IMG/VR virus record: IMGVR_UViG_3300032287_003113
Coordinates: 155,880-219,879 of that record
Reading direction: 5' to 3' (one strand)
Length of the DNA stretch: 64,000 bases
Within the stretch, counting starts at the first letter, position 1. The number at the start of each line of letters is the position of its first letter. The notes under the pieces were generated by a model. It was not told the DNA's origin and did not search any database. It worked only from the letters and a program-made list of their open reading frames with translations. This document shows, piece by piece, positions 1-64,000 of the stretch. The position numbers were made by a program, and so were the translations under genes.

Positions 1-34
1 TTACTGACAAAACAATTTACACGAGAAATTACCT

Positions 35-1081
35 ATGTTGAATAGCGAATACCATGTTGGTATCAACGACAACAAGTTTTGGCGTAAAGACTTGTTAGTT
101 ATGCACCTGTACGATTGCTTAAACACCAACCAACAGCCAGCCCTGCGGGTAACTCCAGAAGGTTCAAGCCTTGCAGGCTGTGGTTTATATAGGTACTTGG
201 ATGCGTTTTGCAAACATACTGGATACGATAAAAAGAACATTAGCATACGCACAGGCAACATGATCGAACAACACCCTGAGTACACAATTATAAAAGATGC
301 CACCGCTTGGTTCGAAGTTCCTATTATGCAACAATGGGCACAAAAAAATCCGATCAACACAGGCACCATGCCTAGATTACACTTTGGACACTTTGTTGGA
401 AAAAGCAATTGGAATAGATTGTGGATTGGTGCTGTGTTGCACAGTAAATACAATGATAAGTTATTTCAAACATATAACACCGGCATTGGTACACACTATC
501 TTACTAAGAATGACGGCCTTTGTGATTTTGTGGGCTTAGAAGATCTGGTCAAAATGGAATGTGATCAAATTGATGTGGCTGTCGAATTTTTAAAGTCTTG
601 TCCAAAGTTTATACCTGAGGACATAGAAGCAATTAAAAATATGTCAACTTACATCAAACAAGACGATTACTACCCTATACAATTACCAGCCAATCTTAAC
701 ATATTGAAATACTATAACAATATATTTGTGGACATTATCCATGAAACATTTGTTCGTGATGAAGTATGTTTTGCTACAGAAAAAACTTGGAGAACAATGT
801 TAGCACGTAGGCCTTTTATTACCATGGGAGGCAGAAATCATTTGGCTAATTTAAAGCGTCTAGGATTCCGTACATTCAATGACATCTGGGATGAAGGTTA
901 CGACGAGTATGGTATGCAGTGGCGTGTTAAAGAAATACTAAAACTAATAGATACTATCAGTTCTTGGTCAGTGGAAAAGATACAACAGGTCTTACAAGAT
1001 ATGCAACCTATACTAGAACACAACTATCAAACTTTTATGACACTAACACATCAAAAAATACAGCGAACATTCAATGACTAA
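35..1081 (+). CDS. GT10 (alpha-1,3-fucosyltransferase)-like glycosyltransferase domain protein
   Basis: C-terminal FVDIIHET...FATEKTWR...PFITMG...LKRLGFRTF...WDEGYD resembles the GT10 E..Y/F.TEK donor motif region; paralogous to 15338..16516. Confidence 0.45.
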   Translation: MLNSEYHVGINDNKFWRKDLLVMHLYDCLNTNQQPALRVTPEGSSLAGCGLYRYLDAFCKHTGYDKKNISIRTGNMIEQHPEYTIIKDATAWFEVPIMQQWAQKNPINTGTMPRLHFGHFVGKSNWNRLWIGAVLHSKYNDKLFQTYNTGIGTHYLTKNDGLCDFVGLEDLVKMECDQIDVAVEFLKSCPKFIPEDIEAIKNMSTYIKQDDYYPIQLPANLNILKYYNNIFVDIIHETFVRDEVCFATEKTWRTMLARRPFITMGGRNHLANLKRLGFRTFNDIWDEGYDEYGMQWRVKEILKLIDTISSWSVEKIQQVLQDMQPILEHNYQTFMTLTHQKIQRTFND

Positions 1082-1910
1082 ATTCCATTTACCTTTTGTA
1101 GAAATGATGGTTACACAATTTTGTAATCTAAGCTGTGTTGGCTGTAGTAACTATGCTGACCTAAAACACACAGGTTATGTTCCTTGGGCAGATGGTCGGC
1201 GTGAAATAGAATCGTGGCTACCACGCATGACAATTGAAGACTTTGGTATCATGGGTGGCGAGCCCCTGATCAATCCCGAACTTAAACAATGGATACGTGG
1301 CTTGCGTGAGTTATTACCCACAAGCCCCATACGCTTTAGCACCAATGGCGAATTGCTAGATCGACATTTAGATGTGCTAGAAACAGCACACGAAGTGGGC
1401 AACTTTGTTTTTAAGATCACTGTACACCAACACAGCGAGCGTGTAGAACGTGTCATTGCTAAAATCTTCTCAATGTACAAGTGGGAACCTGTGTACGAAT
1501 ATGGCATCTATCGTTACAAAACCACAAACGGATTAAGATTTCAGGTCAATCGTCCGCTGACATTTATCAAGTATTATAAGAATGATTACGCCAACATGAT
1601 GCCGTTCAATTCCAATCCTGTGGATAGTTTCAATATTTGTATGCAACAACGATGTCCACTCATGTTCAATGGACGTATGTACAAGTGTAGTACACTAGGC
1701 GGATTGGAACAAACACTAGATCGTTTTAGTAACACCGACCCTGCATGGGAGCCATACAAAGGCAAATACATTACACCTACGAGCCCAGATGCAGATATTG
1801 CGGCGTTCTTAAACAATTATGGTCGTCCACATCAAGTGTGTACAATGTGTCCTACCGCCCAGGATGACGAAAGTGTTATTTTACATTATAATAACGTAAT
1901 AACAAAATGA
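1074..1910 (+). CDS. Radical SAM protein with C-terminal SPASM/twitch-like cysteines
   Basis: CNLSCVGC (CxxxCxxC), MGGEP, FSTNG; C-terminal C..RCP...YKC...CTMCP. Confidence 0.85.
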   Translation: MTKFHLPFVEMMVTQFCNLSCVGCSNYADLKHTGYVPWADGRREIESWLPRMTIEDFGIMGGEPLINPELKQWIRGLRELLPTSPIRFSTNGELLDRHLDVLETAHEVGNFVFKITVHQHSERVERVIAKIFSMYKWEPVYEYGIYRYKTTNGLRFQVNRPLTFIKYYKNDYANMMPFNSNPVDSFNICMQQRCPLMFNGRMYKCSTLGGLEQTLDRFSNTDPAWEPYKGKYITPTSPDADIAAFLNNYGRPHQVCTMCPTAQDDESVILHYNNVITK

Positions 1911-2788
1911 CAAGATTCTTTGCCTTCGGGTGCTCCTTTACTAACTCTAAAAATCCTACTTGGGCTGACATAGTGGCGCACGAGTACAACCATTACCAAA
2001 ACTGGGGACAGGCTGGTGCAGGTAATAGTTTTATATTCTACAGTCTAATGGAATGTAACAAGCGTAATCAGATTACTCCGGACGATGTAGTAATGATCAT
2101 GTGGAGCAGCATTGGTAGAGAAGATCGTTATGTTGGAGGAGAATGGTTGACTCCTGGTAGTATATACAATCAACAAGATTATGATGAGAACTTTGTAAAG
2201 AAGTTTACAGATCCAACAGGATACTTGTTACGAGATGCAGCACACTTGGCTGGTGCTAAAGCCATATTAGATAATATTGGGTGTCGGTATTATTTTTTTA
2301 GTATTGTTCCGTTTAATGTTCCAGACGATAACGTTTTTAAAATCTTTAGCATAGATAATAAAATATTAAATGTTTATGCTGAAGAATTTCGATCTGTGCG
2401 TCCCAGTGTATACGAAGTTGTCTTTGATCACGACTGGTACAGCCGGGCCGGCATTAAACAAGAAGACAAGCTCAAAGAAGAATACGAAATTAAACGTGGT
2501 AATGATTGGCCCACATGGGATAAGTTTATAATACAAGACTTCGGCGGTGTACCCAAAGATATTAAAGATGAAATAAACAACCAACACGAGTTTACCAACA
2601 GATATTTGCGTAGGTATGACACACATCCAACTCCAGCAGAATATTTAGAATATATCACACGAGTAGCACCAGACATAGAAGTATCCTCTGCCACACAAGA
2701 TTGGGTAGCAACAGTGACTGATAGATTAATCAAACACCAAGACTTAACCAAACTTTGGAAACCTAATAAAAAGCCTGCGAGATTCTAA
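1907..2788 (+). CDS. SGNH/GDSL-like hydrolase or acyltransferase
   Basis: N-terminal FGCSFT, G.AGAGNSFI block, C-terminal DTHP. Confidence 0.5.
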   Translation: MTRFFAFGCSFTNSKNPTWADIVAHEYNHYQNWGQAGAGNSFIFYSLMECNKRNQITPDDVVMIMWSSIGREDRYVGGEWLTPGSIYNQQDYDENFVKKFTDPTGYLLRDAAHLAGAKAILDNIGCRYYFFSIVPFNVPDDNVFKIFSIDNKILNVYAEEFRSVRPSVYEVVFDHDWYSRAGIKQEDKLKEEYEIKRGNDWPTWDKFIIQDFGGVPKDIKDEINNQHEFTNRYLRRYDTHPTPAEYLEYITRVAPDIEVSSATQDWVATVTDRLIKHQDLTKLWKPNKKPARF

Positions 2789-4170
2789 TGACCAAATCAA
2801 CATTTATGACAGCCGCAGAAAAGATGAAGGAACTATTGGGCCCGAGTCTTTGCCTGGCCAAATGGAAACAGGTTAGCCTGCATCTAGCTACTGGTATGAC
2901 CAACAGTTGTTACCATCCACCCTTACATGAAATAGATCCTATAGCATTAAAAGACAATCCCGGCGCACTACATAATACAGCACACAAAAAAGATCAACGT
3001 GTGATCATGCTCAAGAACGAACGCCCTACGGAATGTAATTATTGCTGGACACAAGAGGACATGGGCAATCTCAGTGATCGTCATTACAGATCAGGAGAAC
3101 CCTGGGCCGCCGACGACTACAATGCAATTAAAGCCAGCACAGGTACGGAAGATTGGATACCCAGTTATGTTGAAGTTAATTTTAATCACGTGTGTAATCT
3201 CAAGTGTAGCTATTGTAGTCCGCAGTTCTCTAGTACCTGGATGCAAGAAACTGACTATTATGGTGCCTATCCCACAAGCACTCCGCATAACGATCCTGCT
3301 CACTTCGCTGGTCGTCGCAGGCCTATACCGGTCAGCTACGATAATCCATATGTGGATGCATTCTGGGAATGGTGGCCTGAGCTGTATCCGCACCTGAAAC
3401 ATTTCCGTATGACCGGTGGCGAGCCGCTAATGGACAAGAATACTTATAAGGTATTTGATTATGTGTTGGCACTACCAAATCCAGAACTACACTTGGACGT
3501 GACCAGCAACTTTAGTGTTGACGATCGTTTATTTGACAAGTATCTGGGTTATGTCAAACAGTTATGTAACACACAGATAGAACACTTTATGCAGTACGTG
3601 AGTTTGGATAGTGGTAAACCCAGGCATGCAGAATACATTAGACACGGATTAAATTTTGCCAGAATGACTGATAATGTAAATCGTTTCTTAACAGGCGTTC
3701 CCTACCGTAATAGTCTAACATTTATCATTACCATGAACAATCTAAGTGTGTTGGGCCTACAGCGACAACTGGAATGGATACTTGATCTCCGAAGCACACA
3801 TAGTAAAACCTATCAACGTGTTTGGTTTGATACTCCCCTGCTACGTACACCCACTTGGCAAAGCGTACAAATACTGCCCGAAGTCTACGTTGGTGTGTTA
3901 GAACGTGTGGCCGACTGGATGGAACTACAGTTAGAAACAGCAGATAGACCATTTCAGGGATTCAAAGACTACGAAGTACAGCGTATGCGCCGTGATATAG
4001 ATTGGATGAAAGCAGGTCGCAATTTGGATCCAGAATATGTTAAACTGCAACGTGCAGATTTTTATCGTTTCTTTAACGAGCACGACAAACGACGCAAAAC
4101 TGACTTTTTAAAAACTTTTCCAGAAATGACAGAATTTTGGAACGAATGTAAGTACCATGCCCAGAATTAA
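2788..4170 (+). CDS. Radical SAM protein with N-terminal twitch-like domain
   Basis: N-term CLAKW..SCYH..CNYCW; core CNLKCSYC-SPQFSSTW; TGGEP. Confidence 0.85.
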   Translation: MTKSTFMTAAEKMKELLGPSLCLAKWKQVSLHLATGMTNSCYHPPLHEIDPIALKDNPGALHNTAHKKDQRVIMLKNERPTECNYCWTQEDMGNLSDRHYRSGEPWAADDYNAIKASTGTEDWIPSYVEVNFNHVCNLKCSYCSPQFSSTWMQETDYYGAYPTSTPHNDPAHFAGRRRPIPVSYDNPYVDAFWEWWPELYPHLKHFRMTGGEPLMDKNTYKVFDYVLALPNPELHLDVTSNFSVDDRLFDKYLGYVKQLCNTQIEHFMQYVSLDSGKPRHAEYIRHGLNFARMTDNVNRFLTGVPYRNSLTFIITMNNLSVLGLQRQLEWILDLRSTHSKTYQRVWFDTPLLRTPTWQSVQILPEVYVGVLERVADWMELQLETADRPFQGFKDYEVQRMRRDIDWMKAGRNLDPEYVKLQRADFYRFFNEHDKRRKTDFLKTFPEMTEFWNECKYHAQN

Positions 4171-5506
4171 CAACGAAACTGATTTAGAGTACAAACGCAG
4201 AGTGATTGACATCAAGTCGGACAGCTTCTGTGCGGCCAAGTGGTACAATGCCACCATATGGCTAGGCTCGGGGCAAACCACCAGTTGTCATCATCCCCTG
4301 CCGCATCAAGTCAGTGTAGCTGAAGTAGAAGCGAACCCCAAAGCCTTACACAACACCCCAAAGAAAAAAGCCGAACGTGCTCAAATGCAACGAGGAGAAC
4401 GTCCCAGCGGTTGCGAATACTGCTGGAAAATAGAAGACATCGGTCGCGACAACATTAGCGATCGTGTTTACAAAACAGTCATATATGATGACAAGGATTT
4501 GGATTATGCTTTTCAAACTCCAGCAAATGAAGATGTGGATTTACAAACACTTGAAATTGCCTTTGACCGCACCTGCCAGTTCGCTTGCTCTTATTGCAAC
4601 CCGGCGTTTAGTAGCACTTGGGTCAAGGACATTAGGAATAATGGTGCTTATACCAATCTTGTCAGCGATGGCCGCAATCACTTTACTCACGCTCATGACG
4701 GCAGTCAGCTATACCGGTTTGGAGAAACGAATCCGTATGTTGAAGCCTTCCACAAATGGTGGGAAACAGACTTACATAGAACGTTGAAAGAGTTACGTAT
4801 CACTGGGGGCGAGCCATTGATGAGTGCAGAAACTTGGAAGTTGATTGATTGGTTTAAAACTAACAAAGGCAAAAGTTTTACACGTCTTGCTATCAACAGT
4901 AACTTAGGCACTGAAGTAGACATTGATCGTTTACTTGCCGCCATTGATGGTGTAGAAGTTGACCTATATACCAGCAATGAATCAATAGGCTTGCAGGCCG
5001 AATACATTAGAGATGGTCTTGTGTTTGACGACTGGGCTAACAATGTAGAACGTTTGCTAGATTCGGGTAAGTTTCGTGGCCTGCATGTCATGTGTACTAT
5101 TAATGCATTGTGCTTGGATACACTAGACAGCTTTCTTGAAATGGTATATAACTGGAAACTTGAGTACGGCACGGATGCCATTAACTTCTCGCTGAATATA
5201 TTACGTTTTCCAAGTTTTCAAAGTCCTCTGGTATTGCCAGACAACATACGAACACAATACAGAACACAATTAAGTGACTTCTATAAAACACACAAAGACA
5301 CTGGGGTGCTACATGGTTTTGAGATTGATCAATTAAAACGCCTGATTGATTATCTTGATGTTGTTATAACTCCACACACGGGTGCCATGGAACAATCTAT
5401 CTTACAACACGATTTTAAAAACTTCTTCTCACAATACGATCAACGTCGTGGTAAGAATTTTGTAGAGACGTTTCCTAATTTAACAGAATGGTATAATACA
5501 CTATGA
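4157..5506 (+). CDS. Radical SAM protein with N-terminal twitch-like domain
   Basis: N-term CAAKW..SCHH..CEYCW; core CQFACSYC-NPAFSSTW; TGGEP. Confidence 0.85.
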   Translation: MPRINNETDLEYKRRVIDIKSDSFCAAKWYNATIWLGSGQTTSCHHPLPHQVSVAEVEANPKALHNTPKKKAERAQMQRGERPSGCEYCWKIEDIGRDNISDRVYKTVIYDDKDLDYAFQTPANEDVDLQTLEIAFDRTCQFACSYCNPAFSSTWVKDIRNNGAYTNLVSDGRNHFTHAHDGSQLYRFGETNPYVEAFHKWWETDLHRTLKELRITGGEPLMSAETWKLIDWFKTNKGKSFTRLAINSNLGTEVDIDRLLAAIDGVEVDLYTSNESIGLQAEYIRDGLVFDDWANNVERLLDSGKFRGLHVMCTINALCLDTLDSFLEMVYNWKLEYGTDAINFSLNILRFPSFQSPLVLPDNIRTQYRTQLSDFYKTHKDTGVLHGFEIDQLKRLIDYLDVVITPHTGAMEQSILQHDFKNFFSQYDQRRGKNFVETFPNLTEWYNTL

Positions 5507-6834
5507 CCAAAGAATTTTATAACAAGGGTTATGACTATATGGCACGTAAACCATATTTTATTGAACTCGAACAGTTGAATGACTCTCAGCAAGACTTATT
5601 AATAAAAAGCGAAACATTTTGCATGATGCCTTGGGTACACATGCATGCCTTCCCAGACGGTCGTGCATATCCTTGCTGTGTGGCAGACTATTGGCATCCT
5701 GTGGGGGACCTACGTAAAAGCACTATGGAACAAGTTTGGAATCAAGAACCTTATCGTAACTTGCGTAAGAATATGGTTAGCGAAACCAAGAGCAAAGAGT
5801 GTACCAAGTGCTACGAACAAGAACGCAATGGATTTTTTAGTATGCGTAACGATGCCAATCGTAACTACGGACATCATATAGGAGAAGTAAATGAAACCAA
5901 AGAAGATGGAACCAATCCTAAGTTCAAAATACGTTATTGGGACGTTCGTTTTAGTAACCTTTGTAACTTCCGTTGTCGCAGCTGTGGGCCTATTTTTAGC
6001 AGTAATTGGTATCAAGATCACGTAAAAATGTACGGCAAGAAACCTGATGTGTTAGGCCGTGACATGGCTGTGATTGAATATACCACAGGCAACGAAGATG
6101 ACATGATTGCACAAATGATGCCACACGTTCCACACCTGGAGCAGGTATACTTTGCCGGTGGCGAGCCCTTGATCATGAAAGAACATTATTACTTGCTTGA
6201 GAAGTTGATTGAAGCAGGTAAAACTGATGTGCGTATCCAATATAACACAAACTTTAGTGAACTGGCATTTAAGGACAAGCACGTATTTGAATATTGGCGA
6301 CATTTTAAAAATGTCAGTGTAGGTGCCAGTTTAGATGCCAGCGGAGCTAGAGCGGAGCTGATGCGTAAAGGAACAGATTGGACACAGGCAGTAGATAATC
6401 GTCGTCGCATGATAGCAGAAGTGCCACATGTGGATTTTTACATTAGTGCCACAGTTAGTTCAATGAACGTGTTGCATGTATTAGACTTTCATAGAGAATG
6501 GACCGAGCTTGGATTGATCAAAGCCAAGGACTTTAATGTAAACATTTGCCAAAGCCCGGAATGGTATCGAGTAGATATCTTTCCAGAACAGTTTAAACAG
6601 GATGTTATTGTGCCCGCCTACGAGCAACACATTGAGTGGTTAACACCGCAAGACAATCTTAAACGTGCTACCAATGGATTTCGTAGCACTCTCAAATTCA
6701 TGAACAGCACAGATCAAAGTCATTTGTGGCCACGCTTTGTTGAGGAGTGTGCCAAACTAGACGCTGTACGTCGAGAAGATTTTTGGGCAACATTCCCTGA
6801 ATTAGCCAGCTTACGAGATTATGAACCTACCTAA
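5503..6834 (+). CDS. Radical SAM protein with N-terminal twitch-like domain
   Basis: N-term CMMPW..PCC..CTKC; core CNFRCRSC-GPIFSSNW; AGGEP; YNTN. Confidence 0.85.
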   Translation: MTKEFYNKGYDYMARKPYFIELEQLNDSQQDLLIKSETFCMMPWVHMHAFPDGRAYPCCVADYWHPVGDLRKSTMEQVWNQEPYRNLRKNMVSETKSKECTKCYEQERNGFFSMRNDANRNYGHHIGEVNETKEDGTNPKFKIRYWDVRFSNLCNFRCRSCGPIFSSNWYQDHVKMYGKKPDVLGRDMAVIEYTTGNEDDMIAQMMPHVPHLEQVYFAGGEPLIMKEHYYLLEKLIEAGKTDVRIQYNTNFSELAFKDKHVFEYWRHFKNVSVGASLDASGARAELMRKGTDWTQAVDNRRRMIAEVPHVDFYISATVSSMNVLHVLDFHREWTELGLIKAKDFNVNICQSPEWYRVDIFPEQFKQDVIVPAYEQHIEWLTPQDNLKRATNGFRSTLKFMNSTDQSHLWPRFVEECAKLDAVRREDFWATFPELASLRDYEPT

Positions 6835-8038
6835 CACGATATGTATGTTGCCGTGGGTCAGCATTGAAGCTAGTCCAATGGGCACCACACGTCCTTGCTG
6901 TATGGCATATGATGAGATTACCGATGAGTCAGGCAAGAAGTACGACTTAAACGAAACTAATCTTGAAGTGGCATACCACAGTGAGTATATGCAGGACTTA
7001 CGACGTCAGTTTCGTTGTGGAGAAAAACCTGCAACCTGTAATCGTTGTTGGGAAGAAGAAGCCGCAGGTAGGGACAGTAAACGTATACACAGCCAAGTAA
7101 GATTAAAAGAATTATACAAACAAGTAGACTGGGCTAATGACGATCCTGATCAACTATGGTTTGTTGATTTAAAACTAGGTAACATCTGTAACTTAAAATG
7201 TCGTATATGTGGTTCTTGGTCCAGTAGTAAGTGGGCTGAAGAAGAACTTGCTTACATGCCCAAAGACTTTAACAAAAAAGAGCACATTGCCTACACTTGG
7301 CTACGGCAAGGTGCATGGCCACGCAAGACCACAACCTTCTGGGATAACATGCGTGACTTGTTGCCCAACATCCGGTACTTTGAATTTACCGGTGGCGAGC
7401 CCTGGATGATACAAGAACACTTTGATTTATTACAGTACGCAGTAGATCAAGGATACAGTAAAAATATTGATATACACTACAACACCAATGCTACACAACA
7501 ACCTAGTACTCCACAAATTTTAATGTGGAAAGAGTTTGGCCGAGTTGACATTGCCTTTAGTATTGACAACGTAGGCTCACGTTTTGAATATGAACGCTAC
7601 GGAGCCAATTGGCTATTGGCAAACAAGATCATTGATGATGTGCATTTTACACAGGCTGTCGACGCTCCTAATATTACCACACAGTTATGCTTTACTATCA
7701 ACATACAAAACGTGTATTACCTAGACGAACTACTAGCCTGGGCGGATACAAAAAGATTTGGCGACGTCTATTTTAATATGATGCATAGCCCAGATCACAT
7801 GAGCATACAAATGATGACTCCGGCAGCACAGGAGTTGGTACTAAACAAATTAAAAACAACATTTTGGAAAAATAACAAATATCAACAAGAAATTGATAGT
7901 GTAATTAAATTTATTGAACTTGGCACAGGCAGTGATGGCCGAGAGTTTTTGTTTAAGATGCAACGTACAGATGAACATCGCAAACAAAACTTTATGGATA
8001 CACATGAAGAAATAGCACGGGCAATGGGTTATGAATAA
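6821..8038 (+). CDS. Radical SAM protein with N-terminal twitch-like domain
   Basis: N-term CMLPW..PCC..CNRCW; core CNLKCRIC-GSWSSSKW; TGGEP; YNTN. Confidence 0.85.
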   Translation: MNLPNTICMLPWVSIEASPMGTTRPCCMAYDEITDESGKKYDLNETNLEVAYHSEYMQDLRRQFRCGEKPATCNRCWEEEAAGRDSKRIHSQVRLKELYKQVDWANDDPDQLWFVDLKLGNICNLKCRICGSWSSSKWAEEELAYMPKDFNKKEHIAYTWLRQGAWPRKTTTFWDNMRDLLPNIRYFEFTGGEPWMIQEHFDLLQYAVDQGYSKNIDIHYNTNATQQPSTPQILMWKEFGRVDIAFSIDNVGSRFEYERYGANWLLANKIIDDVHFTQAVDAPNITTQLCFTINIQNVYYLDELLAWADTKRFGDVYFNMMHSPDHMSIQMMTPAAQELVLNKLKTTFWKNNKYQQEIDSVIKFIELGTGSDGREFLFKMQRTDEHRKQNFMDTHEEIARAMGYE

Positions 8039-9338
8039 ACCGGCAACACTATGCATGGCACCATGGACACACACTTATCTTAGTCCACAAACAGAACGAC
8101 GCTTGTGCTGTGCCAGCCGTGAACCTGCACAAAACTTTGAACAGTATATAGATACATCGGCCGGCACAGGACGATACATTCCCATCACATTAGATGAGCA
8201 TTGGAACAGTGAACACATGCGTAGTGTGCGCCGTAGAATGATGGCTGGAGAAACCTTGCCCGAGTGTGAAGTGTGTAACAACAAACTATTAAACACAGAC
8301 GTTTACCGTAGTTATTTTAATCAATTGTTTGGAGATAAGTATTTACAGGCCCGAGAGCATACTGATGCAACAGGCTACACGACAATGAAGCCAGTTTCGT
8401 GGGATTACAGGTTCAGCAATCTCTGTAATTTTAAATGCCGCATGTGCGGCGACATGTTGTCGAGTGCTTGGGAGAGCGAGCAACGCCAACACGGAATGAT
8501 CGACTTTACAAATCCAAAGAACAATTGGATGCGTCCTGAAGTCAAAGAGCAAATAGAACAGTTTCAAGACACCCAGATAGAGCAAGAGTTTGCAGATGCC
8601 GTGGAACAGCATCGAGTCGAGGAAGTCTACTGGGTTGGTGGTGAACCGTTGATGTATGAGCAACACTGGCGCTATATGCAACGGATAATTGAATTGGGAG
8701 ATGGACCAAATGTTTACGCTCGATACAACACTAATCTTAGTCGTATTAGTTATAGAGGCGTTAATTTGTTTAGCGATATTTTATGCCGGTTACGTGACTG
8801 GCAAATCTGTGCAAGCATCGACGGCACGGGCAGAATTGGAGAGTATATTAGATCAGGTCTTGATTTTGATCAGTGGCTTGCGAACATCCGCCAAGGACTT
8901 GCGTACCACCATCACCGCCGCCAGATCCGTCTGGACTTCACTCTTACTACACCAGGACTCTTTGAAGTACAAGCGATACAAACGCTCGCCCAAGAACTCG
9001 GAGTAGATGTTTTAGCAAAGGTGGTGTTCTCGTTTAGTCCGGACATCATTATGAGCCCGTTGGCACTACCTAAAGATGTACTGCATCCTTGGATAGACGA
9101 AATTGTGAATGGCACTCCTGGGGAACGTCCTCTTACCGGCCCGTTACGGGACATACTGATTCAACTCAAAACAAGACCCACTTTTGCCGAACAATGGCCT
9201 GACTCGTATCAAGCAGGCCTACGCAAGGGCAAACAACGAATTCTACAGTTGGAAAAAATCAGAAACGACACATATACGTTTAGAGATATAATGTACTCGA
9301 GACCTGCGGCACTAGAATGGTATGACTCAATCAATTAA
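8031..9338 (+). CDS. Radical SAM protein with N-terminal twitch-like domain
   Basis: N-term CMAPW..LCC..CEVC; core CNFKCRMC-GDMLSSAW; VGGEP; YNTN. Confidence 0.85.
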   Translation: MNKPATLCMAPWTHTYLSPQTERRLCCASREPAQNFEQYIDTSAGTGRYIPITLDEHWNSEHMRSVRRRMMAGETLPECEVCNNKLLNTDVYRSYFNQLFGDKYLQAREHTDATGYTTMKPVSWDYRFSNLCNFKCRMCGDMLSSAWESEQRQHGMIDFTNPKNNWMRPEVKEQIEQFQDTQIEQEFADAVEQHRVEEVYWVGGEPLMYEQHWRYMQRIIELGDGPNVYARYNTNLSRISYRGVNLFSDILCRLRDWQICASIDGTGRIGEYIRSGLDFDQWLANIRQGLAYHHHRRQIRLDFTLTTPGLFEVQAIQTLAQELGVDVLAKVVFSFSPDIIMSPLALPKDVLHPWIDEIVNGTPGERPLTGPLRDILIQLKTRPTFAEQWPDSYQAGLRKGKQRILQLEKIRNDTYTFRDIMYSRPAALEWYDSIN

Positions 9339-10407
9339 AGTAATCTTACGCAACCCTTTAAACTACACAGATCAAGTTGATTATACAATTACGGCTGCAG
9401 ATAACCAATTGGCACGGGATTGGGTATCAGCATTAAAATTAGAACTATCGAGTGGTCGGCTATTAGAAAAGAATTTTTGTTTTATGGGTTTTCCCCGTAC
9501 AGCCCGCACACTGGAATATCTTTGTGACGAACTCAATCAAGCAGTAGATATCATTAATAGTTCTGGCATAGAATATCATATTCCTGAAGTGTTCTCCCCT
9601 GACACGGTACGTGGATTTGATTATGCAGATAATGGTGTCAATCATGCTGTAATGAATCAACTACACAATCACTTTGAGCGATTGCAAGGAACTGTTTGGG
9701 GTTTAAGTGATTATTACCGACGTGCCAACTACGAAACAAAGTATGCTATCCGACAGTTAAACAACATCTGTCACGAGATGGAAAACCTAATACTAAGTCA
9801 GCGTAAAGAAGCCACAGCACCTTATTGGGTACGTCCAAGCCAAATTACTACATTTCTACAAGCCGAGCGTTATGACCTCAAAGGCGAACATCGCACAGGG
9901 TTTGCCATCAATGGATATGATCGTGTACTAGGCGGAGTATATATGCATTGGACACAGATAGGCAAAACCTTGTTTGAAGTGTTCCGCGACGAAGGAGCAC
10001 CAGAACTTACAGCAACAACGTGTGAGGCCATCACAGAGTTAAAATACTACTCAGGCGAATTTGATGTAGAGTGGGGTAACGATGTGACCTTACTAGGCGA
10101 CAACAATCCTTGGCACACAAAGGAGCAGATAGAGTTTCGCAAGTGGCTAATAGCCAACAATCGAGATCCTGCAGATCCTGCATTAAGTCTAGGATACTTG
10201 CCTGTAGGACAAGTAGAATTGACAAAGAGTTTTGGTACAGCAGATTATCAACAGATATGGAACATACTTGGCAATCATTTGGACATATATCAAATAGAAG
10301 CAGGAGACGTATCCGCAACATTTGATTATTGCTGGACCGATGCCACGTACAAACAACAACAAATAGATCGGATGAGGCCGGGATATGACTATAGTAGCCG
10401 GGGGTGA
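9322..10407 (+). CDS. Hypothetical protein (361 aa)
   Basis: Long ORF overlapping both neighbours in the operon; no motif recognised. Confidence 0.7.
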   Translation: MTQSIKVILRNPLNYTDQVDYTITAADNQLARDWVSALKLELSSGRLLEKNFCFMGFPRTARTLEYLCDELNQAVDIINSSGIEYHIPEVFSPDTVRGFDYADNGVNHAVMNQLHNHFERLQGTVWGLSDYYRRANYETKYAIRQLNNICHEMENLILSQRKEATAPYWVRPSQITTFLQAERYDLKGEHRTGFAINGYDRVLGGVYMHWTQIGKTLFEVFRDEGAPELTATTCEAITELKYYSGEFDVEWGNDVTLLGDNNPWHTKEQIEFRKWLIANNRDPADPALSLGYLPVGQVELTKSFGTADYQQIWNILGNHLDIYQIEAGDVSATFDYCWTDATYKQQQIDRMRPGYDYSSRG

Positions 10408-11188
10408 TAGTTTTGTTTTTGGTCACGAATTAAAAGACTGCGGCAAGAACCCTAGTAAAAATACCTTTACGGCTTTATTGGGCGCCGACGTTTGTGTAGC
10501 TCGTGGCGGATACTCCAATAGTGCTATTGCTAGAACAGTGATGTCTGAATGCAGTCGACATCAAGACAATCTTGGCGTTATTGTTAGTTGGACTTTTTCT
10601 AGTAGGTTTGAATTTAGATTTGCCTACAGTACTGGACAAGTTAGCAGCCCCTGGTACAGCATCAATGCCTGGACCATAGAAGATAATTTTGAAAATATCA
10701 AAAGTGAGTTTGTTACAGAAAACGAAGCAATATTTAACAGCCAAGTAGAAACTATAAAACGGGCACAGAGCACAGGGGTACAGGACTTTGCAAAAACATT
10801 TTATAAACATGTGGGCAGTACAGAGTACTGGGAAATATATACTACACTTAAAGAAATTGTATTATTACAAAATTATTTGAAGCTACGCAATATACCTTAT
10901 ATGTTTACCTGTGCTGATAACCAAATTGTAAAAAATTATACTGTAGACAATGCAGACGTACATATTTCTGCATTATACAATCAAATTGATTTTGATCATT
11001 GGTTTTGGTTCCCGCCGGGCACCGGAGCAAATCAAACCGAAACCCCAAGAGGTTTTTATCAGTGGGCCGTGGAGAATAAATACCCAGTAGGCACCACACA
11101 TCCGCTGGAACAAGCACACATAGACGCATCCACGTTGATGCAAGGAAAATTCAATGAATTGGTTACGAAACATTTACAATCGAATTAA
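10385..11188 (+). CDS. SGNH/GDSL-like hydrolase or acyltransferase
   Basis: AGGDSF, GGYSNSAIAR, C-terminal THPLEQAH. Confidence 0.55.
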   Translation: MTIVAGGDSFVFGHELKDCGKNPSKNTFTALLGADVCVARGGYSNSAIARTVMSECSRHQDNLGVIVSWTFSSRFEFRFAYSTGQVSSPWYSINAWTIEDNFENIKSEFVTENEAIFNSQVETIKRAQSTGVQDFAKTFYKHVGSTEYWEIYTTLKEIVLLQNYLKLRNIPYMFTCADNQIVKNYTVDNADVHISALYNQIDFDHWFWFPPGTGANQTETPRGFYQWAVENKYPVGTTHPLEQAHIDASTLMQGKFNELVTKHLQSN

Positions 11189-11255
11189 ACTAGAATTACG
11201 CTATCGCAAGAAGTTAAAAGAGCTTCGTAAACGAGATCCATTTATCTATAAATGA
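11154..11255 (+). CDS. Small basic protein MNWLRNIYNRIKLELRYRKKLKELRKRDPFIYK (33 aa; below ORF-track cutoff)
   Basis: AAGGA SD at 11142-11146, ATG 11154, TGA overlaps next ATG (ATGA); fills the gap 11188-11252. Confidence 0.7.
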   Translation: MNWLRNIYNRIKLELRYRKKLKELRKRDPFIYK

Positions 11256-11896
11256 TTTATTGTATCGGAGACAGTTTTACCTACGGGGAAGAACTTGCTG
11301 ACCGTAATACAGCATGGCCGGCAATATTGGGTAAAAAATTAAATCAACCTGTGACCAATTGGGGCAAACCAGCAACTGGAAACCATCGCATGGTCAAGCG
11401 TACAATGGATGCTGTATTTGCGGGTGCTTCGTTGATTGTCGTTGGTTGGTCAGATCCAGCTAGACAAGAGTTTGCTGATGATATCAGTATTACTGACTTA
11501 TGGGCAGGTAGGGATTATCGTAGAATGCAAACCTGTACTGATCATCGACGTGATTTAATCAAGTATATGACAGCGTATGACGTTCCGGGATATTACTACG
11601 CACAGTGGATACGACAAATCGTTTTAACACAGACTTTTTGTCGTGCAAATGCCGTTCCTTGTGTGATGTTTAGTGCGTGTAATGCTGAAAGTTGGAATAT
11701 TGATTATATAAAAAAACAAAGTCAACACGAGCATTTAACGCGACACGTAGATGTAGACACATACATTGGTTGGCCATATTCAGGATCAACGGAATGGACA
11801 TATGGTACACCGCATGGCCCGGGCGGTCATCCTCTGGAACAGGGTCATGAGATTATAGCAGAAAAAATTTATGAGCATATTAGCCGTCGGGTGTAG
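11252..11896 (+). CDS. SGNH/GDSL-like hydrolase or acyltransferase
   Basis: IGDSFT, GKPATGN, C-terminal GGHPLEQGH. Confidence 0.55.
   Translation: MIYCIGDSFTYGEELADRNTAWPAILGKKLNQPVTNWGKPATGNHRMVKRTMDAVFAGASLIVVGWSDPARQEFADDISITDLWAGRDYRRMQTCTDHRRDLIKYMTAYDVPGYYYAQWIRQIVLTQTFCRANAVPCVMFSACNAESWNIDYIKKQSQHEHLTRHVDVDTYIGWPYSGSTEWTYGTPHGPGGHPLEQGHEIIAEKIYEHISRRV
11855..11883 (+). repeat. 29-nt dual-coding junction repeat, copy 1
   Basis: ATAGCAGAAAAAATTTATGAGCATATTAG; 27/29 identical to 12471..12499. Confidence 0.85.
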
Positions 11897-12521
11897 TTTT
11901 ACAGCAGGTGCAGAATTACCCAATCCTGCAGAATCTGCTTGGCCCAACCTAATAGGAAAATTAAATAATCGTCCAGTAAAAAATTTGGGACTTGGCGGCG
12001 CATCCAATGATCGTACATTTAGATTGGTTATAGAGGAAACTGCTCAACAACGATTTGATTTGGTTGTTATACAGTGGACTGAACCTAGTCGTATGGAAAT
12101 ATGGAATGCCCGCCGCCGCAATACCATGGATGTAAATATAGGAAAGTTGCATTCAAACATGTTTGAGATGTCTTGGCTCGATACTTACTATTGCAATCAC
12201 TACGATGATTTCCACGCTCATCGTAAATGGGCCGCACAGATATTGTCCTTGCAAGGATATTTAAAATCAATCGATCAGCCCTATGTTATGGTCAGTTTAA
12301 ATGGACTTGATCAAAGACTTTACACGGGTGCATGGAGTAGTGTAAAATACTTGTGGGACGGTGTTGACACCATGCATTACCCAGGTTGGCCGTTTGAGGG
12401 AATTTATATGTGGCAAGGTGATTGTCCTAGAGCTCCCGGCGGGCATCCATTGGAGCTGGGACACAAAAGAATAGCAGAAAAAATAAATGAGCATATTAGG
12501 AATCTCGGCTGGCTTCCATGA
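11871..12521 (+). CDS. SGNH/GDSL-like hydrolase or acyltransferase (tandem paralog of 11252..11896)
   Basis: VGCSFT, GLGGASN, C-terminal GGHPLELGH. Confidence 0.55.
   Translation: MSILAVGCSFTAGAELPNPAESAWPNLIGKLNNRPVKNLGLGGASNDRTFRLVIEETAQQRFDLVVIQWTEPSRMEIWNARRRNTMDVNIGKLHSNMFEMSWLDTYYCNHYDDFHAHRKWAAQILSLQGYLKSIDQPYVMVSLNGLDQRLYTGAWSSVKYLWDGVDTMHYPGWPFEGIYMWQGDCPRAPGGHPLELGHKRIAEKINEHIRNLGWLP
12471..12499 (+). repeat. 29-nt dual-coding junction repeat, copy 2
   Basis: ATAGCAGAAAAAATAAATGAGCATATTAG. Confidence 0.85.
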
Positions 12522-13968
12522 CGCCGCCATTTCGTTAATTAACTCCGATGGAGAAATAGTATTTGCTGGGCATTCAGAACGCTACAGCAAACGTAAGAAC
12601 GATCCAAATCTTTGTATTAGCCTATTAGAAGAGATATGCGATTACCCCATTGATACTATCGCATACTATGAACGACCCTGGAACAAACAATTACGTCAAT
12701 TGTACAGTGGGCAAGGAATAGAGTGGAACAAACTTTTTGTTAAACAAATTGTTCGGGATCAATTGCATGGCTGGTTGGCGCATCCTCCTAAAAACATAAA
12801 AACTTATAATCATCATTTGAGTCACGCCGCAGCAGGATTCCAAACAAGTGTGTTTGACAAAGCCACAGTGGTAGTAATTGATGCCATTGGGGAATGGGAC
12901 ACTATTAGTATTTGGGGTGCTCACTATGTGGATGGTCAGGCCAAATATCACAGACTGTGGGGACAGCGGTATCCACATAGTGTTGGACTGTTTTATTCAG
13001 CAATGACTCAGCGTGTGGGACTAAAACCCAACGAAGAAGAGTACATATTAATGGGCATGAGTGCATATGGCAAAGATAATGTTGCTGACGTTATAAAAAA
13101 TGCTGTAATTAACAATGAGTGGGATTTGACTTTTAAACAAAATTTACACACTGGCGTTGACACGGAGTTTTTACGTGGAATCTCAGACATGGATATTGCC
13201 ACATCTAGCCAGGCTTTTACAGAAAATCTGATATATAATGTTATGCGTCGAGCCAAAGACTTTGGCTGGAGCAGAAATTTGGTTTACATGGGCGGAGTTG
13301 CCCTAAATTGTTTAGCTAATCGTAATCTTGGTGATTATTTTGAAAAAATTTGGATCATGCCTAATCCTGGTGACGCTGGTAGCAGTCTTGGCGCCGCTGC
13401 CCTTGCCTACGGTAAAAGAATTGACTTCAACAACGCATACCTTGGTCACTGCATTAGCGGCGACTATCCCGTCAATGCCATCCTTGATTGTTTACTCCAC
13501 GATAAAATCGTTGGAGTTGCTTCCGGCCGAGCCGAATTTGGACCTCGTGCCCTTGGGAACAGAAGTCTCCTCGCCGATCCGCGTGGATCAGATATAAAAG
13601 ATCGTGTCAACCAAATCAAACGTCGTCAAAAGTTTAGGCCATTTGCGCCGGTTATCTTGGCTGAGCAAGCTGAGTTATTTTTTGATATGCCCCGTGGTTT
13701 CAGTGATAGTCCATATATGCAGTCAGTCGCCCATTGCCGGCATCCTGACACTTACCCTGCTATTGTGCATCACGACGGCACTAGCCGAGTACAAACGGTT
13801 ACAGATAATGGCTCAGGCATTAGAGAACTCCTAGAAAAATGGTATGTAATGACCGGCTGTCCCATGTTGCTCAACACCAGTCTCAACATTAGAGGTGAAC
13901 CCATGGTCAACGATCGTGCCGACGCAGATAGATTTGAACACTTATATGGAGTACGTGTATGCTCGTGA
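12487..13968 (+). CDS. Carbamoyltransferase, NodU/CmcH family
   Basis: GISAGFHDAA, ERYSKRK, HHLSHAA, DAIGE, GGVALNC, GDAGSSLGAA, EFGPRALGNRS, RPFAP, LNTSLN. Confidence 0.9.
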   Translation: MSILGISAGFHDAAISLINSDGEIVFAGHSERYSKRKNDPNLCISLLEEICDYPIDTIAYYERPWNKQLRQLYSGQGIEWNKLFVKQIVRDQLHGWLAHPPKNIKTYNHHLSHAAAGFQTSVFDKATVVVIDAIGEWDTISIWGAHYVDGQAKYHRLWGQRYPHSVGLFYSAMTQRVGLKPNEEEYILMGMSAYGKDNVADVIKNAVINNEWDLTFKQNLHTGVDTEFLRGISDMDIATSSQAFTENLIYNVMRRAKDFGWSRNLVYMGGVALNCLANRNLGDYFEKIWIMPNPGDAGSSLGAAALAYGKRIDFNNAYLGHCISGDYPVNAILDCLLHDKIVGVASGRAEFGPRALGNRSLLADPRGSDIKDRVNQIKRRQKFRPFAPVILAEQAELFFDMPRGFSDSPYMQSVAHCRHPDTYPAIVHHDGTSRVQTVTDNGSGIRELLEKWYVMTGCPMLLNTSLNIRGEPMVNDRADADRFEHLYGVRVCS

Positions 13969-14501
13969 AAATTACAGAAAACTTTTATCAACTCATTGAC
14001 GTATTTAACCCCAATTTATATCAACATTTAGCAAACGCTTTTAACCAAGATCGGTCCGCCTGGGCACAAATAAGTGACGAGAGCACAGATGTAAAACGTC
14101 AACAGCTAAGTTTATCTGTTAACGATTACCTTGGACAACAGATCAATGAAGAATTAAGAAAATATGTTAGAACAGCCGAGCCACGTGTTGGACCACTGTA
14201 TCAAAACGGTCCACAACTATGGTATGACAACAACGGTTATATCAACACCATACATGATGGTGATGTCAGTCCCAATCATTGTGTTAACGTACAAGTGTAT
14301 CTCAGTGATGGAGATGAACGTATGGGAACCTGTTGCTATGACGAAGGCGAATGGCACAGCGTACCGTATCGAGCCAACTCAGGATACATGCTGATAGGTC
14401 CTACTCGTATACCGCATGGTATGCAACATCCAGTAACCAATCACAGAATGAGTTTATATCAGGGATTTAGAAACACCGAAGTACCGTCAGATATTTGGTA
14501 A
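13959..14501 (+). CDS. 2OG-Fe(II) oxygenase-like protein
   Basis: IHDGD...VQVYL...PYRANSGY...PHG pattern typical of the DSBH fold; first motif is an atypical HxxD. Confidence 0.45.
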   Translation: MLVKITENFYQLIDVFNPNLYQHLANAFNQDRSAWAQISDESTDVKRQQLSLSVNDYLGQQINEELRKYVRTAEPRVGPLYQNGPQLWYDNNGYINTIHDGDVSPNHCVNVQVYLSDGDERMGTCCYDEGEWHSVPYRANSGYMLIGPTRIPHGMQHPVTNHRMSLYQGFRNTEVPSDIW

Positions 14502-14512
14502 AGGAAAACAAA

Positions 14513-15352
14513 ATGACACAACGTATTTTAATTATGGGCCTGCCGGGTGCAGGTAAAACAACCTTGGCTGGTGCTCTTAAAAAGTATTTGGAACAGTACG
14601 GAACAATGAGTATGTATTCTGCTGAACAACTTCCAGTAACCGGGTTTGATGCTAAGGTAACTTGGTTTAATGCTGACGATATTCGTCGTAAGTACAACGA
14701 CTGGGATTTTAGCAATGAAGGACGCATCCGCCAAAGCCTACGTATGTTTCAGTTTAGTATAGAAGCCGGTGGAGAATATGTGATCTGTGACTTTGTTGCA
14801 CCGCTAGTAGAAATGCGTAACAACTTCAAAGCTGATTGGACCATTTGGGTAGATACTATACGTGAAGGTCGTTATGCTGACACCAATGCGGCCTTTGTTG
14901 AGCCTGACGTGTATGACTTCCGTGTCACAGAACAAAACGCAGAAAAATGGGCTGAGTTTATTGGATCGCATATTATTGATAATCGCCGCAGGCCCACGTT
15001 TGATTGGCGGAAAGAAACTGTACAAATGTTAGGACGTTGGCAACCTTGGCACGATGGACACCGTGCTTTGTTTGAGCGTCTAATACAACGCACAGGACAA
15101 GTAGTCATACAAATACGTGACGTACAAGGTTGGCAAGGATCAAATCCATTTGAAGTAGAAAAGGTTAAAGGCTTTATTCGTCGCGACCTAGATCCAATCT
15201 ATCAAGGACAATATGAAATACAAGTGGTACCTAATATTGTACACATTGGTTGGGGTCGTGGAGTAGGATATACCAGTGGTGAAGAAACATTTGATGAAGC
15301 TGTCACAGACATCAGTGCCACAAAGATTCGTCGAGAACTAGGACTCAAGTGA
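14513..15352 (+). CDS. Adenylylsulfate kinase-like P-loop kinase fused to an HxGH nucleotidyltransferase domain
   Basis: GLPGAGKT Walker A, NADDIR, DFSNEGRIRQ, DFVAP; C-terminal GRWQPWHDGH; start moved to ATG 14513 (AAGGA SD). Confidence 0.7.
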   Translation: MTQRILIMGLPGAGKTTLAGALKKYLEQYGTMSMYSAEQLPVTGFDAKVTWFNADDIRRKYNDWDFSNEGRIRQSLRMFQFSIEAGGEYVICDFVAPLVEMRNNFKADWTIWVDTIREGRYADTNAAFVEPDVYDFRVTEQNAEKWAEFIGSHIIDNRRRPTFDWRKETVQMLGRWQPWHDGHRALFERLIQRTGQVVIQIRDVQGWQGSNPFEVEKVKGFIRRDLDPIYQGQYEIQVVPNIVHIGWGRGVGYTSGEETFDEAVTDISATKIRRELGLK

Positions 15353-16516
15353 GATAGGTATAGGCAAGCCAGTTCTGACATCTAGGCGATATGGGGGTAT
15401 GCGTTGAAACGCACGATCTATCGCTGTAATAGACCGAATCAAATGATCCCATTCACGCTTGATAAACGCCGGATCATTAAATAATTGATAGTTGTGTTCT
15501 AAGACGGGTTGCATGTCTAGCAACATGGTCATTTGTTGTTCTGTGCTTAATTCGCTAACAGTTTTTATTACTTGAGCAATAGCTTCAATACGTATTACAG
15601 GATCTTCTATTGCATCGTAACTTTCATCCCAGTAGTCACCAAATGTACGAAAGCCATAACTACGCAAATACTCTAAGTTATGGGCACAACCAGCAAGTAC
15701 GAATGGCATACGAAGTACAATAGGTTTAAATATCTTTTCTGTCAAGTGTGTTTTTGTTTGAAAGAAACAGGTTTCCGTTACCAAGAATACAAAACTTTTC
15801 ATCAACTCAGTCATAGGACTTAACAACATACTTTGATTGGGAATGTTTTGTCCAGCAAAATCTATACGCAACTCTGGTATCTGTTTTATGTTAGCAATGG
15901 CCTCGTTGATGTATGCTGGATCAAATTCATATTCGGGAACACCTCGGCGTAGGTTATCATCAAACGCACCGTCGTCGGGGCAATGGTGACTGTAACTTAC
16001 ATATCCTGAATCAAGCAAATTGTTTTTGTATAATTCGTTTACCAACAGGCTACGATAGATACGACGGTTACTGGTCAGTCGATTAAAAGATATATAAGTT
16101 TTTTCTAAGGTACGTTCGTGTGGTAGTTGTAAACCAGGAAGCATTTGGTGTCCTCGGAACCAATCGTGGGCAGCAAAAATATGAAAGAAGTAATTGATAT
16201 GCAGGAATGGAAATTCTTCACAGATGCGTTTGGCTTCGTCACTGTCACGTTCAGTGGATACAAGAATAAATGGTTTTTGCTCAAGACCGGTGATGGCTTC
16301 AAACACAGGACGATTGTAATCTAAATCCAACGGCTCTTGATCATAAAAGATAAACAATGGCCCGCGAAATTTACCTGCATCTTCGTCATTGCGTCGAAAT
16401 TCAAGATTTTCTGGTAGAGTTGATCCAAAAGGATGTAGGTAAACTACCCTGGGATCTGTTATAATAGTTTGTAGGTGTTGGAATATATTTTCGTAATGAC
16501 TGGATAAGTTATACAT
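15338..16516 (-). CDS. GT10-like glycosyltransferase domain protein
   Basis: FLVTET...LTEKIFKPI...PF...LRSYGFRTF..YWDESYD; paralog of 35..1081. Confidence 0.45.
   Translation of the reverse strand: MYNLSSHYENIFQHLQTIITDPRVVYLHPFGSTLPENLEFRRNDEDAGKFRGPLFIFYDQEPLDLDYNRPVFEAITGLEQKPFILVSTERDSDEAKRICEEFPFLHINYFFHIFAAHDWFRGHQMLPGLQLPHERTLEKTYISFNRLTSNRRIYRSLLVNELYKNNLLDSGYVSYSHHCPDDGAFDDNLRRGVPEYEFDPAYINEAIANIKQIPELRIDFAGQNIPNQSMLLSPMTELMKSFVFLVTETCFFQTKTHLTEKIFKPIVLRMPFVLAGCAHNLEYLRSYGFRTFGDYWDESYDAIEDPVIRIEAIAQVIKTVSELSTEQQMTMLLDMQPVLEHNYQLFNDPAFIKREWDHLIRSITAIDRAFQRIPPYRLDVRTGLPIPISLES
16457..16465 (+). promoter_or_regulatory. Extended -10 promoter candidate (TGnTATAAT) for 16515..18347, inside the antisense gene
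   Basis: TGTTATAAT 50 nt upstream of the ATG; no -35 at 17 bp. Confidence 0.35.
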
Positions 16517-18347
16517 GTTTGATGTTTTTTACTTTGGCGATAAACCGGGCTTGTTTGCTTTTGAACAACCTGCGACTAGTCTCAAAGATGCCGCTGATAA
16601 ATGTAAGACTACACACTACTGGTATATTTATGGGGGCAATGATTACACCGGCTTCGACTTTGAATACGTACCGGTACCTTGGGAAACCACGCACTTGCAT
16701 GTATGGCCTAGCCAGCATCAACGCAATGGCGAAGTGTATCTAGCCAATCGACGTACAGCACACAATCAAGAATGGCACTTCCATACAGAACAGAGTGTTG
16801 TCCGTAAGCCCGATCGCGGCATATGGCGTGTACCCGACAACATAGACGACACAGACTTTGATTATTCATGGCATCCTGATCGTACCGAACCTGACTACGA
16901 ATATCGATTTCCCACACAGTGGCAACGTGAAGGTGGTCCTGTGTATCCAGGCTCAGCCGGCGTCAAGTACATGACTGACCAACGCATACGTGCAGGCGCC
17001 ACACAAATATTCTACATGGACTTTATGAATGGTGGTATAGCACGTCATCAATTTGATTTGTTAAAATTAGATCACCCTGATATCAAGCGAACAAGATATG
17101 TGGACAACCACCTCAACGTGTTCAAGCGTATTATGAACATGGCCACCACAGAATACGTATGGATCATCAGTAGCATCTGCGACTATACGCAATTTGATTT
17201 TACCTGGCACCCCAGCGAAGCACAGCGTGAAATGATCCACTGCTTTCCCACAGGCAACCAACGACGTGGCGACACATTTTACATACACGTTCCCAGTTTC
17301 ACTCGGCAGATGTTTGAGTTAGAGCTGTTGGATTGGTTCAATGTTATCAACTACTCAGATGATCAACAGGTAGAACGTTTTGGTATGCCGGTACACCAAT
17401 ACTCAACCGACGATCTAGTAACCGAAATCAAAAACTACAAGTTCGAAACTCCCTATGTGATGTTCACTAATCAAAAGGACCTGGTGTTACATGATAGCCC
17501 TTGTTTATGGACCAAGAAAGACCGTACAGTGGTTCGTATTAGCACAGCAGGTGCTACTGCGATAGTGCCTCGAGATATCAAGGAGGATTTACGCACACAA
17601 ATCTACGATTATCCTTACATTGAGGACACGAAACCCAGGTTAAACGACTACTTAGGAGGCCGTGATTGTCTCGACATAGTCTATATCAGCAACGGTGAAC
17701 CGGACGAAGAACGTTGGTATGATCATCTGTGCTATATGAGCAATACCCGAGCAAAATGGGTTAGAGGAGTTGATGGTAGAACAGCCGCTTATCAAGAAGC
17801 TGCACGTCAAAGTTCTACACCCTGGTTTTTTGCTGTGTTTGCCAAATTAGAAGTGTTGGGCAATCAGTTTCCTTGGGACTCCTGGTTACCAGACTACTTC
17901 CAAGAGCCCAAACATTATATTTTTAATAGTCGTAATCCTGTAAACGGCTTAGAGTATGGGCACCAAGGTGTCATTGCTTACAACAAGCGATTGGTGTTAG
18001 AGAATAACGCACCTGGCATAGACTTTACACTAAGCCAACCACACGAAAGTGTTCCTATCCTGTCAGGTACAGCACACTACAATCAAAGTGAGTGGATGAC
18101 TTGGCGTACCGCTTTCCGTGAAGTGGTCAAACTACGACACTTTATGGACATACAACCTACTGTGGAAACAGAACATAGACTCGCGACATGGTTGACGGTT
18201 GCCGAAGGTGATTTTGCTGAGTGGAGTATACGTGGCGCAGAAGATGCTGTGGCTTACTATACAGAAGTTGGCGGAGACTACGAACAGTTAAAACTCAGCT
18301 TTGAATGGGCTTGGCTAAGAGAACGATTTAATTCAAGTAAGCCGTAA
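16515..18347 (+). CDS. Glycosyltransferase-A-like protein with three degenerate internal repeats
   Basis: Repeated units D(V/I)FY...A..(C/A/S).T..(Y/V/F)W/F...D(Y/F)..FDF.(Y/W).P; last unit DIVYISNGE..VRGVDG..AAYQEAA; DxD replaced by FAK. Confidence 0.45.
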   Translation: MFDVFYFGDKPGLFAFEQPATSLKDAADKCKTTHYWYIYGGNDYTGFDFEYVPVPWETTHLHVWPSQHQRNGEVYLANRRTAHNQEWHFHTEQSVVRKPDRGIWRVPDNIDDTDFDYSWHPDRTEPDYEYRFPTQWQREGGPVYPGSAGVKYMTDQRIRAGATQIFYMDFMNGGIARHQFDLLKLDHPDIKRTRYVDNHLNVFKRIMNMATTEYVWIISSICDYTQFDFTWHPSEAQREMIHCFPTGNQRRGDTFYIHVPSFTRQMFELELLDWFNVINYSDDQQVERFGMPVHQYSTDDLVTEIKNYKFETPYVMFTNQKDLVLHDSPCLWTKKDRTVVRISTAGATAIVPRDIKEDLRTQIYDYPYIEDTKPRLNDYLGGRDCLDIVYISNGEPDEERWYDHLCYMSNTRAKWVRGVDGRTAAYQEAARQSSTPWFFAVFAKLEVLGNQFPWDSWLPDYFQEPKHYIFNSRNPVNGLEYGHQGVIAYNKRLVLENNAPGIDFTLSQPHESVPILSGTAHYNQSEWMTWRTAFREVVKLRHFMDIQPTVETEHRLATWLTVAEGDFAEWSIRGAEDAVAYYTEVGGDYEQLKLSFEWAWLRERFNSSKP

Positions 18348-19437
18348 TACTATCAATTACAAGTTCTACTTCGGTGTCTGTCATTTCGGGATAGATAGGT
18401 AAACTCAATGCTTCTTTGCTGTGTGCTGTACTACCACGCATGATATCTCTAGCATAATCCACATAATCCCAACCCACTGGATGTTCAAATAAAGGTTGTT
18501 CGTAGTGTATTTTAGTTTCAATGCCTTTGCTGGCCAACATGCCTTGCATGGCACTACGTGATCCTGTGCGAATAACAAACTTGTGCCAAGCGTGTTCTAC
18601 ATCCGGATTGGGCAATAGTACATCCACCCAGTCAGTTAAGTTTTCTATATACAAGTCGGCTATTTCTTGTCTACGTCGTTGCCATGAGTCAAAGTACTTT
18701 AACTTGACCAACATTTGAGCACAGTCAGCATCACTCATCTTGCTGTTGGTACCGGCATGGTCGTGATTCAATACCTTGCCATTGTCTCTGAGAGCCAGAG
18801 CAAATTGATAGATGTCGTAATCGTCTGTGAGTATCATGCCGCCTGAACCATAGTTGTTTAGATTCTTTGTGGGATCAAAACTCAGTACGCTGACATCGCC
18901 TAATTTGCCTGATGGGATACCGTTATAGCTAGCACCAAAACTTTGTGCGGCGTCTTCGATAATCTTGACATCTTCGTTGAAGAATTTGGTAACATTTAAT
19001 AGTCGATCGTAGTCTAATACATTACCAAACATGTTGACATACATGACAGTATCTACATGTCCATCTAGGGCATAATCAATAGTTTCTATATCTAATAGAG
19101 CATTGTGATCTACATCGCAGTACACAGGTTCGTTACCGGCCATTAGCACAGAGTTAAGTGTGGCAACAAAACTAATGCCAGGAATCATGATCTTTTCTAT
19201 GCCTTTACTGCGAGCGGTGGCCAACTGAGCAAAGACCAAGGCCTGTGTTCCGGAGTTAACTGCCACACTATACTGACGCATACAACGTGCAGCCATTTGG
19301 CGTTCAAACATCTGTGTGTAAGGACCATCTAGCACTTGCCCCGTACGATATGCACGGTCACTGGCATCAAGAATCTCGTCTCGGAGCAGTTGGTATTGAC
19401 GAGCTACGCCATTAAACGGTACGTCGTAGCCACTCAT
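18328..19437 (-). CDS. DegT/DnrJ/EryC1/StrS PLP-dependent sugar aminotransferase
   Basis: VNSGTQAL, IEDAAQSFGA, SFDPTKNL (PLP Lys), GGMI, LSLPIYP; start moved to ATG 19437. Confidence 0.9.
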   Translation of the reverse strand: MSGYDVPFNGVARQYQLLRDEILDASDRAYRTGQVLDGPYTQMFERQMAARCMRQYSVAVNSGTQALVFAQLATARSKGIEKIMIPGISFVATLNSVLMAGNEPVYCDVDHNALLDIETIDYALDGHVDTVMYVNMFGNVLDYDRLLNVTKFFNEDVKIIEDAAQSFGASYNGIPSGKLGDVSVLSFDPTKNLNNYGSGGMILTDDYDIYQFALALRDNGKVLNHDHAGTNSKMSDADCAQMLVKLKYFDSWQRRRQEIADLYIENLTDWVDVLLPNPDVEHAWHKFVIRTGSRSAMQGMLASKGIETKIHYEQPLFEHPVGWDYVDYARDIMRGSTAHSKEALSLPIYPEMTDTEVELVIDSITAYLN

Positions 19438-20359
19438 AATATGCTTGAAAACCTTGTTCAATATCTACTCGTCCACGATAGCCAAAGTCTTGGCCGGCAC
19501 GTATGGTGCTTAGTGTGCCACGACTGGGAAATCTGGGATTGGCATCGGCCATCCTAATACGACCCTTGCCTGCAATCGCGACAGCCAATTCAGCGGCTTC
19601 TAATAGAGTACGTCCACGACTGCGTGTAATGTTGTATGTACGTTTGGAACTGTTAAAACTAAGTGAGGCCTTGACAATACCATCGACAGCATCATCAACA
19701 TAGGTAAAGTCTAACTGTTCTTCTGCACCACATACCACAAGTTCTTGATCTAGCATGGCATTGGTTAAAAACTTGCTGACTACACGGTCTTCGACATCTC
19801 GTGGTCCATACACCGCACTTGGACGTAACACGACATAATCAATTCCGGCCCGTTCACATAGATCACGTGTTAGGCTTTCTCCGGCATATTTTAAAATACC
19901 ATAGATACCTTTTGGATTACAACGCATATCTTCGTAGCCGCACAGCTCAAAGTCTCCGTAGACCATGCTAGAACTGATGTAAACAAATCTACGAACATCG
20001 AAGCGTTCGCTACAGCGTAATAAGTTAATCAATCCATTGGTCAATACTGTGGCACCTTCTTCGGGATTCTCATCCACAGCTTTGGCACGGGGAAATGCTG
20101 CACAATGTATCACAACATCAGGTCTGCACTCATCAAACACATTTAACAAAGCATTATAGTTTTTAATATCTACATGATGTATGCTGGTTGTAGCGATACG
20201 TTCCAAACGTTCTTGATGTAGTTTGGACATTTCGGCATCAGGCACAATACCGTAATTGGTAAAGTTATCTAGGATGCAAACATCGTGACCTTGTGCTTCA
20301 AGTTCAGCTACCACATTGTGCCCAATAAAGCCCACACCGCCAGTGACTAATATATTCAT
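19412..20359 (-). CDS. NAD-dependent epimerase/dehydratase (extended SDR)
   Basis: TGGVGFIG, SSSMVYG, YGILK (YxxxK), RPSAVYGP, DFTYVDD. Confidence 0.9.
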   Translation of the reverse strand: MNILVTGGVGFIGHNVVAELEAQGHDVCILDNFTNYGIVPDAEMSKLHQERLERIATTSIHHVDIKNYNALLNVFDECRPDVVIHCAAFPRAKAVDENPEEGATVLTNGLINLLRCSERFDVRRFVYISSSMVYGDFELCGYEDMRCNPKGIYGILKYAGESLTRDLCERAGIDYVVLRPSAVYGPRDVEDRVVSKFLTNAMLDQELVVCGAEEQLDFTYVDDAVDGIVKASLSFNSSKRTYNITRSRGRTLLEAAELAVAIAGKGRIRMADANPRFPSRGTLSTIRAGQDFGYRGRVDIEQGFQAYYEWLRRTV

Positions 20360-21267
20360 ACAGCCATTTCTGCTCGAATTGATGCGTGGCTAGTGTAGCC
20401 TGTCAATGAGATATCCGACATGGTAAAATCAAATATACTTTTAACATCGGGATTGAGTAGAAGTTGTGGGGCAGGTAATGGTTCACGATCCAATTGTTCT
20501 CGAACCTGCTCTACATGATTCAAGTAGATGTGTGCATCTCCGAGCACGTGAACAAACTCTCCCACAGCCATACCACACGTTCTAGCTATTAGATGAGTTA
20601 ACAAGCTATAGCTGGCTATATTAAATGGAACTCCTAAAAACATGTCACAACTTCTTTGGTACATTTGGCAACTCAGCTTACGATCTCGACTTACGTAAAA
20701 CTGTGCAAACATGTGGCACGGAGGCAATGCCATTTGACCTAGCTCGCCAGGATTCCAAGATGTTAATATGTGCCTACGTCCGTACGGATCTTTCTTTAGT
20801 CCCGCAATTAACTCTTTGAGTTGATCAACTTCTTTGATGTGCAATAAGCCGCCACGATTAAAAATGTTACCAAATGAATCTTTGAATGTTTCTTGTTTGT
20901 GCTCAATTGGAGTACGCCAGTGGCGCCATTGTACTCCATACACACGACCCAAGTCTCCTTCAAACTTAGCTTTTGTTTTCCAGTAAGGCGCAAGAGCATT
21001 AGGAGTCCAAATAGTTGCGGTACCATCTGCGGTACCGTGTGTGATCTCGGCCAGTCTGCGTTCACTGCCTGAACCTTCAATCATCCATAGCAGTTCGCCT
21101 ACACAGGCTCGCCAGGCAAGTTTTTTAGTAGTTACTGCCGGGAATGAAACAGATAAGTCATAGCGTTGTTGCAGACCAAACAGGCCGATAGTGCCCACGC
21201 CGGTTCGATCATCTCTTTGTTCGCCCTGCTCAAGAACTTGTCTAAGTGCGTCTAGGTATTGTTTCAT
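20356..21267 (-). CDS. thyA: Thymidylate synthase
   Basis: DRTGVGT, ELLWMI, YGVQWR, PPCH catalytic Cys, QRSCD.FLG.PFNIASY, HIYLNH. Confidence 0.97.
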   Translation of the reverse strand: MKQYLDALRQVLEQGEQRDDRTGVGTIGLFGLQQRYDLSVSFPAVTTKKLAWRACVGELLWMIEGSGSERRLAEITHGTADGTATIWTPNALAPYWKTKAKFEGDLGRVYGVQWRHWRTPIEHKQETFKDSFGNIFNRGGLLHIKEVDQLKELIAGLKKDPYGRRHILTSWNPGELGQMALPPCHMFAQFYVSRDRKLSCQMYQRSCDMFLGVPFNIASYSLLTHLIARTCGMAVGEFVHVLGDAHIYLNHVEQVREQLDREPLPAPQLLLNPDVKSIFDFTMSDISLTGYTSHASIRAEMAV

Positions 21268-22049
21268 AGGTGTAATAAGTCTGTTAGGTGTTTATACAGT
21301 ATTGTATGACCTTCTCGGTTAGGATGCAAGCCATCTGGATGAAAAATAAGCTCATCCATTATTCTGGTACTATCGGATATTGAGTCAAATTCTTGCCGAA
21401 CTTGACGGGCAAATTCTGGAGTGTATGTGGATAAGTTGATGTAGTTGATATCCCAAGTATACGTTATACCAAATTCAGGATTATCTGTTCCGGGGTGTTC
21501 TTGATATTGTCCTGCTAACAAGTATATCCAACTTACCACTGTGGGCAATAGGTTTGTGTATTTGTTGAGTATATTAGTGTTTACATTATAGGTGCCACCA
21601 ACACAATGTATGTTGGCATTGTGCTTTTTGGCCACTGTATCAAGTTGACGGTATATAGAGTCTTGTTGTTGACGTACTAGATTAATTAACCCGGCAGCTG
21701 TTTTAATGGCTTCGGTAAACCCGGGCAAGTTACCGGCATCACTGTCACGTTTGAGATTTAATTCAGCAAGTTCTGGCATGATAAGATCTAGCAAAGGATC
21801 AGCCATTATAAAAAATACAACGTCTCCGTCTTGGTATCGGCTCGCTAATTTACCATCTAGATATGTGATCACACGACTGTGGTAACTACGAGCTTGACTG
21901 GCATCTACTACTGTGTATCCTGCATCGGCAAAATACTGTTTTATGCCATCATGTTGAACTACAGGATTACCAGGAGCCCATTCTCCACGAGCCCAGCTGG
22001 ATCCTGATACAAATATTTTAGGTTGGTTTGCGTTTGAAGACCGACTCAT
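21264..22049 (-). CDS. SGNH-like protein
   Basis: SGSSWA at the N-terminus and DGLHPNREGH at the C-terminus. Confidence 0.45.
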   Translation of the reverse strand: MSRSSNANQPKIFVSGSSWARGEWAPGNPVVQHDGIKQYFADAGYTVVDASQARSYHSRVITYLDGKLASRYQDGDVVFFIMADPLLDLIMPELAELNLKRDSDAGNLPGFTEAIKTAAGLINLVRQQQDSIYRQLDTVAKKHNANIHCVGGTYNVNTNILNKYTNLLPTVVSWIYLLAGQYQEHPGTDNPEFGITYTWDINYINLSTYTPEFARQVRQEFDSISDSTRIMDELIFHPDGLHPNREGHTILYKHLTDLLHL

Positions 22050-22518
22050 AGACCGTAAATGTTGATTGAAAATCTCGACTTACTTGAGCACGTACAGGAT
22101 GGAATCCTGTCAAGAACTCTTTTACATATATTCTAGTGTCTGCACGATAAGTTCCTTTGACGTGTGTTAGGTATATCCTATCAAACAAAGGTTTAGCAGT
22201 TTCTAACAGGGCGGAACCACCAATCACAAATATTTTTTTAGTGGGATTTTCACGCTCTAGATCCAGAAGTTTTTCTTGTACGTCACCGCTGAAAGGATTT
22301 GCATGTGTCACAGGTCTATGTGTGGCTACATACACAGTACGATTAGGTAACGGCTTGGGCATCTTGGGATCGTCCCAGGTCTTGCGGCCCATGACAACCA
22401 CATGCCCAGTGGTCAAGTTTTTAAAGTGTTGTAAATCTTCAGCGTTATGCGGCCAAGGTAACGTTCCGTTATGGCCCATACCGCCGTTGAAATCAACGGC
22501 AAATATAGCATTTATCAT
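22018..22518 (-). CDS. folA: Dihydrofolate reductase
   Basis: GGMGHNGTLPW, DLQHFK, VVMGRKTWD, PLPNR, IGGS; adjacent to thyA. Confidence 0.95.
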   Translation of the reverse strand: MINAIFAVDFNGGMGHNGTLPWPHNAEDLQHFKNLTTGHVVVMGRKTWDDPKMPKPLPNRTVYVATHRPVTHANPFSGDVQEKLLDLERENPTKKIFVIGGSALLETAKPLFDRIYLTHVKGTYRADTRIYVKEFLTGFHPVRAQVSRDFQSTFTVYESVFKRKPT

Positions 22519-22862
22519 AAGTCTTTGAGTAAGTTGTCAGTGAAAGGCTGGATTACTTTGGCCACGCTGTCTACACTTATATGAAAATCGACATCTTTTA
22601 TGATGTCATCTAAGGCTTCTAGTTTGGCATTGATAATTTTTTCCACTACAGCAGGATCGGCACCTTCGTCAATCATCTCAGCGACGTTGACATCTACACT
22701 GGTGCCATCTTTTAAATTAACAGTAATATAACGTAAGACATTAATGGGTACTTGTTCTTTGGTTACTTCTTTTAAGAGCTTTTCCCATTGATCTTTACGG
22801 TTTAAGTTAAGCCGCTTGCTTCTTGGTCGGCGTGGCTTTTTTGGCTCTTGTTGGTTTGGCAT
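22515..22862 (-). CDS. Hypothetical protein
   Basis: ATGA-coupled to DHFR; start uncertain (56-nt overlap with upstream gene). Confidence 0.6.
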   Translation of the reverse strand: MPNQQEPKKPRRPRSKRLNLNRKDQWEKLLKEVTKEQVPINVLRYITVNLKDGTSVDVNVAEMIDEGADPAVVEKIINAKLEALDDIIKDVDFHISVDSVAKVIQPFTDNLLKDL

Positions 22863-23511
22863 TTTTCGCGGGTGTTAGTGATTGTGCTTCTTCAGTTAAA
22901 CGCTTGGCTTCGGCTAATAGTTGCTCGGCTTGTTTTTGCATCTGAGCAGCCTGGCTTAGTCTTTGTGTGGCCAAATCATCATCGCTTAGTACACCCTTGA
23001 GATAGGCAGCGGCGCTATCGGTTGCTTCAACATCAAGATTGGTTCTGCTGATACTGGAATTGTTTGGTGGCATACCAACTTCACGACCTTCTGTGGTACG
23101 ACGTTTTTTAGTTTGCAATCCTGCATTGGCGTCAATGTCGGCCAACTTCTTGATGGCCTCTTCGCCTTTTTCCATTTCATCTAGGATACTGTTTAGTTCA
23201 TCTAAACGTACACTGGATTTCATTGTGGGAGTTATCAACACTTGGCTGGTTGGAACCTTCTTGATAAAACCTTCTTTGTGTAATACTTCAAGAGCATTAC
23301 GACCATCAGCCATGGTTGTACGGAACAACACGTCACTGAATTCTTTGGCGTTTTGACCAATTGGGCTTTCCAAGGCCTTCATGACTTCGTCATGAATCAT
23401 GCGTGGAAGTGTTTCGCTGTATGTAAGCAAGGCCATATGATCCTCGTTTGGTACACGGCGCCATAGTAATACTATTCTTTTGTTGTTGTGTTTACCCACA
23501 TGTTTAATCAT
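22807..23511 (-). CDS. Hypothetical protein (coiled-coil C-terminus)
   Basis: 234-aa ORF with AAGGA SD. Confidence 0.7.
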   Translation of the reverse strand: MIKHVGKHNNKRIVLLWRRVPNEDHMALLTYSETLPRMIHDEVMKALESPIGQNAKEFSDVLFRTTMADGRNALEVLHKEGFIKKVPTSQVLITPTMKSSVRLDELNSILDEMEKGEEAIKKLADIDANAGLQTKKRRTTEGREVGMPPNNSSISRTNLDVEATDSAAAYLKGVLSDDDLATQRLSQAAQMQKQAEQLLAEAKRLTEEAQSLTPAKNAKPTRAKKATPTKKQAA

Positions 23512-23525
23512 TTTGAATTTTCCTT

Positions 23526-23783
23526 TTATTCAGCAACTGGTGTGGCTACTGTTTCATCACTGGCTGGTGCAGAAGATGATGACATTGCGCCACTGGCTGT
23601 AAGGAAAGTGGTTATGCGATCAAATACTCCGCCAATCTGTGTGAATTCTTCGGCACGAAATGCGCCACGTGTACTGGCCAACTGAAGGGCCTGGGCACAC
23701 AGCATCAAGTCCGATAATTGTAACTGAACTGCTGTTTCATCGGGCTGTGCTACTTGTTCTTGTTGTATTGCTTGTTCTTGCAT
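23526..23783 (-). CDS. Hypothetical protein
   Basis: GGAG SD, preceded by a TAAATA motif. Confidence 0.7.
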   Translation of the reverse strand: MQEQAIQQEQVAQPDETAVQLQLSDLMLCAQALQLASTRGAFRAEEFTQIGGVFDRITTFLTASGAMSSSSAPASDETVATPVAE

Positions 23784-23807
23784 AGATATCTCCGTAAACT
23801 ATGCATA

Positions 23808-23813
23808 TATTTA
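23808..23813 (-). promoter_or_regulatory. Late-type promoter motif TAAATA
   Basis: Intergenic, about 25 nt upstream of the 23783 start; recurs at equivalent positions elsewhere. Confidence 0.5.
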
Positions 23814-23840
23814 CGATCTATACAGCCACCGGAAAAATTT

Positions 23841-24131
23841 TTAGAACTCGAAATCGAAGGTGTTGATTTGATCTAGTACTAGGGCAAACATACTAGCTTC
23901 TACGGCTATTTCAAATGCGGCACAGCGATGGCTGTGTACATTGGCATCGGCATCTTTGTAATACTGTTCACCATGGTAAAACCTACCTGAAAGATTGGTC
24001 CAGATCCAATCTGAAATGGTTTTTTCGGTGCATTTTAATTCAAAGGTAACCGGTGTAAAGTGCGGCGGGCAATGATCTAATTCTCTAAGTCCAAATACCG
24101 CCAGGGGATTGGCTTCGTTATACTTTAGCAC
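23841..24131 (-). CDS. Hypothetical protein
   Basis: ORF in co-directional run. Confidence 0.6.
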   Translation of the reverse strand: MLKYNEANPLAVFGLRELDHCPPHFTPVTFELKCTEKTISDWIWTNLSGRFYHGEQYYKDADANVHSHRCAAFEIAVEASMFALVLDQINTFDFEF

Positions 24132-24417
24132 TGGACCGGATGGAATCGATGGTTTCTTGGCTTAGTTCGCCTTCAACCAAGGTAAATTTGGTATCGCTTT
24201 GATCAGCTTCGGGTATTACCAATCTATCTGCAAGCAAGGCTTCAGCATCACGCACAAAAGTTTCGGTTACTTGATACTGTTTGGTATACTGAGCAATTTC
24301 CATGGAGCGGCTAAGATCATCTAGACAGTTTTCTAGTTTGAGAATACGCAACTGCAACTTTAGTGCCAATTCACGTGCGGCCTTGGGTTTTAAATCTTTG
24401 GGATTTACAAATTCCAT
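24118..24417 (-). CDS. Hypothetical protein
   Basis: ORF in co-directional run. Confidence 0.6.
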   Translation of the reverse strand: MEFVNPKDLKPKAARELALKLQLRILKLENCLDDLSRSMEIAQYTKQYQVTETFVRDAEALLADRLVIPEADQSDTKFTLVEGELSQETIDSIRSSAKV

Positions 24418-24599
24418 TATTCTACTCCAAAATGTTTTAAAATATTGTCACTGCTCTGATAAGGTTCGGCGGTGTGTGCAATATCAGCACACTCCCGCAC
24501 AATGGCCTGGGCAAACTCTTCAACCTTGAGTCGCCATATGGGGCTATGAGCAATGGTAAAGTGAGTGTCCTCGGCTATGCGTTGGATATTTTCGTTCAT
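24417..24599 (-). CDS. Hypothetical protein (60 aa)
   Basis: Start moved to ATG 24599, which overlaps the upstream TGA (ATGA). Confidence 0.55.
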   Translation of the reverse strand: MNENIQRIAEDTHFTIAHSPIWRLKVEEFAQAIVRECADIAHTAEPYQSSDNILKHFGVE

Positions 24600-25840
24600 T
24601 TCACAGCATCTTCGTAGTGGGCATACACACCAAACTCGGGTTTGGCTTCTTTGTTGCCTTTGATAATCCACACAGTATCGCAATACTGCTCGACCTGATC
24701 AGGGCTCCAACCAAAGAAACAAAAGTCAGTAAACATGATCAATTTCTTGGGTTCGATGTTGTTTTCTTCCAACCAGGTCCAAACACAATGCGGATCTGTA
24801 CCACCGCCACCACCCGGTACAAAGCTCTCAATGTCAGCGATATTGTCCGATGTGAATATTTCGTGATTGTGTACTTCGGTATCCCAACCCAACACATGGA
24901 TACGATATTCGTCGTAACTTTCCATGATACCTTTGATTTCACTCAAGAAAATCTTGAGATCTGGGTCAGTGATACTACCTGAAGTATCAATACCAATCAC
25001 AACATCAATCTGGTTGCCGGGCAACATGCCGGGCATGACAGCATCCATATGCCACCCTCTGCGGCTGGGACGTTGCCAAGTAAAATCACTCTTGATAGAA
25101 CTTTCAACCTGCTGATTGATCAACTCACGCCAGTTAATCACAGGTTCGGTTAGGTCCTTGATCATGCGTTTGACACCACCGGGCAAATTACCTGCACCCG
25201 AAGCATTGGCGGCATTTAGTACTGCATCTTTGATTTCGTCGCGAATAGCCTTCTTTTCTTCTTCGCTCAGGCGTGGACGACCGTTGCCTGGCTTGTCGCC
25301 ATCTTCGCCTTCACCACCTTCTCCGTCCAAATGTTCGTCTAGTAGACGCTTCATCAATTCATCAATGTTGATTTTGTCGGCATTGGCATACAAGTCATCA
25401 TACACTTCTTCGGCACTCATACCTTTGTACTTCGAGTCGTACAGGGCAACGGGAATCTTGTCGCCAATACGTTGTTCTACCAGGTCCCAGTTTACGCAAT
25501 AGTCATCGGCAATGTTCCACAGTTTTGGATCTCTGTTGCCACGACGTCCCATATGGTCATAAACCGCATGAAGCACTTCATGTCCGACCAAGAATTCCAA
25601 TTGCTTTAGGGGAAGGTTATTGACAAACTCTGAATTATAGTAAAATTTACGGCCGTCTGTGGCGGCAGTAGGACACCATTCATCTGCGTTGATAAGTGTT
25701 AGGCGGGTAGCAAGGTTGCCAAAGAATGGAGCACGGAGCAAAAGACCAATACGTGCGGTAACCAGTTTTTCGCGGGCACTTGCATCCGTCTTGGGATCTG
25801 TTACTGTTACCGCTTTACTTTTTTCTGCTAGTGTAGTCAT
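24596..25840 (-). CDS. HExxH metallopeptidase-like domain plus C-terminal VWA domain protein (DUF2201-type MoxR partner)
   Basis: TAATDG..FYYN, GHEVLH, N.ADDY.VN; VWA MIDAS IDTSGS...GGGT; start ATG 25840 with AGGAG SD. Confidence 0.85.
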   Translation of the reverse strand: MTTLAEKSKAVTVTDPKTDASAREKLVTARIGLLLRAPFFGNLATRLTLINADEWCPTAATDGRKFYYNSEFVNNLPLKQLEFLVGHEVLHAVYDHMGRRGNRDPKLWNIADDYCVNWDLVEQRIGDKIPVALYDSKYKGMSAEEVYDDLYANADKINIDELMKRLLDEHLDGEGGEGEDGDKPGNGRPRLSEEEKKAIRDEIKDAVLNAANASGAGNLPGGVKRMIKDLTEPVINWRELINQQVESSIKSDFTWQRPSRRGWHMDAVMPGMLPGNQIDVVIGIDTSGSITDPDLKIFLSEIKGIMESYDEYRIHVLGWDTEVHNHEIFTSDNIADIESFVPGGGGGTDPHCVWTWLEENNIEPKKLIMFTDFCFFGWSPDQVEQYCDTVWIIKGNKEAKPEFGVYAHYEDAVK

Positions 25841-25864
25841 TCTGTTCGCTCCTGTATTATATAT

Positions 25865-25893
25865 ATTATACATTTAATTGATTTTTTGGTCAA
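25865..25893 (-). promoter_or_regulatory. Sigma70-type promoter, conserved-spacer family
   Basis: TTGACC-17-TATAAT with extended TG; spacer AAAAAATCAATTAAATG. Confidence 0.8.
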
Positions 25894-26185
25894 CCTTTTG
25901 GTTAGCACGGTTTTTTCGTTGATTAAACACATCTTCCATGCCCTGTACACTAGAACCAGGCTTGATCACTTGTGGTGCTGTGGGCTGGCTGACTGCGACT
26001 GTGGCACGTGGTTCAGGTGCTGTGGGACGGCAAATATCATTGCCGCTGATGCTTCGGCTGATCTTGCAGTCTTGATCGCGAACAGCACTGATACCATGGT
26101 CTGCTAGACCTTTACCGGTGGTTTCTACCGAAGCCACACTAGCTAGACCGACTATGAGCAAAGGACCTATGACCATTGTGGCCAC
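25874..26185 (-). CDS. Hypothetical membrane or secreted protein
   Basis: Hydrophobic N-terminus, Cys pair; start uncertain. Confidence 0.5.
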   Translation of the reverse strand: MATMVIGPLLIVGLASVASVETTGKGLADHGISAVRDQDCKISRSISGNDICRPTAPEPRATVAVSQPTAPQVIKPGSSVQGMEDVFNQRKNRANQKVDQKIN

Positions 26186-26364
26186 CTTAACATAAAATAA
26201 GTACGGTCTGCTGGGTCGGGGATATATAACATCATTTGTCCTAGTGCTATCTTATTGTGGCCTAACCAAGTACCAATGGATTCTTTGTTATCTAACCACC
26301 ATTTACGATTCATGACTACACAAATCTCTGGAGTATCTAGTTCTGGACAAAAGTCATAGTTCAT
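26167..26364 (-). CDS. Hypothetical protein
   Basis: 65-aa ORF in co-directional run. Confidence 0.55.
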   Translation of the reverse strand: MNYDFCPELDTPEICVVMNRKWWLDNKESIGTWLGHNKIALGQMMLYIPDPADRTYFMLRWPQWS

Positions 26365-26419
26365 AAGAATAAGGAGGACTTACAGCGTGTGCCTGCCCCC
26401 TGCCTGTGACAGCAACCTT

Positions 26420-27526
26420 TTACTTACCGCCTGCCGCGATAATGTACTTGCCGTACCGCTTATGGAACTCATCAAAGTTCTTGAGCTTGCCTGGTACCAA
26501 GGGTAAGTTGTACGTGGTCAACGCAACTCTAGCACCCATAACAACCAATTCAGTGGTAAAGTTATCCATCATAAAGCGGAAGAAGTTATCGGCCATACCG
26601 TGCCATTGGCTGATCTTTTCCTTGCCTAGTTTGGCATAAGCATCTTGCAATTCATAGCACATGGACACAGTCAAGGAGTACATGGCACTGACTTCTTTGA
26701 CATCTAAAGTCTTGACCTTGCCTGCCAAGATTTCGCTTGGGTTAGGCATCTTGCTGGCAACCTTGCGGTGTGCCATAAACTTAACTGCCAAGCCATCACC
26801 GATAGTACCAGCAATCAAGTCCGACAATTCTGCATCTGTGGCATCTTCGTCATGTAAGAATTCACTTACAAAGTGCCATGAACGTGGTGTTGCAAAGGCA
26901 CGGCTGGCTGAGCGTGGGTTAAAATCCATCAAGTCTTGCTTGGCAAAACCAATGTAACCTACCACGTCCTTGTGCTCACGATTCTGCACAGCCCACTCGT
27001 TCCATGAGTCGTAATCAGCACGTACTTCCAAATGTACGAAACGATTTGCCAGGGGCATTGGCATACGGAAACTAACACCTTTGTCGCTTTCACGATTACC
27101 CGCGGCCACAATTACCACATTCTTGGGCAGGTGATACTTGCCTAGTCTGCGATTGAGAATCAACTGATAGGCCGCGGCCTGTACTGCCGGGGCTGCCACG
27201 TTCATTTCGTCCAAGAACAAGGTCACAACAGGATATTCTGCGGCCAACTCTGGTGTTGGTAAATCCACAGGTTCAGCCCAGTCCATTTTGCCCGACTCTT
27301 TGTTATAAAACGGAATACCACGCAGATCTGTGGGCTCCATCTGGCCTAGACGTAAGTCAATGGTATAACCGCCTAATTCTTGGGTAAGACCGGCTACCAA
27401 TTCACTTTTACCTACTCCGGGAGGACCCCAAATAAAAACAGGGCGTTGGACTTTGAATGCACGAAGCAAGCGGCTACGGCATTCATTGGGTGTTACTGTA
27501 CGGCTTTCACTAATAGTTGTACTCAT
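26420..27526 (-). CDS. MoxR-family AAA+ ATPase
   Basis: WGPPGVGKS Walker A, LFLDEMN Walker B, AAGNR, LANRF, PRSW; AGGAG SD. Confidence 0.9.
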   Translation of the reverse strand: MSTTISESRTVTPNECRSRLLRAFKVQRPVFIWGPPGVGKSELVAGLTQELGGYTIDLRLGQMEPTDLRGIPFYNKESGKMDWAEPVDLPTPELAAEYPVVTLFLDEMNVAAPAVQAAAYQLILNRRLGKYHLPKNVVIVAAGNRESDKGVSFRMPMPLANRFVHLEVRADYDSWNEWAVQNREHKDVVGYIGFAKQDLMDFNPRSASRAFATPRSWHFVSEFLHDEDATDAELSDLIAGTIGDGLAVKFMAHRKVASKMPNPSEILAGKVKTLDVKEVSAMYSLTVSMCYELQDAYAKLGKEKISQWHGMADNFFRFMMDNFTTELVVMGARVALTTYNLPLVPGKLKNFDEFHKRYGKYIIAAGGK

Positions 27527-27570
27527 CACAGGCTCCTAAAAATTACTACAAAATTAACTACTATAGAACT

Positions 27571-27599
27571 ATTATACAATTAAATGATTTTACGGTCTA
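27571..27599 (-). promoter_or_regulatory. Sigma70-type promoter, conserved-spacer family
   Basis: TAGACC-17-TATAAT; spacer GTAAAATCATTTAATTG. Confidence 0.7.
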
Positions 27600-27915
27600 C
27601 TAAATTTTCACGATCGCTGTAAATTTTATTACCACGATCACGAATTAAATCAGCCGAACCTTGCGGATCTGCGTCAAACATACCACGAATATCTTCGTCT
27701 GAAATACCTTCCGCCACATTCATGGTATAGATTTCATAATGTCTTTGGCTGTTGGCCCTAGCACGAAGCATCAAATGATTGACCATACTGCCCAACCGAA
27801 CCGGTGGATCTTCATTCTTGAGTGTGGCCCAAGTGGCTTCTTTTTCATAGTCTGTGATATTGATCACAGCCTCAAGCCCCGTGCAGTCCCACGACACAAG
27901 AAACAGGTTGCTCAT
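27580..27915 (-). CDS. Hypothetical protein
   Basis: ATGA-coupled ORF. Confidence 0.65.
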   Translation of the reverse strand: MSNLFLVSWDCTGLEAVINITDYEKEATWATLKNEDPPVRLGSMVNHLMLRARANSQRHYEIYTMNVAEGISDEDIRGMFDADPQGSADLIRDRGNKIYSDRENLVDRKII

Positions 27916-28100
27916 ACTTCGGCGATTTCCCAGGCCATGATACGGCGTTCCATTTCGGCATCAAGTACATCACGAATAGCCCGTTCGCCTTCAGTCAATG
28001 TAGTCGAGCTCCAAAACGTATCTAGCAAGGATGATAATTCTTGAGCCGGCATAGTCCGGGCCATTGCTTGGTATTCTTCTCGGGTACGATATTTCGACAT
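27912..28100 (-). CDS. Hypothetical protein
   Basis: AGGAG SD, 62 aa. Confidence 0.65.
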   Translation of the reverse strand: MSKYRTREEYQAMARTMPAQELSSLLDTFWSSTTLTEGERAIRDVLDAEMERRIMAWEIAEV

Positions 28101-28115
28101 TTCGATCTCCTGTTT

Positions 28116-28153
28116 AAAAAGTACTGGTTTTTATTTTGAGTCAAAAACCAGTA
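28116..28153 (-). terminator. Intrinsic terminator-like hairpin
   Basis: Perfect 11-bp inverted repeat TACTGGTTTTT/AAAAACCAGTA (28122-32, 28143-53) followed by CUUUUU on the minus strand. Confidence 0.55.
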
Positions 28154-28159
28154 AAAAGT

Positions 28160-28218
28160 GACTGCGTCGTTTCTGGGGTATCAAGGCTCCCCAAGGACCG
28201 CACGGCCCCATCACAGCC
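28160..28218 (-). ncRNA. Candidate three-way-junction structured RNA
   Basis: P1 GGCUGU/GCAGUC, P2 GGGGCC/GGUCCU (GUGC loop), P3 UGGGG/CCCCA; GC-rich intergenic; folded by eye. Confidence 0.4.
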
Positions 28219-28500
28219 TTATCTGGAAAGATTCATTACACGACCTTGGAACTCGTTGAAGCTGACTCTCCAAGGCACAAATATTTCATGACCCACACGA
28301 CTGTCGGGACCGGATTGATTAGTATCGGTGTCGGCACCAAAATGATCACGGGTAACACGGATCTTGTAGGCCTGATAACCTTGCTCGGTATTGTGAGCAT
28401 CAATCACTTGACCTTCGATAAAACAATCATCACGTCCCGCCATGGGTTTGAAATCATAGCTACGGATGATATCACCATCTACTATTGTTAGTCCAACCAT
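28219..28500 (-). CDS. Hypothetical protein
   Basis: Start moved to ATG 28500 (AAGGAG SD), just downstream of a promoter. Confidence 0.7.
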   Translation of the reverse strand: MVGLTIVDGDIIRSYDFKPMAGRDDCFIEGQVIDAHNTEQGYQAYKIRVTRDHFGADTDTNQSGPDSRVGHEIFVPWRVSFNEFQGRVMNLSR

Positions 28501-28530
28501 TTTTAGCTCCTTTTTATTAACTATACATAC

Positions 28531-28559
28531 ATTATACATTTAATGGATTTATGGGTCAA
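28531..28559 (-). promoter_or_regulatory. Sigma70-type promoter, conserved-spacer family
   Basis: TTGACC-17-TATAAT; spacer CATAAATCCATTAAATG. Confidence 0.8.
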
Positions 28560-28611
28560 CCAAAAAAACACCCCTAAAAAGGGGTATTTTAAGCGTTGTA
28601 AGTCATTGATT

Positions 28612-29670
28612 TTATTGAGATTTTTTACCCATATATTCGTGGCTATAACACACCCTATAAGCATCGCGAACAGTGGTTGTGCCGCCATAGCCCGCCATTT
28701 TTCTAGCAGTACCGTCTTTGTTTAAGTAACTACCTATCCTAGACTTCTTGTTCATTGATGTGGGGCGCCACAGGTCTGACTTTTCTCTGTGTTCACCAAA
28801 GCTAGGGTGTGCAGTCTTACTAAAGTACCTTAGCCCACGGCTCACATATATTTCAGCAACGGCATCGCTAAACGCTGTGCCTATACCCATGCCCTGAAAC
28901 TCGGGAAGGATTACTGTACGATGACCACGCCAGTACGAATGAATATCTCTGTTGGTTGAATGTATTGCGGCATGGAAGCCAATGGGCTTGTCGCCTAACA
29001 GTAACACATAGTAATGAGCACTCTTACTGATTGCAGTATCTAGATAGTGATACCGACTGAAATATCTCCAATAGTCGACACTTGAGCTTTTGATGGTGAG
29101 TGCAAGTTGTGGTCTTGTCCCCAGTCGAAAGGGTGACCTCCGGTTTTCTAAGACACAGAGATCTGTGTCATATACGTAGTCTGGATCTAACCATTCTACT
29201 ATGTCTCGATGGCAACTGGCAATGTATAACGGATTGGTACTGCTTTGACGATCGTAAAACTTGCGAATACTCAATGCAAGACTCTTAGCAGTATCACGGT
29301 CCACAACACTTGTAAACTCATCTACTGCGGTTAATCCTTGGTCTAGACTTATGGCCATTTCAAAGCGATGATATTCGCCGTTGCTCAATGTTGCAGGTGC
29401 TCGGAACCAAGCGGGTATGCTACGCAGGCCACAGGCCAGTAACAACTCTTCTCCACGTTCAGGTGTGGTAAAGTTCTCTATTGTGTTAAGAGTATTATCT
29501 ACTACAGGTTGTTGAAGTTTGCCTAAGCTACGTAGGATAGTACTCTTGCCACTGCCTGACGTACCTACAATTAATACAATACCATCCGTTGGAAGCTCGG
29601 GTATTGCTACCTGTGACTCTTTATAGTCTGTGATGTCGTACTTGCGTTTAATTTCTTCTAAGTAGCTCAT
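28612..29670 (-). CDS. ABC-type ATPase fused to a C-terminal GNAT acetyltransferase-like domain
   Basis: GTSGSGKS, LSNGE..R signature, VDEFTS Walker B; C-terminal RTVILPEFQGMGIG acetyl-CoA motif A. Confidence 0.8.
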   Translation of the reverse strand: MSYLEEIKRKYDITDYKESQVAIPELPTDGIVLIVGTSGSGKSTILRSLGKLQQPVVDNTLNTIENFTTPERGEELLLACGLRSIPAWFRAPATLSNGEYHRFEMAISLDQGLTAVDEFTSVVDRDTAKSLALSIRKFYDRQSSTNPLYIASCHRDIVEWLDPDYVYDTDLCVLENRRSPFRLGTRPQLALTIKSSSVDYWRYFSRYHYLDTAISKSAHYYVLLLGDKPIGFHAAIHSTNRDIHSYWRGHRTVILPEFQGMGIGTAFSDAVAEIYVSRGLRYFSKTAHPSFGEHREKSDLWRPTSMNKKSRIGSYLNKDGTARKMAGYGGTTTVRDAYRVCYSHEYMGKKSQ

Positions 29671-30875
29671 GCTATTTCAAATACAGCAGGATTTAAATCG
29701 TTGATAGTTTTTTTATTTTTCTTAGGTACAGGCAACACCGGTTTAGTAAAAGTTTTTCCAAGAGAATCAGCACAAACAACATTTGATGCAGGAACACCGG
29801 GTAATCTTTTTAAAGCAGAATCTACATTAGATTGAGTTAAATCAATTCCGTATATGGTGTCCACAGGAATATTATTTGCTAATTTTCTTTTTTGTATTGC
29901 TACCAAAAACTGACCGTCACCACACATAGAATCTATAAAAGTATTATCTGGATTTGTAAATGCAGTAGGATCGTATTGTTCAATGACGTTTAATACTTCT
30001 TCTACTAAACTTGTTGGAGTAAACACTTCGCCTAATGCTTTAACACGGTCTCGATCTTCCGTAATATCATTATCTAATACTTTAGGAGCCGTCAAATCTT
30101 GCGGTGTAATATTCCATTCTTTAGGAGTTTCTAATCCCGTAACAATTTGATTAATATCAAATTTTTTAACATTACGCATACCAAATGCATGGCCGCGTAG
30201 TTTCATACGTTTAACATATTCCTTAAAAACAGGATTCTTTTCTACAAATAATTTTAATTTTTCTGCTTCGGCAATAGTAGCAGTTGGTATGTAGCAGATA
30301 GTCCCACCATATACTGCTTCATCTGTGACCGTATAACTTTTACGACTTTCCATTGTATAAAAGGCAAATTTAGGACCTGCGTCAATTTTGACGTCGGTAT
30401 AATCATATGCAACTTGATCTCTACCTTTACCGGGCAACTGTCTAATTACTTTATTCTTTTTACCTGCACCAAAAAACTTATTCATGCCATTGTTACTGCC
30501 ACTGTAATAAACAAAGTCAAAACAATCTGCAGGGTTGGGACTGTAAATCTTTGCAGCCATGCCACCTAATATTACAGGCGGGGTCGTGCGTGGAAGTTTG
30601 CTTACACTAAAGAAACAGGTGTTATACGGCCATACATCAAGATTGTCCATTAAATGAATAAAGTTAACTTGATAGTCTTTAAAGTACCCGTTGACCAAGT
30701 CTGGGATAATGCCTTTGAGGGTAATATTAACTAATGTACCAGAGTCGGCAACACGATTATCAAAATCGTTGCGTGTGGCTGTTTTATAAAGAGTGGTGTT
30801 TCCGCCAGTGCCGGCAATGTTATTACCTTCGGCTACATTGAACGCTGGGTTACTAATTGCATAATTAAATTGCAT
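29667..30875 (-). CDS. N6-adenine DNA methyltransferase-like protein, circularly permuted
   Basis: N-terminal FNYAISNPAF (motif IV-like); C-terminal GEVFTP (X), FIDSMCGDGQFL (I), IYGIDL (II), CADSL (III). Confidence 0.75.
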   Translation of the reverse strand: MQFNYAISNPAFNVAEGNNIAGTGGNTTLYKTATRNDFDNRVADSGTLVNITLKGIIPDLVNGYFKDYQVNFIHLMDNLDVWPYNTCFFSVSKLPRTTPPVILGGMAAKIYSPNPADCFDFVYYSGSNNGMNKFFGAGKKNKVIRQLPGKGRDQVAYDYTDVKIDAGPKFAFYTMESRKSYTVTDEAVYGGTICYIPTATIAEAEKLKLFVEKNPVFKEYVKRMKLRGHAFGMRNVKKFDINQIVTGLETPKEWNITPQDLTAPKVLDNDITEDRDRVKALGEVFTPTSLVEEVLNVIEQYDPTAFTNPDNTFIDSMCGDGQFLVAIQKRKLANNIPVDTIYGIDLTQSNVDSALKRLPGVPASNVVCADSLGKTFTKPVLPVPKKNKKTINDLNPAVFEIA

Positions 30876-31587
30876 TTGACATTTTCTTAAAGATTTCTTT
30901 TAATTCTTCTGTGGACTTTAAATATTTAGTCTGCCAAGATTTATATAATTCAGGTTCTGTTTTAGAATTAAAATTCCACCCAATTTGGTCTTGTCTTTTT
31001 TTATCTAAGTTTTCTTGAAGAATTGCTAATCTAGTAGCAGTATCACCTTTAATTTTTCCGGACCCTTGACTTGATCCGATGGCCTCGTAAAATTTAGGTT
31101 TGCCAGATTTTTTATCAATTTTGTAAGGGGTAATAGCACGTTGACGAATTTCATCGATTAGTTCGTCTTTGGTGAGATAAAAATATTCTACTTTAGTATT
31201 ATCCCATGCCTTCATAAACAAGTAACCAGCCAAATCTTCGTAAAAGCGTAATTGCCCACCACCAATTGCATCACCGGATGAAAACGATACCTTAAGTTCA
31301 ATATTATTTTTTCCTGGTACCAACATTTCTCCTGCAACTAAGTCGCCTAAGTCAAGACCTTCTTCGTCATTCTTTTTATCATAACTTAACGCATCTTTTT
31401 TCTTAGTACCAGTTTGGTGTGCTACCCAGCCCTCAATAAATTTTTCAGCTGATTTTTGTTTCATAGCACCATAATACTCGTACATTTCTGAATATGGTGT
31501 AATGTAATAATTTTCAATATTTTCTAATAGTTCTTGTATTTCTTTGCGTTCTTTATTGCTGGCTTTAATTCGATCAAGTAACGACAT
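30865..31587 (-). CDS. Putative PD-(D/E)xK restriction endonuclease-like protein
   Basis: EKFIE...LGD...NIELKVS; directly upstream of the MTase in an AT-rich cassette. Confidence 0.45.
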   Translation of the reverse strand: MSLLDRIKASNKERKEIQELLENIENYYITPYSEMYEYYGAMKQKSAEKFIEGWVAHQTGTKKKDALSYDKKNDEEGLDLGDLVAGEMLVPGKNNIELKVSFSSGDAIGGGQLRFYEDLAGYLFMKAWDNTKVEYFYLTKDELIDEIRQRAITPYKIDKKSGKPKFYEAIGSSQGSGKIKGDTATRLAILQENLDKKRQDQIGWNFNSKTEPELYKSWQTKYLKSTEELKEIFKKMSNAI

Positions 31588-31617
31588 AGATTTCCCAATA
31601 TTTTACTGTAGAACTAC

Positions 31618-31646
31618 AGTATAACACAAATGGATTTATTAGTCAA
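31618..31646 (-). promoter_or_regulatory. Sigma70-type promoter, conserved-spacer family
   Basis: TTGACT-17-TATACT; spacer AATAAATCCATTTGTGT. Confidence 0.75.
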
Positions 31647-31663
31647 CCTTTACAGTTGACTAA
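31639..31663. repeat. Inverted repeat covering the -35 box (operator candidate)
   Basis: TTAGTCAAC-7 nt-GTTGACTAA, perfect 9-bp arms. Confidence 0.5.
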
Positions 31664-31675
31664 AAGTTATCCACA

Positions 31676-32071
31676 TTAAGTTATTACTATTCGCATGGTT
31701 TTCCAACTATTGTAGTACTGTTCGGTATTGTGACAGAGTCTACTGGTCACAATGTAACGATGATATCGTTGCCTAAACCTGCGATGAGATGTGGTAAGTT
31801 TATTGGGGTCAATTGACAACCAATAAAATGCGAGCCAGGCCCGCATGATAGAAACCACAGCAATTGGCGGAAAATCTCTGTCCATAATGGCATTTAAATA
31901 TTGATCAACTCTTTTATTGAGTTCATCGTTATTGTTCACACGGCTGAGTTCTTCGCCAACGGCAATAGCAATTTCTTCGGGGCGGCCATATTTGACCACA
32001 TGCTCTCCTACCCGTCCTTGCAAATCTGCCCAGAATAGTTTTTGTTTTTTGGTAAGACGTTTGACTTTCAC
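31676..32071 (-). CDS. Hypothetical protein
   Basis: 131-aa ORF overlapping the upstream stop. Confidence 0.6.
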   Translation of the reverse strand: MKVKRLTKKQKLFWADLQGRVGEHVVKYGRPEEIAIAVGEELSRVNNNDELNKRVDQYLNAIMDRDFPPIAVVSIMRAWLAFYWLSIDPNKLTTSHRRFRQRYHRYIVTSRLCHNTEQYYNSWKTMRIVIT

Positions 32072-32382
32072 CCCAAGATCCTTTCAGAAATACGGTGAGA
32101 CATTGTGTCTGGCATCTCTTGACAAATGATATCAAGATAATAAAGTGCTATTTCTCTCACTGTAGCCAGATCAGATTCGCATTTAATTTGTAGAGCTATA
32201 TCGCTGTATAGTTGATAAGCATTTTGATATTGCGGTAATTCCATTGGATTGTATTCCACATACTCGTTGGTCAACAGTGGGTTGAACGAATCGTGCCCGG
32301 GTCTTGTTGTATGTTTTTGCTCTGATTTGAGTGCTGCTAGTAACGCTTTTAATCGCGTTGATTGATTTCTGTTGTTACTCAT
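32068..32382 (-). CDS. Hypothetical protein
   Basis: AAGGA SD 8 nt upstream. Confidence 0.65.
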   Translation of the reverse strand: MSNNRNQSTRLKALLAALKSEQKHTTRPGHDSFNPLLTNEYVEYNPMELPQYQNAYQLYSDIALQIKCESDLATVREIALYYLDIICQEMPDTMSHRISERILG

Positions 32383-32545
32383 TTGGACATTTCCTTCAAT
32401 GTGCCAACCTGCCGTTGTTAATATATAGAGTTACTTCTACTACTAACTACCATTGATACTATCGCTGGACTACCTGGTATGTTCGCTTATCTAGCATTGC
32501 ACTAGAGGGCCGGGTAGTGTCACCGGTTGGCCTGGTGATGAAGTA

Positions 32546-32574
32546 ATTATATATTATTGTTGTAGTGATGTCAA
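32546..32574 (-). promoter_or_regulatory. Consensus sigma70 promoter
   Basis: TTGACA-17-TATAAT, perfect. Confidence 0.8.
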
Positions 32575-32599
32575 AAACAATATTTGCCAAACTTGTATT

Positions 32600-32986
32600 T
32601 TATTGCGTTGATTCTAAGTTATCTAAATAGGCTTTCAAGTTGCCAGAATGTAGTGTAAGCATCATGGCTTCCTCTTCTTCGAACACTATTATTTTTTGAC
32701 GTTTGAGCAAGTAATACATGCTTTTGAATTGCCGTTCTAATTGTAGTAGTTGGTGATTTGTTAATTCTTCGGGCAAGGCAAATTCATAGCTTTGTAGTTT
32801 AAGCACAGCCTTGACAAATTGTAAGCCGGCAAGACTTAGTCTTAGGCTGGTGTCGTCTGTGGGATTCTTCCACCAACGCAGTTGCAGGTCAGTGGTTTGG
32901 CCAACAGGAATGTTGGCCTGTTCAACAAATATTTTTGTGAGTTGACGTTGAGTGTAACGCTTATGGGAAGATTTTGTCGCCGGCAC
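32600..32986 (-). CDS. Hypothetical protein
   Basis: Open frame 32600..33061; start uncertain, GTG 32986 chosen to limit overlap. Confidence 0.55.
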   Translation of the reverse strand: MPATKSSHKRYTQRQLTKIFVEQANIPVGQTTDLQLRWWKNPTDDTSLRLSLAGLQFVKAVLKLQSYEFALPEELTNHQLLQLERQFKSMYYLLKRQKIIVFEEEEAMMLTLHSGNLKAYLDNLESTQ

Positions 32987-33248
32987 GTAACAGTACCACA
33001 CTGAACTTGTCAGTCTTAAACAAGGTGTTGAGTTTCTTGCACAGATTGATTGCATGGCCACTGTTACTGAAACTTACTTTTTTGTACTTGGGGCCAGGGT
33101 AGCTCACTAGAATATTGTGTGTTTTGAGATTGATAGGTTGATTGTCGTAGAACACCGCCCAGATACCTTCAGAGGCCAGCACTTGCTCGCTCTTGTAAGT
33201 GGTTTTGTTAACGTGGTCCAACAACACAGTTGGCTTGGGTCTAGACAT
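32961..33248 (-). CDS. Hypothetical protein (MSRPKP...)
   Basis: AAGGA SD; TAAATA motif upstream. Confidence 0.7.
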   Translation of the reverse strand: MSRPKPTVLLDHVNKTTYKSEQVLASEGIWAVFYDNQPINLKTHNILVSYPGPKYKKVSFSNSGHAINLCKKLNTLFKTDKFSVVLLRAGDKIFP

Positions 33249-33273
33249 TTTCAGTTATCCTTGATATACTGTT

Positions 33274-33279
33274 TATTTA
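33274..33279 (-). promoter_or_regulatory. Late-type promoter motif TAAATA
   Basis: Intergenic ATAAATA about 26 nt upstream of the 33248 start. Confidence 0.5.
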
Positions 33280-33297
33280 TCTCTTAATATACGTATA

Positions 33298-33516
33298 TTA
33301 TTTAAAACCGCCACCATCCATGCTGATATCAGTTTTGATGATGGAATTTTCGGTATTTTTACTCAATCCACTGATGGTGGCCAACAACTCGTAAATTTCG
33401 GCATGCAAGTTGCGAGCTTCTTGAGCATTCAGTGTTAAGATTTTGCCATTGCTTTGATTCATGGCTCTAACACGATCGTTAAACATGCGTACATGAACAG
33501 ATACGTTATTGTCCAT
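33298..33516 (-). CDS. Hypothetical protein
   Basis: ORF in co-directional run. Confidence 0.6.
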   Translation of the reverse strand: MDNNVSVHVRMFNDRVRAMNQSNGKILTLNAQEARNLHAEIYELLATISGLSKNTENSIIKTDISMDGGGFK

Positions 33517-33982
33517 TGGCTTCTCGCATGGCTTCTATCATGCGGTCTTGAGTTTTGAATGGACCTTGATATTCGTAACGATTCAGTGTGATAAGTTTTG
33601 GACAGTAGGCACGAACCCAGGTTGAACTAAATTTAATAATGTAGTAGCCGGCACAGAAGAAACTTTTACTTTTGCTACCTTTGGTGTAGATGGGCAAGTA
33701 ACGTTGCACATCTAACACTTCGTTGTTGGGTTGTGTGTTGGTGGGAAATCCATACACATCATACACATCTAGTTTTTCTTTCTTGGGTTTTTCAGCCTTG
33801 ACAAATTCGATGTTGTATTTTTTACTGATCATCTTGATTGATGGAAACAGTTCTCTTTGCTCATCGTGTACATAAGCAAAGCCGCCTTCTTCAATGGCCT
33901 GGATGGTGGCAATCTTTTCTCCACCTTCTTCTACAATCCAAAATTTATTTTTTACAACAGGTTTAGCAATAATATCACTCAT
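33506..33982 (-). CDS. Hypothetical protein
   Basis: AGGAG SD, 158 aa. Confidence 0.7.
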   Translation of the reverse strand: MSDIIAKPVVKNKFWIVEEGGEKIATIQAIEEGGFAYVHDEQRELFPSIKMISKKYNIEFVKAEKPKKEKLDVYDVYGFPTNTQPNNEVLDVQRYLPIYTKGSKSKSFFCAGYYIIKFSSTWVRAYCPKLITLNRYEYQGPFKTQDRMIEAMREANGQ

Positions 33983-33991
33983 GGTGACTCC

Positions 33992-34351
33992 TTAAATAGC
34001 TTCTTGTAAGATCCATACCAACCAGATATAGAACGTGTAGTGAGCCAGCTGATCGGCTCCCAGTTGAATCCAAAACTTTTGTGTGTTAGCATCTCGTGTA
34101 CCCCATTTGGCTTTGACGTAATCTATGTGATAATGTACAACACTATCTAAGAGACCGAACACCAAACCCACCGGTGCACTATTCACAAATACTGTCACTA
34201 TGATGCCAGTAAACACGCCATGCATGACAGCATGTTCTATGCCTCCCATAAGACCATATGTGCCTTTTTGTTCGACCATGTATTCAAATTGCAATACGAA
34301 ATCTGCAATCCAATGTTTGACAGCCATCACAAACAATAACAAAAAAATCAT
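33992..34351 (-). CDS. DUF3307-like membrane protein
   Basis: KHWIADFVLQ, EHAVMHG, HYHID, DQLAH pattern with hydrophobic segments. Confidence 0.65.
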   Translation of the reverse strand: MIFLLLFVMAVKHWIADFVLQFEYMVEQKGTYGLMGGIEHAVMHGVFTGIIVTVFVNSAPVGLVFGLLDSVVHYHIDYVKAKWGTRDANTQKFWIQLGADQLAHYTFYIWLVWILQEAI

Positions 34352-34518
34352 CTTTTAATAAACCAATAATTTATCGCAGCAACCAACCAACTGATCGAAG
34401 CGTCAACATACTCTCCGCGACCAATCTGAGCACAACCGGCCATGATCAAAAAACCAATAAGAAACCAAGTGATTTCGGTGTAGTTACGCAAATACCACTG
34501 TCTAAAATTTTCTAACAT
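34348..34518 (-). CDS. Small membrane protein MLENFRQWYL...YWFIKR (56 aa; not in ORF track)
   Basis: AAGGA SD, TGA overlaps next ATG, two hydrophobic segments. Confidence 0.65.
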   Translation of the reverse strand: MLENFRQWYLRNYTEITWFLIGFLIMAGCAQIGRGEYVDASISWLVAAINYWFIKR

Positions 34519-34519
34519 A

Positions 34520-35515
34520 TTATTCCTTTTCTGGGTAACTTGCTTCTAAAAATCTAGTGTACTGTTCAGCGTATTCTGACATTTTTACTAGATCATATTT
34601 GCCGCAAAACTTTAAAAAATGGGCACCAATCATGGGGCGGTTAAGTGCCACGCTATTTCCATCTATGGTGCCACGGATTTTAACTTTGACGTCGTCGGGT
34701 TGTGCGGTTAGGTCAACTAGCACACGATTACGTTCATAGTCGTCCAGCACACGATGTTCCTGACCGTTGTGATCAGTCCAGCGTTGTAGCATTAGATTAT
34801 TCCACGCAAAGCCTTTCGCTGTTTTATCGTTAAATGCCTCAATGAGTCCCACTTTATTTTTACTTCCCACCTTACGCACCCCTGGGTATGCCGAGAAAAT
34901 GTTATCTGTGGGGTCACCTCGCATACATTTTTCGAAAAGAATCCACTTAGGATCCGGAATTGTTTTTGGTTCCTTAGTTTTTTTATCTTTGACTGGGGCA
35001 CCTTTCTTGTCGAAAATACCTTGAATAGTGTGGAGCTCATCTGAGATTCCGTTATATTGATTTACATTTTCTGCTAGTAGTTGATGAAAGTCTGTATCAC
35101 TTGACACAATGGTATGATGATCACGTGGGTGGGCTTGTATCCAACCGGCAATCAAATCATCTGCTTCAAGTTCAGGGTGTTGTAATACTGTGCAGTTTGT
35201 TTTTGTGGCCAAGAAGTCTTTGAGAGTATCGAAGCTTTCCCAAAACAATGCATCTTCTTCAGCTTCTTTTTCTGTCAAGGCCGCACGAGCCACACTACGA
35301 TTCTTTTTATAAGGCTCATAGTAGTCTTTACGCCACGAGCGACCTTCCAAGCAGAAAATAACATGGTCTGCCTTTTGGTCTCTCCAGCTCTTATTAACAC
35401 TATTTAATGTCACCTGAATGGCGAAACCCAGCCTATCCCAAGTATCAGCTTGACGGTGTGCGGCATGCCTGGCACGGAAGAAAGTATTAGCGGTGTCAAC
35501 AAGTAGATATCTCAT
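34520..35515 (-). CDS. rnh: T4-type RNase H / 5'-3' flap exonuclease
   Basis: LLVDTAN, EADDLIA, SSDTDFHQL, GDPTDNI; start moved to ATG 35515. Confidence 0.85.
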   Translation of the reverse strand: MRYLLVDTANTFFRARHAAHRQADTWDRLGFAIQVTLNSVNKSWRDQKADHVIFCLEGRSWRKDYYEPYKKNRSVARAALTEKEAEEDALFWESFDTLKDFLATKTNCTVLQHPELEADDLIAGWIQAHPRDHHTIVSSDTDFHQLLAENVNQYNGISDELHTIQGIFDKKGAPVKDKKTKEPKTIPDPKWILFEKCMRGDPTDNIFSAYPGVRKVGSKNKVGLIEAFNDKTAKGFAWNNLMLQRWTDHNGQEHRVLDDYERNRVLVDLTAQPDDVKVKIRGTIDGNSVALNRPMIGAHFLKFCGKYDLVKMSEYAEQYTRFLEASYPEKE

Positions 35516-35521
35516 GTAGTT

Positions 35522-35550
35522 ATAATAGCATATAATGATTAAGTTGTCAA
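35522..35550 (-). promoter_or_regulatory. Sigma70 promoter, probably giving a leaderless rnh mRNA
   Basis: TTGACA-17-TATTAT, then 6 nt to the ATG; no SD. Confidence 0.6.
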
Positions 35551-36240
35551 TAGCGTTTGGACATAATTTTGGTATAGGAATTCGGCCCAGGCGGTATGGG
35601 CATCTGGACCAAAATGATATGATCCAGGACGAACCGTTTCGAATCCCCGTTGCTTTAACCAATTGTAGTAAGTATATTCTGGACTGTATGGATGTATGTA
35701 ACTGTTGCCCCATTCAAATTTTAAAGTTTTGGTAAATGGTTCAAATGTGTTAAAAAATATGTGTGGTATTTTGTTCTGGTCAAGATATCTATGCAGTTGG
35801 TGTATTTTTTCGTGTGCGTTTCTAACAGCATGATCGTAGTTGATGTTTAAAATGTAACCGCGGTATTGATCTTTGATTTCTGTAGGCCAATCTTCACCAA
35901 TGCCACCGGCATTGACTTGCCAATACTGTTCAGTGCCTTCGTGCCACCACTCTTCTCGTTCCCATGTTGACCACCCAATGATGACCAACTCGGGTTTTAC
36001 AATGTCAAGGGCCTTGTAAGTGGTACGAATGATTCTGTCGTTGCTACTGGCTGACTCTGCATCACATTGTAGTATGGCACCCAGCATGTTGGCCAACTCA
36101 CAGCCGTAGCTGACACGTAGATTATCTGGATGCGGTTCACGTGCCATGTTCCAATATAGGCTATCGTCTTGGGCAAACGAATATGTGTTTACTGCTTCGG
36201 CACCAGCACTATGGCTGTCACCATTTACATACAAGATCAC
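35539..36240 (-). CDS. SGNH-like protein
   Basis: NGDSHSAG, SASSNDRI, C-terminal YHFGPDAH. Confidence 0.5.
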   Translation of the reverse strand: MILYVNGDSHSAGAEAVNTYSFAQDDSLYWNMAREPHPDNLRVSYGCELANMLGAILQCDAESASSNDRIIRTTYKALDIVKPELVIIGWSTWEREEWWHEGTEQYWQVNAGGIGEDWPTEIKDQYRGYILNINYDHAVRNAHEKIHQLHRYLDQNKIPHIFFNTFEPFTKTLKFEWGNSYIHPYSPEYTYYNWLKQRGFETVRPGSYHFGPDAHTAWAEFLYQNYVQTLLTT

Positions 36241-36623
36241 GATACTTCAGTACGCCCGTCACCAATATCTCTACGTTCAATGTTGCGTGGACGTGCATCT
36301 ATTGGCTGATTGGCTTCCCATTGTTCAAAGTTTTCTGCCACTACATTTTTACACACATCAGCAAACCAACGGTCTACCATGTCTGCATCTGTATCTGCAG
36401 GTTTGTGTTGATATCCAGCACGTACCAGATTGGCAATAAACTTGTCATTCCAATCCAGTTCAAATGCACCGTTGCCAATGTTGTCTGGATCTAAATCTAC
36501 ACTAAGAATCGCCACATAAGGTTCGCCCTTTTCTGTGGCCAAATCCTTGGCAGATTTTTTTCGAGTCTTGGGTGCTTCTGGTTTTGTTTCGGGTTTCTTT
36601 TTAAAGCGATCAAATATTCCCAT
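36237..36623 (-). CDS. Hypothetical protein
   Basis: AAGGA SD, 128 aa. Confidence 0.7.
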   Translation of the reverse strand: MGIFDRFKKKPETKPEAPKTRKKSAKDLATEKGEPYVAILSVDLDPDNIGNGAFELDWNDKFIANLVRAGYQHKPADTDADMVDRWFADVCKNVVAENFEQWEANQPIDARPRNIERRDIGDGRTEVS

Positions 36624-37572
36624 TTTTATTCCTTATGTTCTTAATGTAAAAACTTGCTACAAAAAATATTACAAATGATGCCAGTGTTATCACAGTTGGT
36701 GTCAGCATATTTAGATTTTTACTCATGAAGTAAAAATAGTTTACAGCATTCATGGCCAGTACTGTGTACAACATGGTTTCTTTACGTACCCATCCCAACA
36801 GTATGTTACCAAATGGAGCAAAAAACAACACCACCGGGGCAGCCGCCAGCCACATCAAATAAACATCCGGGTGTACAGCATCCAAAAACAAACCACGATA
36901 GGCAATGCCAAACACAGTGATCACAGCCATGAGCACAATGCTGATGTCTGTGCTGATCTTTTCCTTCATGCCGTAGTAGCAGGTCAACGCAATGTAAATC
37001 AACATGTCACTGCCTGTGCCGAACATGGCAGAGGCACAACCACCTATGAATGAAAATATTGTAAAAATAACAAATTGGGAACCTTTGAGTTCGACATCGT
37101 CCACGGTGCCACCACCACGGCTGATCAAGTAAGCCACAATAAAGGCCAGGGCCATACTCACAAACAACATCTGTATGGTTTTGAAAGCAAAGGCACCTGC
37201 TATAGTGGTCATAAGCACAAAACCAATCATGTTTACAGCCGCATAGAATGGTATGTGTCTAAATGTCCGTAGGTCATGTGCTTTGCGTGTCAAGATCCAT
37301 ATGGCGGCTGATACCATACCAATGCTTTGTATGGCTAGACTAAAGTCTCTTGCCGCAGGTGGGGTGATATTAAAGTACAGGCTCAGAATGGGAAATGCCA
37401 CAGCACCGCCACCCTCGGGAGTAAAGCCGGCTATGGCTGAACCAAATATCATCATAAACGCATACAACCAATGTGTTTCGTACAAGGCAAAACCCGGTCC
37501 GGTCAAGATCAGATATAGCCAAGTGGTCAATACTGCCACTGCCCACACGGGCCAAATCATCATTTTATTCAT
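36610..37572 (-). CDS. TauE/SafE-family (sulfite exporter-like) membrane protein
   Basis: About 8-9 hydrophobic segments; AGF.P.GGGAVAFP and repeated SAMFGTG motifs. Confidence 0.65.
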   Translation of the reverse strand: MNKMMIWPVWAVAVLTTWLYLILTGPGFALYETHWLYAFMMIFGSAIAGFTPEGGGAVAFPILSLYFNITPPAARDFSLAIQSIGMVSAAIWILTRKAHDLRTFRHIPFYAAVNMIGFVLMTTIAGAFAFKTIQMLFVSMALAFIVAYLISRGGGTVDDVELKGSQFVIFTIFSFIGGCASAMFGTGSDMLIYIALTCYYGMKEKISTDISIVLMAVITVFGIAYRGLFLDAVHPDVYLMWLAAAPVVLFFAPFGNILLGWVRKETMLYTVLAMNAVNYFYFMSKNLNMLTPTVITLASFVIFFVASFYIKNIRNKNGNI

Positions 37573-38069
37573 TTTGCATCCTCTTCTGTTACTTCTACCC
37601 AGGTGTAATCACCCAACCATTTGACCTGGCAGATGTATTCATACTCAGATGGACCACCTGTGGTCCAATCTGCGGGTCCGTTGTGTGTGAGTCGTGTGCC
37701 GCCGCGGCGGTGATCACGAACCAACCAATATTTTTGTCCATGGTAGATTTGGAACTCGTAGCGAGCAGCATGTACCATGTCGGTTATATCTAATCGACGT
37801 TTTAGTTCTGCTGCTTGGCGTTGTAATACTTCTACCAGTTCCATGATCCTGTTGTACTCCTGTTGCCCGTGCATGCGAGCCACATTGACCATGATGTCTT
37901 TTTGTTTCTCTACCGGTATAAGATCAAAAGCCGGTCCTCCCACCTCGGTGGGGTAGGGTGTCACATTCTTGTTGAAGAACTCAACTACAACATTACCAGC
38001 CGTGATGTCAAAACTTGTTCTGCCGTCGGCTGCATTGGATTTTTTTTCAGTCACTGTCGAAGTTGCCAA
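37569..38069 (-). CDS. Hypothetical protein
   Basis: 166-aa ORF, ATGA-coupled. Confidence 0.65.
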   Translation of the reverse strand: MATSTVTEKKSNAADGRTSFDITAGNVVVEFFNKNVTPYPTEVGGPAFDLIPVEKQKDIMVNVARMHGQQEYNRIMELVEVLQRQAAELKRRLDITDMVHAARYEFQIYHGQKYWLVRDHRRGGTRLTHNGPADWTTGGPSEYEYICQVKWLGDYTWVEVTEEDAK

Positions 38070-38275
38070 ATTAGGTGTTCCTGGGGAGCATGATATCTGT
38101 ATTCAAACACAGGTTCACCGGGGCCGACCCAGACTGCTGTGCCACGATATGCATGTTGCAACCAGATTTGACGGTTAGTGAGTTCACATCGTTTCGGCCA
38201 CCAGACAAATATGTAATCCCAGTCGGCTCGTGCATGAAACTGATCATAGTGGTCCATGCCCGGTATGGGAGCCAT
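38051..38275 (-). CDS. Hypothetical protein
   Basis: Start moved to ATG 38275 right after the queE stop. Confidence 0.55.
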   Translation of the reverse strand: MAPIPGMDHYDQFHARADWDYIFVWWPKRCELTNRQIWLQHAYRGTAVWVGPGEPVFEYRYHAPQEHLIWQLRQ

Positions 38276-38276
38276 A

Positions 38277-39137
38277 TTATTTGCCCCAGCCGTTGCCCCA
38301 AAGATCCACATGCAAACGTGGGCTGTAGTTAAATCCACGTTCACAACAGATATTGGCGATGTTTAGTTTGTTGCTTTCGTATGGGTCAACTACGCCACCT
38401 TGTGGCATTAGATATACCACACCTTTGAAACCGTCATGTCTAAATGCATCCACAGCACGTATGGCTTCTGTAACGTGATCTTCAGTTTCAACCACAAACT
38501 TGAGATAAGTGTGTCCGTAAGTTTGATAGATATTGACAATCTTGGGTTTGATAGCATCATCCCACGACTCGCCTGACGCACTTAGTTTGGCACTGACACT
38601 GAATGTGACTTCACGTCCGGCTTTGTCACTGGCCCAGTCAATCAAGTAATCGCGGAAGTCTTCGTGTAGTTCTTGAGTACCGTTGGTTTCAAATGTGATA
38701 TTCTTCAAGTCTGCCATGCGGTGATGACTCAACAGTTCTGCATAAGCACGTTGCCAACCTAGCAAAGGTTCACCGCCTGTAATAACCAAGTGAACATCAT
38801 TGCCATTGTTTTGCATCCACATGTTATTAGGTGTCAGCGCCAACATCTTTTCCACAAGTTCTTCTGTGGTCAGTGTGGGACTCAGGTGTTTGTAGGCTGG
38901 ATGCCACGATGCATAACTGTCACATCCTGTTTCTACCAATGGAAGATCGTTGAATGTTTTGTACAGTTCTACCTTTTTGGCCACGTCATCTGCACCTGTT
39001 GATTTTTCGCCAGGCTTGCAACCAAAACCTGAACAGGTAAAGTTACATCCGTATGTTCTTAAGAATACGCTAGGTACTCCAACAAAGCGACCTTCGCCTT
39101 GTAAGCTATAAAATATTTCGCTGACTTTAATCTTCAT
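38277..39137 (-). CDS. queE: 7-carboxy-7-deazaguanine synthase (QueE-type radical SAM)
   Basis: SEIFYSLQGEG...VFLRTYGCNFTC, third Cys after a 36-aa insert (GCDS), VITGGEP, FETNGT, SPRLH; clustered with queD/folE. Confidence 0.85.
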   Translation of the reverse strand: MKIKVSEIFYSLQGEGRFVGVPSVFLRTYGCNFTCSGFGCKPGEKSTGADDVAKKVELYKTFNDLPLVETGCDSYASWHPAYKHLSPTLTTEELVEKMLALTPNNMWMQNNGNDVHLVITGGEPLLGWQRAYAELLSHHRMADLKNITFETNGTQELHEDFRDYLIDWASDKAGREVTFSVSAKLSASGESWDDAIKPKIVNIYQTYGHTYLKFVVETEDHVTEAIRAVDAFRHDGFKGVVYLMPQGGVVDPYESNKLNIANICCERGFNYSPRLHVDLWGNGWGK

Positions 39138-39402
39138 ATATTGTTGACCATTGTGTTAATTTTTGACTCTTTCTCACTTGTGCCGCATGTAATTCTGCTT
39201 CTGTAAAAATATTGTGTGCCTTGAGTAATTCTACTAACAATGTAACATCGCCTAGTTCTTGTACCAAATGTTCACGCTGGGTACCACCATCCTTGTAGCT
39301 ATTGTCAATACCAAAACGGCGAATCTTGCTGATAGCAACAATAACTTCAGCACACTCCTCTTGCAGTATGTCTAAGATTTCGTTAACCTTCGTAGATTGC
39401 AC
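39127..39402 (-). CDS. MazG-like nucleotide pyrophosphohydrolase
   Basis: LQEECAEVI...ELGDV; GTG start 39402 with GGAG SD. Confidence 0.7.
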   Translation of the reverse strand: MQSTKVNEILDILQEECAEVIVAISKIRRFGIDNSYKDGGTQREHLVQELGDVTLLVELLKAHNIFTEAELHAAQVRKSQKLTQWSTIYED

Positions 39403-39832
39403 TATTGGCTCCGTGTTCGGCACACTCAACTCTAACACAATAACAACGATTATTAGTTTTTTCTCGAATCAATTGATCTGCAAAATTAAAAGCGTGTTCA
39501 GCAAACTTTTCTGCACCTACTCCATCAAACATTCGGATCTCTACTAGGTCTAATGCTTGTAATTCTTCGAACTTGGCCAAGTGTGGATCTTGTCGATCCA
39601 GGGCCAACTTGTGATCAAAGTGATCTTCTAGCCAGGCTTTTAGTTCTTTAAGTCCTCCAAAGTCCACTGCCCAGTTCTTGTTGTCTAATTGGTCACAACC
39701 AAATGTAAATGTGAACGCTAGGCTGTAACCATGTAGCAGATGACAGTGACTGTGATCAGCATTGGGCTGTCTAAATACAGCACTCAATCCAATGTTGTGT
39801 CCGTAATGTTTTGTTGAGTAATACTTTGCCAT
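39383..39832 (-). CDS. queD: 6-carboxy-5,6,7,8-tetrahydropterin synthase
   Basis: HCHLLHGY, DFGGLK, FDH, terminal E; next to queE. Confidence 0.85.
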   Translation of the reverse strand: MAKYYSTKHYGHNIGLSAVFRQPNADHSHCHLLHGYSLAFTFTFGCDQLDNKNWAVDFGGLKELKAWLEDHFDHKLALDRQDPHLAKFEELQALDLVEIRMFDGVGAEKFAEHAFNFADQLIREKTNNRCYCVRVECAEHGANSAIYEG

Positions 39833-39840
39833 TGATTTCT

Positions 39841-39901
39841 CCTATGTTAATTATAGCATAGGCGGCAGAATTTATCAAGCGGGAATGACGCCAAGACCGC
39901 T
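39841..39901 (-). ncRNA. Candidate riboswitch (preQ1-I-like H-type pseudoknot plus SD-sequestering hairpin) in the queD leader
   Basis: P1 AGCGG/CCGCU, loop UCUUGGCGUCAUUC, tail UGAUAAAUUCUGCCGCC, hairpin CCUAUG/CAUAGG over AGGAG. Confidence 0.45.
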
Positions 39902-39917
39902 GTTTTGGGGATATAAC

Positions 39918-39923
39918 TATTTA
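39918..39923 (-). promoter_or_regulatory. Late-type promoter motif TAAATA for the queD leader
   Basis: ATAAATA overlapping the upstream stop, 86 nt before the queD ATG. Confidence 0.5.
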
Positions 39924-40466
39924 TCTCCACCATTCTTCCCAAGGAAAAACACACCATATGGGTTCTTCCAGTTTGTTTATTGACATGCCTGTATAGTCTA
40001 CATCTTTAAAGTCACTGGCCTCGTTGTTGATCAACACAGCAAAACGAACATTGTTGCCCCATACTGTCTTCCAACGCTCGTGGTCTGGCAAGCAACCGCT
40101 TGTCCAATCTTCGCGAATCCAATTTAGGGTAGCACCTGTGTCATTGATATCATCCACAACCAGAATGTTTTTGGCGTTGATACTGTAATCAAAGTCGGCT
40201 AACAACCGTTCTTCTTTGGGCACATATCCAAATGCTTCTTCGGCCATCCACAAGTTGCTTTCTGGTCCATGATCACTGTCACGTAAACTTACTTTCAGCG
40301 TTTCCATTGGAACTTCTAAATAATGACTCAGCATGGCAGCTGGTACTAGGCCGCCACGAGTAAGTCCCACAATGTAGTCAGGCTTCCATCCATCTGCATT
40401 CATGGCACGAATGATATCGTGTACCCAAGCTCGAACTGTTGAATCTTTGTAATATACTTTGTTCAT
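39921..40466 (-). CDS. Type I phosphoribosyltransferase (xanthine/guanine PRT-like)
   Basis: IVGLTRGGLVPA, ILVVDDINDTGAT PRPP loop, FPWE. Confidence 0.85.
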   Translation of the reverse strand: MNKVYYKDSTVRAWVHDIIRAMNADGWKPDYIVGLTRGGLVPAAMLSHYLEVPMETLKVSLRDSDHGPESNLWMAEEAFGYVPKEERLLADFDYSINAKNILVVDDINDTGATLNWIREDWTSGCLPDHERWKTVWGNNVRFAVLINNEASDFKDVDYTGMSINKLEEPIWCVFPWEEWWR

Positions 40467-40467
40467 T

Positions 40468-40638
40468 TTATCTTCTCGTGTTAATTCTTATACATTCGGC
40501 TAATTCTCGATCTGAATGCGATTTTGTAATACAGTTTCTAGCAGTGGCATCAGCCAGCGGATCGTGAGTTTGATAATATACTGCCATGGCAAGTATGATA
40601 GCAAGTAGAATTGCAATAACGATGTCTCTCAATTTCAT
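40468..40638 (-). CDS. Small membrane-anchored protein MKLRDIVIAILL...INTRR (56 aa; not in ORF track)
   Basis: AAGGA SD, N-terminal transmembrane segment, fills the gap. Confidence 0.6.
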   Translation of the reverse strand: MKLRDIVIAILLAIILAMAVYYQTHDPLADATARNCITKSHSDRELAECIRINTRR

Positions 40639-40648
40639 TTGAATATCC

Positions 40649-40876
40649 TTATTTTTCTAAATTACGTATACGCAAGCTAAGATCACGACCATCTGTGACC
40701 TGTCGATTTTCAAGTTGTGTTACCTTGCGTTGCAATCTAGAAATTCTAATGTGTGCATATACCAGCACAGCAACCACAAGAGTAAATGTCAGTCCCCAAC
40801 CGGCAACAATGCCGATCATCCAAGACCATAGGTCGGATATTTCTGTTACAACAGCCTGTAGACTTTGTGTAATCAT
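40649..40876 (-). CDS. Small membrane protein with coiled-coil tail
   Basis: Hydrophobic segment followed by heptad-like C-terminus. Confidence 0.6.
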   Translation of the reverse strand: MITQSLQAVVTEISDLWSWMIGIVAGWGLTFTLVVAVLVYAHIRISRLQRKVTQLENRQVTDGRDLSLRIRNLEK

Positions 40877-41298
40877 GCAAATGCTTCCTCTTCTAAATAG
40901 CGTTTTAATTCTTTGTCTGTGGGTTCTACTGTGTAATTGTTCTTGAAGAAGATTTCGTAGCTGTCCGAACCGTATTTTCCAATGCCATACAGTTTGTCAG
41001 CTTCATTGCCATCCCATTCCATGAAATCCAGACTCATCTGCACCAGTCGTTCATAACGACGATTCACCATGCCCAGACTCCAGATCACATCACGCACCTC
41101 GTCCGGAGTGGCCTGCAAGAATGCATAAGCACTACGCCATTTATTCCAAAATACAGGAGCCACGGTCTTTACGGGTTTACGGCCAGTTTGGTTCAACATT
41201 ATGACCGCAACCATGTGTTGCCAGGCCGCATCGACACCCTCCAAGCCATCGGGCAACTGCTGTTGCACCATGAGATCATCGCGGAGTGGCTGTATCAT
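40873..41298 (-). CDS. HhH-GPD DNA glycosylase, MBD4 catalytic-domain-like
   Basis: WQHMVAVIMLNQT, LGMVNRR, LYGIGKYGSDSYEIF. Confidence 0.7.
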   Translation of the reverse strand: MIQPLRDDLMVQQQLPDGLEGVDAAWQHMVAVIMLNQTGRKPVKTVAPVFWNKWRSAYAFLQATPDEVRDVIWSLGMVNRRYERLVQMSLDFMEWDGNEADKLYGIGKYGSDSYEIFFKNNYTVEPTDKELKRYLEEEAFA

Positions 41299-42131
41299 CT
41301 TGGTGCAAACTCTTGTTGCAGTTTGATATTGTCCATGAACTCTTTCTTGGTGCCAGGATCATCTTTGAACGCACCTTTCAGCACCGTGGTCTGAGTCAAA
41401 CTTGAATGTGCCATGATACCACGATTCTCACAGCAACCATGTGTGGCCTGTATGTACACACCAATATTTTCGCTGTCGGTAGCACGACTTATTTCTCTCG
41501 CGATGTCGTTGCATAGTTCTTCTTGTAGAGTACCGCGACGAGCACACCACTGAGCAATCCTAGTGTACTTAGATAAGCCAATAAGTTTTTGGGCAGCAAT
41601 GATACCAATGTAAGCAACGCCAGATACAGGCTGATGATGGTGACTGCACATACTACGCAATTCGCTACGCACAACAAGCATGCCTTCATATCTATCCTCG
41701 CTATCGTTAGGGAAAGCAGTGGCATCAGGTCTGGGTTCATACCTACCTGCCATGATTTCATTAAAATACATCTTGGCCAAGCGTCGTGCTGTGCCACGAC
41801 TGTTGGGATCTGTCGCACGATCAATCAACAGGGTGTCTAAAACTCGTTCAAAAGCTTCTGTAGCTTCATCGATTAGTCGTTCTTTGTCGCCTTCGTGCAA
41901 GTAATCGCTGATGTTGTCACCGGCCCAGAAACGTTTCTTGTTACGCTTCATGTTGAACCGAATAGCATCGGCTAGATACTTGCCTTCTTCGTAACCTTTA
42001 TCGCTCATGTGCATTACAGCATCTTCGTATCCGGGATGATACGGTGCTTCATTTACGTATTGTGTAGCTTTGATTGCATCAAATAGTAGATCTTTATCTT
42101 TATTTTTATCTTTATTTTTATTTTTGGACAT
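41295..42131 (-). CDS. folE: GTP cyclohydrolase I
   Basis: TARRLAKMY, SMCSHHHQP, GLSKYTR, RGTLQEEL, ATHGCCENRG. Confidence 0.95.
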   Translation of the reverse strand: MSKNKNKDKNKDKDLLFDAIKATQYVNEAPYHPGYEDAVMHMSDKGYEEGKYLADAIRFNMKRNKKRFWAGDNISDYLHEGDKERLIDEATEAFERVLDTLLIDRATDPNSRGTARRLAKMYFNEIMAGRYEPRPDATAFPNDSEDRYEGMLVVRSELRSMCSHHHQPVSGVAYIGIIAAQKLIGLSKYTRIAQWCARRGTLQEELCNDIAREISRATDSENIGVYIQATHGCCENRGIMAHSSLTQTTVLKGAFKDDPGTKKEFMDNIKLQQEFAPR

Positions 42132-42177
42132 GTATTCTCCGAGTTAGTGTCGTGGATGACTTTGTATTATTGTATGA

Positions 42178-42183
42178 TATTTA
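42178..42183 (-). promoter_or_regulatory. Late-type promoter motif TAAATA
   Basis: Overlaps the upstream stop, about 47 nt before the folE ATG. Confidence 0.45.
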
Positions 42184-42762
42184 GATTGCAAAGTCAATGG
42201 TTCTCAAGTCTGAATATTGGATATATTTAGGTTTTTCGTCCACTAATGGTAATTTTTGTGATCCCAGTTCGCATACTTCTAACGTGGGACAATAGTGATA
42301 TCCTTGTTCAAATACTTTTTGTTCGGTCCAGGGCAATATGGATAAATCTCTACCATCACTACGCATACGACTCAGTGTTTGGTAATCTTGTTTGTTGTCT
42401 AACAAGATAGCACCTGCTCTACCTAACTGTAAGGGTTTGCCGTTACCGAAACTTAAACATTGTTTATGGCCTGCACGGTACATTGCTCGTTCAAGTCTGC
42501 GAGCACTATCCCAGATATTGGTATGCCCAAATTGATATTCGCCTTGCCACGCCTGGTCTTTTAATTCGTAATGTATACCCAATTGACGAATCATTTGCGG
42601 AACACTAAGATAGGTATATGCTGTAAACTCTGTGTAAGTGACTCGGTCTAACCTAAAACACAATTCCATTGCGTGTGTGCAACTGTCGGTGACAACCACA
42701 TAAGGGGCACCGGTATACTCTGCCAGTGCGTGTTCAAAGTCAAACAGTCTTTTAAAACTCAT
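42181..42762 (-). CDS. Short DegT-like PLP-dependent aminotransferase
   Basis: FEHALAEYTG..VTDSCTHAM, WDSA, CLSFGNGKPL.LG.AGAIL; only 193 aa. Confidence 0.65.
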   Translation of the reverse strand: MSFKRLFDFEHALAEYTGAPYVVVTDSCTHAMELCFRLDRVTYTEFTAYTYLSVPQMIRQLGIHYELKDQAWQGEYQFGHTNIWDSARRLERAMYRAGHKQCLSFGNGKPLQLGRAGAILLDNKQDYQTLSRMRSDGRDLSILPWTEQKVFEQGYHYCPTLEVCELGSQKLPLVDEKPKYIQYSDLRTIDFAI

Positions 42763-42790
42763 ATATTCAAATTGCCTTTAGTGGAACACT

Positions 42791-42819
42791 ATTATAATAT
42801 AAATACCATATCAAATCAA
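42791..42819 (-). promoter_or_regulatory. Sigma70 promoter, leftward half of a divergent pair
   Basis: TTGATT-17-TATAAT. Confidence 0.6.
42798..42805 (+). promoter_or_regulatory. T4-type late promoter TATAAATA, rightward half of a divergent pair
   Basis: Exact TATAAATA 30 nt before ATG 42835. Confidence 0.6.
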
Positions 42820-42834
42820 ATTTAATTTAATCAA

Positions 42835-43920
42835 ATGAAACGTGCTGTTATCTGTGTTGCCAATCCTTGGGAATATATACCGCTATACGATAAAAATTAT
42901 AGCATTATGGTATTGAATCCCTCGGCACCTGCTGATCGAAATCAATACTTGTTGAACAATTCAGACTGGAGCCTATTGGTCACGGCCGACAATGTACAAG
43001 AAAGAGACGGCGCCGACTATCCCGGAGAAAAAGTTTATTGGTATACATCGGGCACCACCGGCGACAGTAAATTTTACAGTTTTACCGAACAACAAGTCGA
43101 TTATGTGTGTCGTCAAATAATCAAATCCTACGATCTTACTGCCAATGATCGATATGTTGGTGTAATGAGTCTATGGCATGCACACGGACAAATGATGTAT
43201 TGGATGAGCCGCATGATCGGCATGGAAACAACATTTTTGCCCATTGGACGATTGCAAGAAGTTTCCAAACACAGTCCCACATTCATCACCGGTATTCCAG
43301 ACATATTAAAAGCCTTGATGAAGCAACAGTTTGATAGTTTACGATTTGTTCGTAGTGCCAGTTCTGCTTTGCCTCCACAACTGTATTCTGCTATGAAAGA
43401 ACGTTTTGCTGTACCTATCGTGGAAAGTTTTGGTATGACAGAATCGTGTAGTCACTGTCTGACCAATCCCTTGGAAGGTGAACAACGCATAGGCACAGTG
43501 GGTTTACCGGATGGAGTAGAAGCACGTATTGAGCAAAATAAACTACTGATTAGAGGGCCGGCTGTGGCCGATTCGGATTGGCTCGACACCGGCGATTTGG
43601 CCGAGCAAGATGAAGCAGGGTACTTTCGAATTCTAGGACGTAGTGTGGATCGTATCAATGTGCGTGGTTACAAATTGGATCCCTTGAGCCTGGAAAACAA
43701 ACTATATGCGGCCTTTCCTGACCTTAAAGATCTAGCAATATTTGGTACCGACTCTGTAAAATGCATATACAATGGACCGTACGATAAAACGCAAATCAAG
43801 GCAGTATTGGTATCTATGGGACAATCGTGTTATCCAACCATACTTGAAGAAGTTGATTCAGTACCTAAAAATGCCGCGGGCAAGGTGTCAAGGACCATGC
43901 TCAATGACCTATTCGCTTAG
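42835..43920 (+). CDS. AMP-forming acyl-CoA synthetase / adenylation (ANL) enzyme
   Basis: YTSGTTGDSK, ESFGMTE, GTVG, TGDL, GRSVDRINVRGYK, PKNAAGK. Confidence 0.85.
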   Translation: MKRAVICVANPWEYIPLYDKNYSIMVLNPSAPADRNQYLLNNSDWSLLVTADNVQERDGADYPGEKVYWYTSGTTGDSKFYSFTEQQVDYVCRQIIKSYDLTANDRYVGVMSLWHAHGQMMYWMSRMIGMETTFLPIGRLQEVSKHSPTFITGIPDILKALMKQQFDSLRFVRSASSALPPQLYSAMKERFAVPIVESFGMTESCSHCLTNPLEGEQRIGTVGLPDGVEARIEQNKLLIRGPAVADSDWLDTGDLAEQDEAGYFRILGRSVDRINVRGYKLDPLSLENKLYAAFPDLKDLAIFGTDSVKCIYNGPYDKTQIKAVLVSMGQSCYPTILEEVDSVPKNAAGKVSRTMLNDLFA

Positions 43921-44271
43921 GTGATCTTTTTTAATCTCACGTACTGCACACTCTAGTCGTTCAGCAATAGCGTTTTTAATGGCAATACGTTTGTTGTTGT
44001 GATCTCTAATGGCAATGGCACGTCGACCAATTTCTTCTAGCCCTAGTTCTTGTTCACGCCCAGTTTTAAGCAAGGACTCTAGTTCCCATATCTCGTTGTG
44101 TATGCCCACAAGATTCATATATAAATCTTCAATTTTTTCTATGTCGTGTGCTATCGCTTGATTCATGTACCAAGTGAGTTCTTCAGCATTGGCTCCTCCG
44201 GTGCGTTTAAACTTAACGTCGGCGATGGCCAGGCGATCAAATAATTCAATAACAGGAAATGTAGGAGTCAT
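43909..44271 (-). CDS. Hypothetical helical protein
   Basis: ATGA-coupled to the upstream radical SAM gene. Confidence 0.65.
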   Translation of the reverse strand: MTPTFPVIELFDRLAIADVKFKRTGGANAEELTWYMNQAIAHDIEKIEDLYMNLVGIHNEIWELESLLKTGREQELGLEEIGRRAIAIRDHNNKRIAIKNAIAERLECAVREIKKDHLSE

Positions 44272-45296
44272 AGGTATAAGGTCTCTATTTTTTTGGGGTT
44301 ATCTAAAATGTTTTGTATCTGTATATTGCTTATGTTAGGACGACATGGAGCACAAAACTCCACACGAGTTCGATTGTATATTTCGTAATGACGAGCATTC
44401 AACCAACTATCACGGAAGTCTCCTGAGTCCCAATTGGCCAATTCAAACTGTGGATTACCCTTGCCTTCACAACAGATGTATATTTTACCATCGGCACAGA
44501 ATACAGGAAAGTGGAACATCTGGTGACACTTCTTGTAGTTACGTGGCAGAGTTTTGTTTTGATTGGCCCAGTATGGTAACCTGTACAACTGACTGTACTT
44601 TTCTAGTCTAGCAATGGTCTCTGGGGTAATTGGGTATGCTTGATTGTCAATGATAACAGGACGGAAGTAAATCATACGACCACCCAACTTGGCTACCAAG
44701 CGAAACAGATCATTCATTGCTTCTTCGGTGTCGTTCAATGGGTTTATCAATGCTTTAAAGTCAACATTGACCCCGGCTTGGATCAGGCCACGAGCATTGT
44801 CACATACCTTGGTAAACAAACTACGAGCAGTTAGGCTACGACGTATTTCTTCATACAAACTTTCTGTGCCGGCATCAATGTCAATACCAATCCAGGCCAT
44901 CTTGCGTAGTTTATCCACGTGAACAGTATCCAGCAGGGTGTCCAGGTTACTGCCGTTTGTGGTCAAACTGGTCAGGAATCCAAGGTCCAAGGTATGTTCA
45001 ATGACCTTCTCGTAACTGACCAATACAGTGGGTTCTCCACCGCCGGGATAGGTAATAGTATGAGTTGTGCCGTAACTGCGGGGAGTGTGTGCTCGCCACG
45101 TGGCCAACTTGTCTAGTAATGCAATGTATTCTGTGTATTTCTTTTGTACAGGCTTTTCTGCACGGAAGTCGGCAGAATTGCAGTAGTAACAGTCTTGATT
45201 ACACACATTGGTCAGATCTATGTCTACCTGAGCAGGCAAGATCTTCATGGTGTCTTGATTTCTCATCCAATGGACAAGTTCTGCGTATTGATACAT
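44268..45296 (-). CDS. Radical SAM protein with C-terminal SPASM/twitch
   Basis: CNQDCYYC, GGGEP, TTNG; C-terminal KCH...ICCE...CAPC. Confidence 0.85.
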   Translation of the reverse strand: MYQYAELVHWMRNQDTMKILPAQVDIDLTNVCNQDCYYCNSADFRAEKPVQKKYTEYIALLDKLATWRAHTPRSYGTTHTITYPGGGEPTVLVSYEKVIEHTLDLGFLTSLTTNGSNLDTLLDTVHVDKLRKMAWIGIDIDAGTESLYEEIRRSLTARSLFTKVCDNARGLIQAGVNVDFKALINPLNDTEEAMNDLFRLVAKLGGRMIYFRPVIIDNQAYPITPETIARLEKYSQLYRLPYWANQNKTLPRNYKKCHQMFHFPVFCADGKIYICCEGKGNPQFELANWDSGDFRDSWLNARHYEIYNRTRVEFCAPCRPNISNIQIQNILDNPKKIETLYL

Positions 45297-45322
45297 TATG
45301 GGCCCGGGGAATTAGATCCAAG

Positions 45323-46318
45323 TTACGGATAGGTAAGCGATCGTAGATACCACTTATAAGCTGAGTCTATAATAGTACTTATGTCGCTGTATTCGGCAGT
45401 CCAATTTAACCATTCGTGTGCTCGGTCTACCTGTGCCACCAACTCTGCTGGATCTCCTAGTCTAGGAGCAGATACAACAGTACGGAAATCGGTGTCGTAG
45501 TGTTGTTTGACATAGTTGACAATTTCTTGATTGCTGATACCACCACCTGTGCCAAGATTGATCTGCTGTGCACCAACCCATCCATGAGCTTCGCCGGCGC
45601 GATCAGCGGCCATCACATGTGCCTGTGCTAGATCCCATACGTGTATGTAGTCTCTGACGCAAGTACCATCACGTGTTTTATAATCTGTGCCGTTTAATCC
45701 AAATTCTTCTTTACGCAACATAGATTCTAACACTCGTGCCACAATATGTGTGGCATTGGGCTCTTGGCCAAGGTCGTAGTTGAAAGGTTCAGCACCGGCC
45801 GCATTGAAAAATCTAAAACATACGCTTGGGATAGCATGAGCCAAGTAATAGTCTTTTAATATGCGTTCACAAGTGGCTTTGGTATTGCCATACGGACTGA
45901 TTGGATCGACACGATGACCTTCAGGAATAGGCAAACGTTCAGGCTCGCCGTACACACTGGCACTTGAACTAAACAAGATCAACGGACGTTTGGGCAAAGT
46001 TTTTACCACGTCCAAGAACTTTACAAATTTTACCACATTGTTGTCCCAGTACTCGCCGGGATTTGTCATGCTAGGGCCAACAAGACTGGTACCAGCACAA
46101 TGTACAACAACGTCAGGGTTGGCATGTATTAACACACTCAACGCACCATCGCTGACAAAGTCTCCGATAAAATACCCGTCAATGTCTCGGAGTGTGTGTT
46201 CACGTCGGACTTGATCCACTATAGTAACGTGGTAGCCGTGTTGTTTGAATGCCCGTGCCACGTGACTACCAATGTAGCCACACCCACCGGTTACAACAAC
46301 TCGTTTCGTGCTAGTCAT
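45323..46318 (-). CDS. galE: UDP-glucose 4-epimerase-like SDR
   Basis: TGGCGYIGSH, SSSASVYG, YGNTK, RFFNAAGA, DGTCVRDYIHV. Confidence 0.85.
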   Translation of the reverse strand: MTSTKRVVVTGGCGYIGSHVARAFKQHGYHVTIVDQVRREHTLRDIDGYFIGDFVSDGALSVLIHANPDVVVHCAGTSLVGPSMTNPGEYWDNNVVKFVKFLDVVKTLPKRPLILFSSSASVYGEPERLPIPEGHRVDPISPYGNTKATCERILKDYYLAHAIPSVCFRFFNAAGAEPFNYDLGQEPNATHIVARVLESMLRKEEFGLNGTDYKTRDGTCVRDYIHVWDLAQAHVMAADRAGEAHGWVGAQQINLGTGGGISNQEIVNYVKQHYDTDFRTVVSAPRLGDPAELVAQVDRAHEWLNWTAEYSDISTIIDSAYKWYLRSLTYP

Positions 46319-46491
46319 TCAGCCCGTCCGGTAGTACAACTATCACTCCAAAGTTCTTGTGCTTGTTGGCGGTATTGATCCAGTTCATATTCGTCTAGTT
46401 TAACACGATATGCTTCTTCTGTCAAGGCATGCCAGCCACAACATTTACCTGTTGGGCTACGTCCACACCCGCATTTGGCTTGTTCGGTCAT
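46315..46491 (-). CDS. Small CDGSH-like iron-sulfur protein (58 aa; not in ORF track)
   Basis: MTEQAKCGCGRSPTGKCCGWH...; ATGA overlaps at both ends. Confidence 0.6.
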   Translation of the reverse strand: MTEQAKCGCGRSPTGKCCGWHALTEEAYRVKLDEYELDQYRQQAQELWSDSCTTGRAE

Positions 46492-46691
46492 TCTGGAATC
46501 CTAACTTTTAATCCACGCCATTGGTCGATTTGTATCTCGCCCCACCCTTTTTCTTTAGTCCAGTCTGCACGATGCGTCCAGGGCCATGCTGTACTCATCA
46601 CTTCATATTCGCCTTCGTGTACAGGATCTAAATCAAATGGAAACCATTCGGTTTTTAGACTTTCAATGTCATCAGTGGTAAAGGTTGTCAT
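46488..46691 (-). CDS. Hypothetical Trp-rich protein
   Basis: ATGA-coupled. Confidence 0.6.
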   Translation of the reverse strand: MTTFTTDDIESLKTEWFPFDLDPVHEGEYEVMSTAWPWTHRADWTKEKGWGEIQIDQWRGLKVRIPE

Positions 46692-46831
46692 TCTTTTCTT
46701 GCCTTGTGTTTAGCTAAAGCATCTGCACTACGCTGTTGGAAATCTACCATTGAGTGATACCCCATTTGATAGCAAGGACAATGGTTGCCTAAAATCTTAC
46801 GGGCCAACCAGATTCTAAATTTTTTGGTCAT
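46688..46831 (-). CDS. Small protein MTKKFRIWLARKILGNHCPC... (47 aa; not in ORF track)
   Basis: TGA overlaps the next ATG; fills the gap. Confidence 0.55.
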   Translation of the reverse strand: MTKKFRIWLARKILGNHCPCYQMGYHSMVDFQQRSADALAKHKARKE

Positions 46832-46991
46832 GGATAAGATCTCCTGTTACGGCATTGACCTTCATACCGGATTCGTTAATATAATAAGGTTGGCACATTT
46901 TAGTGCCATCCCATCGTTGTCCGCACCAGCACTCACCTTCTGCATTAATGATGCAATTGCCTGAACCGCAACAGCGTGGATCAGTCATCAT
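46815..46991 (-). CDS. Small Cys-rich protein
   Basis: RCCGSGNC...CWC...MC; GGAG SD before ATG 46991. Confidence 0.55.
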   Translation of the reverse strand: MMTDPRCCGSGNCIINAEGECWCGQRWDGTKMCQPYYINESGMKVNAVTGDLIHDQKI

Positions 46992-47658
46992 TACGCCCTC
47001 CAAACAACTGCAACAGGCTGATAAAAATATTGATAAAGTTTAGGTATAGGCTAAGTGCTCCTAACACTTCTTCGCGACCAGTATCACTATCATGTGACAC
47101 TATTTGGCGAATATTTTGTGTGTCGTATGCAGTTAGTCCCAAAAACACAACAATAGCAATAGCACTGATGACCATTTGCAACACTGAGCTGCCAACAAAG
47201 ATATTGACAATGCTGGCAATCACAATGGCAATCAAGCCCACAAACATGAATGATCCTATACTGGTCAAATCTTTTTTGGTAAAGTAACCATAAATGCTCA
47301 TGGTGCCAAACAGCACAGCGCCACCCATAAAGGCTGTAAAGATACTGCCCATGGAATAGATCACAAAGATTGTGGCAAAGCTCAGGCCCATAAGAGCACT
47401 GAACGCATACAAGAATAATTGTAGTCCAGTCTTGCTAAATCTTTCAGACGCAAATGTCATTGCTAAAATGCACACCAACGGAGCAAAAATAACAATCCAT
47501 TTTGTTAAACCTGTAAAAAAGAATCGCACCAGCTCTGGACTGGATCCTACAAAATAGCTCACAAACATACTGATAATCACAGCAAGACTCATGTGACCAT
47601 ACACACGACCCATTGCTTCATTAATTCCTGCGGCACTACGGTATACTGCTGTATTCAT
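46981..47658 (-). CDS. Bax inhibitor-1 / YccA family membrane protein
   Basis: 7 hydrophobic segments; YGYFTKKDL, GLTAYDTQNI, ALSLYLNFINIF. Confidence 0.85.
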   Translation of the reverse strand: MNTAVYRSAAGINEAMGRVYGHMSLAVIISMFVSYFVGSSPELVRFFFTGLTKWIVIFAPLVCILAMTFASERFSKTGLQLFLYAFSALMGLSFATIFVIYSMGSIFTAFMGGAVLFGTMSIYGYFTKKDLTSIGSFMFVGLIAIVIASIVNIFVGSSVLQMVISAIAIVVFLGLTAYDTQNIRQIVSHDSDTGREEVLGALSLYLNFINIFISLLQLFGGRNDD

Positions 47659-47671
47659 ACGTTCTCCTCGA

Positions 47672-48232
47672 TTATTCTTCTACAAAATCAATCATATTAC
47701 CATCTGCATCGGCACAGATAATACGAGTATTGCCTTCATCGTCTGATACTTCCAATGGTCCCCAGACCCAAACCTCAGTTTCGTCCAAATACCACTTGTC
47801 ATCATCTTCTAATGAGTAAGCACCTTCTTCGCTGATGAATTCTTCTAAGCGTTCCGCTTCGTCCTCATCGTCGATACCTTCGATTTCAATATCGCCCCAA
47901 CAGCCGCCGTCAAACATTTCAACAAGTTCAGTTGATTCAATGTTGTCACCAAAGCAGGAGTTTAAGTCAACGCTGTCTAAATCAGCACTACCTCCTGGGC
48001 AGTTGGTAAAGCTAAATTGCGGAAACTCTCCGTCATTGGTTTCTACACGGTATTCACACGAGCGGAATCCGTCCTTGACAACAACGCGACCAGCGCCATC
48101 GTTTTGCACATAGTATTCGTGTTGTTCACAAGACTTTTTATAGTAGGTCCTAACAGTCCACCAGCGTGATTTGGATTCTGTGGCTGGTTCTGCTACTGCT
48201 ACATCTTCGTCGGGTCCATAGGGCCAAGCCAT
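47672..48232 (-). CDS. Hypothetical acidic protein
   Basis: 186 aa, very D/E-rich. Confidence 0.7.
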   Translation of the reverse strand: MAWPYGPDEDVAVAEPATESKSRWWTVRTYYKKSCEQHEYYVQNDGAGRVVVKDGFRSCEYRVETNDGEFPQFSFTNCPGGSADLDSVDLNSCFGDNIESTELVEMFDGGCWGDIEIEGIDDEDEAERLEEFISEEGAYSLEDDDKWYLDETEVWVWGPLEVSDDEGNTRIICADADGNMIDFVEE

Positions 48233-49425
48233 TATGCTGTCTCCTCTTCAGTTACAGGAAATGCTTTAACGATCCTGTTCATCGACACCTCCGGATCCCA
48301 TTCTCTACAATATTTTGCACGGTTGGCACGACCTTGCTTAGTGTCAGGATCATAATCGATCCACGTAAACTCTGTGCCATCACACTCAGGGCAATGACTG
48401 TTGTATTCTTCATCTTCACGGCGGTCATCACTGCTGCCTACCCAGCCACACTTTTTATTGTCGCAGATCAGGCTGGGTGGCTCTGGTGGTTGATTGACCC
48501 ATGACGTGGTGTCCCAATTATAACCTGACCAAGACTCTACGCCTGACTCGGGTTTAAACTTACCGTATTCCCACTCGCCGAACTCTGTGCCGTTCCAATA
48601 CAACGACCCACTGGTTGTGCCAAAGTTTTTCCATACTGCATTGTAGTATCCAGGAATAGTAGGTTTAACTTTCTTAAACTTAAATGTCTCAGACCGTTCC
48701 CAAGTACTCGGACTTGTGCCGTATTCTGGATGACCCCAATCTTTTTCTTCAGGTTCATACTTCTCCCAACCACCGTTGTCGTCGGTGATCCGTGCCATGG
48801 TAAAGTCTGAACTCTTACCATCGGTGCTGCCACCAAAGTTATCAATGTCTTCACCGTTATATGTTAGACCAGTAACAATATCTTCGCCATCGAACTCTTC
48901 GTAGTGCAGTTCCAGTTTGGTGATATCAAACGGTTCAGTAAGTTCGATCTCGCCTTCAAAGAAGGTGCCTTTTTCATTGCTAGTTCCAACAAATACGATC
49001 TCGCCCTTCTTGCGGCTTCCAATCCAAACTTCGTCGTCGCAACACCACTCTGGGCTGTCTTCGGATGCACCATCACAGTCATCAAATGACTTTTGAAACA
49101 CAGTTTCGCCCGTTTCATCTTCAATCTGAATTGTACCAGCATCGCGACTTACACCATTGGTGTGTCCCATATCATCGCACTCGTACCAGGATCCTGGTGG
49201 GAATGGCAACAGGTCTTCGTCTAGATCCATGTCTTCACAGGCATCATAGTTCCAGGCGATGTCACTGAGATCAACTTGCTTATTGTTACAATAATCCCAG
49301 ACTTCCTGGGTGGTTGTGCCCATAACACGTTCGCCACCGTAGCCCCACATGCTAACCTTATAGGTGCGTGGTGTAAACTTAAGAACAGCTACTAGTTCTT
49401 CTGCTGTAATATCTTTGGTTGTCAT
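48232..49425 (-). CDS. Hypothetical acidic protein with C-terminal zinc ribbon
   Basis: CDNKKCGW...HCPECDG; D/E/W-rich; alternative start 49443. Confidence 0.7.
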   Translation of the reverse strand: MTTKDITAEELVAVLKFTPRTYKVSMWGYGGERVMGTTTQEVWDYCNNKQVDLSDIAWNYDACEDMDLDEDLLPFPPGSWYECDDMGHTNGVSRDAGTIQIEDETGETVFQKSFDDCDGASEDSPEWCCDDEVWIGSRKKGEIVFVGTSNEKGTFFEGEIELTEPFDITKLELHYEEFDGEDIVTGLTYNGEDIDNFGGSTDGKSSDFTMARITDDNGGWEKYEPEEKDWGHPEYGTSPSTWERSETFKFKKVKPTIPGYYNAVWKNFGTTSGSLYWNGTEFGEWEYGKFKPESGVESWSGYNWDTTSWVNQPPEPPSLICDNKKCGWVGSSDDRREDEEYNSHCPECDGTEFTWIDYDPDTKQGRANRAKYCREWDPEVSMNRIVKAFPVTEEETA

Positions 49426-49426
49426 T

Positions 49427-50605
49427 TTAGTATTTGCTTTCATGAGTGTGTTTACGATAATCAGTGCTCATACGGCGCCACTGCTCTCCTTTACCTTCTA
49501 AAATATCTACAATGCGATCAATACAACCGTCGGTCCAATCACTAATACGTCCTTGGTTAGGATGGGGATCAGCCAACAAATTGACCAGTTTGGTTTCGGC
49601 ATCATCTAACGACCAAGGAATGTAAAGTCGTTCAGGATCGTTAGCAAAAGTTTCAGGGAAACTACGATAAGCAGGATAAAGCACGTTGGCTCCCAGAGTG
49701 TCTGCTTCTGAAACGGTGTTTGATACCCAGTCTTGCAGAGCACAATTAAACAACACACGAGTATCGTTAAGTAGATGATAGTAATCATTTTTTTCCAAAT
49801 CCTCATATACTGTTAGCCAACCGCGAGCCTGTAGGTCTCTAGTACGAGCCATGTAGCTGTCATTGTTTGACTTTAGTTTAGCACCACTGAAAATAGCAAA
49901 CTCCACTGGAAAGTTGTTGTGATTACGATGCCATTGTTCAATTAAATCCATAAAGAAGTCTGGTTGCTTTTCCTGATCCCAACGTGCTGCAAATCCCACG
50001 CGATATGCACGATCCTGGAATGGTTTTAGTTCGCCCTCGATGCGACCACGCACTTCCGATTTGCCAAATGCCAAGCCCGAAATGTTATAGATGTTGCCTT
50101 CCCAACCGGCCACCTTCATGTGCATGACCATTTCTTCATTTGATGCTAGAATAATGTCCGCAAAACTATCCACCATTTTTTCATAAAGCCCCATCCACTT
50201 CTGCATACCCCACACATGAACGAAATCATCAGGGTCAATACTTTGTGCAAGGCAACGAACGGCAATGCGAGGACGATGAGCAGGATCGATTTGATCCATA
50301 ATATAAGGTAAGCTCTCGATACCGGGTTGAAACATGTCTTCAAAATAGATAACATCTTCATTTGTAACTTCTCCCTGTTTCATCTTGCGTACAAGATTCA
50401 TTAGTTGGCTCATACCAAAGTAAGTACGGCCATGTGCATCTAGCACTTGTCCTGTGACAATGGCTTGATCATTGCTGAGTGTTTCACCTGTAACAAGTTC
50501 GTACGTGATGCCACGACGTTTAAACACAGATTCATTCCAGTCTTGTAACTGTAATGTGTATCTTGCTTTGTAGGGCTCTAGGCCCATGTACCATAGTTTA
50601 CGCAT
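49427..50605 (-). CDS. GT-B (GT4-like) glycosyltransferase
   Basis: FAARWDQEKQPDFF, YYHLL..RVLFNCALQDWVSNTVSEA..G..VLYP..RSFPE; start ATG 50605. Confidence 0.7.
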   Translation of the reverse strand: MRKLWYMGLEPYKARYTLQLQDWNESVFKRRGITYELVTGETLSNDQAIVTGQVLDAHGRTYFGMSQLMNLVRKMKQGEVTNEDVIYFEDMFQPGIESLPYIMDQIDPAHRPRIAVRCLAQSIDPDDFVHVWGMQKWMGLYEKMVDSFADIILASNEEMVMHMKVAGWEGNIYNISGLAFGKSEVRGRIEGELKPFQDRAYRVGFAARWDQEKQPDFFMDLIEQWHRNHNNFPVEFAIFSGAKLKSNNDSYMARTRDLQARGWLTVYEDLEKNDYYHLLNDTRVLFNCALQDWVSNTVSEADTLGANVLYPAYRSFPETFANDPERLYIPWSLDDAETKLVNLLADPHPNQGRISDWTDGCIDRIVDILEGKGEQWRRMSTDYRKHTHESKY

Positions 50606-50619
50606 CTTATAAAGCCTCA

Positions 50620-50880
50620 TTAGTCTCTGGGTTTCCAATTCGTATCACGTGGTTTAAACGTGGTACGATCACGCTTGGGAGTACGCCACTGGTCCCATGG
50701 TTCACGCCCACGTACCATTTTCATGTATTCACCGTAGGGTGTGCGTTCGTTGTAAAGATTTTTCTCATCAAACGGATAACCATAGTCTCGACAAAAACGC
50801 TCATAGCGTTCTAGGTCTTCAAAGATAGCGACCACTTCGGGTTTGAAACGAAGATACTTCTTTAGCCATTCTTGGGCCAT
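50620..50880 (-). CDS. Hypothetical protein
   Basis: AGGAG SD. Confidence 0.7.
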   Translation of the reverse strand: MAQEWLKKYLRFKPEVVAIFEDLERYERFCRDYGYPFDEKNLYNERTPYGEYMKMVRGREPWDQWRTPKRDRTTFKPRDTNWKPRD

Positions 50881-50891
50881 GTTACTACTCC

Positions 50892-51341
50892 TTAGATTAC
50901 AATTGATTGGGAAGGGCGAGTGAGGTTATAATGAATCAAGCAACCGTTCTCGCCATCTTCGGCCACTTGAATTGAAATATTACGATTGGGATATCGATCT
51001 GCAATCTGTATGTAAAGATCGTCAGCGATCATTTCACACGATTTGAAATCCAGTTCTAAAACGGTATTCTGACCGTTATACAGCGACTCGAGCCATCGTT
51101 TGAACTGGATGAACTCGATGTCCCGGTCATTGTGGAACACATCGATTGACACCCGGAAATGAAATATATGGCGATGAGGATTAGCAAGGAACGCGACATC
51201 ATACTCTCCTGCTGTATTTAGCCGGGGATCAGTGGCCGCCGCTGGGTAGCAATGGATACCTTCTTTGCGGAAGGTGACCCAGATTCTGCGCCGGGCAGCT
51301 GTTTTAACTCTTTCAATTACTGCTCTTTGTTCTTGATTCAT
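50892..51341 (-). CDS. QueD paralog, DpdL-like (putative 7-carboxy-7-deazaguanine decarboxylase)
   Basis: LANPHRHIF matches the LxxxHRHxF signature recalled for DpdL; also DRDIEFI, SCEM, V.EDGENG. Confidence 0.6.
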   Translation of the reverse strand: MNQEQRAVIERVKTAARRRIWVTFRKEGIHCYPAAATDPRLNTAGEYDVAFLANPHRHIFHFRVSIDVFHNDRDIEFIQFKRWLESLYNGQNTVLELDFKSCEMIADDLYIQIADRYPNRNISIQVAEDGENGCLIHYNLTRPSQSIVI

Positions 51342-51342
51342 T

Positions 51343-52443
51343 TTATGCCTTGAGCATGTTAATAAGATTAGGGAAAGTTTTTGTAAAATCTAAATTTCTG
51401 CGTTTATCTATTGTGTTTAACGAGTATACAACATTGTCTATATTTTTGTCAAATGGTTTGGTAAGAAATTCTGCACAATTATGTAAACTGTTGCCAAATG
51501 TTGTGTTTGGATTATATCTATTTAGATCGCTGATTAAATCACCTAAAATTTTATCACCAAAATTTCTAGCGTCCAAATATTTTGGTTGTGTCAAGTAATG
51601 TACTGCTGTGCGATCAATATCTACGCCCAAATCAATAAGATATTCCCCAGTTTCAACAATGTTGGTAGAGAGCAAGAAATAATTCATTGTTACACCAATT
51701 TTCTCCTGGGGCCATTGTTGAATCAATTGTCGAAGGTTCGTTTCAAACTCCGACCATACTCCTGGATGCCTGATATACTCAAATTGAGCACCTGTGGCTT
51801 CAACACTGATTTCCCATTGCACATTGTTAAACTGTTTTATTTTAGAATAAATTCCAGTTTTTAAATTTGAAAGATTAGTGGTGATGCGTACCAAGCAATC
51901 AGGATTGGCCGCATATAATCGATCCAACAGTTCGCCATTTTCTTTAATCATCAACGGTTCGCCGCCGGCCAAGTATACTTCTTGAAGCCCCGCCAGTTTA
52001 TCGTGTGTGTAATCTTTCAATTGATCAAATGTGGAACGATCGGCATTGACAGTTTGTCCCATTTCAGCCGCCCACAAACTGCTAAAGTATGGACCACAAT
52101 AAACACAGGCATAGTTACAGACGTTTGACCAGCGTAGATCCAGTTGTGTCAGTTTATGCGTACCATCGTAATCAATGTCAACGTCCTTGTGTAATTTGAG
52201 CTGGTATGCTCGATTACTAAACTCAGGATCTACAGTTTCTCTTTGCTCGCATAGCTGACAGCTTTTGGGCCAGTGACCTGATTTTAAACTGTTTCTTATT
52301 TGTTGATTTTGTGTGTTGTCTAATATTACAGCAATTGGTGAAGATTTTAAGTTGCCCAGGGTTTCTTGGCTCATGGCACAATTTCTAACAGAACCATCGG
52401 GATTAACAGCGACGCCAGTCCACGGAAGCGGACAAGCGATCAT
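51343..52443 (-). CDS. Radical SAM protein with N-terminal twitch-like domain
   Basis: CPLPW..NC..CQLC; core CNYACVYC-GPYFSSLW; AGGEP; start ATG 52443 (ATGA). Confidence 0.85.
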   Translation of the reverse strand: MIACPLPWTGVAVNPDGSVRNCAMSQETLGNLKSSPIAVILDNTQNQQIRNSLKSGHWPKSCQLCEQRETVDPEFSNRAYQLKLHKDVDIDYDGTHKLTQLDLRWSNVCNYACVYCGPYFSSLWAAEMGQTVNADRSTFDQLKDYTHDKLAGLQEVYLAGGEPLMIKENGELLDRLYAANPDCLVRITTNLSNLKTGIYSKIKQFNNVQWEISVEATGAQFEYIRHPGVWSEFETNLRQLIQQWPQEKIGVTMNYFLLSTNIVETGEYLIDLGVDIDRTAVHYLTQPKYLDARNFGDKILGDLISDLNRYNPNTTFGNSLHNCAEFLTKPFDKNIDNVVYSLNTIDKRRNLDFTKTFPNLINMLKA

Positions 52444-52955
52444 TTTATAACTTCGTCTTGTGTGTATTTGGACCAATCCGTAAACTTAGTACGATCCTTT
52501 AAGTCATGTAACTGGTGACACCATACTCCGGGATTGGTTGCTGCAAAGTCTTTGTCATCCAGCTTTATTGTGGCGTTGTATCCCAAAAGTTGCAGATATG
52601 GTAGTTTAACACTGATCATTGGGATGAAATTGTTGTACTCGATCAAACAGCCCTGGGCTAGACCTTCTGCACTAGACACATCCAAATCCAAAGTACACAA
52701 TAGACCTCGTTGTAAACATGAGGTGATCATGCCTTCCCATTCACGCCAAGTATCGCCATCGTCGACGTCAGGATTGGGAAAACTTTGGTTGGCACCAAAA
52801 TAAACATGGTTGCAATTATTGTCCATGACCATATTGATAATAACGCCGGCGTCTTGTACACCAACCACAAATAAAGTTTTATGTCCAAATGCCGGGCTAT
52901 GCTCTACTTCCCGGCCAACAAAGAAATTTACTTGTTCGTGTCCTGCTCTGTTCAT
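52440..52955 (-). CDS. Uncharacterised protein adjacent to the DpdA-like gene
   Basis: G.EVE...G.KTLFVVG, HVYFGAN, NPGVWC; ATGA-coupled to the transglycosylase. Confidence 0.7.
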   Translation of the reverse strand: MNRAGHEQVNFFVGREVEHSPAFGHKTLFVVGVQDAGVIINMVMDNNCNHVYFGANQSFPNPDVDDGDTWREWEGMITSCLQRGLLCTLDLDVSSAEGLAQGCLIEYNNFIPMISVKLPYLQLLGYNATIKLDDKDFAATNPGVWCHQLHDLKDRTKFTDWSKYTQDEVIK

Positions 52956-54514
52956 TCTGCCTCCAGTGCGTCTAGTTTAGTTTGATCAAATTCTTGTTCT
53001 GTTGTTTCTTCTACAATTTCTACATCATCTTCAAAATAAAACAATTTACTAAAATTGGCACTACCGTTAACAGCTTTCTTGCCTTTGAATCCTCTAGTAC
53101 CAACAATTTCACACCAATACCCGGTATCTCCTTTATACATATCAATGATCTCCATCGATGTTGCTTTATCTGGGGCAGCAAAGATTGCTTCTACGATGTC
53201 TTCAAAATATTCACCACCCGGGCCTGAGCTACGCATCATGGCAGGATGAGCACCGGCATCAAATCTACGATTGGCTTCTTGTACCGCTGTCAAATGCATC
53301 CATACATTATGACCCATTAACAATGCGTAACTAAAACTATCCCATGACGTTTTGCCTTCTTTGCCATTCTTGTTTACATCGCCTGGTTTGTAGTAGCAAA
53401 TGTCTTTCATTTTAAACAAGTTACTAAGTGGACTGTCTTCCCAACGTGGATACTTGCCATCCGCTACCACTCCGTCACTCCACTTGCGTGTGTCTGTTGC
53501 GTACTTTTTGTCATCTGCACTAGGAGCCATCCTGTATGACCACTTGCCGTTGTCGGGAAACACATTTTCAAAGTATACCTGTCCGTTGGCAGTTGCCAAG
53601 AATGGACTAGCACAATCAAAGCTGATAGTGAAACTAGGATTTACATATTTTCTAACGTTTCGTTGTATTACAGTTAACAGTACTGCCCACTCTAGTTTGC
53701 TTGTGCCCAAGAAGTGCATCCAATCGTGAACACCTTCTTGTAACAAGTTATCATGACGTAGAGTAACTAAACGTCTGAGAATCAACTCTACGTCACACAT
53801 GTTTTGTCCACCCATGGCCCATCCGTTAAAGTGTGTGTCTGGATGTTGCACAGGATCACAATAGTGTTTCATGGTTTCGTACCAATCGTCGGCCTCAATG
53901 TGGTTGGCACCTTGTAATACATTTAAGATCTTAACACCACCGTTCTTGATACCTTTACGATTGGTCATAAAGTAATCATTGTTGTATTTGGTAGCATCAA
54001 CAGCTTCCTGGTGCGTACTGATACCACATTTCTTACCTGCTTCTTTATCTAGTGCAACCCAGGTTGGAATATCAAGGGTCATACCGTAGTCAGCAATGCC
54101 ATCAAGCCAAGCCAAAACCTGTTCTCGTTTTTTCTGTGCTTTGGGACATCCTGAATTGGCCTTCCAATCGCCTTCCCATAATCCTTTGGCAATCTGGAAT
54201 CCACCAGAGTCGCCTAAGATCAGTGTGTTGGGATCACGATTGCGTACCATATCCTCTGACCAGTCCTGTTTGGCAAGGTCGAGGTTTGCGTGGCCACCGG
54301 AGTAAAGAGACCACTTGTAAGGAAACAACGCTTTTTGATCATTCAACCAGTTGAGTTGTTCCATGTCTGTTATGCCTTGCGGAAAACGTGTAGGATCCAC
54401 ATAAGGTCCGGCAGGATCACGTTGCTTGCCTATGAACGTGGCATAGAAACCACTGATGGCTGGAAGGAACACAGCATAGTCTGATTGTTTGGCAGTTAAG
54501 TTATCTTGGCTCAT
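52952..54514 (-). CDS. dpdA: TGT-fold guanine transglycosylase, DpdA-like
   Basis: LGDSGGFQ, TLDIP, LNVLQG, GWAMGG, MHFLG, ISFDCASP, C-terminal HN; no CxCxxC Zn site; linked to folE/queD/queE; start ATG 54514. Confidence 0.7.
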   Translation of the reverse strand: MSQDNLTAKQSDYAVFLPAISGFYATFIGKQRDPAGPYVDPTRFPQGITDMEQLNWLNDQKALFPYKWSLYSGGHANLDLAKQDWSEDMVRNRDPNTLILGDSGGFQIAKGLWEGDWKANSGCPKAQKKREQVLAWLDGIADYGMTLDIPTWVALDKEAGKKCGISTHQEAVDATKYNNDYFMTNRKGIKNGGVKILNVLQGANHIEADDWYETMKHYCDPVQHPDTHFNGWAMGGQNMCDVELILRRLVTLRHDNLLQEGVHDWMHFLGTSKLEWAVLLTVIQRNVRKYVNPSFTISFDCASPFLATANGQVYFENVFPDNGKWSYRMAPSADDKKYATDTRKWSDGVVADGKYPRWEDSPLSNLFKMKDICYYKPGDVNKNGKEGKTSWDSFSYALLMGHNVWMHLTAVQEANRRFDAGAHPAMMRSSGPGGEYFEDIVEAIFAAPDKATSMEIIDMYKGDTGYWCEIVGTRGFKGKKAVNGSANFSKLFYFEDDVEIVEETTEQEFDQTKLDALEAE

Positions 54515-55139
54515 AGTAAAATTGTGTTTGATTGATAAAATTGTAGTCCTCTTGGAATCTAGCAACTACTTTGGCTTTTAATGTAAAATCGTCCAGTATC
54601 CTATTTTTTATAAATTTAGTTACGACTTGTTGATCGTAATGATCTTCGGAAACATTTGACTCAACCGGGGCTACGGTGAAAGGTTGTGAGATGCAAGCAC
54701 CCATATTGTCAATCACACACCGATCTAGTTTAAAATATGTAACAGGTACGCCTGGCAATAGTTGGTCGAGTTGTTTGATAAATCTAATCTGCGGTGTGGT
54801 ATGATCATCAACGATCAAGGTTTCAAACAACAGCCGTTCAGATAAATTATTATAGTGTTCAATAAAGTGATCACTTCCATACCCCGGTCCCAATATCCAA
54901 CTGCTAATATATGTACCAACTCCACTGACCCAACGATCAACAGGGTCTTTTAGCACAACCATTGCGTGTTCAATTCGATCACTGTCGTCACCTAATGTAT
55001 GATAGTGCCATCCATTGGCCAGTAGTGTGTTAGACAGATACGTACTGGCGTTTTTAGGAATATTTAGATAAAAGTTTTTTTTATCTGGACTACGCAATCC
55101 GCCATTTTCATGATAACCATGTCTAACTGCTTCACGCAT
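54501..55139 (-). CDS. Sulfotransferase-like protein (PAPS-dependent fold)
   Basis: NIPKNASTYL (5'-PSB-like), KDPVDRWVS (3'-PB-like), DHTTPQ. Confidence 0.6.
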   Translation of the reverse strand: MREAVRHGYHENGGLRSPDKKNFYLNIPKNASTYLSNTLLANGWHYHTLGDDSDRIEHAMVVLKDPVDRWVSGVGTYISSWILGPGYGSDHFIEHYNNLSERLLFETLIVDDHTTPQIRFIKQLDQLLPGVPVTYFKLDRCVIDNMGACISQPFTVAPVESNVSEDHYDQQVVTKFIKNRILDDFTLKAKVVARFQEDYNFINQTQFYYEPR

Positions 55140-55873
55140 TACTTGGTTTGTGCTGGCAACATGTATTTGTAAACAGCCAAACCTGAATCCACAGTGATTT
55201 CAGCAACACCTTCATCACTGATCTTGAATGTTTTATCTCCGGGCAAGCTCAAAATACTATTGACAACTGCCACAGGCCAATTCAATTGTTTACTTAAACT
55301 GCCCGGTGTTGCGGCAAATGTAAATGATCCTGCATGGCTGCTGGCTTCGCCAAAGAAAAACTTCAGTTCGCCATTTTCTGTTTTGCTTGAAAATGTGGTA
55401 GCATCTGAGTGTGCCATTGATTGAAACTTCAACTTCTGAATGCTCAGTGCTGTGGGAACAACTTCAACACCCCACTTGACTGGTTTCATCTTAACGTTCT
55501 TGAGTTGATCATTAATGACAGCAGTGGTCATAAATCGATATGAATTTTTAAAGTCTCCGCCTTTGTTTTCAAAGTTGATGCTGGCAGGAACATCTGTGCC
55601 GTCCGAATCTTTCTGTGTTGCTACAGCAAGTTTGGCACCTTCTTTGTATTCTGGAATGTTAAGAATAGTGTTGAGTCTATCCAAGTTGGGCATACCAAAC
55701 ACGCCAACAAACTCGGCAATGGGTGCTTTGAATTCTGCATTTAGCACTACTGTTTTGGTAGCTTGGTCAAAGGCATTGATAGCGGTGCCTTCTGCGGTGC
55801 CGGTAACTTTGAGCATACTAATAACGCCTAAGCCATAAGTGTGTTGTACAATATCTTTTAAATGATCAAACAT
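55139..55873 (-). CDS. Putative DNA polymerase sliding clamp (gp45-like)
   Basis: 244 aa, beta-rich repeating pattern, near the family B polymerase; no diagnostic motif. Confidence 0.45.
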   Translation of the reverse strand: MFDHLKDIVQHTYGLGVISMLKVTGTAEGTAINAFDQATKTVVLNAEFKAPIAEFVGVFGMPNLDRLNTILNIPEYKEGAKLAVATQKDSDGTDVPASINFENKGGDFKNSYRFMTTAVINDQLKNVKMKPVKWGVEVVPTALSIQKLKFQSMAHSDATTFSSKTENGELKFFFGEASSHAGSFTFAATPGSLSKQLNWPVAVVNSILSLPGDKTFKISDEGVAEITVDSGLAVYKYMLPAQTK

Positions 55874-55909
55874 TTTTTATTCTCCGTAAGTGTAGTAATT
55901 GTATAGTAG

Positions 55910-55915
55910 TATTTA
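55910..55915 (-). promoter_or_regulatory. Late-type promoter motif TAAATA
   Basis: Intergenic, about 37 nt upstream of the 55873 start. Confidence 0.5.
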
Positions 55916-55922
55916 GAAAAAG

Positions 55923-56873
55923 TCAATGGTCTCGTCTTTTTATTTCGCCTAATACCTGATGTGCTTTGACCGTTTCCAGTGTGCCAGGCCGTTTGAGTTC
56001 GATCCAACTGACTGTGGTTCCTTGACCATGTACGTCTTTGATGTAATATACCTCAAAACCCAAACTCTCACACATGGGTATCAACATGCTTTTTGGCATA
56101 TAACTCATCCAAAAACTTTCTGCATAGTTGGCACCGTCGACTAAGTCGCCGTTGTTATAACTAAACATAAAAATGCCACCCGGACGTAACAGTCCCTTGA
56201 CCGATTTTAAATATTCTTTTATAGTATCGAGACTGCGATAGTTTAGGAAATTCCAACAAAATACAAATCCAAATTGTCCCTGAGGCAATGCATCAAAATT
56301 GGTATCTTTGACAAGATATGGTCTTAGTCTGCGTTGATACTCATCTGGAAACTGACTGACTGTAGATTGTAAAAAATCTCTGTAGTGATCAGTGACATAT
56401 AACGGATCAGCAGCCACAATGTGTTTGGTCCACTCACCATCCCGGCATCCAATTTCTAGTGCTGGATATTTCCAATTGGTATTTAATTGTATGCGATTAT
56501 GAATTTCTGTTTGTAAAGATTCAGATAACTCCATCACCCGTAATTTTCGTATGTTGCTCACTGCCTCTTCTTCGACACGCAATTCTAATTCGTAGTTATT
56601 GGTAAACAAGTGAGCCGCTTCCACGTGTATCTGTTGATTTATTTTGTCGATGATGAGATCGAATCGAGACTGACTAAATTGTAAATCCTGGTGTAGTCTA
56701 GTAAAATCTCCAGTCAATTGATGGATTTCTGTTTGTACATCTGCCAATGGCGTTTCGTTGGCAATAGCACCAATGCGATTTTCTAAACTGTTAATACCCA
56801 AGGTAATGTCGTGAGTCGTGTACTCTGATTTTAACAGCTCTCGGATTCGAACAAGTTCGGTTAATTTTTTCAT
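55923..56873 (-). CDS. Class I SAM-dependent methyltransferase with N-terminal coiled coil
   Basis: ALEIGCRDG, FGFVFCWNFLNY, LLRPGGIFMFSY. Confidence 0.75.
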   Translation of the reverse strand: MKKLTELVRIRELLKSEYTTHDITLGINSLENRIGAIANETPLADVQTEIHQLTGDFTRLHQDLQFSQSRFDLIIDKINQQIHVEAAHLFTNNYELELRVEEEAVSNIRKLRVMELSESLQTEIHNRIQLNTNWKYPALEIGCRDGEWTKHIVAADPLYVTDHYRDFLQSTVSQFPDEYQRRLRPYLVKDTNFDALPQGQFGFVFCWNFLNYRSLDTIKEYLKSVKGLLRPGGIFMFSYNNGDLVDGANYAESFWMSYMPKSMLIPMCESLGFEVYYIKDVHGQGTTVSWIELKRPGTLETVKAHQVLGEIKRRDH

Positions 56874-59533
56874 TATTCAAAACTAAACAAATCATCAAAG
56901 GTTGTTTTAATATCTGTTGATTCAGCAATACGCCACTCTAGCACACCCAACAAGTTCTCTACCTTTTGATCCACAATGGTTGATTCCATTGTGCTATCAT
57001 CGAATGGCAAGTCTTTGAACCACTGCGGTATATGAGTTTCGTCTGTGGGATAGCCCACAGACGTATATCCCACTGGATTGTCTTTGAGTTTACACACGAT
57101 GGTTTTCATACCGTCTACGATGGTTGTTGAATAGTTGTCGCCATGCATACGCTTTAGGTTGTTCCAGTTCATTGCGGCTCTAACGTGTCCGGGCATGTTG
57201 GCTTTGCCCAGACGTGCTTCTTCGGCCGCATATTTGGTCAGGTTGTTCACACGTTTGGGTGTGCCTTTTTCCCAGGCTGGTCTGGTAGCAAACAATAACT
57301 TGAATTCTTTGACTTTTTCAATAACAGCTTCTCGGCCGGCACCTGTTAACACATCCATGAGTAGCTCACTCAAGAAGTCTTGTACTACCTTGGGTGTATC
57401 TGATCGCTTGAGATCCAAGCCCATGGCCTTCATCTTGCCTGGCTTGCCGTGTGTGTCTAGTCGCACACCTTCCATGTCAAAGATCAATACACCATAACGT
57501 TTCTTTTTGATAAACAAGCCCTTACTTGCAATAAGTTCACGACCGGCTGCAATAATGGCACCCATCTCTCTAGGACAATGACAAGCACGTTCCATGAATG
57601 CTGGGAAACTGGCATTTACTGAGTCGGCAATGGTATCATATAACTGCACACAGATTTCTCTGCTCCATTCCATGCGACCTGCGGCTACTTCCTCTTTGAT
57701 TTGCGGCCAGGCTGAGAAATAGACCGAGTCCGTGTCGCCGTAGATGATACTTGCGCCAACGTGGTCATACTGGCCGGTAATAGCTTCATTGACGTGTGCG
57801 TCCATGTGCTTTGCAATGATCCGGCCCGTAAGCGTCGTAGATTGGCCAATCCTTTGATCAAAGAAGCGGCAACCCGGGTTAAGGATCGCCCCGTAAAGTG
57901 AGTTAAGGTTAATTTTTTTAACGAGTTGCCGCTTGTCCCAGAACGCTTGATCTTCCTTAGATGTTGCGGTTTTCTTCTTAGCTTGCATTTCCTTACGTTC
58001 AGCATACCATCTCTCCAATAGGCCAGGGATAATACCCTTGACATCATATTTAAATATTGTGCCATTGGCACTCAAAGTCCATGGCTGACGACTGTCAAAT
58101 ATCAAGCGCCATACATCTGCGGCACTCATTACATCCGAACCACCCTGTTCCCAGTCTACAGTAATCTCAGTGCCTGGTTCCATGTTCATCACTGCTTGAT
58201 ACTCTAGGGTACCAAACATGTTTTCCCAGGCATCAGCAAAGCTCGATCCACTCGCCAGCTTTTCTTGGATGTAGTGGTCGGTCATTACAGTTCTTAACTG
58301 ACCAACGACCGTTTCTGGTCCCATGTTAAGAGCACGGATCGCTGACGGGTAGAGACTGTTAAGGTCGATCGCTCCGATGTATTCGTGCATGCCTTTTTTG
58401 GGGTAAGCAACGTAGGCACCTGCCGCTTGTGTGTCACCTTGATCATCTCTGCTTCTCCTGTTAGGTACTACTAGCCCACGGCTGTGAGCCTCATTGATAA
58501 TGGCTTGTTCGGTAACTGCCACAGCACCCATGGTGGTTTGCAGTAGCACAGTATTGTCATGTGCTAGTTCATTAGCCAAGTCTAAGAAGCGTAGTTTCTT
58601 ATCTAACTTGGCAAGAATCATTGTGTCTTGGCGATTGTAGTCAATGAACTTGGGAAAGTCTTTGTTGTACAGTTGATCCAAGGTGCCTTCGTACTGTGTC
58701 TTGCGGTCACCCAGTTCGTATTCGGCAATGGCATCCAGGCTATAACTGTGACGTTCTTCATAAGTGTATTTGCGATACAGTTGCATGTAGTCTAAGTGAA
58801 CACGACCCAGCAAGTCAAAGGTCAAGTTCTCTGCACCAAAGCGTTCAAACACACGTTGCTTGGGCAGTTGCCCCCACAAGCATAATCTACGTGTGTCGTC
58901 CTTGCTGAGAACTCTAGTGATACGCATTGTGGTATAAGGAATATCGAAGCCCTCACTGTTCCATCCCGACAAGATATCTGCATCTTCAATCAGGTCAAGG
59001 AATGTGTTGAGCATGTCCTCTTCTCGTTCAAACAAAAAACAGTTGTCATATTGAGCACAAATTTCTTCAGCAGTTTGCCAACTGTAACTCTTGGGCGGAA
59101 CCACCAGCGTGACCATTTTGTCCATCCAGTCCATGTAGACTGAGACAGCAGTGATAGCGTTAAAGGGATCTTCAGGTTTTGAATAGCCTCTAAGTGGATC
59201 AAAGTCCACCTCAATGTCAAAAAAGGCTGTTTGTAGTTTTGGCGAGTCTACGCCTAGATAATTTTCTTCAAGACAACGGAAGATGGGATTGATATCTGAC
59301 TCCCATAGTCGCTTGTTACCGTTGATGCGTTGCTCTTTGTGGAACTCTTTGCCGTTTTTTGTGGCAAAGCGTGTGACAGGCGTGTCAAAGATTGTGCGGA
59401 ATTTTCCTCTGGGGTCATCGTAGTAGAACACATAGTTGGCCGGATACTCAGTATAAATTCGTTCTCCGTTCACACGTTCTACCACGTGTATGCGATCTTT
59501 GTCGCGATCAAACAATGCATCTATATAACTCAT
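56873..59533 (-). CDS. polB: Family B DNA polymerase with 3'-5' exonuclease
   Basis: FDIEVD, GWNSEGFDIPY, DLNSLYPS, KINLNSLYG, YGDTDS, KKRY; start ATG 59533 (GGAG SD). Confidence 0.97.
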   Translation of the reverse strand: MSYIDALFDRDKDRIHVVERVNGERIYTEYPANYVFYYDDPRGKFRTIFDTPVTRFATKNGKEFHKEQRINGNKRLWESDINPIFRCLEENYLGVDSPKLQTAFFDIEVDFDPLRGYSKPEDPFNAITAVSVYMDWMDKMVTLVVPPKSYSWQTAEEICAQYDNCFLFEREEDMLNTFLDLIEDADILSGWNSEGFDIPYTTMRITRVLSKDDTRRLCLWGQLPKQRVFERFGAENLTFDLLGRVHLDYMQLYRKYTYEERHSYSLDAIAEYELGDRKTQYEGTLDQLYNKDFPKFIDYNRQDTMILAKLDKKLRFLDLANELAHDNTVLLQTTMGAVAVTEQAIINEAHSRGLVVPNRRSRDDQGDTQAAGAYVAYPKKGMHEYIGAIDLNSLYPSAIRALNMGPETVVGQLRTVMTDHYIQEKLASGSSFADAWENMFGTLEYQAVMNMEPGTEITVDWEQGGSDVMSAADVWRLIFDSRQPWTLSANGTIFKYDVKGIIPGLLERWYAERKEMQAKKKTATSKEDQAFWDKRQLVKKINLNSLYGAILNPGCRFFDQRIGQSTTLTGRIIAKHMDAHVNEAITGQYDHVGASIIYGDTDSVYFSAWPQIKEEVAAGRMEWSREICVQLYDTIADSVNASFPAFMERACHCPREMGAIIAAGRELIASKGLFIKKKRYGVLIFDMEGVRLDTHGKPGKMKAMGLDLKRSDTPKVVQDFLSELLMDVLTGAGREAVIEKVKEFKLLFATRPAWEKGTPKRVNNLTKYAAEEARLGKANMPGHVRAAMNWNNLKRMHGDNYSTTIVDGMKTIVCKLKDNPVGYTSVGYPTDETHIPQWFKDLPFDDSTMESTIVDQKVENLLGVLEWRIAESTDIKTTFDDLFSFE

Positions 59534-59540
59534 AACTCTC

Positions 59541-59592
59541 CAATGTGTGCCGCTTTGAGCCGACACTTGCTCTACATGCTGATTAAGTCAGC
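59541..59592 (-). promoter_or_regulatory. Two hairpins in the polymerase 5' leader (translational operator candidate)
   Basis: GCUGA/UCAGC hairpin and a CAAGUGU.../...ACACAUUG hairpin ending at the GGAG SD. Confidence 0.4.
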
Positions 59593-59602
59593 GACTCTGT
59601 AT

Positions 59603-59631
59603 ATTATACTATCTTACTTATCGTTTAGCAA
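59603..59631 (-). promoter_or_regulatory. Sigma70 promoter for the polymerase
   Basis: TTGCTA-17-TATAAT. Confidence 0.65.
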
Positions 59632-60139
59632 GAGCAATATCAAAAGAAATTGCCCGTCGTGTGCCAACAAATTCACATTTTGGAACCGAATGTCTAATAT
59701 GACTGGGCCATATTAAAAGCATGCCTGCTGTGGGATTTATGATATGTATTTTGGTATCATTGTGAAACTGTATCGGTCCAGATCCTGTGGGAATTTCTAC
59801 ATAGTAAGTACCGCTGAAATGGCATTCATCGTGCTGATGTGGAGCATGACACAACTCAGCAGTCATAGCAAACGGCCAGATGCCAATCAGCACTGACCGT
59901 TGGGAAAAATTATTATATTGTTGTTGTAAAAATATATTAACGTGGGTGTTGATAAAATTTACAAATGGATTATTTTGATACAGTTGATCAATTTGATCAA
60001 TGTTGTTGGCATTTCTTAGACCACGTAGTTCGTTAGTCCAATTTAAATCTGCTGTGCCATTGAACCAAGACTGTGCATAGTTTACAAAATCTTGATCCTG
60101 ACATTCGTACAACCAGTCATCAAACACCTGATGCAACAT
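59618..60139 (-). CDS. 2OG-Fe(II) oxygenase-like protein (TIGR02466-type)
   Basis: PHQHDECHFSGTYYV...PTAGMLLIWPSHIRHSV...R.AISF. Confidence 0.65.
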   Translation of the reverse strand: MLHQVFDDWLYECQDQDFVNYAQSWFNGTADLNWTNELRGLRNANNIDQIDQLYQNNPFVNFINTHVNIFLQQQYNNFSQRSVLIGIWPFAMTAELCHAPHQHDECHFSGTYYVEIPTGSGPIQFHNDTKIHIINPTAGMLLIWPSHIRHSVPKCEFVGTRRAISFDIALAKR

Positions 60140-60444
60140 TAGGTGGTTTTAATAATAAATCTAATCAGTCCAATGGCATCTATAAAAATAAGAAATGCAT
60201 AATTGGCCAATAGACCAAAACTGCCTCGTGTCCAGCAGGTCCAAGCTGCCGCTGCACAACCAGCAATAAAAATACTGTATAAGGGAATGACAGGAATTTC
60301 TGGAACACTTACAGCAAAGATAATGGCACTGACTACACTACAGGTCCAACTAAAAACTTCAGCACAAAAACGCAAAGGCCACTCGTGGTAGTCTTTTTTT
60401 ATGTAGTCCCAGGTAGCGTAGATCCAGTCGCCGAACGGAAACAT
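60139..60444 (-). CDS. Small membrane protein
   Basis: Three hydrophobic segments. Confidence 0.65.
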   Translation of the reverse strand: MFPFGDWIYATWDYIKKDYHEWPLRFCAEVFSWTCSVVSAIIFAVSVPEIPVIPLYSIFIAGCAAAAWTCWTRGSFGLLANYAFLIFIDAIGLIRFIIKTT

Positions 60445-60704
60445 TAAAGTGTTTTACCTACAGTTTCAAGAATTGTGTTTAATTCTTCGTGATCGTTGTT
60501 GGTTTCACCTAGTTTGGATTTTTGGGCAATCTTGATAGCCTTCTTCAAGATAGCTGGTTTGATTTCCATTTCTTCAGCAATAGCTTTTACTGTGTCTGAT
60601 AGACCGGCATTGAGGTCCTCAATTTCTTGTAGCACAGCCATACCTTCGTTGATGATTTGGGTTAATTTGGCTTTTTGCTCATTGCTAAACATACGTGTTG
60701 ACAT
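60444..60704 (-). CDS. Putative dsDNA-binding protein (T4 DsbA-like)
   Basis: Helical pattern EIEDL...VKAIAEEMEIKPAILKKAIK; AGGAG SD. Confidence 0.5.
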   Translation of the reverse strand: MSTRMFSNEQKAKLTQIINEGMAVLQEIEDLNAGLSDTVKAIAEEMEIKPAILKKAIKIAQKSKLGETNNDHEELNTILETVGKTL

Positions 60705-60728
60705 TTGAATCTCCTAGTTGAAAAACAT

Positions 60729-60757
60729 ATTATATACTACTTATTTTGATAAAGCAA
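60729..60757 (-). promoter_or_regulatory. Sigma70 promoter
   Basis: TTGCTT-17-TATAAT. Confidence 0.65.
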
Positions 60758-60785
60758 GAGTGTTTTGGAAAAGTTGCTCACTTTA

Positions 60786-60873
60786 AACATACATTCCGGG
60801 GCACGACTCCCAAATATGTTAGCCCAGCAGCCGGGCATACACTAGTAACGCATAACGTCCTAAGGTAGTGTAT
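60786..60873 (-). ncRNA. Candidate structured RNA, three abutting hairpins
   Basis: AUACACUA/UAGUGUAU, GCCCGG/CUGGGC, AACAUA..GGG/CCC..UAUGUU; folded by eye. Confidence 0.35.
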
Positions 60874-61516
60874 TCGGTTTAATTTCTGATTTTTCGTACA
60901 TGACTGTGTCAGTGTCACCCAGGGCCCATTTGGCGTCTGTTTCCACACTCCATCTACGAGTGGCCACACGAAAGTCTGGCTGTTTGAGTTCTCGAGGATT
61001 GCTACTGGGTTCTAATATGATTAGTCTGTTGTTGGGTTGTGCGGCAAACTGTCCGTTATTACAGCGTATGAAATTGTAGCTCTTGTGATCTTCCACATCC
61101 TCTGAGAAGCCAGTATCAAGTGTGTTAAAGTCTGGATGTGCTGAGTCCACAGTAAACATGTATTCGCCTGACATCCAGGCTCCATTCTTGAGTTTGAACT
61201 TGCAACGCATACTTTGTAGTTGTGCTTTTTTGATCACAGTGATATCGTAACTGAGACAGTCCCATAACTGTAGGTAATCCAACGGTAGTGGTTCACCCTC
61301 TATGGGTTTCCAGCAGTAGGCATGTAAGGGTAGCTTGTCATAGAGTGCACCATACTGGTTGAGATAGCTTTCAATACGAAATGCTTGACCACGCAGGCTT
61401 TTGATTGACACCCACCACACAGGTTCTAATTCACCGTGACCTTGCTCAAAATCATACAAAAACTCTCTACGAACAAAACATTTTACAGCGGGTAAGTTAG
61501 CTACTATGTGACTCAT
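60860..61516 (-). CDS. Hypothetical protein
   Basis: 218-aa ATGA-coupled ORF. Confidence 0.7.
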   Translation of the reverse strand: MSHIVANLPAVKCFVRREFLYDFEQGHGELEPVWWVSIKSLRGQAFRIESYLNQYGALYDKLPLHAYCWKPIEGEPLPLDYLQLWDCLSYDITVIKKAQLQSMRCKFKLKNGAWMSGEYMFTVDSAHPDFNTLDTGFSEDVEDHKSYNFIRCNNGQFAAQPNNRLIILEPSSNPRELKQPDFRVATRRWSVETDAKWALGDTDTVMYEKSEIKPNTLP

Positions 61517-62289
61517 TCACAGTTCCAACGACGTCGTGCCTTGCAAATAGCTTTGTCTGGAGTTTTAGCACACGAAATGTTGTGCATGTTCATTTGACCC
61601 TTGCTACGTGAGCAATAGCTCTTACGACGTTTTGAGGCTTTGCCGCCCTTCTTTAACTTGCTGGGTTTAGTAGTCACAGCAGTCTTTAATTTTGAACCTG
61701 GATTTTCTCTACGATAGGCTTTGACAGCTTTGCGACTCATGCCATCTGTTCGATCTTTCTTATTGGCCTTTTGCCAATCTTCCATAACTGGAACAGTAGT
61801 TGCAAACACATACAATTCATCATCAGTTAAACTCTCTAGGTCTTCCCAGATCACTTCTGAGTCTACGCCATTGCGTTCAGCGAGATTGTCGATGATTGAT
61901 TCAATAAGATCAAACTCTTCATTTACTGTATCAACTATACCGTTTTCATGTTGACTAATCATATAGTCCATAACATTAACAATCATTCCTTTGGCTTGTG
62001 CTATCTTAGCTTGGCACCACTCTGGCAAATTTTCATCATCATGTATAGCTTTTTCTAAATGGGTACTAACTCTTTGAATAGTTTGTAGATCATTTTTAAA
62101 CATGCCGGCTTCGTCGTTATATTCTCTATCGAAGTTTTCGTCTACGCTTTCAGCTGGCACACAGTTGTTGACTCTAACTCCGCCCTTGACCTTGGTCTTG
62201 GGGTTGCCAATCTTCTTGCCCTTCCAACACTTGGGATCCAAGCGTGTTTTGGTAGCTTTAGCTTCTGTTATAAATTCATTAGATTTCAT
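61513..62289 (-). CDS. Modular basic/acidic protein, probable virion-internal precursor
   Basis: MKSNEFITE leader; modules bounded by hydrophobic-x-E; CWKG..NCVP and RRKSYC..RRRWNC modules; start ATG 62289. Confidence 0.55.
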   Translation of the reverse strand: MKSNEFITEAKATKTRLDPKCWKGKKIGNPKTKVKGGVRVNNCVPAESVDENFDREYNDEAGMFKNDLQTIQRVSTHLEKAIHDDENLPEWCQAKIAQAKGMIVNVMDYMISQHENGIVDTVNEEFDLIESIIDNLAERNGVDSEVIWEDLESLTDDELYVFATTVPVMEDWQKANKKDRTDGMSRKAVKAYRRENPGSKLKTAVTTKPSKLKKGGKASKRRKSYCSRSKGQMNMHNISCAKTPDKAICKARRRWNCE

Positions 62290-63356
62290 TTTTTCTTTCC
62301 TGATTTCATGTTGGCACACCAGTGGTACATCTTGGCACGTTCACCCGATGCATTCTTTGCTTTCTTACGTAAACTAGTCACACTTCCCGAACAACTGGCA
62401 CCTGCACGTTTTACACGACCCGGGCGACTTTTACCTTTTACTTTACCGTCGTGAAAGTTTTCGGCCATACCACCGCCATCTCCACCTTCACCGCCAGTGC
62501 TGTCCGATGTACCCCACCAAGGATATCCAACATAGTAACCGCCACGAGACTTGCGTTTCTTTTTGCGTGCCTCGGCTACATTGTAAGTTGGGTCTGTTTT
62601 TTGACGCGGCATTCCCTTGGGTTGTTTAGGGTCAACAGGATCAATATCGGTTGTGGTAAGACCAGTTTTCTTTAGGGCATCAATGTACTTGTGTTCCTCT
62701 TCCTCACTGCCAAACGAAAAAATAGTACTGGGAGGACCCTTGCCAAAGTCATGTTTGCCTAGCCCTTTAAGATTTGCAATGTGCGTTCCAAGTTTGTACC
62801 AATCATACACATCTGATACGTCTACTCTCACAGTACCTGCTGGCATAGTAGGTTTAAACTCAGGGCCGGGTGGCGGGCCATTAGGATCGTAATCTTCGTC
62901 TAGGAATGTGTCGGCCAGTCGTTTACACAACTCACGCAGTTTTTCATTGCCGGTTTCAATGCTGTCATCACCTTCCTGTGTGGGATCTTTGTATCCCGAG
63001 TACACATGTTCAATGCCGTATTCAGCAATTAGGGCTTCGCAACTTTCTCCTGACCGTTCATCCATGGGACGATTGCAAGGACTTAGCGTAGTAACAATGA
63101 TACATTCTGACGTAACGTTGTCACAACGTTCTAAGGCAGCACGTTCTGCGTGTACTCTACGTCCATTCGGGGCTTGGTAGTTGACGCCGTAGACAAGTTG
63201 ACCGTCGGGACATACCACACAGGCTCCAACCATGCCGTAAAACTCTGAGTCGGCGGCCTGGCCGTTGAGCACTATCTCGCAACAACGTGCCAGTATGCTA
63301 TCTAATTCTTCTCTAGGATCGTTAGACGGGGCTGTAAGGATTTCTTGGATTATCAC
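62286..63356 (-). CDS. Modular protein with an N-terminal RibD-like zinc deaminase domain
   Basis: VGACVV..G, HAERAAL, TLSPC-x11-C-EALI..GI..V; followed by low-complexity and basic modules. Confidence 0.7.
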   Translation of the reverse strand: MIIQEILTAPSNDPREELDSILARCCEIVLNGQAADSEFYGMVGACVVCPDGQLVYGVNYQAPNGRRVHAERAALERCDNVTSECIIVTTLSPCNRPMDERSGESCEALIAEYGIEHVYSGYKDPTQEGDDSIETGNEKLRELCKRLADTFLDEDYDPNGPPPGPEFKPTMPAGTVRVDVSDVYDWYKLGTHIANLKGLGKHDFGKGPPSTIFSFGSEEEEHKYIDALKKTGLTTTDIDPVDPKQPKGMPRQKTDPTYNVAEARKKKRKSRGGYYVGYPWWGTSDSTGGEGGDGGGMAENFHDGKVKGKSRPGRVKRAGASCSGSVTSLRKKAKNASGERAKMYHWCANMKSGKKK

Positions 63357-63408
63357 TGTTGTCGCCTTCGGCTTGTTCGGGGTATACTGGATATTCGTTT
63401 GGGTTCAT
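63322..63408 (-). CDS. 28-aa acidic Pro/Tyr-rich peptide MNPNEYPVYPEQAEGDNSDNPRNPYSPV (not in ORF track)
   Basis: ATG overlaps the upstream TGA (ATGA); fills the 63356-63405 gap. Confidence 0.55.
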   Translation of the reverse strand: MNPNEYPVYPEQAEGDNSDNPRNPYSPV

Positions 63409-63893
63409 TTGTCTTGCCCAAAGTATTCTGGATTGGCACTGGCAAAGTCACGCATCACAATACCAGCATTGGCATTGGCTTCGTTTTCTTCGTCGGTGCC
63501 AGTGTCACCAGAGTTTGCATCCAACTGCCCAGCCAAATTTTGTTTGTGATGAGTGAGTTCGTGTGCCAGAGTACGCAACACATCAATGGGATGGCGTCCG
63601 GCAGTGACCAGATACAAACAGTTGTTGTCGGCATCGTATGTGCCAAAGCTGGTGTTCATTGGCTGGTCTAGCAATTCTATTTCAGGTAGTTGTTCAATGC
63701 CAAGTTGTTCAGCCACCCATGGAGCAAATTTATGAACAAAGTTGTTGACTGTATGCTCTTCAGATTCATTCTTTTTACGACCCGCACAGTGAGCCCGTTG
63801 ACTAAACCCTTTGGGGTTGGCACAGTTGATAGAGCTTTTGTATTTCTGGCTCCACTTTTCATTTAGGGGTGAAAAAACTTCGCTGATTTTCAT
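63405..63893 (-). CDS. Modular protein with a C-terminal zincin (HExxH) metallopeptidase-like domain
   Basis: MKISE leader; INC.NPKGFSQRAHC module; LAHELTH...ENEANA; start ATG 63893. Confidence 0.65.
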   Translation of the reverse strand: MKISEVFSPLNEKWSQKYKSSINCANPKGFSQRAHCAGRKKNESEEHTVNNFVHKFAPWVAEQLGIEQLPEIELLDQPMNTSFGTYDADNNCLYLVTAGRHPIDVLRTLAHELTHHKQNLAGQLDANSGDTGTDEENEANANAGIVMRDFASANPEYFGQDK

Positions 63894-64000
63894 TTTGCTG
63901 TGGCACGAAGCATCCAACTATGTTTTCTATGAGCATCCATGCGTTCCGCAAGGAAATTGCTGAAACCATGCTCGCCTGCCGCTTCAGCAACATCATAAAC
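63890..64000 (-). CDS. C-terminal fragment of a Dps/ferritin-like protein (runs off the window)
   Basis: VYDVAEAAGEHGFSNFLAERMDAHRKHSWMLRATAK*, Dps-type terminal helix ending xxWML. Confidence 0.55.
   Translation of the reverse strand, partial: VYDVAEAAGEHGFSNFLAERMDAHRKHSWMLRATAK

Follow-up and report, generated by a model that had tools for sequence, protein, structure and literature searches.

A conserved pseudoknot in the leader of a phage queD gene resembles an undescribed riboswitch that may turn translation on

The closest described system to the element reported here is the preQ1-I riboswitch (Rfam RF00522; types I-III), a very small H-type pseudoknot with a P1 helix of 5-6 bp and a P2 helix formed between the P1 loop and the 3' tail. 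Its described features (PMC10622847, PMC11625349) include a conserved U or UU directly after the P1 5' strand (U6, which contacts the ligand), an A-rich L3 whose last adenine abuts the P2 3' strand and reads the ligand edge (A29/A30), and a short P2 of 3-4 bp that includes or abuts the SD, so that the ligand turns expression OFF. A conserved specificity cytosine also lies immediately 5' of the P1 3' strand, preceded by U in type I or by A in types II and III (PMC11625349). The preQ1-II and preQ1-III riboswitches are instead HLout pseudoknots of about 80-100 nt with four or more paired regions. Translational ON riboswitches such as the Vibrio add adenine riboswitch use an anti-RBS strand, and guanidine-III is a small H-type pseudoknot ON switch. 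Leader pseudoknots may also be bound by proteins, as in the E. coli rpsO/S15 pseudoknot (PMC3985624); the phage T4 gene 32 leader pseudoknot works in this way as well. Riboswitches are rare in phages, and those reported there belong to bacterial classes, for example glutamine (PMC9004378).

We examined the leader of a phage queD gene within a window of 64 kb, by which we mean the whole stretch of DNA that was analysed. A preliminary description had proposed that this leader folds into a preQ1-I-like pseudoknot with two possible P2 registers (GGCG/CGCC or UGGCG/UGCCG), that a hairpin masking the SD shares CC with P2 and could make an ON switch, and that, because the phage apparently lacks preQ1 synthesis, the ligand might be CDG, DG or guanine. 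The observation itself is correct: the minus strand of 39833-39923 reads exactly as had been stated, with an intergenic leader of 88 nt (39833-39920) preceded by the TAA stop (39921-39923) of the upstream phosphoribosyltransferase ORF. Its interpretation is supported in part, as set out below. The genes around the leader run on the minus strand, with folE and an HhH-GPD gene lying upstream, and the features of the locus are as follows.

39921-40466, minus strand: upstream phosphoribosyltransferase gene (Pfam PF00156, PHROG 8995); no terminator-like or promoter-like site lies between its stop and P1, and read-through from it is the only visible source of aptamer-containing transcripts in the window
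39897-39901, minus strand: P1 5' strand (AGCGG), pairing with 39878-39882
39893-39896, minus strand: L1 (UCUU), with a variable first nucleotide, then invariant C and U; relatives carry 0-7 further nucleotides here, and all length variation of the motif lies in this loop
39886-39892, minus strand: P2 5' strand (GGCG-U-CA), with invariant unpaired U39888
39883-39885, minus strand: L2 (UUC), in which C39883 is invariant and sits directly 5' of the P1 3' strand, the position of the preQ1-I specificity cytosine
39878-39882, minus strand: P1 3' strand (CCGCU)
39868-39877, minus strand: L3 tail (UGAUAAAUUC), an A-rich part followed by invariant U and C; in this clade it doubles as a -35-like hexamer (TTGATA, 39873-39878)
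39861-39867, minus strand: P2 3' strand (UG-C-CGCC), with invariant unpaired C39865; also the putative anti-RBS strand
39841-39862, minus strand: predicted SD-masking hairpin, CCUAUG (39857-39862), loop CUAUAAUUAA (39847-39856) and CAUAGG (39841-39846); the loop holds TGn-TATAAT (-10 at 39850-39855)
39850-39878, minus strand: embedded sigma-70-like promoter (TTGATA, 17 nt, TATAAT, with TG upstream of the -10), predicted start about 39843-39844, downstream of the aptamer
39827-39843, minus strand: ribosome-binding region, SD AGGAG 39839-39843 (GGAG 39839-39842), AUG 39830-39832 and second codon GCA 39827-39829; UGGCA 39827-39831 can pair with UGCCG 39863-39867
39383-39832, minus strand: queD (6-carboxytetrahydropterin synthase / PTPS family; Pfam PF01242, E = 1.5e-14), the gene headed by the motif, its product 48% identical to QueD of Rhizobium phage RHEph04
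38277-39438, minus strand: genes packed against queD and probably co-regulated with it, a MazG-like ORF (39127-39438, overlapping queD by up to 56 nt as the mechanically listed ORF) and a QueE-like radical SAM gene (38277-39137), with no terminator-like site between them

Taken alone, the sequence is unremarkable. The MFE of the leader is -18.2 kcal/mol against -16.7 +/- 2.9 for shuffles (z = -0.52), and is therefore no better than chance. Rfam gave no match at gathering score in the window or in 20 relatives, and none at E <= 10 in two leaders, although the same scan also missed the genuine type III preQ1-I element of E. coli K-12 yhhQ, so that its silence carries little weight for small variants. 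On the other hand, a pattern made of the motif's conserved letters matched the window once, against 0.00 expected in 100 shuffles.

To obtain relatives, we searched viral contigs with the QueD protein, which returned 80 loci with 85-100% identical QueD out of about 600 candidates. Several of these lie on contigs of 340-357 kb, including IMGVR_UViG_3300027759_004177, which is identical here. A scan of viral contigs with the motif pattern, which was saturated with true hits, gave 120 more. The stretch upstream of queD is conserved in nearly all of the protein-retrieved loci, and it varies in a compensatory manner. P1 appears as AGCGG/CCGCU, ACCGG/CCGGU, UGCGG/CCGCA, AGAGG/CCUCU, AGUGG/CCACU and AGUCG/CGACU, and the loop-tail helix as GGCG/CGCC, GGCAU/AUGCC, GACGC/GUGUC, AUGGC/GUCAU and AUGACAU/AUGUCAU.

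A first MAFFT alignment placed gaps inside P2 in inconsistent registers, and we therefore replaced it with a count made outwards from two invariant anchors, without any fitting, and with a trimmed alignment whose gaps all fall in L1. In the anchor count, the innermost P2 pair is A-U in 60 sequences and G-C in 6, the next is an invariant C-G, and then comes an invariant U.C mismatch followed by four to five pairs with several Watson-Crick types each; overall 87% are paired, against 23-50% in slid registers. The trimmed alignment held 63 distinct cores, of which 57 were retrieved through the QueD protein, and so were unbiased with respect to the RNA, and 6 came from the pattern scan of genomes described below. 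In this set 94.8% of cells pair, 9 of 11 pairs show double compensatory changes (four of 5 in P1 and five of 6 in P2), and the covariation score is 0.525, against 0.148 +/- 0.014 in shuffles (0 of 500 reach it) and 0.04-0.13 in slid registers. A second set of 85 distinct cores, in which the retrieval pattern fixes some invariant letters, gave 96.7% paired and 0.483 against 0.124; P1 cells pair in 98-99% of cases, and the two sets together hold 141 distinct cores. RNAalifold predicts P1 independently. These results demonstrate that the pseudoknot is real, and that covariation among homologous leaders, whose absence had been named beforehand as grounds for rejecting the idea, is present. Of the two P2 registers proposed, GGCG (39889-39892) with CGCC (39861-39864) is the one supported, and it extends through the U39888.C39865 mismatch to C39887-G39866 and A39886-U39867. 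The unpaired positions that do not vary in either alignment are the C and U of L1 after its variable first nucleotide, the U and C of the mismatch, the C directly 5' of the P1 3' strand, and an A, a U and a C at the end of L3.

The association of the motif with queD is specific. A covariance model built from the alignment finds one copy in the window at 52.7 bits (next best 9.3), and therefore no second copy there, as well as one full copy in 77 of the 80 protein-retrieved loci and one in each of 100 pattern-retrieved loci. Of the three remaining loci, which we numbered with an L prefix as retrieved, two are cut off within or before the motif (L003, L048) and one (L074) has none. The downstream gene is a QueD of one of three subfamilies (64, 26 and 19 of 114) that are only 34-40% identical to one another. 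In three loci a cupin-like or methyltransferase-like gene sits between the motif and queD, and in one locus QueD carries a 60-residue N-terminal extension; the leader and, in three of these four loci, the first two codons AUG GCA stay in place (AUGGCA stays with the leader even where the first gene differs in L068, L201 and L210). A pattern scan of 185,579 species genomes gave 29 hits, of which 21 fail the P1/P2 pairing test, about what chance gives. The 8 true hits lie on MAG contigs, and the downstream ORFs extracted for 6 of them are QueD homologs; nearby genes match PHROG phage protein families, which does not settle whether these contigs are phage or cellular. Searches of 50,697 GenBank phage records with the 1.2-kb region and with two leaders at E <= 10 found nothing beyond chance, and no cultured phage with the motif was found. 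The closest cultured-phage QueD genes are at most 54% identical, and the motif is absent from the 7 cultured-phage queD loci examined, where queD abuts the upstream gene.

It is conceivable that the pseudoknot is a translational operator, in which a phage or host protein rather than a small molecule binds the folded pseudoknot or the alternative fold and sets queD translation, since the invariant loop nucleotides and the mutually exclusive pairing with the start site fit such an operator too. We regard this as unlikely. A leader shared by three QueD subfamilies of such low identity, and retained when another gene is put first, argues against autoregulation by the encoded protein, and no candidate RNA-binding protein is linked to it in the loci. 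In addition, its small size, its junction-centred invariants and the cytosine next to P1 are typical of metabolite pockets.

The region downstream of the motif suggests how it may act on translation. In most of the 66 platforms folded, the minimum-energy fold pairs the P2 3' strand, or the nucleotides just after it, with the start-codon region, whereas in the L069, L075 and L079 leaders the L3/P2 junction CUCC pairs with the SD GGAG instead. In the window the pairing is UGCCG with UGGCA, and in other clades it is UGCCAUUG/CAAUGGCA, GUCAUUGUU/AACAAUGGC, GUCAUC/GAUGGC, GUCAUCUU/AAGAUGGC and GCCAUUAUUA/UAAUAAUGG. Of 101 leaders without the hairpin, 99 carry C[A/G]U at the end of P2, complementary to AUG, and the flanking pair covaries (C-G 56, U-A 25). 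The leader's own duplex energy is -8.4 kcal/mol, against -7.5 with other leaders' start regions and -6.5 with shuffled start regions (p = 2e-7 and 2e-18), and -5.2 for a control segment. In the window, P1 plus the closed platform scores about -14.8 kcal/mol and P1 plus P2, without tertiary or ligand energy, about -10; once P2 takes C39861 and C39862, the SD hairpin goes from -5.8 to +0.4 kcal/mol. The computed gain in RBS accessibility when the P2 3' strand is withdrawn is modest, however, with mean unpaired probability going from 0.43 to 0.53 and rising in 56 of 66 leaders, and the SD hairpin stem does not vary across the leaders of the window's clade that were read, so that covariation speaks neither for nor against it. 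The ON-switch idea of the preliminary description thus holds in silico and can be stated more fully, in that the P2 3' strand pairs not only with the first two G of the SD hairpin (G39841 and G39842) but also with the start-codon region.

The preliminary description had missed a promoter-like signal. The L3 tail and the hairpin loop together form the best sigma-70-like site of the 8 kb scanned (36000-44000), TTGATA, 17 nt, TGn-TATAAT, with 11 of 12 matches, in keeping with the near-consensus hexamers and 16-18 bp spacing of a sigma-70-type promoter. Across the relatives, 38 leaders have a strong sigma-70-like promoter just upstream of P1 and no embedded site, 52 have the embedded site (-35 in L3, -10 in the platform), 10 belong to the hairpin clade but fall below the promoter threshold, and 60 have neither. 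In the first group the -10 most often ends 7 nt before P1, so that the RNA would begin 1 nt before the aptamer, which is the classic riboswitch position. All 52 leaders with the embedded site are among the 62 of the CUAUG/CAUAG hairpin clade, which includes the window, and only one of them also has an upstream promoter (Fisher p = 8e-9), suggesting that in this clade the promoter has moved inside the leader. Transcripts from it would lack the aptamer and the 5' half of the hairpin, a real complication for this particular copy. Nevertheless, both aptamer helices still show compensatory changes within the clade; the aptamer is therefore still under selection as RNA, presumably on read-through transcripts. 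In one metatranscriptome, contigs cover queE and queD but not the upstream genes, which fits initiation near or inside the leader, and one relative's contig joins the leader to queD, but these assembled contigs are of low depth, do not exclude DNA carry-over and give no usable 5' ends. That the region is only a promoter, with incidental RNA folds, is very unlikely and already contradicted as a sole explanation: it cannot explain the compensatory changes, most of which lie upstream of the -35, nor the same motif in clades whose promoter lies upstream of P1 and whose platform has no -10-like loop. A promoter may coexist with the RNA element but does not replace it.

The 5' position in 38 leaders also raises the possibility that the element is structural and has no ligand, either protecting the mRNA end, tuning translation constitutively through a fixed complementarity to the start codon, or responding to temperature or Mg2+. 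5'-terminal structures stabilise mRNAs, and the two computed states differ by only a few kcal/mol. We consider this doubtful, because a stabiliser needs no invariant unpaired nucleotides, no invariant U.C mismatch and no conserved competition for the start codon, and in the window's clade the element is not at a 5' end. An intrinsic terminator was rejected for want of a U tract, and a frameshift or read-through signal because the element lies in a leader, often at the very 5' end.

We propose that the queD leader encodes a 43-nt H-type pseudoknot aptamer (39859-39901, minus strand) joined to an expression platform, together forming a translational ON switch that is most likely a riboswitch of an undescribed class with preQ1-I-like architecture; we put the probability of this reading at roughly 0.55. 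Comparison shows that P1 and P2 exist and are under selection, that a set of unpaired nucleotides is invariant, and that the element heads queD operons and nothing else, once per locus, whereas the switching, the binding of a ligand and the resulting change in expression are inferred from sequence and folding. The element has the general marks of a riboswitch in being a conserved aptamer with covariation and invariant unpaired nucleotides in the 5' leader of functionally related genes and, in silico only, in having an expression platform with a pairing mutually exclusive with the aptamer. In this view, without the trigger the P2 3' strand pairs with the start-codon region, stacked in the window on the CCUAUG/CAUAGG hairpin that covers the SD, and the start site is closed. 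A ligand would then stabilise the P1-P2 junction and capture the P2 3' strand, the outer helix and the two G-C pairs of the SD hairpin would be lost, and queD would be translated, with the closely packed mazG-like and queE genes probably following by coupling. ON control of a biosynthetic gene is less usual than feedback OFF. In the window's clade the embedded promoter would also give short, aptamer-less and therefore unregulated queD transcripts, and the switch would act on read-through transcripts from the phosphoribosyltransferase gene.

Although nothing in these data identifies the ligand, we can postulate certain candidates. The invariant cytosine beside P1 suggests a guanine-like Watson-Crick face, and it is conceivable that a pathway pterin (7,8-dihydroneopterin triphosphate, CPH4), a 7-deazaguanine (CDG, preQ0, preQ1) or guanine is recognized, although this is speculation. 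With ON logic, a substrate-side signal such as dihydroneopterin triphosphate is as plausible as a 7-deazaguanine. The pathway context is FolE, QueD and QueE with a phosphoribosyltransferase. No QueC or DpdA hit was found by tblastn in the window, a search that did not address QueF directly, and the suggestion that the phage lacks preQ1 synthesis therefore holds only for these 64 kb of a roughly 357-kb genome. Among 208 motif loci, which are short, QueC appears in 1 and DpdA in none. The cultured cyanophage BUCT-ZZ01 has the same gene set, and TubE of tubercidin synthesis joins CDG to PRPP (PMC6112128).

A more far-reaching reading, possible but tentative, is that this phage-borne class, of 38-49 nt, turns translation ON when it binds a pterin or 7-deazaguanine pathway intermediate, such as 7,8-dihydroneopterin triphosphate, CPH4 or CDG, and gates a FolE-QueD-QueE-phosphoribosyltransferase route that makes a 7-deazapurine nucleotide without QueC or DpdA. 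It would then be either a fourth solution to 7-deazaguanine or pterin sensing, or an evolutionary offshoot of preQ1-I with reversed logic. Literature searches on a queD motif, preQ1-IV, a preQ0, CDG or deazaguanine riboswitch, and phage structured RNAs found no description of the motif. If it is a riboswitch, it would be a class known only from phages, with at least 141 distinct representatives, and one of the smallest aptamers. Because it resembles preQ1-I in architecture but has different pocket-lining nucleotides and the opposite regulatory sign, it would be a natural experiment on how a minimal pseudoknot is re-tuned. The identity of its ligand would also show what these phages make with FolE, QueD, QueE and a phosphoribosyltransferase when QueC and DpdA are absent, which bears on how phage DNA or nucleotide pools become 7-deazapurine-modified. 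The nesting of a predicted promoter inside a putative riboswitch in one clade is an unusual arrangement and is of interest in its own right.

Compared with the protein-binding leader pseudoknots of phage T4 gene 32 and E. coli rpsO/S15, the element likewise lies in an mRNA leader near the 5' end and would set translation of the downstream gene through a pseudoknot/alternative-fold equilibrium, but those are autoregulated by the encoded nucleic-acid-binding protein, whereas here the encoded proteins are metabolic enzymes of three divergent subfamilies, with no binding protein in sight. As in translational ON riboswitches such as Vibrio add and guanidine-III, one strand can pair either inside the aptamer or with the ribosome-binding region, and aptamer formation would release the start site; the folds and conserved nucleotides are unrelated, and the competing partner here is mainly the AUG and second codon rather than the SD. 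With 38-49 nt, two helices, a transcript that in 38 leaders would start 1 nt before P1 and no Rfam match, the motif does not have the HLout architecture of preQ1-II or preQ1-III.

The parallel with preQ1-I drawn in the preliminary description holds for the H-type topology, for the 5-bp P1, which is capped by an invariant G-C pair, for the invariant cytosine directly 5' of the P1 3' strand (preceded mostly by U or A, and in some relatives by C), for the A-containing tail that crosses P1, and for the association with a gene of 7-deazaguanine synthesis. That the element is an ordinary preQ1-I member sensing preQ1 or preQ0, merely too divergent for the Rfam model, is nevertheless unlikely, and membership is not shown. 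L1 is N-C-U plus up to 7 further nucleotides, its first nucleotide being A, U or C where preQ1-I has the conserved U; the A-containing tract is separated from P2 by Y plus invariant U-C, in place of the ligand-contacting A; P2 has 7-8 bp with an invariant U.C mismatch, rather than 3-4 bp, and begins 23-43 nt before the AUG; the SD lies about 20-30 nt downstream, outside P2; and the inferred logic is ON, not OFF. The covariance model built here does not find the E. coli yhhQ element, and so far the motif is found only in uncultured phage contigs and MAG-binned contigs. Although we do not file it as a member, we describe the element as working like, and perhaps descended from, preQ1-I.

In the motif locus L068 (positions 2746-3450), QueD carries a 60-residue N-terminal extension, and the motif, the hairpin platform and the first codons AUG GCA sit in front of the extended ORF. 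In three other motif loci (L201, L210 and L218), the motif-proximal ORF is a cupin-like gene (113 aa) or a methyltransferase-like gene (240-243 aa) inserted between the motif and queD, and in two of the three the inserted gene also starts with AUG GCA. The leader and first codons appear to move as one module. L074 (queD at 3001) is the one close QueD relative (88% identical) with no motif upstream, only a plain SD.

True copies of the motif were also found in the scan of genome contigs, on contigs binned into bacterial MAGs of several phyla: the hits L084, L085, L088, L097 and L107 (Bacteroidota MAGs), L087 and L100 (Rickettsiales MAG), and L102 (Nitrospira MAG). Where checked, neighbouring genes matched phage protein families, suggesting, although not proving, that these are probably mis-binned phage contigs. 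The Rfam covariance-model scan was also applied to 351 nt containing the E. coli K-12 yhhQ leader (L231:6178-6215), and at E <= 10 it did not report the published type III preQ1-I riboswitch, which is visible in the sequence. Negative Rfam results for very small pseudoknot aptamers should be read with care.

The genes surrounding the leader in the window are as follows.

38277-42131, minus strand: the cluster, consisting of folE, an HhH-GPD-like gene, two small membrane ORFs, a phosphoribosyltransferase, queD, a MazG-like gene and a queE-like gene
39383-39832, minus strand: queD
39127-39438, minus strand: the MazG-like ORF
38277-39137, minus strand: the queE-like gene
42181-46318: the region next to the deazapurine genes
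44268-45296: within that region, a second radical-SAM protein
45323-46318: within that region, an NAD-dependent epimerase/dehydratase

As mechanically listed, the MazG-like ORF overlaps the end of queD by 56 nt, and queE overlaps the MazG-like ORF by 11 nt. The three genes are probably translationally coupled, so the leader may control all of them. In addition to the second radical-SAM protein and the epimerase/dehydratase, the adjacent region contains an AMP-binding enzyme on the plus strand, and a 193-aa ORF in which Pfam matches only residues 8-63 to the N-terminal part of the DegT/DnrJ aminotransferase profile, and which is possibly truncated. These genes may represent a sugar or side-chain modification module.

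No QueC or DpdA/TGT homolog was detectable in the 64 kb. A related arrangement is found in the cultured cyanophage Synechococcus phage BUCT-ZZ01 (L232; ON615601.1, 68014-73457), in which QueE, xanthine-guanine phosphoribosyltransferase, a hypothetical gene, QueD and GTP cyclohydrolase I form one tight block. The phage lacks QueC and has no leader before queD, and it could serve as a culturable model for the pathway, though not for the RNA. The gene set in the window resembles the tubercidin route, in which TubE joins CDG to PRPP, and points to a nucleotide-level 7-deazapurine pathway, inferred here from gene content, rather than to DpdA base exchange.

Follow-up and report, generated by a model that had tools for sequence, protein, structure and literature searches.

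A gene run next to the DNA polymerase of an uncultured jumbo phage encodes a divergent guanine-swapping enzyme (DpdA-like) that probably rides the sliding clamp, and its conserved sugar-transferase partner suggests that the inserted 7-deazaguanine is further glycosylated, a modification which has not been described for phage DNA. The run lies in a window of 64,000 nucleotides (positions 155,880 to 219,879 of IMG/VR record IMGVR_UViG_3300032287_003113). A sequence-only reading of this window listed a methyltransferase, clamp, sulfotransferase, DpdA-like protein, unknown 171-aa protein, twitch radical SAM protein, DpdL-like protein, small ORF and GT4-like glycosyltransferase (GT), and suggested that the inserted base is hypermodified and that insertion is coupled to replication. 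We show herein that the run is real: all nine ORFs exist on the minus strand, are packed with 1-14 nt overlaps or gaps under 55 nt, and were named essentially correctly. The interpretation is supported only in part, since the linkage of the GT to the deazaguanine genes holds and the clamp idea gains independent support, while the sulfotransferase and the twitch radical SAM protein appear to be optional add-ons at best. The downstream part of the module (GalE, mini-DegT, FolE, PRTase, QueD and QueE) lies outside 49427-56873 and was missed.

Gene content of the module

The features, all on the minus strand, are as follows.

56873-59566 (-), family B DNA polymerase (PolB, 897 aa), which heads the run; PF00136/PF03104 and phrog_262, E 1.7e-193.
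56876-56899 (-), PolB C-terminal tail FDDLFSFE, a presumed clamp-binding peptide by analogy to the T4/RB69 gp43 tail; conserved as ..F(D/T)(D/S)LF(S/D)(F/W)E at the very end of PolB in 65 related loci.
55923-56873 (-), class-I SAM-dependent methyltransferase (316 aa); PF08242 (E 3.8e-9), PF13489, PF13649 and PF08241.
55139-55873 (-), probable sliding clamp (244 aa); phrog_12062.
54501-55139 (-), sulfotransferase-like protein (212 aa), an optional member.
52952-54514 (-), divergent DpdA/TGT-fold (predicted) transglycosylase (520 aa from the ATG; the ORF reaches 54565).
53030-53053 (-), PolB-like motif FSKLFYFE in the predicted disordered C-terminal tail of DpdA.
52440-52955 (-), conserved 171-aa protein without assigned function, a core partner of DpdA.
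51343-52476 (-), N-terminal-twitch radical SAM protein, an optional member; NF033640, 242 bits against a cut-off of 170.
50892-51341 (-), DpdL (QueD-like; proposed 7-carboxy-7-deazaguanine decarboxylase).
50620-50880 (-), conserved 86-aa ORF with a basic C-terminus; no family match in Pfam or PHROG profile searches.
49427-50620 (-), GT-B/GT4-like glycosyltransferase (403-aa protein; 397 aa from the ATG).
45323-46318 (-), UDP-glucose 4-epimerase GalE, which likely supplies the sugar donor; TIGR01179, 289.6 bits against a cut-off of 262.3.
42181-42762 (-), shortened DegT-like protein (mini-DegT, 193 aa); partial PF01041 and NF008687 matches.
41295-42131 (-), GTP cyclohydrolase I (FolE); PF01227, E 1.1e-38.
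39921-40466 (-), xanthine/guanine phosphoribosyltransferase-like protein (PRTase); PF00156 and NF006613, with homologues in the Que clusters of BUCT-ZZ01 and PA5oct.
39383-39832 (-), QueD (6-carboxytetrahydropterin synthase); PF01242, E 1.5e-14, motif CHLLHGY.
38277-39137 (-), QueE-like radical SAM protein (7-carboxy-7-deazaguanine synthase); TIGR03365 and other QueE models match the N-terminal part, and it is homologous to the annotated QueE of BUCT-ZZ01 and PA5oct.

The 520-aa protein misses every Pfam threshold. Nonetheless, its AF2 model (pLDDT 90.8) has a TGT/DpdA fold, the top 50 Foldseek PDB hits all being tRNA-guanine transglycosylase (E about 4e-8), and D102, S103 and G105 (of DSGGFQ), P150, H267 and D300 are invariant among 57 diverse homologues. 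Profile comparison with hhalign gave 96.5% to ACP17 gp123 and 70% to phiST DpdA3. No canonical TGT or DpdA was found elsewhere in the record. The DpdL assignment rests on the motif LANPHRHIF, which matches LxxxHRHxF (PMC10516641), and on tblastn matches to ACP17 gp125 (52%, 6e-37) and phiST CGPG_00067 (33%, 4e-9). The AF2 model of the GT (pLDDT 78) retrieved BshA, PimB', MshA, WcaL and ALG2 with Foldseek (E about 1e-10), and D297-x7-E305 is invariant.

The window's sulfotransferase-like protein hits nothing in Pfam and has a weak phrog_3347 hit, but its PKxxSS and RDPxxR motifs are invariant (P28 and K29 of PKNAS; D65, P66 and R69 of RDPxxR), and nine of 19 homologues hit PF03567. The clamp assignment is less secure: homologues follow PolB in PA5oct, Phosso and Vibrio phage 2.275.O and are annotated as sliding clamp in Phosso and fEgEco12, yet hhalign to a T4-type gp45 was negative. 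The 171-aa protein has no Pfam, PDB or atlas match; its homologues are ACP17 gp122, directly upstream of its DpdA, and a PA5oct protein (HMM E 5.8e-44).

Conservation of the run and of the DpdA tail

In about 80 related contigs, the order PolB-MTase-clamp-DpdA-171aa-DpdL-86aa-GT-GalE-miniDegT-FolE is invariant, and the arrangement, which recurs in every related contig with enough flank, is not chance. Among loci with enough flank, the methyltransferase was present in 76/77 (though only about 30% identical in the more distant ones), the clamp in 78/78, the 171-aa protein in 61/61, DpdL in 51/51, the 86-aa ORF in 42/42, the GT, adjacent to the deazaguanine genes, in 37/37, GalE downstream of the GT in 34/34, and mini-DegT and FolE each in 31/33. 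These loci are one lineage, so their synteny is partly inherited. In contrast, the sulfotransferase was present in only 33/79 loci, and the twitch radical SAM protein was found in the slot downstream of DpdA in only 5/56, with copies as low as 30% identical. Neither was found in the other phage lineages, and the methyltransferase is conserved only within this lineage. The sulfotransferase, the twitch radical SAM protein and the methyltransferase are not supported as core tailoring.

The GT family also lies beside DpdL/DpdA in six unrelated cultured phage lineages, namely ACP17 (gp122-gp126), PA5oct (EST35_0316-0318), BUDD/X1, BCSR5, Phosso and BUCT-ZZ01, and PA5oct has an epimerase-like ORF next to its DpdL. 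Vibrio phage 2.275.O, on the contrary, has the same DpdA type with QueC, QueF and Gat, but neither DpdL nor the GT. This distribution supports a sugar-decorated deazaguanine, although the chemistry is inferred.

The PolB-like motif of DpdA lies within residues 474-506, where pLDDT is below 50. It is conserved across relatives, and the DpdA tail copies the C-terminal tail of PolB in six lineages, the motif co-varying between them (PolB end/DpdA tail): FDDLFSFE/FSKLFYFE in the window, FDSLFGW/FNSLFDV in PA5oct, NNTDLFDW/NNNDLFGW in Vibrio 2.275.O, SLDDLFE/TLDELFE in ACP17, SLESLFG/SLEELFG in BUDD, and STLDDFFS/ASLDSFFD in BUCT-ZZ01. A motif of this kind is 8-fold enriched in the last 45 residues of 57 diverse family members. 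Outside DpdA and PolB, the only other genome-wide hit is a DegT fold helix. Complex prediction of the clamp trimer with DpdA residues 461-520 gave only weak support, with a score of 0.54 against 0.00 for the best of 3 controls; that mark is reached by 58 of 80 solved complexes and 2 of 110 mismatched pairs, the runs agree in at least 35% of contacts, and the partner's pLDDT is at least 38. Together with the tail mimicry, this supports clamp-coupled insertion.

Relation to described systems

The closest systems differ from the module in several respects. The DpdA3/DpdL dDG system of Cellulophaga phage phiST (Cui et al. 2023, PMC10516641) likewise has FolE-QueD-QueE without QueC, a DpdL with the LxxxHRHxF motif, and a distant TGT-fold transglycosylase next to the polymerase region. 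However, phiST DpdA3 is 259 aa and only weakly similar, no clamp-type tail has been described for it, and phiST has no GT, GalE, 171-aa partner, methyltransferase or sulfotransferase. The cluster of Acidovorax phage ACP17, a 156-kb myovirus, contains in one block the 171-aa homologue, a smaller DpdA (424 aa), the GT homologue, DpdL (52% identical) and QueE, but no methyltransferase, sulfotransferase or twitch radical SAM protein. The dpdA and dpdL genes of ACP17 and phiST alone gave no dDG in E. coli (PMC10516641), which is compatible with missing partners; the GT and the 171-aa partner of ACP17 are not named in the main text of that paper. Pseudomonas jumbo phage PA5oct has PolB, clamp homologue, DpdA homologue (36% identical), GT homologue, DpdL, epimerase-like ORF, PRTase-like ORF and QueE, in that order, with no sulfotransferase, methyltransferase or twitch radical SAM protein in the run. 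Its DNA resists G-containing restriction sites (PMC12191111), and Iyer et al. 2021 noted a deazaguanine synthesis and incorporation system (PMC7824862), but the papers examined do not give the nature of its modified G.

A phage DNA-modifying enzyme that binds the sliding clamp, and so acts concomitantly with replication, has a precedent in the T4 alpha-glucosyltransferase bound to gp45 (Sommer 2004; PMC13216743). There, the clamp-bound enzyme is the GT-B glucosyltransferase acting on hmC, whereas here the tail is on the base-exchanging transglycosylase, and in BUCT-ZZ01 also on a second GT. GT-B/GT4-type enzymes whose acceptor is a 7-deazaguanine derivative include HuiG of huimycin biosynthesis (GT4, PF13439) and the tRNA-queuosine mannosyltransferase QTMAN. 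Huimycin tailoring also pairs a GT with a class-I methyltransferase (10.64898/2026.04.15.718813), and a QTMAN cluster appeared among the language-model neighbours. Those enzymes act on a free secondary-metabolite base or on tRNA queuosine, not on DNA, and no specific sequence relationship to the GT of the window was shown.

Alternative readings and proposed mechanism

It remains possible, though we consider it less likely, that the DNA carries only plain 7-deazaguanine (dDG) or dCDG, and that the GT, GalE, mini-DegT, sulfotransferase, methyltransferase and radical SAM proteins are auxiliary or moron genes that act on host or phage glycans or small molecules and merely sit in the early/replication region. 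phiST, which has DpdL, and Vibrio phage VP1 carry plain dDG without any GT (PMC10516641; 10.1101/2025.10.29.685425), and four other DpdL phages show no GT by profile search; the GT is therefore not needed for dDG itself. Moreover, GTs, GalE and sugar aminotransferases are common auxiliary genes of aquatic phages, the window holds further sugar genes far from dpdA (a full DegT at 18328-19461 and an SDR at 19412-20359), proteins of the window's GT type carry no clamp tail, and the sulfotransferase and twitch radical SAM protein are variable. Such a reading does not readily account for the same GT family lying next to DpdL/DpdA in six unrelated lineages with otherwise different gene orders, for its absence where the pathway runs through QueC/QueF, or for the second GT in the BUCT-ZZ01 cluster, which carries the PolB-like tail.

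Two other readings appear unlikely. The modification might be made before replication, with the PRTase turning the (possibly glycosylated) deazaguanine base into a nucleotide that the polymerase incorporates, and the TGT-fold protein serving another role, such as repair or tRNA modification. A purine PRTase recurs inside the Que cluster in this window, BUCT-ZZ01 and PA5oct, a deazapurine PRTase exists in toyocamycin biosynthesis, and the ADG nucleoside was seen in cells infected with phage CP220 (cited in PMC10516641). However, the TGT-fold protein keeps the catalytic motifs, is the most conserved gene of the module, and carries a clamp-type tail, which fits action on DNA; no dGTP-excluding pyrophosphatase was noticed in the run, and the PRTase is equally well explained as salvage of the displaced guanine. 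Less likely still, the GT might target a different base, for example a hydroxymethylated pyrimidine as in T-even phages, given that GT-B enzymes glucosylate hmC in T4 and that the window has a ThyA-family gene at 20356-21267 and a dCMP-deaminase-like gene at 62286-63356. The ThyA homologue, however, scores like a normal thymidylate synthase (344 bits) and lies 29 kb away, and across lineages the GT co-occurs with DpdL, not with ThyA-like genes.

We favor, with no more than modest confidence, the view that the run is the core of a replication-linked 7-deazaguanine DNA-modification module. What the analysis establishes is the gene content: FolE, QueD and QueE are encoded downstream, no QueC is found in the 220 kb available (although the record is estimated at 51% complete, so QueC could lie in the missing part), a DpdL homologue and a protein of predicted TGT fold with the DSGGFQ catalytic motif are present, and a GT4-like GT-B glycosyltransferase and a GalE always accompany them. 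The mechanism, including base exchange, clamp binding and any glycosylation, sulfation or methylation of the base, is inferred. With FolE, QueD and QueE but no QueC found, 7-carboxy-7-deazaguanine and then 7-deazaguanine is the expected base. In this view, GTP is converted to 7-carboxy-7-deazaguanine, DpdL decarboxylates it to 7-deazaguanine (an activity that has never been demonstrated for DpdL; PMC10516641), and the DpdA-like enzyme swaps this base for guanine in phage DNA, the released guanine being recycled by the PRTase. The 171-aa and 86-aa proteins would be obligatory partners, the methyltransferase a lineage-specific extra, and the sulfotransferase and twitch radical SAM protein optional accessories. 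DpdA would act while held on the sliding clamp by a C-terminal peptide that copies the presumed clamp-binding tail of the polymerase, and insertion would therefore follow the fork closely. Although 7-deazaguanine has no obvious hydroxyl or amine handle at C7, which leaves the glycosylation site undefined, the GT, fed with UDP-galactose or UDP-glucose through GalE, would add a hexose to the deazaguanine, either on the free base or on DNA, and the product would be a sugar-bearing deazapurine.

Gene content of the run and its downstream module

The window is the last 64 kb of a 219,879-base IMG/VR virus record judged about 51% complete, and from about 36 kb to 64 kb nearly all genes lie on the minus strand. 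Nine ORFs directly downstream of a family-B DNA polymerase (PolB; 56873-59566) overlap by 1-14 nt or are separated by fewer than 55 nt. A sequence-only reading had described them as one tightly packed run, and this observation is confirmed. The nine ORFs are:

55923-56873, 316 aa, class-I SAM methyltransferase domain
55139-55873, 244 aa, putative sliding clamp (phrog_12062)
54501-55139, 212 aa, sulfotransferase-like protein
ATG at 54514, 520 aa, DpdA-like protein with a predicted TGT fold
171-aa protein without a family
51343-52476, 377 aa, N-terminal-twitch radical SAM protein
50892-51341, 149 aa, DpdL
86-aa ORF without a family
ATG at 50620, 397 aa, GT4-like glycosyltransferase (GT) with a predicted GT-B fold

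The rest of the module lies outside the region delimited by that reading:

45323-46318, GalE, above the equivalog cut-off
42181-42762, shortened DegT-like protein (mini-DegT)
41295-42131, FolE
39921-40466, xanthine/guanine phosphoribosyltransferase (PRTase)-like protein
39383-39832, QueD
38277-39137, QueE-like protein

The DpdA-like protein contains LGDSGGFQ, but neither it nor any of 57 diverse family members matched Pfam TGT (PF01702), DpdA (PF23859) or any other Pfam family, and a single-sequence search of PDB sequences found nothing. The family is large, with more than 7,400 proteins in the 90% collection and 912 clusters at 50% identity. Among the 57 members, S72, G74, D102, S103, G105, P150, H267 and D300 are invariant. 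A profile of the family found only tRNA-guanine transglycosylase in PDB sequences, at a marginal E of about 0.8, with its DSGGFQ, LDxP, LQG and GWAxGG motifs aligned to DSGGYQ, FDE, QQG and GYAVGG of TGT. An AlphaFold2 model built on the family alignment was confident (pLDDT 90.8, pTM 0.88), and its 50 best Foldseek matches in the PDB were all Z. mobilis TGT (E 4e-8 to 5e-7, probability 1.00). D300 lies in SFDCASPF, and its equivalence to the TGT nucleophile (D280) is our inference; where TGT has its CxCxxC...H zinc ligands, only one Cys and the HN of the SYxLLMxHN segment are seen. Profile comparison by hhalign linked the family to gp123 of phage ACP17 (96.5%), to a 416-aa protein of phage BUCT-ZZ01 (93.5%) and, only weakly, to phiST DpdA3 (CGPG_00065; 70%, E 4e-5 over 116 columns). 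We therefore treat this protein as a divergent, enlarged DpdA of the DpdA3 kind, which belongs to the TGT/DpdA superfamily by its predicted fold and motifs, but not to the Pfam-defined TGT or DpdA families.

DpdL carries LANPHRHIF, which fits the LxxxHRHxF signature given for DpdL by Cui et al. (PMC10516641) in place of the CxxxHGH of QueD, while the separate QueD has CHLLHGY. It hits the named DpdL of ACP17 (52%, 6e-37) and phiST (33%, 4e-9). FolE, QueD, QueE and DpdL occur together, as in the DpdA3 subfamily of Cui et al., and no QueC was found in the 220 kb of this record, which is only about 51% complete. By the scheme of Cui et al., this gene set predicts 7-carboxy-7-deazaguanine (CDG) and, with DpdL, 7-deazaguanine.

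The glycosyltransferase has no Pfam hit (Glycos_transf_1 or Glyco_trans_1_4), and PDB sequence searches gave nothing useful. Its language-model neighbours are viral clusters, some of which carry Glycos_transf_1 (PF00534). The AF2 model (pLDDT 78, pTM 0.80) matched GT-B enzymes by Foldseek, namely the GT4 enzymes BshA, PimB', MshA and glycogen synthase in the PDB, and WcaL, MshA, ALG2, BshA and PimA in AFDB Swiss-Prot, all at E about 1e-10 and TM about 0.6; UDP-GlcNAc 2-epimerases, which share the fold, also appeared. D297-x7-E305 (QDWVSNTVSEAD) occupies the position of the GT4 EX7E motif and is invariant in 31 homologues. It is a D-for-E variant, and this reading of the motif is ours. The GTs of all lineages share an N-terminal (L/I)E(P/S)xxxRYT signature.

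The sulfotransferase-like protein itself has no Pfam hit, and PDB searches were again uninformative. However, IPKNAS and RDPVDRW fit the 5'-PSB (PKxx[ST][ST]) and 3'-PB (RDPxxR..S) PAPS-binding motifs, P28, K29, D65, P66 and R69 are invariant in 19 homologues, and nine of these 19 match sulfotransferase family 2 (PF03567; best E 4.9e-5). The radical SAM protein scored 242.3 bits against the curated cut-off of 170 for NF033640, over residues 14-374. The 244-aa protein has no Pfam or PDB sequence match, a PDB profile search was empty, hhalign of its family against a T4-type gp45 was negative, and a collection search returned no names. Its homologues follow PolB in PA5oct, Phosso and Vibrio phage 2.275.O and also occur in GAP32- and 121Q-type jumbo phages, and two GenBank records call them sliding clamp. 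Its identity as a clamp rests on the annotation of other records and on its position after PolB. The 171-aa protein found no family in an atlas search (best 0.85, chance level), a collection search (5,611 unnamed homologues) or a PDB profile search, and the 177-aa 'glycosylase' of Phosso and the 143-aa ORF of BUDD, which occupy the same position, do not align with it convincingly. The 86-aa ORF likewise matched no family.

A 2OG-Fe(II) oxygenase (PF13759; 59618-60139, minus strand) lies directly upstream of PolB, and a 356-aa protein with a dCMP/cytidine deaminase domain (62286-63356, minus strand) lies further upstream. Directly after the GT, a 403-aa ORF (48232-49443, minus strand) without a family match has a C-terminal CPECDG zinc-ribbon-like motif and is present in only 6 of 80 related loci. 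Two membrane proteins unusual for a phage replication region were found, a Bax-inhibitor-1/YccA family protein (46981-47658, minus strand; E 4.7e-54) and a TauE/SafE sulfite-exporter family protein (36610-37572, minus strand), the latter being curious beside a sulfotransferase. A variable island (42835-45296), present in 2-6 of 84 loci, contains a viperin-like radical SAM protein (44268-45296; NF038283, 1.5e-14), a 120-aa ORF and, on the opposite strand, an AMP-binding (acyl-adenylate-forming) enzyme that lacks the usual N-terminal part (42835-43920). Between FolE and the PRTase, a 141-aa HhH-GPD/endonuclease III-like fragment (40873-41298, minus strand) is present in only 6 of 80 related loci. 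Since host END nucleases sense hypermodified DNA with inactive EndoIII domains (PMC12191111), this fragment might have a decoy or repair role.

Far from the dpdA run, a second sugar-nucleotide gene set (18328-21267, minus strand) comprises a full-length DegT sugar aminotransferase (377 aa, E 1e-77) and an SDR epimerase/dehydratase (315 aa), next to a full-scoring thymidylate synthase (303 aa, 344 bits). In addition, among the ORFs at 28612-29670 and 29667-30875 (both minus strand), a 352-aa protein combines an N-terminal P-loop/ABC-like segment with a GNAT acetyltransferase domain and sits next to a protein with a faint N6-DNA-methylase match. As Iyer et al. 2021 (PMC7824862) predicted that a GNAT+ABC-ATPase protein of some jumbo phages performs an uncharacterised acyl modification of a DNA base, this phage may carry a second DNA-modification system.

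Conservation in related loci and in independent lineages

To examine the conservation of the neighbourhood, the proteins of the window were mapped on 80 IMG/VR loci whose DpdA is 71-99% identical, and only loci with enough flank were counted.

Table. Presence of each gene in related loci with enough flank
PolB: 65/65
methyltransferase: 76/77
putative clamp: 78/78
171-aa protein: 61/61
DpdL: 51/51
86-aa ORF: 42/42
GT: 37/37
GalE: 34/34
mini-DegT: 31/33
FolE: 31/33
sulfotransferase: 33/79
twitch radical SAM: 5/56

The last two sit in variable slots, sometimes as copies only 25-33% identical. Because these loci are one lineage, the counts show a stable module rather than an independent association.

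Stronger evidence came from independent lineages. ACP17 has gp122 (171-aa homologue), gp123 (DpdA), gp124 (GT homologue), gp125 (DpdL) and gp126 (QueE). PA5oct has PolB, clamp, an 86-aa ORF, DpdA (36% identical), GT (hhalign 97%), DpdL, an epimerase-like ORF, a PRTase-like ORF and QueE. Xanthomonas BUDD has GT, a 437-aa 'queuine tRNA-ribosyltransferase', DpdL and QueE, while Burkholderia BCSR5 has DpdL, then the GT next to a 446-aa protein and QueE. Sinorhizobium phage Phosso has PolB, clamp, a 177-aa ORF, DpdL, GT, FolE and QueE, with its DpdA elsewhere, behind a second clamp paralogue. The T4-like cyanophage BUCT-ZZ01, a Synechococcus phage, has the GT (63% identical), DpdL, a DpdA-type 416-aa protein, a second GT, FolE, QueD, PRTase and QueE. 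Vibrio phage 2.275.O has the same DpdA type behind the same clamp, but uses QueC, QueF and Gat and has neither DpdL nor the GT.

Five phages, phiST, RHph_I1_18, Bakedbeans, Ahp1 and D479, have DpdL without a detectable GT. In the last four, a profile search found no homologue of the GT family (GT403a), nor, together with BCSR5, any match to the 520-aa type of DpdA; as the first look of this method is loose, absence is weak evidence. In Vibrio phage Bakedbeans, the DpdL domain is the C-terminal third of a 383-aa protein (gp176; 8254-9405, plus strand, of the Bakedbeans locus L090), whose N-terminal 255 residues are about the size of phiST DpdA3, so that it may be a DpdA-DpdL fusion. Thus, the GT is a frequent but not obligatory partner of DpdL, and goes with the larger DpdA proteins. 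The sequence-only reading had taken the GT and the sulfotransferase as candidate tailoring enzymes, and had named their lack of linkage to dpdA in other phages as part of what would count against this. This condition does not hold for the GT, but effectively does for the sulfotransferase.

PolB-like tails and the putative sliding clamp

PolB of this lineage ends with TTFDDLFSFE or NTFTSLFDFE, which resembles the clamp-binding C-terminal tail of T4/RB69 gp43. The DpdA model has a disordered tail (residues 474-506, pLDDT below 50) that contains FSKLFYFE, and relatives have QFNALFEFEE or MFDQLFEVEG at the same place in an otherwise variable stretch. In the whole 220-kb record, the pattern F..LF.[FVWYL][EDGW] occurs in three of 322 ORFs (0.67 hits expected anywhere), namely at the PolB end, in the DpdA tail and at the N-terminus of the mini-DegT. 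The third was a false lead, as it is the usual DegT helix (..FE.elA.y.G) and is not kept in relatives. The motif differs between lineages but matches within each.

Table. PolB C-terminus and DpdA tail in five phages; (end) marks the last residue of the protein
PA5oct: HFDSLFGW (end); SFNSLFDVD
Vibrio 2.275.O: NNTDLFDW (end); NNNDLFGW (end)
ACP17: SLDDLFE (end); TLDELFE (end)
BUDD: SLESLFG (end); SLEELFG (end)
BUCT-ZZ01: STLDDFFS (end); ASLDSFFD (end)

The correspondence is weak in Phosso (TFNDLFTF against IVEGLF, both terminal), and BCSR5 shows nothing. A [LM]F motif is 8-fold enriched in the last 45 residues of the 57 diverse family members. Complex prediction of three copies of the putative clamp with DpdA residues 461-520 gave only weak support, with a score of 0.54 against 0.00 for the best of 3 controls, a mark reached by 58 of 80 solved complexes and 2 of 110 mismatched pairs; the runs agreed in at least 35% of contacts, and the pLDDT of the partner was at least 38. 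The co-variation of the tails is the stronger argument, and clamp-coupled DNA modification has a precedent in T4 alpha-glucosyltransferase and gp45 (PMC13216743).

GT403a-type proteins have no clamp tail in any lineage. However, the second GT in the deazaguanine cluster of BUCT-ZZ01 (447 aa, PF13692, UTS52035.1; 14614-15957, minus strand, of the BUCT-ZZ01 locus L001) ends with SLEDFFND, which suggests a clamp-tethered DNA glycosyltransferase; it has no homologue in the genome of the window. Phosso has two paralogues of the clamp-like protein (9112-9921 and 8948-9706 of its loci L003 and L087, respectively). One follows PolB and precedes DpdL and the GT, and the other, annotated 'virion structural protein', lies immediately upstream of the DpdA homologue, next to primase and helicase. 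The PA5oct homologue was likewise detected in virions by mass spectrometry, according to its annotation.

Inferred mechanism and its implications

What the analysis itself establishes is the gene content, the motifs, the synteny and the folds, the latter as predicted by models, while the chemistry that follows, the exchange of the base and the binding to the clamp are inferred. In the mechanism that we consider most likely, GTP is converted to CDG by FolE, QueD and QueE, and CDG to 7-deazaguanine by DpdL, an activity that is itself only proposed in the literature (PMC10516641). DpdA would then exchange the base into DNA while bound to the clamp behind the polymerase, and the PRTase would salvage the displaced guanine. 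The GT would use UDP-Gal or UDP-Glc, balanced by GalE, to add a hexose to the deazaguanine, possibly at C7 as a C-glycoside or at N2 as in huimycin-type natural products, and either before or after insertion. The lack of a clamp tail in GT403a-type proteins leaves room for action on the free base, whereas the tailed second GT of BUCT-ZZ01 argues that at least one GT of such clusters works on DNA. The sulfotransferase, twitch radical SAM protein and methyltransferase may decorate further in some lineages, but nothing ties them to the base beyond position. The proposal of the sequence-only reading, a hypermodified deazaguanine whose insertion is coupled to replication, is supported in part.

DpdA subfamilies, DpdL and dDG have been described (PMC10516641), Iyer et al. 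noted a deazaguanine synthesis and incorporation system in PA5oct (PMC7824862), and PA5oct DNA behaves as G-modified (PMC12191111). No paper linking a glycosyltransferase or a sliding clamp to phage deazaguanine modification was found, in a literature search that was incomplete and did not extend to supplements. The analysis yields two predictions, a sugar-bearing deazaguanine and a clamp-tethered DpdA. It is possible, although we hold this only tentatively, that a widespread group of large phages, including abundant uncultured jumbo phages and the cultured phages PA5oct, ACP17, BUDD, BCSR5, Phosso and BUCT-ZZ01, writes a sugar-bearing 7-deazaguanine into its DNA at the replication fork. In this view, a clamp-tethered DpdA inserts the deazaguanine made by DpdL, a dedicated GT4-like enzyme with a phage GalE glycosylates it, and some lineages add sulfate or methyl groups. 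This would be the first glycosylated purine analogue in natural DNA and the first clamp-coupled base-exchange enzyme.

Known 7-deazaguanine DNA modifications are small, being cyano, amido, aminomethyl, methyl, formyl, carboxy or H at C7, and sugars on DNA have so far been seen only on pyrimidines. A conserved glycosyltransferase and GalE partnered with DpdA and DpdL would add sugars to that list. It may also explain two open observations, namely that expression of dpdA and dpdL of ACP17 and phiST alone gave no dDG in E. coli, and that the modified G of PA5oct is still unidentified. Hosts carry glycosylases and END nucleases that attack dDG-type DNA, so a further decoration would be a plausible counter-move. 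The polymerase-like tail on DpdA offers a simple, testable mechanism, like that of DNMT1/PCNA or T4 alpha-GT/gp45, for how some phages reach near-complete replacement of G. Finally, the DpdA family described here is invisible to Pfam despite its size, and deazaguanine modification in environmental jumbo phages is therefore probably under-counted.

What the first reader, a model, noticed from the sequence alone, without database searches (positions are those of the whole stretch)
62890..63356. Intact RibD-like zinc deaminase domain as cargo in a probable virion polyprotein
HAE...TLSPC-x11-C keeps all catalytic residues, lacks the RibD reductase domain and is flanked by putative cleavage sites (IQE, FLDE). 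A deaminase delivered with the genome could edit nucleotides, signalling molecules or RNA at the start of infection, as anti-defence or pool remodelling (inference). The neighbouring gene similarly carries an HExxH peptidase.
Basis: partly seen in the sequence, partly recalled or inferred. Interest (0 to 1): 0.6.

Follow-up and report, generated by a model that had tools for sequence, protein, structure and literature searches.

The report
Deaminase cargo module in jumbo phage
A freshwater giant phage carries an intact zinc deaminase joined to portable leader, linker and tail modules that resemble phage T4's system for loading proteins into its head, so the enzyme may be delivered with the DNA, though this is unproven.

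Summary
Window 62890-63356 (- strand) encodes residues 1-155 of a 356-aa ORF (62286..63356). It is an intact cytidine-deaminase-fold zinc domain: HAE and PC-x11-C are invariant in 102 relatives, and RibD deaminase domains are its nearest relatives. It has no reductase domain.

It is not RibD. It is also not the phage's ordinary dCMP deaminase, which lies elsewhere on the contig.

The host is an uncultured freshwater T4-superfamily jumbo phage with its own gp21-type prohead protease and gp23-type capsid protein.

The protein is not part of one polyprotein spanning its neighbours; the three genes are separate. Each is a mosaic of modules that are shuffled among more than 4,500 relatives: deaminase, a small alpha/beta domain, a basic/Gly linker, basic tails and an HExxH zincin. 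Relatives carry GNAT, chitinase, nucleotidase or pterin dehydratase domains instead of the deaminase.

Many family members start with leaders close to the T4 capsid-targeting sequence. The downstream gene starts MKSNEFITE|A. Module junctions end in hydrophobic-x-Glu, which matches gp21-type cleavage sites.

Virion delivery is therefore plausible (about 0.45) but unproven, and the substrate is unknown. I rate it a new variant of known kinds (T4 internal proteins, polyvalent proteins).

The parts
62286..63356 (-). Whole gene (P0001, 356 aa plus stop), GTG start preceded by GAAGG. It is a mosaic precursor: leader, deaminase, modB, modC, modD.
63342..63356 (-). N-terminal leader residues 1-5 (M/V-I-I-Q-E), the start of a roughly 10-residue appendage outside the fold. 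It resembles the CTS-like leaders of relatives but lacks Glu at position 9-10.
   Evidence: pLDDT below 50 for residues 1-10; column counts; leaders of relatives
62895..63341 (-). Zinc deaminase domain (residues 6-154, core 13-150), ending in T-F-L-D-E.
   Evidence: Pfam 41.4 bits; model and fold matches; F151 100%, L/I152 100%, E154 74%
63144..63152 (-). H69-A70-E71: zinc ligand and catalytic Glu.
   Evidence: invariant in 102 sequences
63039..63080 (-). P93-C94...C106 zinc loop (C-x11-C) with invariant R101 and G103.
   Evidence: RibD has a shorter C-x8-C loop carrying Lys79 (alignments; PMC8256712)
62574..62894 (-). modB (residues 155-261): a conserved small beta-alpha-beta-alpha-beta domain of unknown function. 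It ends in Y-N-V-A-E and is shared with non-deaminase proteins.
   Evidence: no Pfam or PDB match
62460..62573 (-). modC (residues 262-299): a basic run followed by an aromatic/Gly-rich disordered linker, ending in G-G-G-M-A-E.
   Evidence: pLDDT below 50
62289..62459 (-). modD (residues 300-356): a very basic (pI 10.9) helical tail beginning N-F-x-D-G-K. It is always preceded by Glu.
63405..63893 (-). Upstream gene (P0002 read from its ATG, 162 aa): leader ending L-N-E, a basic two-Cys module, then a minimal HExxH zincin domain. HExxH is at 63549-63563, with a Glu-rich helix about 25 residues later.
   Evidence: adjacent or fused to the deaminase in most related loci
63322..63408 (-). Conserved 28-codon small ORF. 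Its ATG overlaps the TGA of the HExxH gene, and it runs 35 nt (11 complete deaminase codons) into the deaminase ORF.
   Evidence: in 11 related loci the spacer lengths are all multiples of 3 and the substitutions are synonymous in this frame
61513..62289 (-). Downstream gene (P0003 read from its ATG, 258 aa), joined by an ATGA overlap to the deaminase stop. It has a T4-like leader M-K-S-N-E-F-I-T-E|A, a basic two-Cys module, an acidic middle and a C-terminal DUF6321 (61525-61758).
63890..64000 (-). C-terminal end of a Dps/ferritin-like gene cut by the contig end. It flanks the cluster, with its stop overlapping the start of the HExxH gene.
   Evidence: identical tail in L008 9042-9476; PF00210 at the same position in L002 and L003

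Best explanation
**Shown**
- The ORF is a mosaic accessory protein of an uncultured freshwater T4-superfamily jumbo phage.
- Its order is: a short N-terminal leader, an intact RibD-like zinc deaminase domain, a small alpha/beta domain, a disordered basic/Gly linker and a very basic helical tail.
- These modules, and those of the two flanking genes (a minimal HExxH zincin and a DUF6321 protein), are shuffled in many orders among thousands of relatives. Some relatives carry other enzyme heads instead of the deaminase.

**Inferred**
- The three genes encode head-internal proteins of the T4 IP/Alt type.
- A leader like the T4 capsid-targeting sequence takes them into the prohead core.
- The phage's gp21-type protease cuts after hydrophobic-x-Glu at the module junctions. 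In this protein those are LDE154, VAE261 and MAE299, and possibly IQE5.
- That would free a deaminase of about 16 kDa and small basic peptides, which lie with the DNA and enter the cell with it.
- The deaminase most likely acts on a free ribose-phosphate-bearing pyrimidine or guanine-like nucleotide, not on riboflavin synthesis and not on polynucleotides. It would remodel a host nucleotide pool or a nucleotide signal at the start of infection.
For: **Domain is intact**
- Pfam match, invariant catalytic residues, confident model and fold matches.

**RibD-like features**
- Best profile hit is RibD 2hxv at 3.2e-7, against 3.6e-4 for the next family.
- NCBIfam's best hit is RibD.
- It has a long Cys-Cys loop.
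- D124-P125 align with BsRibG Asp101-Pro102, which bind the ribose hydroxyls (PMC8256712).
- R101 in the zinc loop is invariant.

**Second deaminase, accessory gene**
- A conventional dCMP deaminase lies at G000:C1:29715-30062.
- The deaminase is absent from two near-complete relatives that carry the tail modules.

**Module shuffling**
-.

**T4 head machinery**
- Peptidase_S77 at 1.7e-25 and Gp23 at 3.8e-99 in the same genome.
- The protease is present in 4 of 5 large related records.

**Leaders**
- The T4 IPII/IPIII leader was read directly from the T4 record.
- P0003's leader is the only strict match among 1,904 ATG starts of the contig.
- A strict CTS-like pattern fits 37 of 206 family N-termini against 4 of 2,353 control starts. 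A loose pattern fits 143 of 206 against 79 of 2,353.

**Junctions**
- Glu precedes modD in 150 of 150 distinct contexts, with a hydrophobic residue at P3 in 89% (background 26%).
- Glu precedes the basic Cys module in 44 of 44 contexts, with P3 hydrophobic in 95%.
- The P3 residue comes from three unrelated upstream modules.

**T4 precedent**
- PMC9026906, PMC9958956 and PMC3012670.

**Structural-gene context in a cultured phage**
- A homologue of the neighbouring gene P0003 lies between the terminase genes in cultured cyanophage B23.
Against: - There is no virion proteome, expression timing or enzyme assay, and no cultured phage carries this protein.
- The locus is syntenic with the replication region (Dps, cluster, DNA polymerase B), not the head genes.
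- The deaminase's own leader has Ala/Thr where T4 needs Glu, so only IQE5 could be cut.
- The junction before modB has Glu but no enrichment of hydrophobic residues at P3 (30% against 26%).
- Hydrophobic-x-Glu also occurs three times inside the deaminase fold.
- DUF6321 also occurs in pelagiphage podoviruses, which are not T4-like; their proteases were not examined here.
- The specificity of this gp21 homologue is unknown.
- Conserved leaders and junctions could simply be recombination cassettes.
- RibD ranks above guanosine deaminase and TadA by less than 1 Z unit, so the substrate class is only weakly inferred.
Confidence: 0.45

Rival explanations
1. It is a cytoplasmic accessory enzyme that is not packaged. 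The deaminase works inside the infected cell on a nucleotide or nucleotide-like metabolite. The basic tail and other modules tether it to DNA or to a replication compartment. The shared leaders and junctions persist only because they provide homology for modular recombination.
For: - The locus lies in the replication neighbourhood, about 2.7 kb (62286 vs 59566) from DNA polymerase B. Nearby genes encode a 2OG oxygenase, a methyltransferase and radical SAM enzymes.
- The tail modules are very basic.
- The other heads in the family are small-molecule enzymes: NT5C, pterin dehydratase and GNAT.
- The leader of this protein lacks the T4 processing Glu.
Against: - This does not explain why three unrelated modules all end in hydrophobic-x-Glu directly before the basic tails.
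- It does not explain why the leaders match the T4 capsid-targeting sequence in phages that have T4 head machinery.
Confidence: 0.33
2. It is a split polyvalent-protein system. The HExxH zincin, not the prohead protease, processes the mosaic proteins or acts on host proteins. The set is delivered early, as proposed for polyvalent proteins of phages and conjugative elements.
For: - The HExxH gene lies directly upstream of the deaminase gene, or is fused to it, in most related loci.
- In some relatives the HExxH domain sits in proteins of 1,200-1,860 aa together with a Pol-beta nucleotidyltransferase and an amidoligase.
- The zincin is the hub domain of polyvalent proteins (PMC5512222).
Against: - The zincin matches are weak (24 bits).
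- A Glu at P1 is the hallmark of T4-type prohead proteases, not a known preference of these zincins.
- Membership in the published zincin clades was not tested.
- This rival overlaps with the best explanation rather than excluding it.
Confidence: 0.12
3. It is a nucleic-acid deaminase that edits or mutates host DNA, RNA or tRNA, in the manner of a toxin or editing enzyme.
For: - TadA and engineered ssDNA-acting TadA variants lie within about 1 Z unit of the best fold match.
- The very basic tail could bind nucleic acid.
Against: - No match to any toxin or editing deaminase family in Pfam at E up to 1.
- Sequence profiles favour RibD by three orders of magnitude.
- The RibD ribose-binding Asp-Pro is conserved.
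Confidence: 0.06
4. It is an auxiliary riboflavin-pathway gene, a true RibD deaminase half acting on the pathway intermediate.
For: - The nearest family by sequence and fold is RibD.
- JGI names relatives 'RibD-like'.
Against: - It scores 32 bits against the RibD equivalog cut-off of 156.
- There is no reductase domain in the protein or on the contig.
- The zinc loop differs (x11, no Lys79 equivalent) and Asn103 is replaced by Thr.
- The gene is patchy among relatives and fused to shuffled non-metabolic modules.
Confidence: 0.04

Closest known systems
Phage T4 internal head proteins IPI, IPII, IPIII and Alt (capsid-targeting sequence plus gp21 processing)
   Same: - The genome has T4-type head machinery (gp21-type protease, gp23-type capsid protein).
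- Portable leaders of about 9-10 residues resemble M-K-T-Y-Q-E-F-I-A-E and end in Ile/Leu-x-Glu.
- The payloads behind a conserved leader are diverse and patchily distributed.
- The family includes small basic products.
- Alt gives a precedent for an enzyme as cargo.
   Different: - There are several internal hydrophobic-x-Glu junctions between shuffled modules, not only one N-terminal site.
- The payloads are small-molecule-type enzymes, including a zinc deaminase.
- This protein's own leader lacks the Glu at the T4 processing position.
- Packaging is not demonstrated.
Polyvalent proteins of phages and conjugative elements (Iyer et al. 2017, PMC5512222)
   Same: - Effector domains are shuffled combinatorially.
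- A minimal HExxH zincin is a frequent partner.
- Relatives carry GNAT, ParB-like, lysozyme/chitinase-like and nucleotide-metabolism domains.
- An early-delivery role is predicted.
   Different: - Here the system is largely split into adjacent small genes.
- It has its own set of undescribed linker and tail modules and CTS-like leaders.
- A cytidine-deaminase-type zinc deaminase is not named among the polyvalent-protein domains in the main text of that paper, which was searched by keyword.
RibD/RibG deaminase domain (riboflavin biosynthesis)
   Same: - Same fold and same HAE and PC...C zinc site.
- It is the best sequence and structure match.
- It has a long loop between the Cys ligands.
- The Asp-Pro that binds the ribose hydroxyls in BsRibG is conserved.
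   Different: - No reductase domain.
- The score is far below the equivalog cut-off.
- The loop is x11 with an invariant Arg instead of x8 with Lys79.
- Asn103 is replaced by Thr/Ser.
- The context is a phage accessory locus.
T4 Cd-type dCMP deaminase of T4-like phages
   Same: Both are zinc deaminases of the same superfamily encoded by a T4-superfamily phage.
   Different: - The phage has a separate conventional copy (81 bits to PF00383) elsewhere on the contig.
- T4 Cd and cyanophage dCMP deaminase rank low in the fold search.
- dCMP deaminases have PCxxC spacing.

Membership tests
Cytidine/deoxycytidylate deaminase superfamily (PF00383) | H(C)xE motif supplying a zinc ligand and the catalytic Glu | tested here: met
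   H69-A70-E71 are present and invariant in 102 relatives.
Cytidine/deoxycytidylate deaminase superfamily (PF00383) | PC...C motif supplying two Cys zinc ligands | tested here: met
   P93-C94 and C106 are invariant. The spacing is x11.
Cytidine/deoxycytidylate deaminase superfamily (PF00383) | Score above the curated Pfam cut-off, and the alpha/beta deaminase fold | tested here: met
RibD/RibG bifunctional riboflavin enzyme | Equivalog-level sequence score (TIGR00326 cut-off 156 bits) | tested here: not met
   32.4 bits, covering the deaminase part only.
RibD/RibG bifunctional riboflavin enzyme | C-terminal RibD_C reductase domain | tested here: not met
   Absent from the protein. No PF01872 match on the 220-kb contig, but the contig is only about half a genome.
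RibD/RibG bifunctional riboflavin enzyme | Substrate-binding residues of BsRibG: Lys79 (phosphate), Asp101 and Asn103 (ribose hydroxyls) | tested here: inconclusive
   The Asp101-Pro102 equivalent D124-P125 is conserved in 97-100 of 102 sequences. Asn103 is replaced by Thr/Ser. The zinc loop is longer and has invariant R101 instead of Lys79 (PMC8256712).
RibD/RibG bifunctional riboflavin enzyme | Deamination of the riboflavin pathway intermediate | not testable with these tools
   This needs an enzyme assay.
T4-type CTS-bearing internal head proteins | T4-type prohead protease and capsid protein in the same genome | tested here: met
   Peptidase_S77 at 1.7e-25 and Gp23 at 3.8e-99. A scaffold-like coiled-coil ORF lies beside them.
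T4-type CTS-bearing internal head proteins | N-terminal leader of about 10 residues like that of T4 IPII/IPIII, ending in Ile/Leu-x-Glu | tested here: inconclusive
   - Met for the downstream gene and for 37 of 206 family N-termini under the strict pattern (18%; 143 of 206 under the loose pattern).
- The deaminase protein's own leader is similar but has no Glu at position 9-10, only IQE at 3-5.
T4-type CTS-bearing internal head proteins | Presence in the virion, cleavage by the prohead protease and ejection into the host | not testable with these tools
   There is no cultured relative and no proteome.
Polyvalent proteins (Iyer et al. 2017) | Several unrelated effector domains combined in variable architectures | tested here: met
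   Family-level shuffling is seen with deaminase, zincin, GNAT, ParB-like, chitinase, NT5C, pterin dehydratase, nucleotidyltransferase and amidoligase domains. This particular protein has only one recognisable enzyme domain.
Polyvalent proteins (Iyer et al. 2017) | Zincin-like HExxH metallopeptidase as a partner domain | tested here: inconclusive
   HExxH plus a downstream Glu helix is present. Pfam DUF6647 scores 24.3 against a cut-off of 24.1, and DUF6782 scores 22.4 against 27. Adjacency or fusion is seen in most loci. Placement in the published zincin clades was not tested.
T4 Cd-type dCMP deaminase | PCxxC spacing and close similarity to phage or cellular dCMP deaminases | tested here: not met
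   The spacing is x11. T4 Cd ranks 33 and cyanophage Cd ranks 47 in Foldseek. A conventional copy lies elsewhere on the contig.
Toxin or editing nucleic-acid deaminases | Match to a toxin, APOBEC or DddA-type deaminase family | tested here: not met
   No such Pfam family matches at E up to 1.

The most novel reading that the evidence does not exclude
Freshwater T4-superfamily jumbo phages use a combinatorial cargo system. It consists of a portable capsid-targeting leader, protease-site cassettes (hydrophobic-x-Glu) and basic tails that stay with the DNA. This system loads interchangeable small enzymes into the head and injects them with the genome. The RibD-like deaminase would be the first virion-delivered deaminase. 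On entry it would destroy or convert a guanine- or cytosine-derived nucleotide, either a defence signal or a pool metabolite.
Probability: 0.3. Interest if true: 0.8.

Novelty: new variant of a known kind. Interest (0 to 1): 0.62.

Why it matters
**If the modules are what they appear to be**
- These phages extend the T4 internal-protein principle into a Lego-like system with many enzyme payloads.
- It would be a natural counterpart of the engineered CTS packaging used in T4 vectors.
- The leaders and junctions would be simple, testable rules for what is loaded and how it is cut.

**If a deaminase is delivered with the genome**
- It would be a new kind of first-minute host takeover or counter-defence activity.

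**If packaging is wrong**
- The family has more than 4,500 clusters at 90% identity, and none has been studied.
- It is still a large uncharacterised deaminase clade, with three undescribed companion modules.

Tried and rejected
**Ideas tested and rejected**
- One polyprotein, or TGA read-through joining the HExxH gene to the deaminase gene. The two ORFs are in the same frame in 11 of 13 loci (counting the window). This is explained by a conserved small ORF in another frame: substitutions are synonymous in that frame and spacer lengths are multiples of 3.
- A T4 late promoter (TATAAATA) as a timing clue. It occurs 4 and 5 times on the two strands against about 9 expected, so it is uninformative.
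- The idea that the ORF cut by the contig end had a modD-like tail. It is the end of a Dps/ferritin-like gene.

**Searches that found nothing**
- Near-identical DNA and protein matches in cultured phages: none for the deaminase protein.
- A fold for modB-modD: no PDB match at E up to 0.001, and only generic ferredoxin-like resemblances.
- The records behind L002 and L003 are not held for whole-record search.

- Read laying, because the only holders are DNA contigs.
- Complex prediction, because no binding claim is made.

No alternative genetic code was used.

Full report
**1. The observation**

The ORF at 62286..63356 on the minus strand encodes 356 residues.

- Pfam's cytidine/deoxycytidylate deaminase model scores 41.4 bits against a cut-off of 25.
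- In an alignment of 102 non-redundant relatives (37-91% identity), H69, A70, E71, P93, C94 and C106 never vary.
- An AlphaFold model built on that alignment is confident (pLDDT 87.7). Only residues 1-10 and the last three fall outside the fold.

The domain is real and looks catalytically competent.

**2. What kind of deaminase it is**

RibD/RibG deaminase domains are the nearest relatives by every measure.

- A single-sequence search of solved structures finds RibD-type deaminase domains.
- A profile search gives RibD 2hxv at 3.2e-7. The next family (nucleoside, cytosine and tRNA deaminases) starts at 3.6e-4.
- Foldseek gives E 7.6e-8.
- The structural margin is small: guanosine deaminase scores 14.6, TadA 14.3 and cytosine deaminase 13.7.

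Three features argue for a real RibD affinity:
- the long loop between the Cys ligands;
- conservation of D124-P125, which align with Asp101-Pro102 of B. subtilis RibG, where Asp101 binds the ribose hydroxyls (PMC8256712);
- an invariant Arg (R101) in the zinc loop, where RibG has the phosphate-binding Lys79.

It is nonetheless not RibD:
- the RibD equivalog model gives 32 bits against a cut-off of 156;
- there is no reductase domain in the protein or on the contig;
- Asn103 is replaced by Thr/Ser.

It is also not the phage's ordinary dCMP deaminase. A conventional one (81 bits) lies at G000:C1:29715-30062.

From these residues I infer a substrate that carries ribose and phosphate, meaning a free nucleotide-like molecule. 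That inference is weak.

**3. The genome**

- The window is the last 64 kb of a 219,879-base IMG/VR record that CheckV estimates to be half a genome.
- The DNA polymerase gene about 2.7 kb downstream (62286 vs 59566) is closest to those of Sinorhizobium phage Phosso (469 kb) and Agrobacterium phage Atu_ph07 (490 kb).
- The contig also encodes a T4 gp21-type prohead protease and a gp23-type capsid protein, with a coiled-coil scaffold-like gene beside them.
- Near-identical DNA occurs in freshwater metagenomes from eight studies.
- No cultured phage has the deaminase protein.

**4. The protein is a mosaic**

A word search found about 4,500 relatives. Aligning them shows that the deaminase is one module among several.

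Modules in this protein, in order:

| Module | Residues | Description |
|---|---|---|
| Deaminase | 6-154 | Ends in T-F-L-x-E |
| modB | 155-261 | Small beta-alpha-beta-alpha-beta domain with no Pfam or PDB match |
| modC | 262-299 | Disordered basic then Gly/aromatic linker |
| modD | 300-356 | Helical tail, pI 10.9 |

How the modules vary among relatives:
- Relatives place the same modules in other orders.
- They also use the two modules of the upstream gene: a basic two-Cys module and the HExxH domain.
- A search restricted to residues 155-356 shows modB and modD attached to GNAT acetyltransferases, a chitinase-family domain, a 5'-nucleotidase, pterin-4a-carbinolamine dehydratase and many unknown heads.
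- In 80 related viral loci the HExxH gene is almost always directly upstream of the deaminase gene or fused to it.
- In some phages the HExxH domain lies in proteins of 1,200-1,860 residues together with a nucleotidyltransferase and an amidoligase.
- The deaminase itself is dispensable. Two near-complete relatives with modB/modD lack it.

**5. Is it virion cargo?**

*Head machinery.* T4-type head machinery is present in this genome and in four of five large related records.

*Leaders.*
- I read the T4 capsid-targeting sequence directly from the T4 record: M-K-T-Y-Q-E-F-I-A-E, followed by Ala.
- The gene immediately downstream of the deaminase starts at an ATG that overlaps the deaminase stop (ATGA). 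It begins M-K-S-N-E-F-I-T-E followed by Ala.
- That is the only match to a strict T4-like pattern among 1,904 ATG starts on the contig.
- Across the family, N-termini such as M-R-A-Y-E-F-I-A-E are common and are followed directly by one module or another.
- A strict pattern fits 37 of 206 family N-termini against 4 of 2,353 candidate starts in the genome. A loose pattern fits 143 of 206 against 79 of 2,353.

*Junctions.*
- Module junctions carry the signature of T4-type prohead proteases, which cut after Glu with Ile/Leu two residues before. Positions 8 and 10 of the T4 leader control its processing (PMC9026906).
- Glu precedes modD in 150 of 150 distinct contexts, with Val/Leu/Met/Ile/Phe at P3 in 89%. 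The background for all Glu in these proteins is 26%.
- The same holds before the basic two-Cys module (44 of 44, 95%) and before DUF6321 (4 of 4).
- The P3 residue is supplied by three unrelated upstream modules: the last helix of the deaminase (F151 and L/I152 invariant, E154 in 74%), the end of modB, and the only hydrophobic residue in the Gly-rich linker.
- The capsid protein of this phage has a matching L-A-E site in its N-terminal propeptide region.

*Context in a cultured phage.* A homologue of the downstream gene lies between the small and large terminase genes in cultured T4-like cyanophage B23.

**6. What weakens that reading**

- Nothing here shows packaging, cleavage or timing.
- The cluster has conserved synteny in the replication region: Dps-like ferritin, HExxH, small ORF, deaminase, DUF6321 gene, then the DNA polymerase a few genes on.
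- The deaminase protein's own leader (M/V-I-I-Q-E-I-L-T-A) resembles the family leaders but lacks Glu at the T4 processing position.
- The junction before modB has Glu but no enrichment at P3.
- DUF6321 also occurs in podoviruses of Pelagibacter.
- Conserved leaders and junctions could be recombination cassettes rather than functional signals.
- The zincin next door is an alternative processing enzyme, as proposed for polyvalent proteins (PMC5512222).

**7. Corrections to the 'polyprotein' idea**

- The three genes are separate.
- The HExxH and deaminase ORFs are in the same frame, separated by one TGA, in 11 of 13 loci (counting the window).
- The 33-48-nt 'spacer' between them is a conserved small ORF of about 28 codons in another frame. 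It starts at an ATG that overlaps the TGA.
- Substitutions in the spacer are synonymous in that frame, and all indels are multiples of three.
- Read-through is therefore not needed to explain the arrangement, and I did not invoke another genetic code.

**8. Verdict**

- The firm result is a large, unstudied family of mosaic phage proteins. In it, an intact RibD-like deaminase is one interchangeable head.
- The best-supported mechanism is T4-style head loading and gp21-type processing, followed by delivery with the DNA. I put its probability at about 0.45.
- A purely intracellular enzyme is the main rival, at about 0.33.
- Compared with what is known, it works like T4 internal proteins and Alt, and like polyvalent proteins. 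It is not a member of RibD, Cd or toxin deaminase families.
- I rate it a new variant of known kinds, with interest 0.62.

Noticed in passing
window 63322-63408 (-): A conserved small ORF of about 28 codons starts at an ATG overlapping the TGA of the HExxH gene and ends 35 nt (11 complete deaminase codons) inside the deaminase ORF. Eleven related loci keep it, with synonymous substitutions and a Y-P-[VI]-[YWF]-P-E motif. Its function is unknown.
   Followed up: partly
window 1074-9338 (+), also 51343-52476 (-): A tandem array of at least six radical SAM genes, several with a SPASM domain placed N-terminal to the radical SAM core. One more radical SAM/SPASM gene lies near the polymerase. This is an unusual battery for a phage.
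   Followed up: partly
window 12487-13968 (+): A carbamoyltransferase gene (Carbam_trans_N plus Carbam_trans_C, E 1e-38 to 1e-48) lies downstream of the radical SAM array. It may belong to a modification pathway.
   Followed up: no
window 59618-60139 (-) and 55923-56873 (-): A 2OG-Fe(II) oxygenase and a SAM-dependent methyltransferase flank the T4-type DNA polymerase B gene (56873-59566). The polymerase is closest to those of the roughly 470-490-kb phages Phosso and Atu_ph07.
   Followed up: partly
G000:C1 about 64145-64861 (-), outside the window: Two tandem paralogous ORFs (115 and 124 aa) have T4-CTS-like leaders (M-K-I-V-E-I-V-Q-E and M-K-I-T-E-I-I-Q-E). They are further candidates for head-internal proteins of this phage.
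   Followed up: no
G000:C1:29715-30062 (-), outside the window: A conventional dCMP deaminase-type gene (PF00383, 81 bits) shows that the phage has two unrelated zinc deaminases.
   Followed up: partly
L087 3500-4630 (Synechococcus phage B23 gp266): A cultured T4-like cyanophage encodes a homologue of the DUF6321 gene between its small and large terminase genes. DUF6321 there is again preceded by Ile-Val-Glu. DUF6321 also occurs in Pelagibacter podoviruses.
   Followed up: partly
L085 3981-9575, L069 4909-9999, L059 1743-5474: Relatives carry giant proteins of 1,200-1,860 aa directly upstream of a gene bearing modD. These combine the same HExxH domain with an amidoligase and, in L085, a Pol-beta-type nucleotidyltransferase.
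   Followed up: partly
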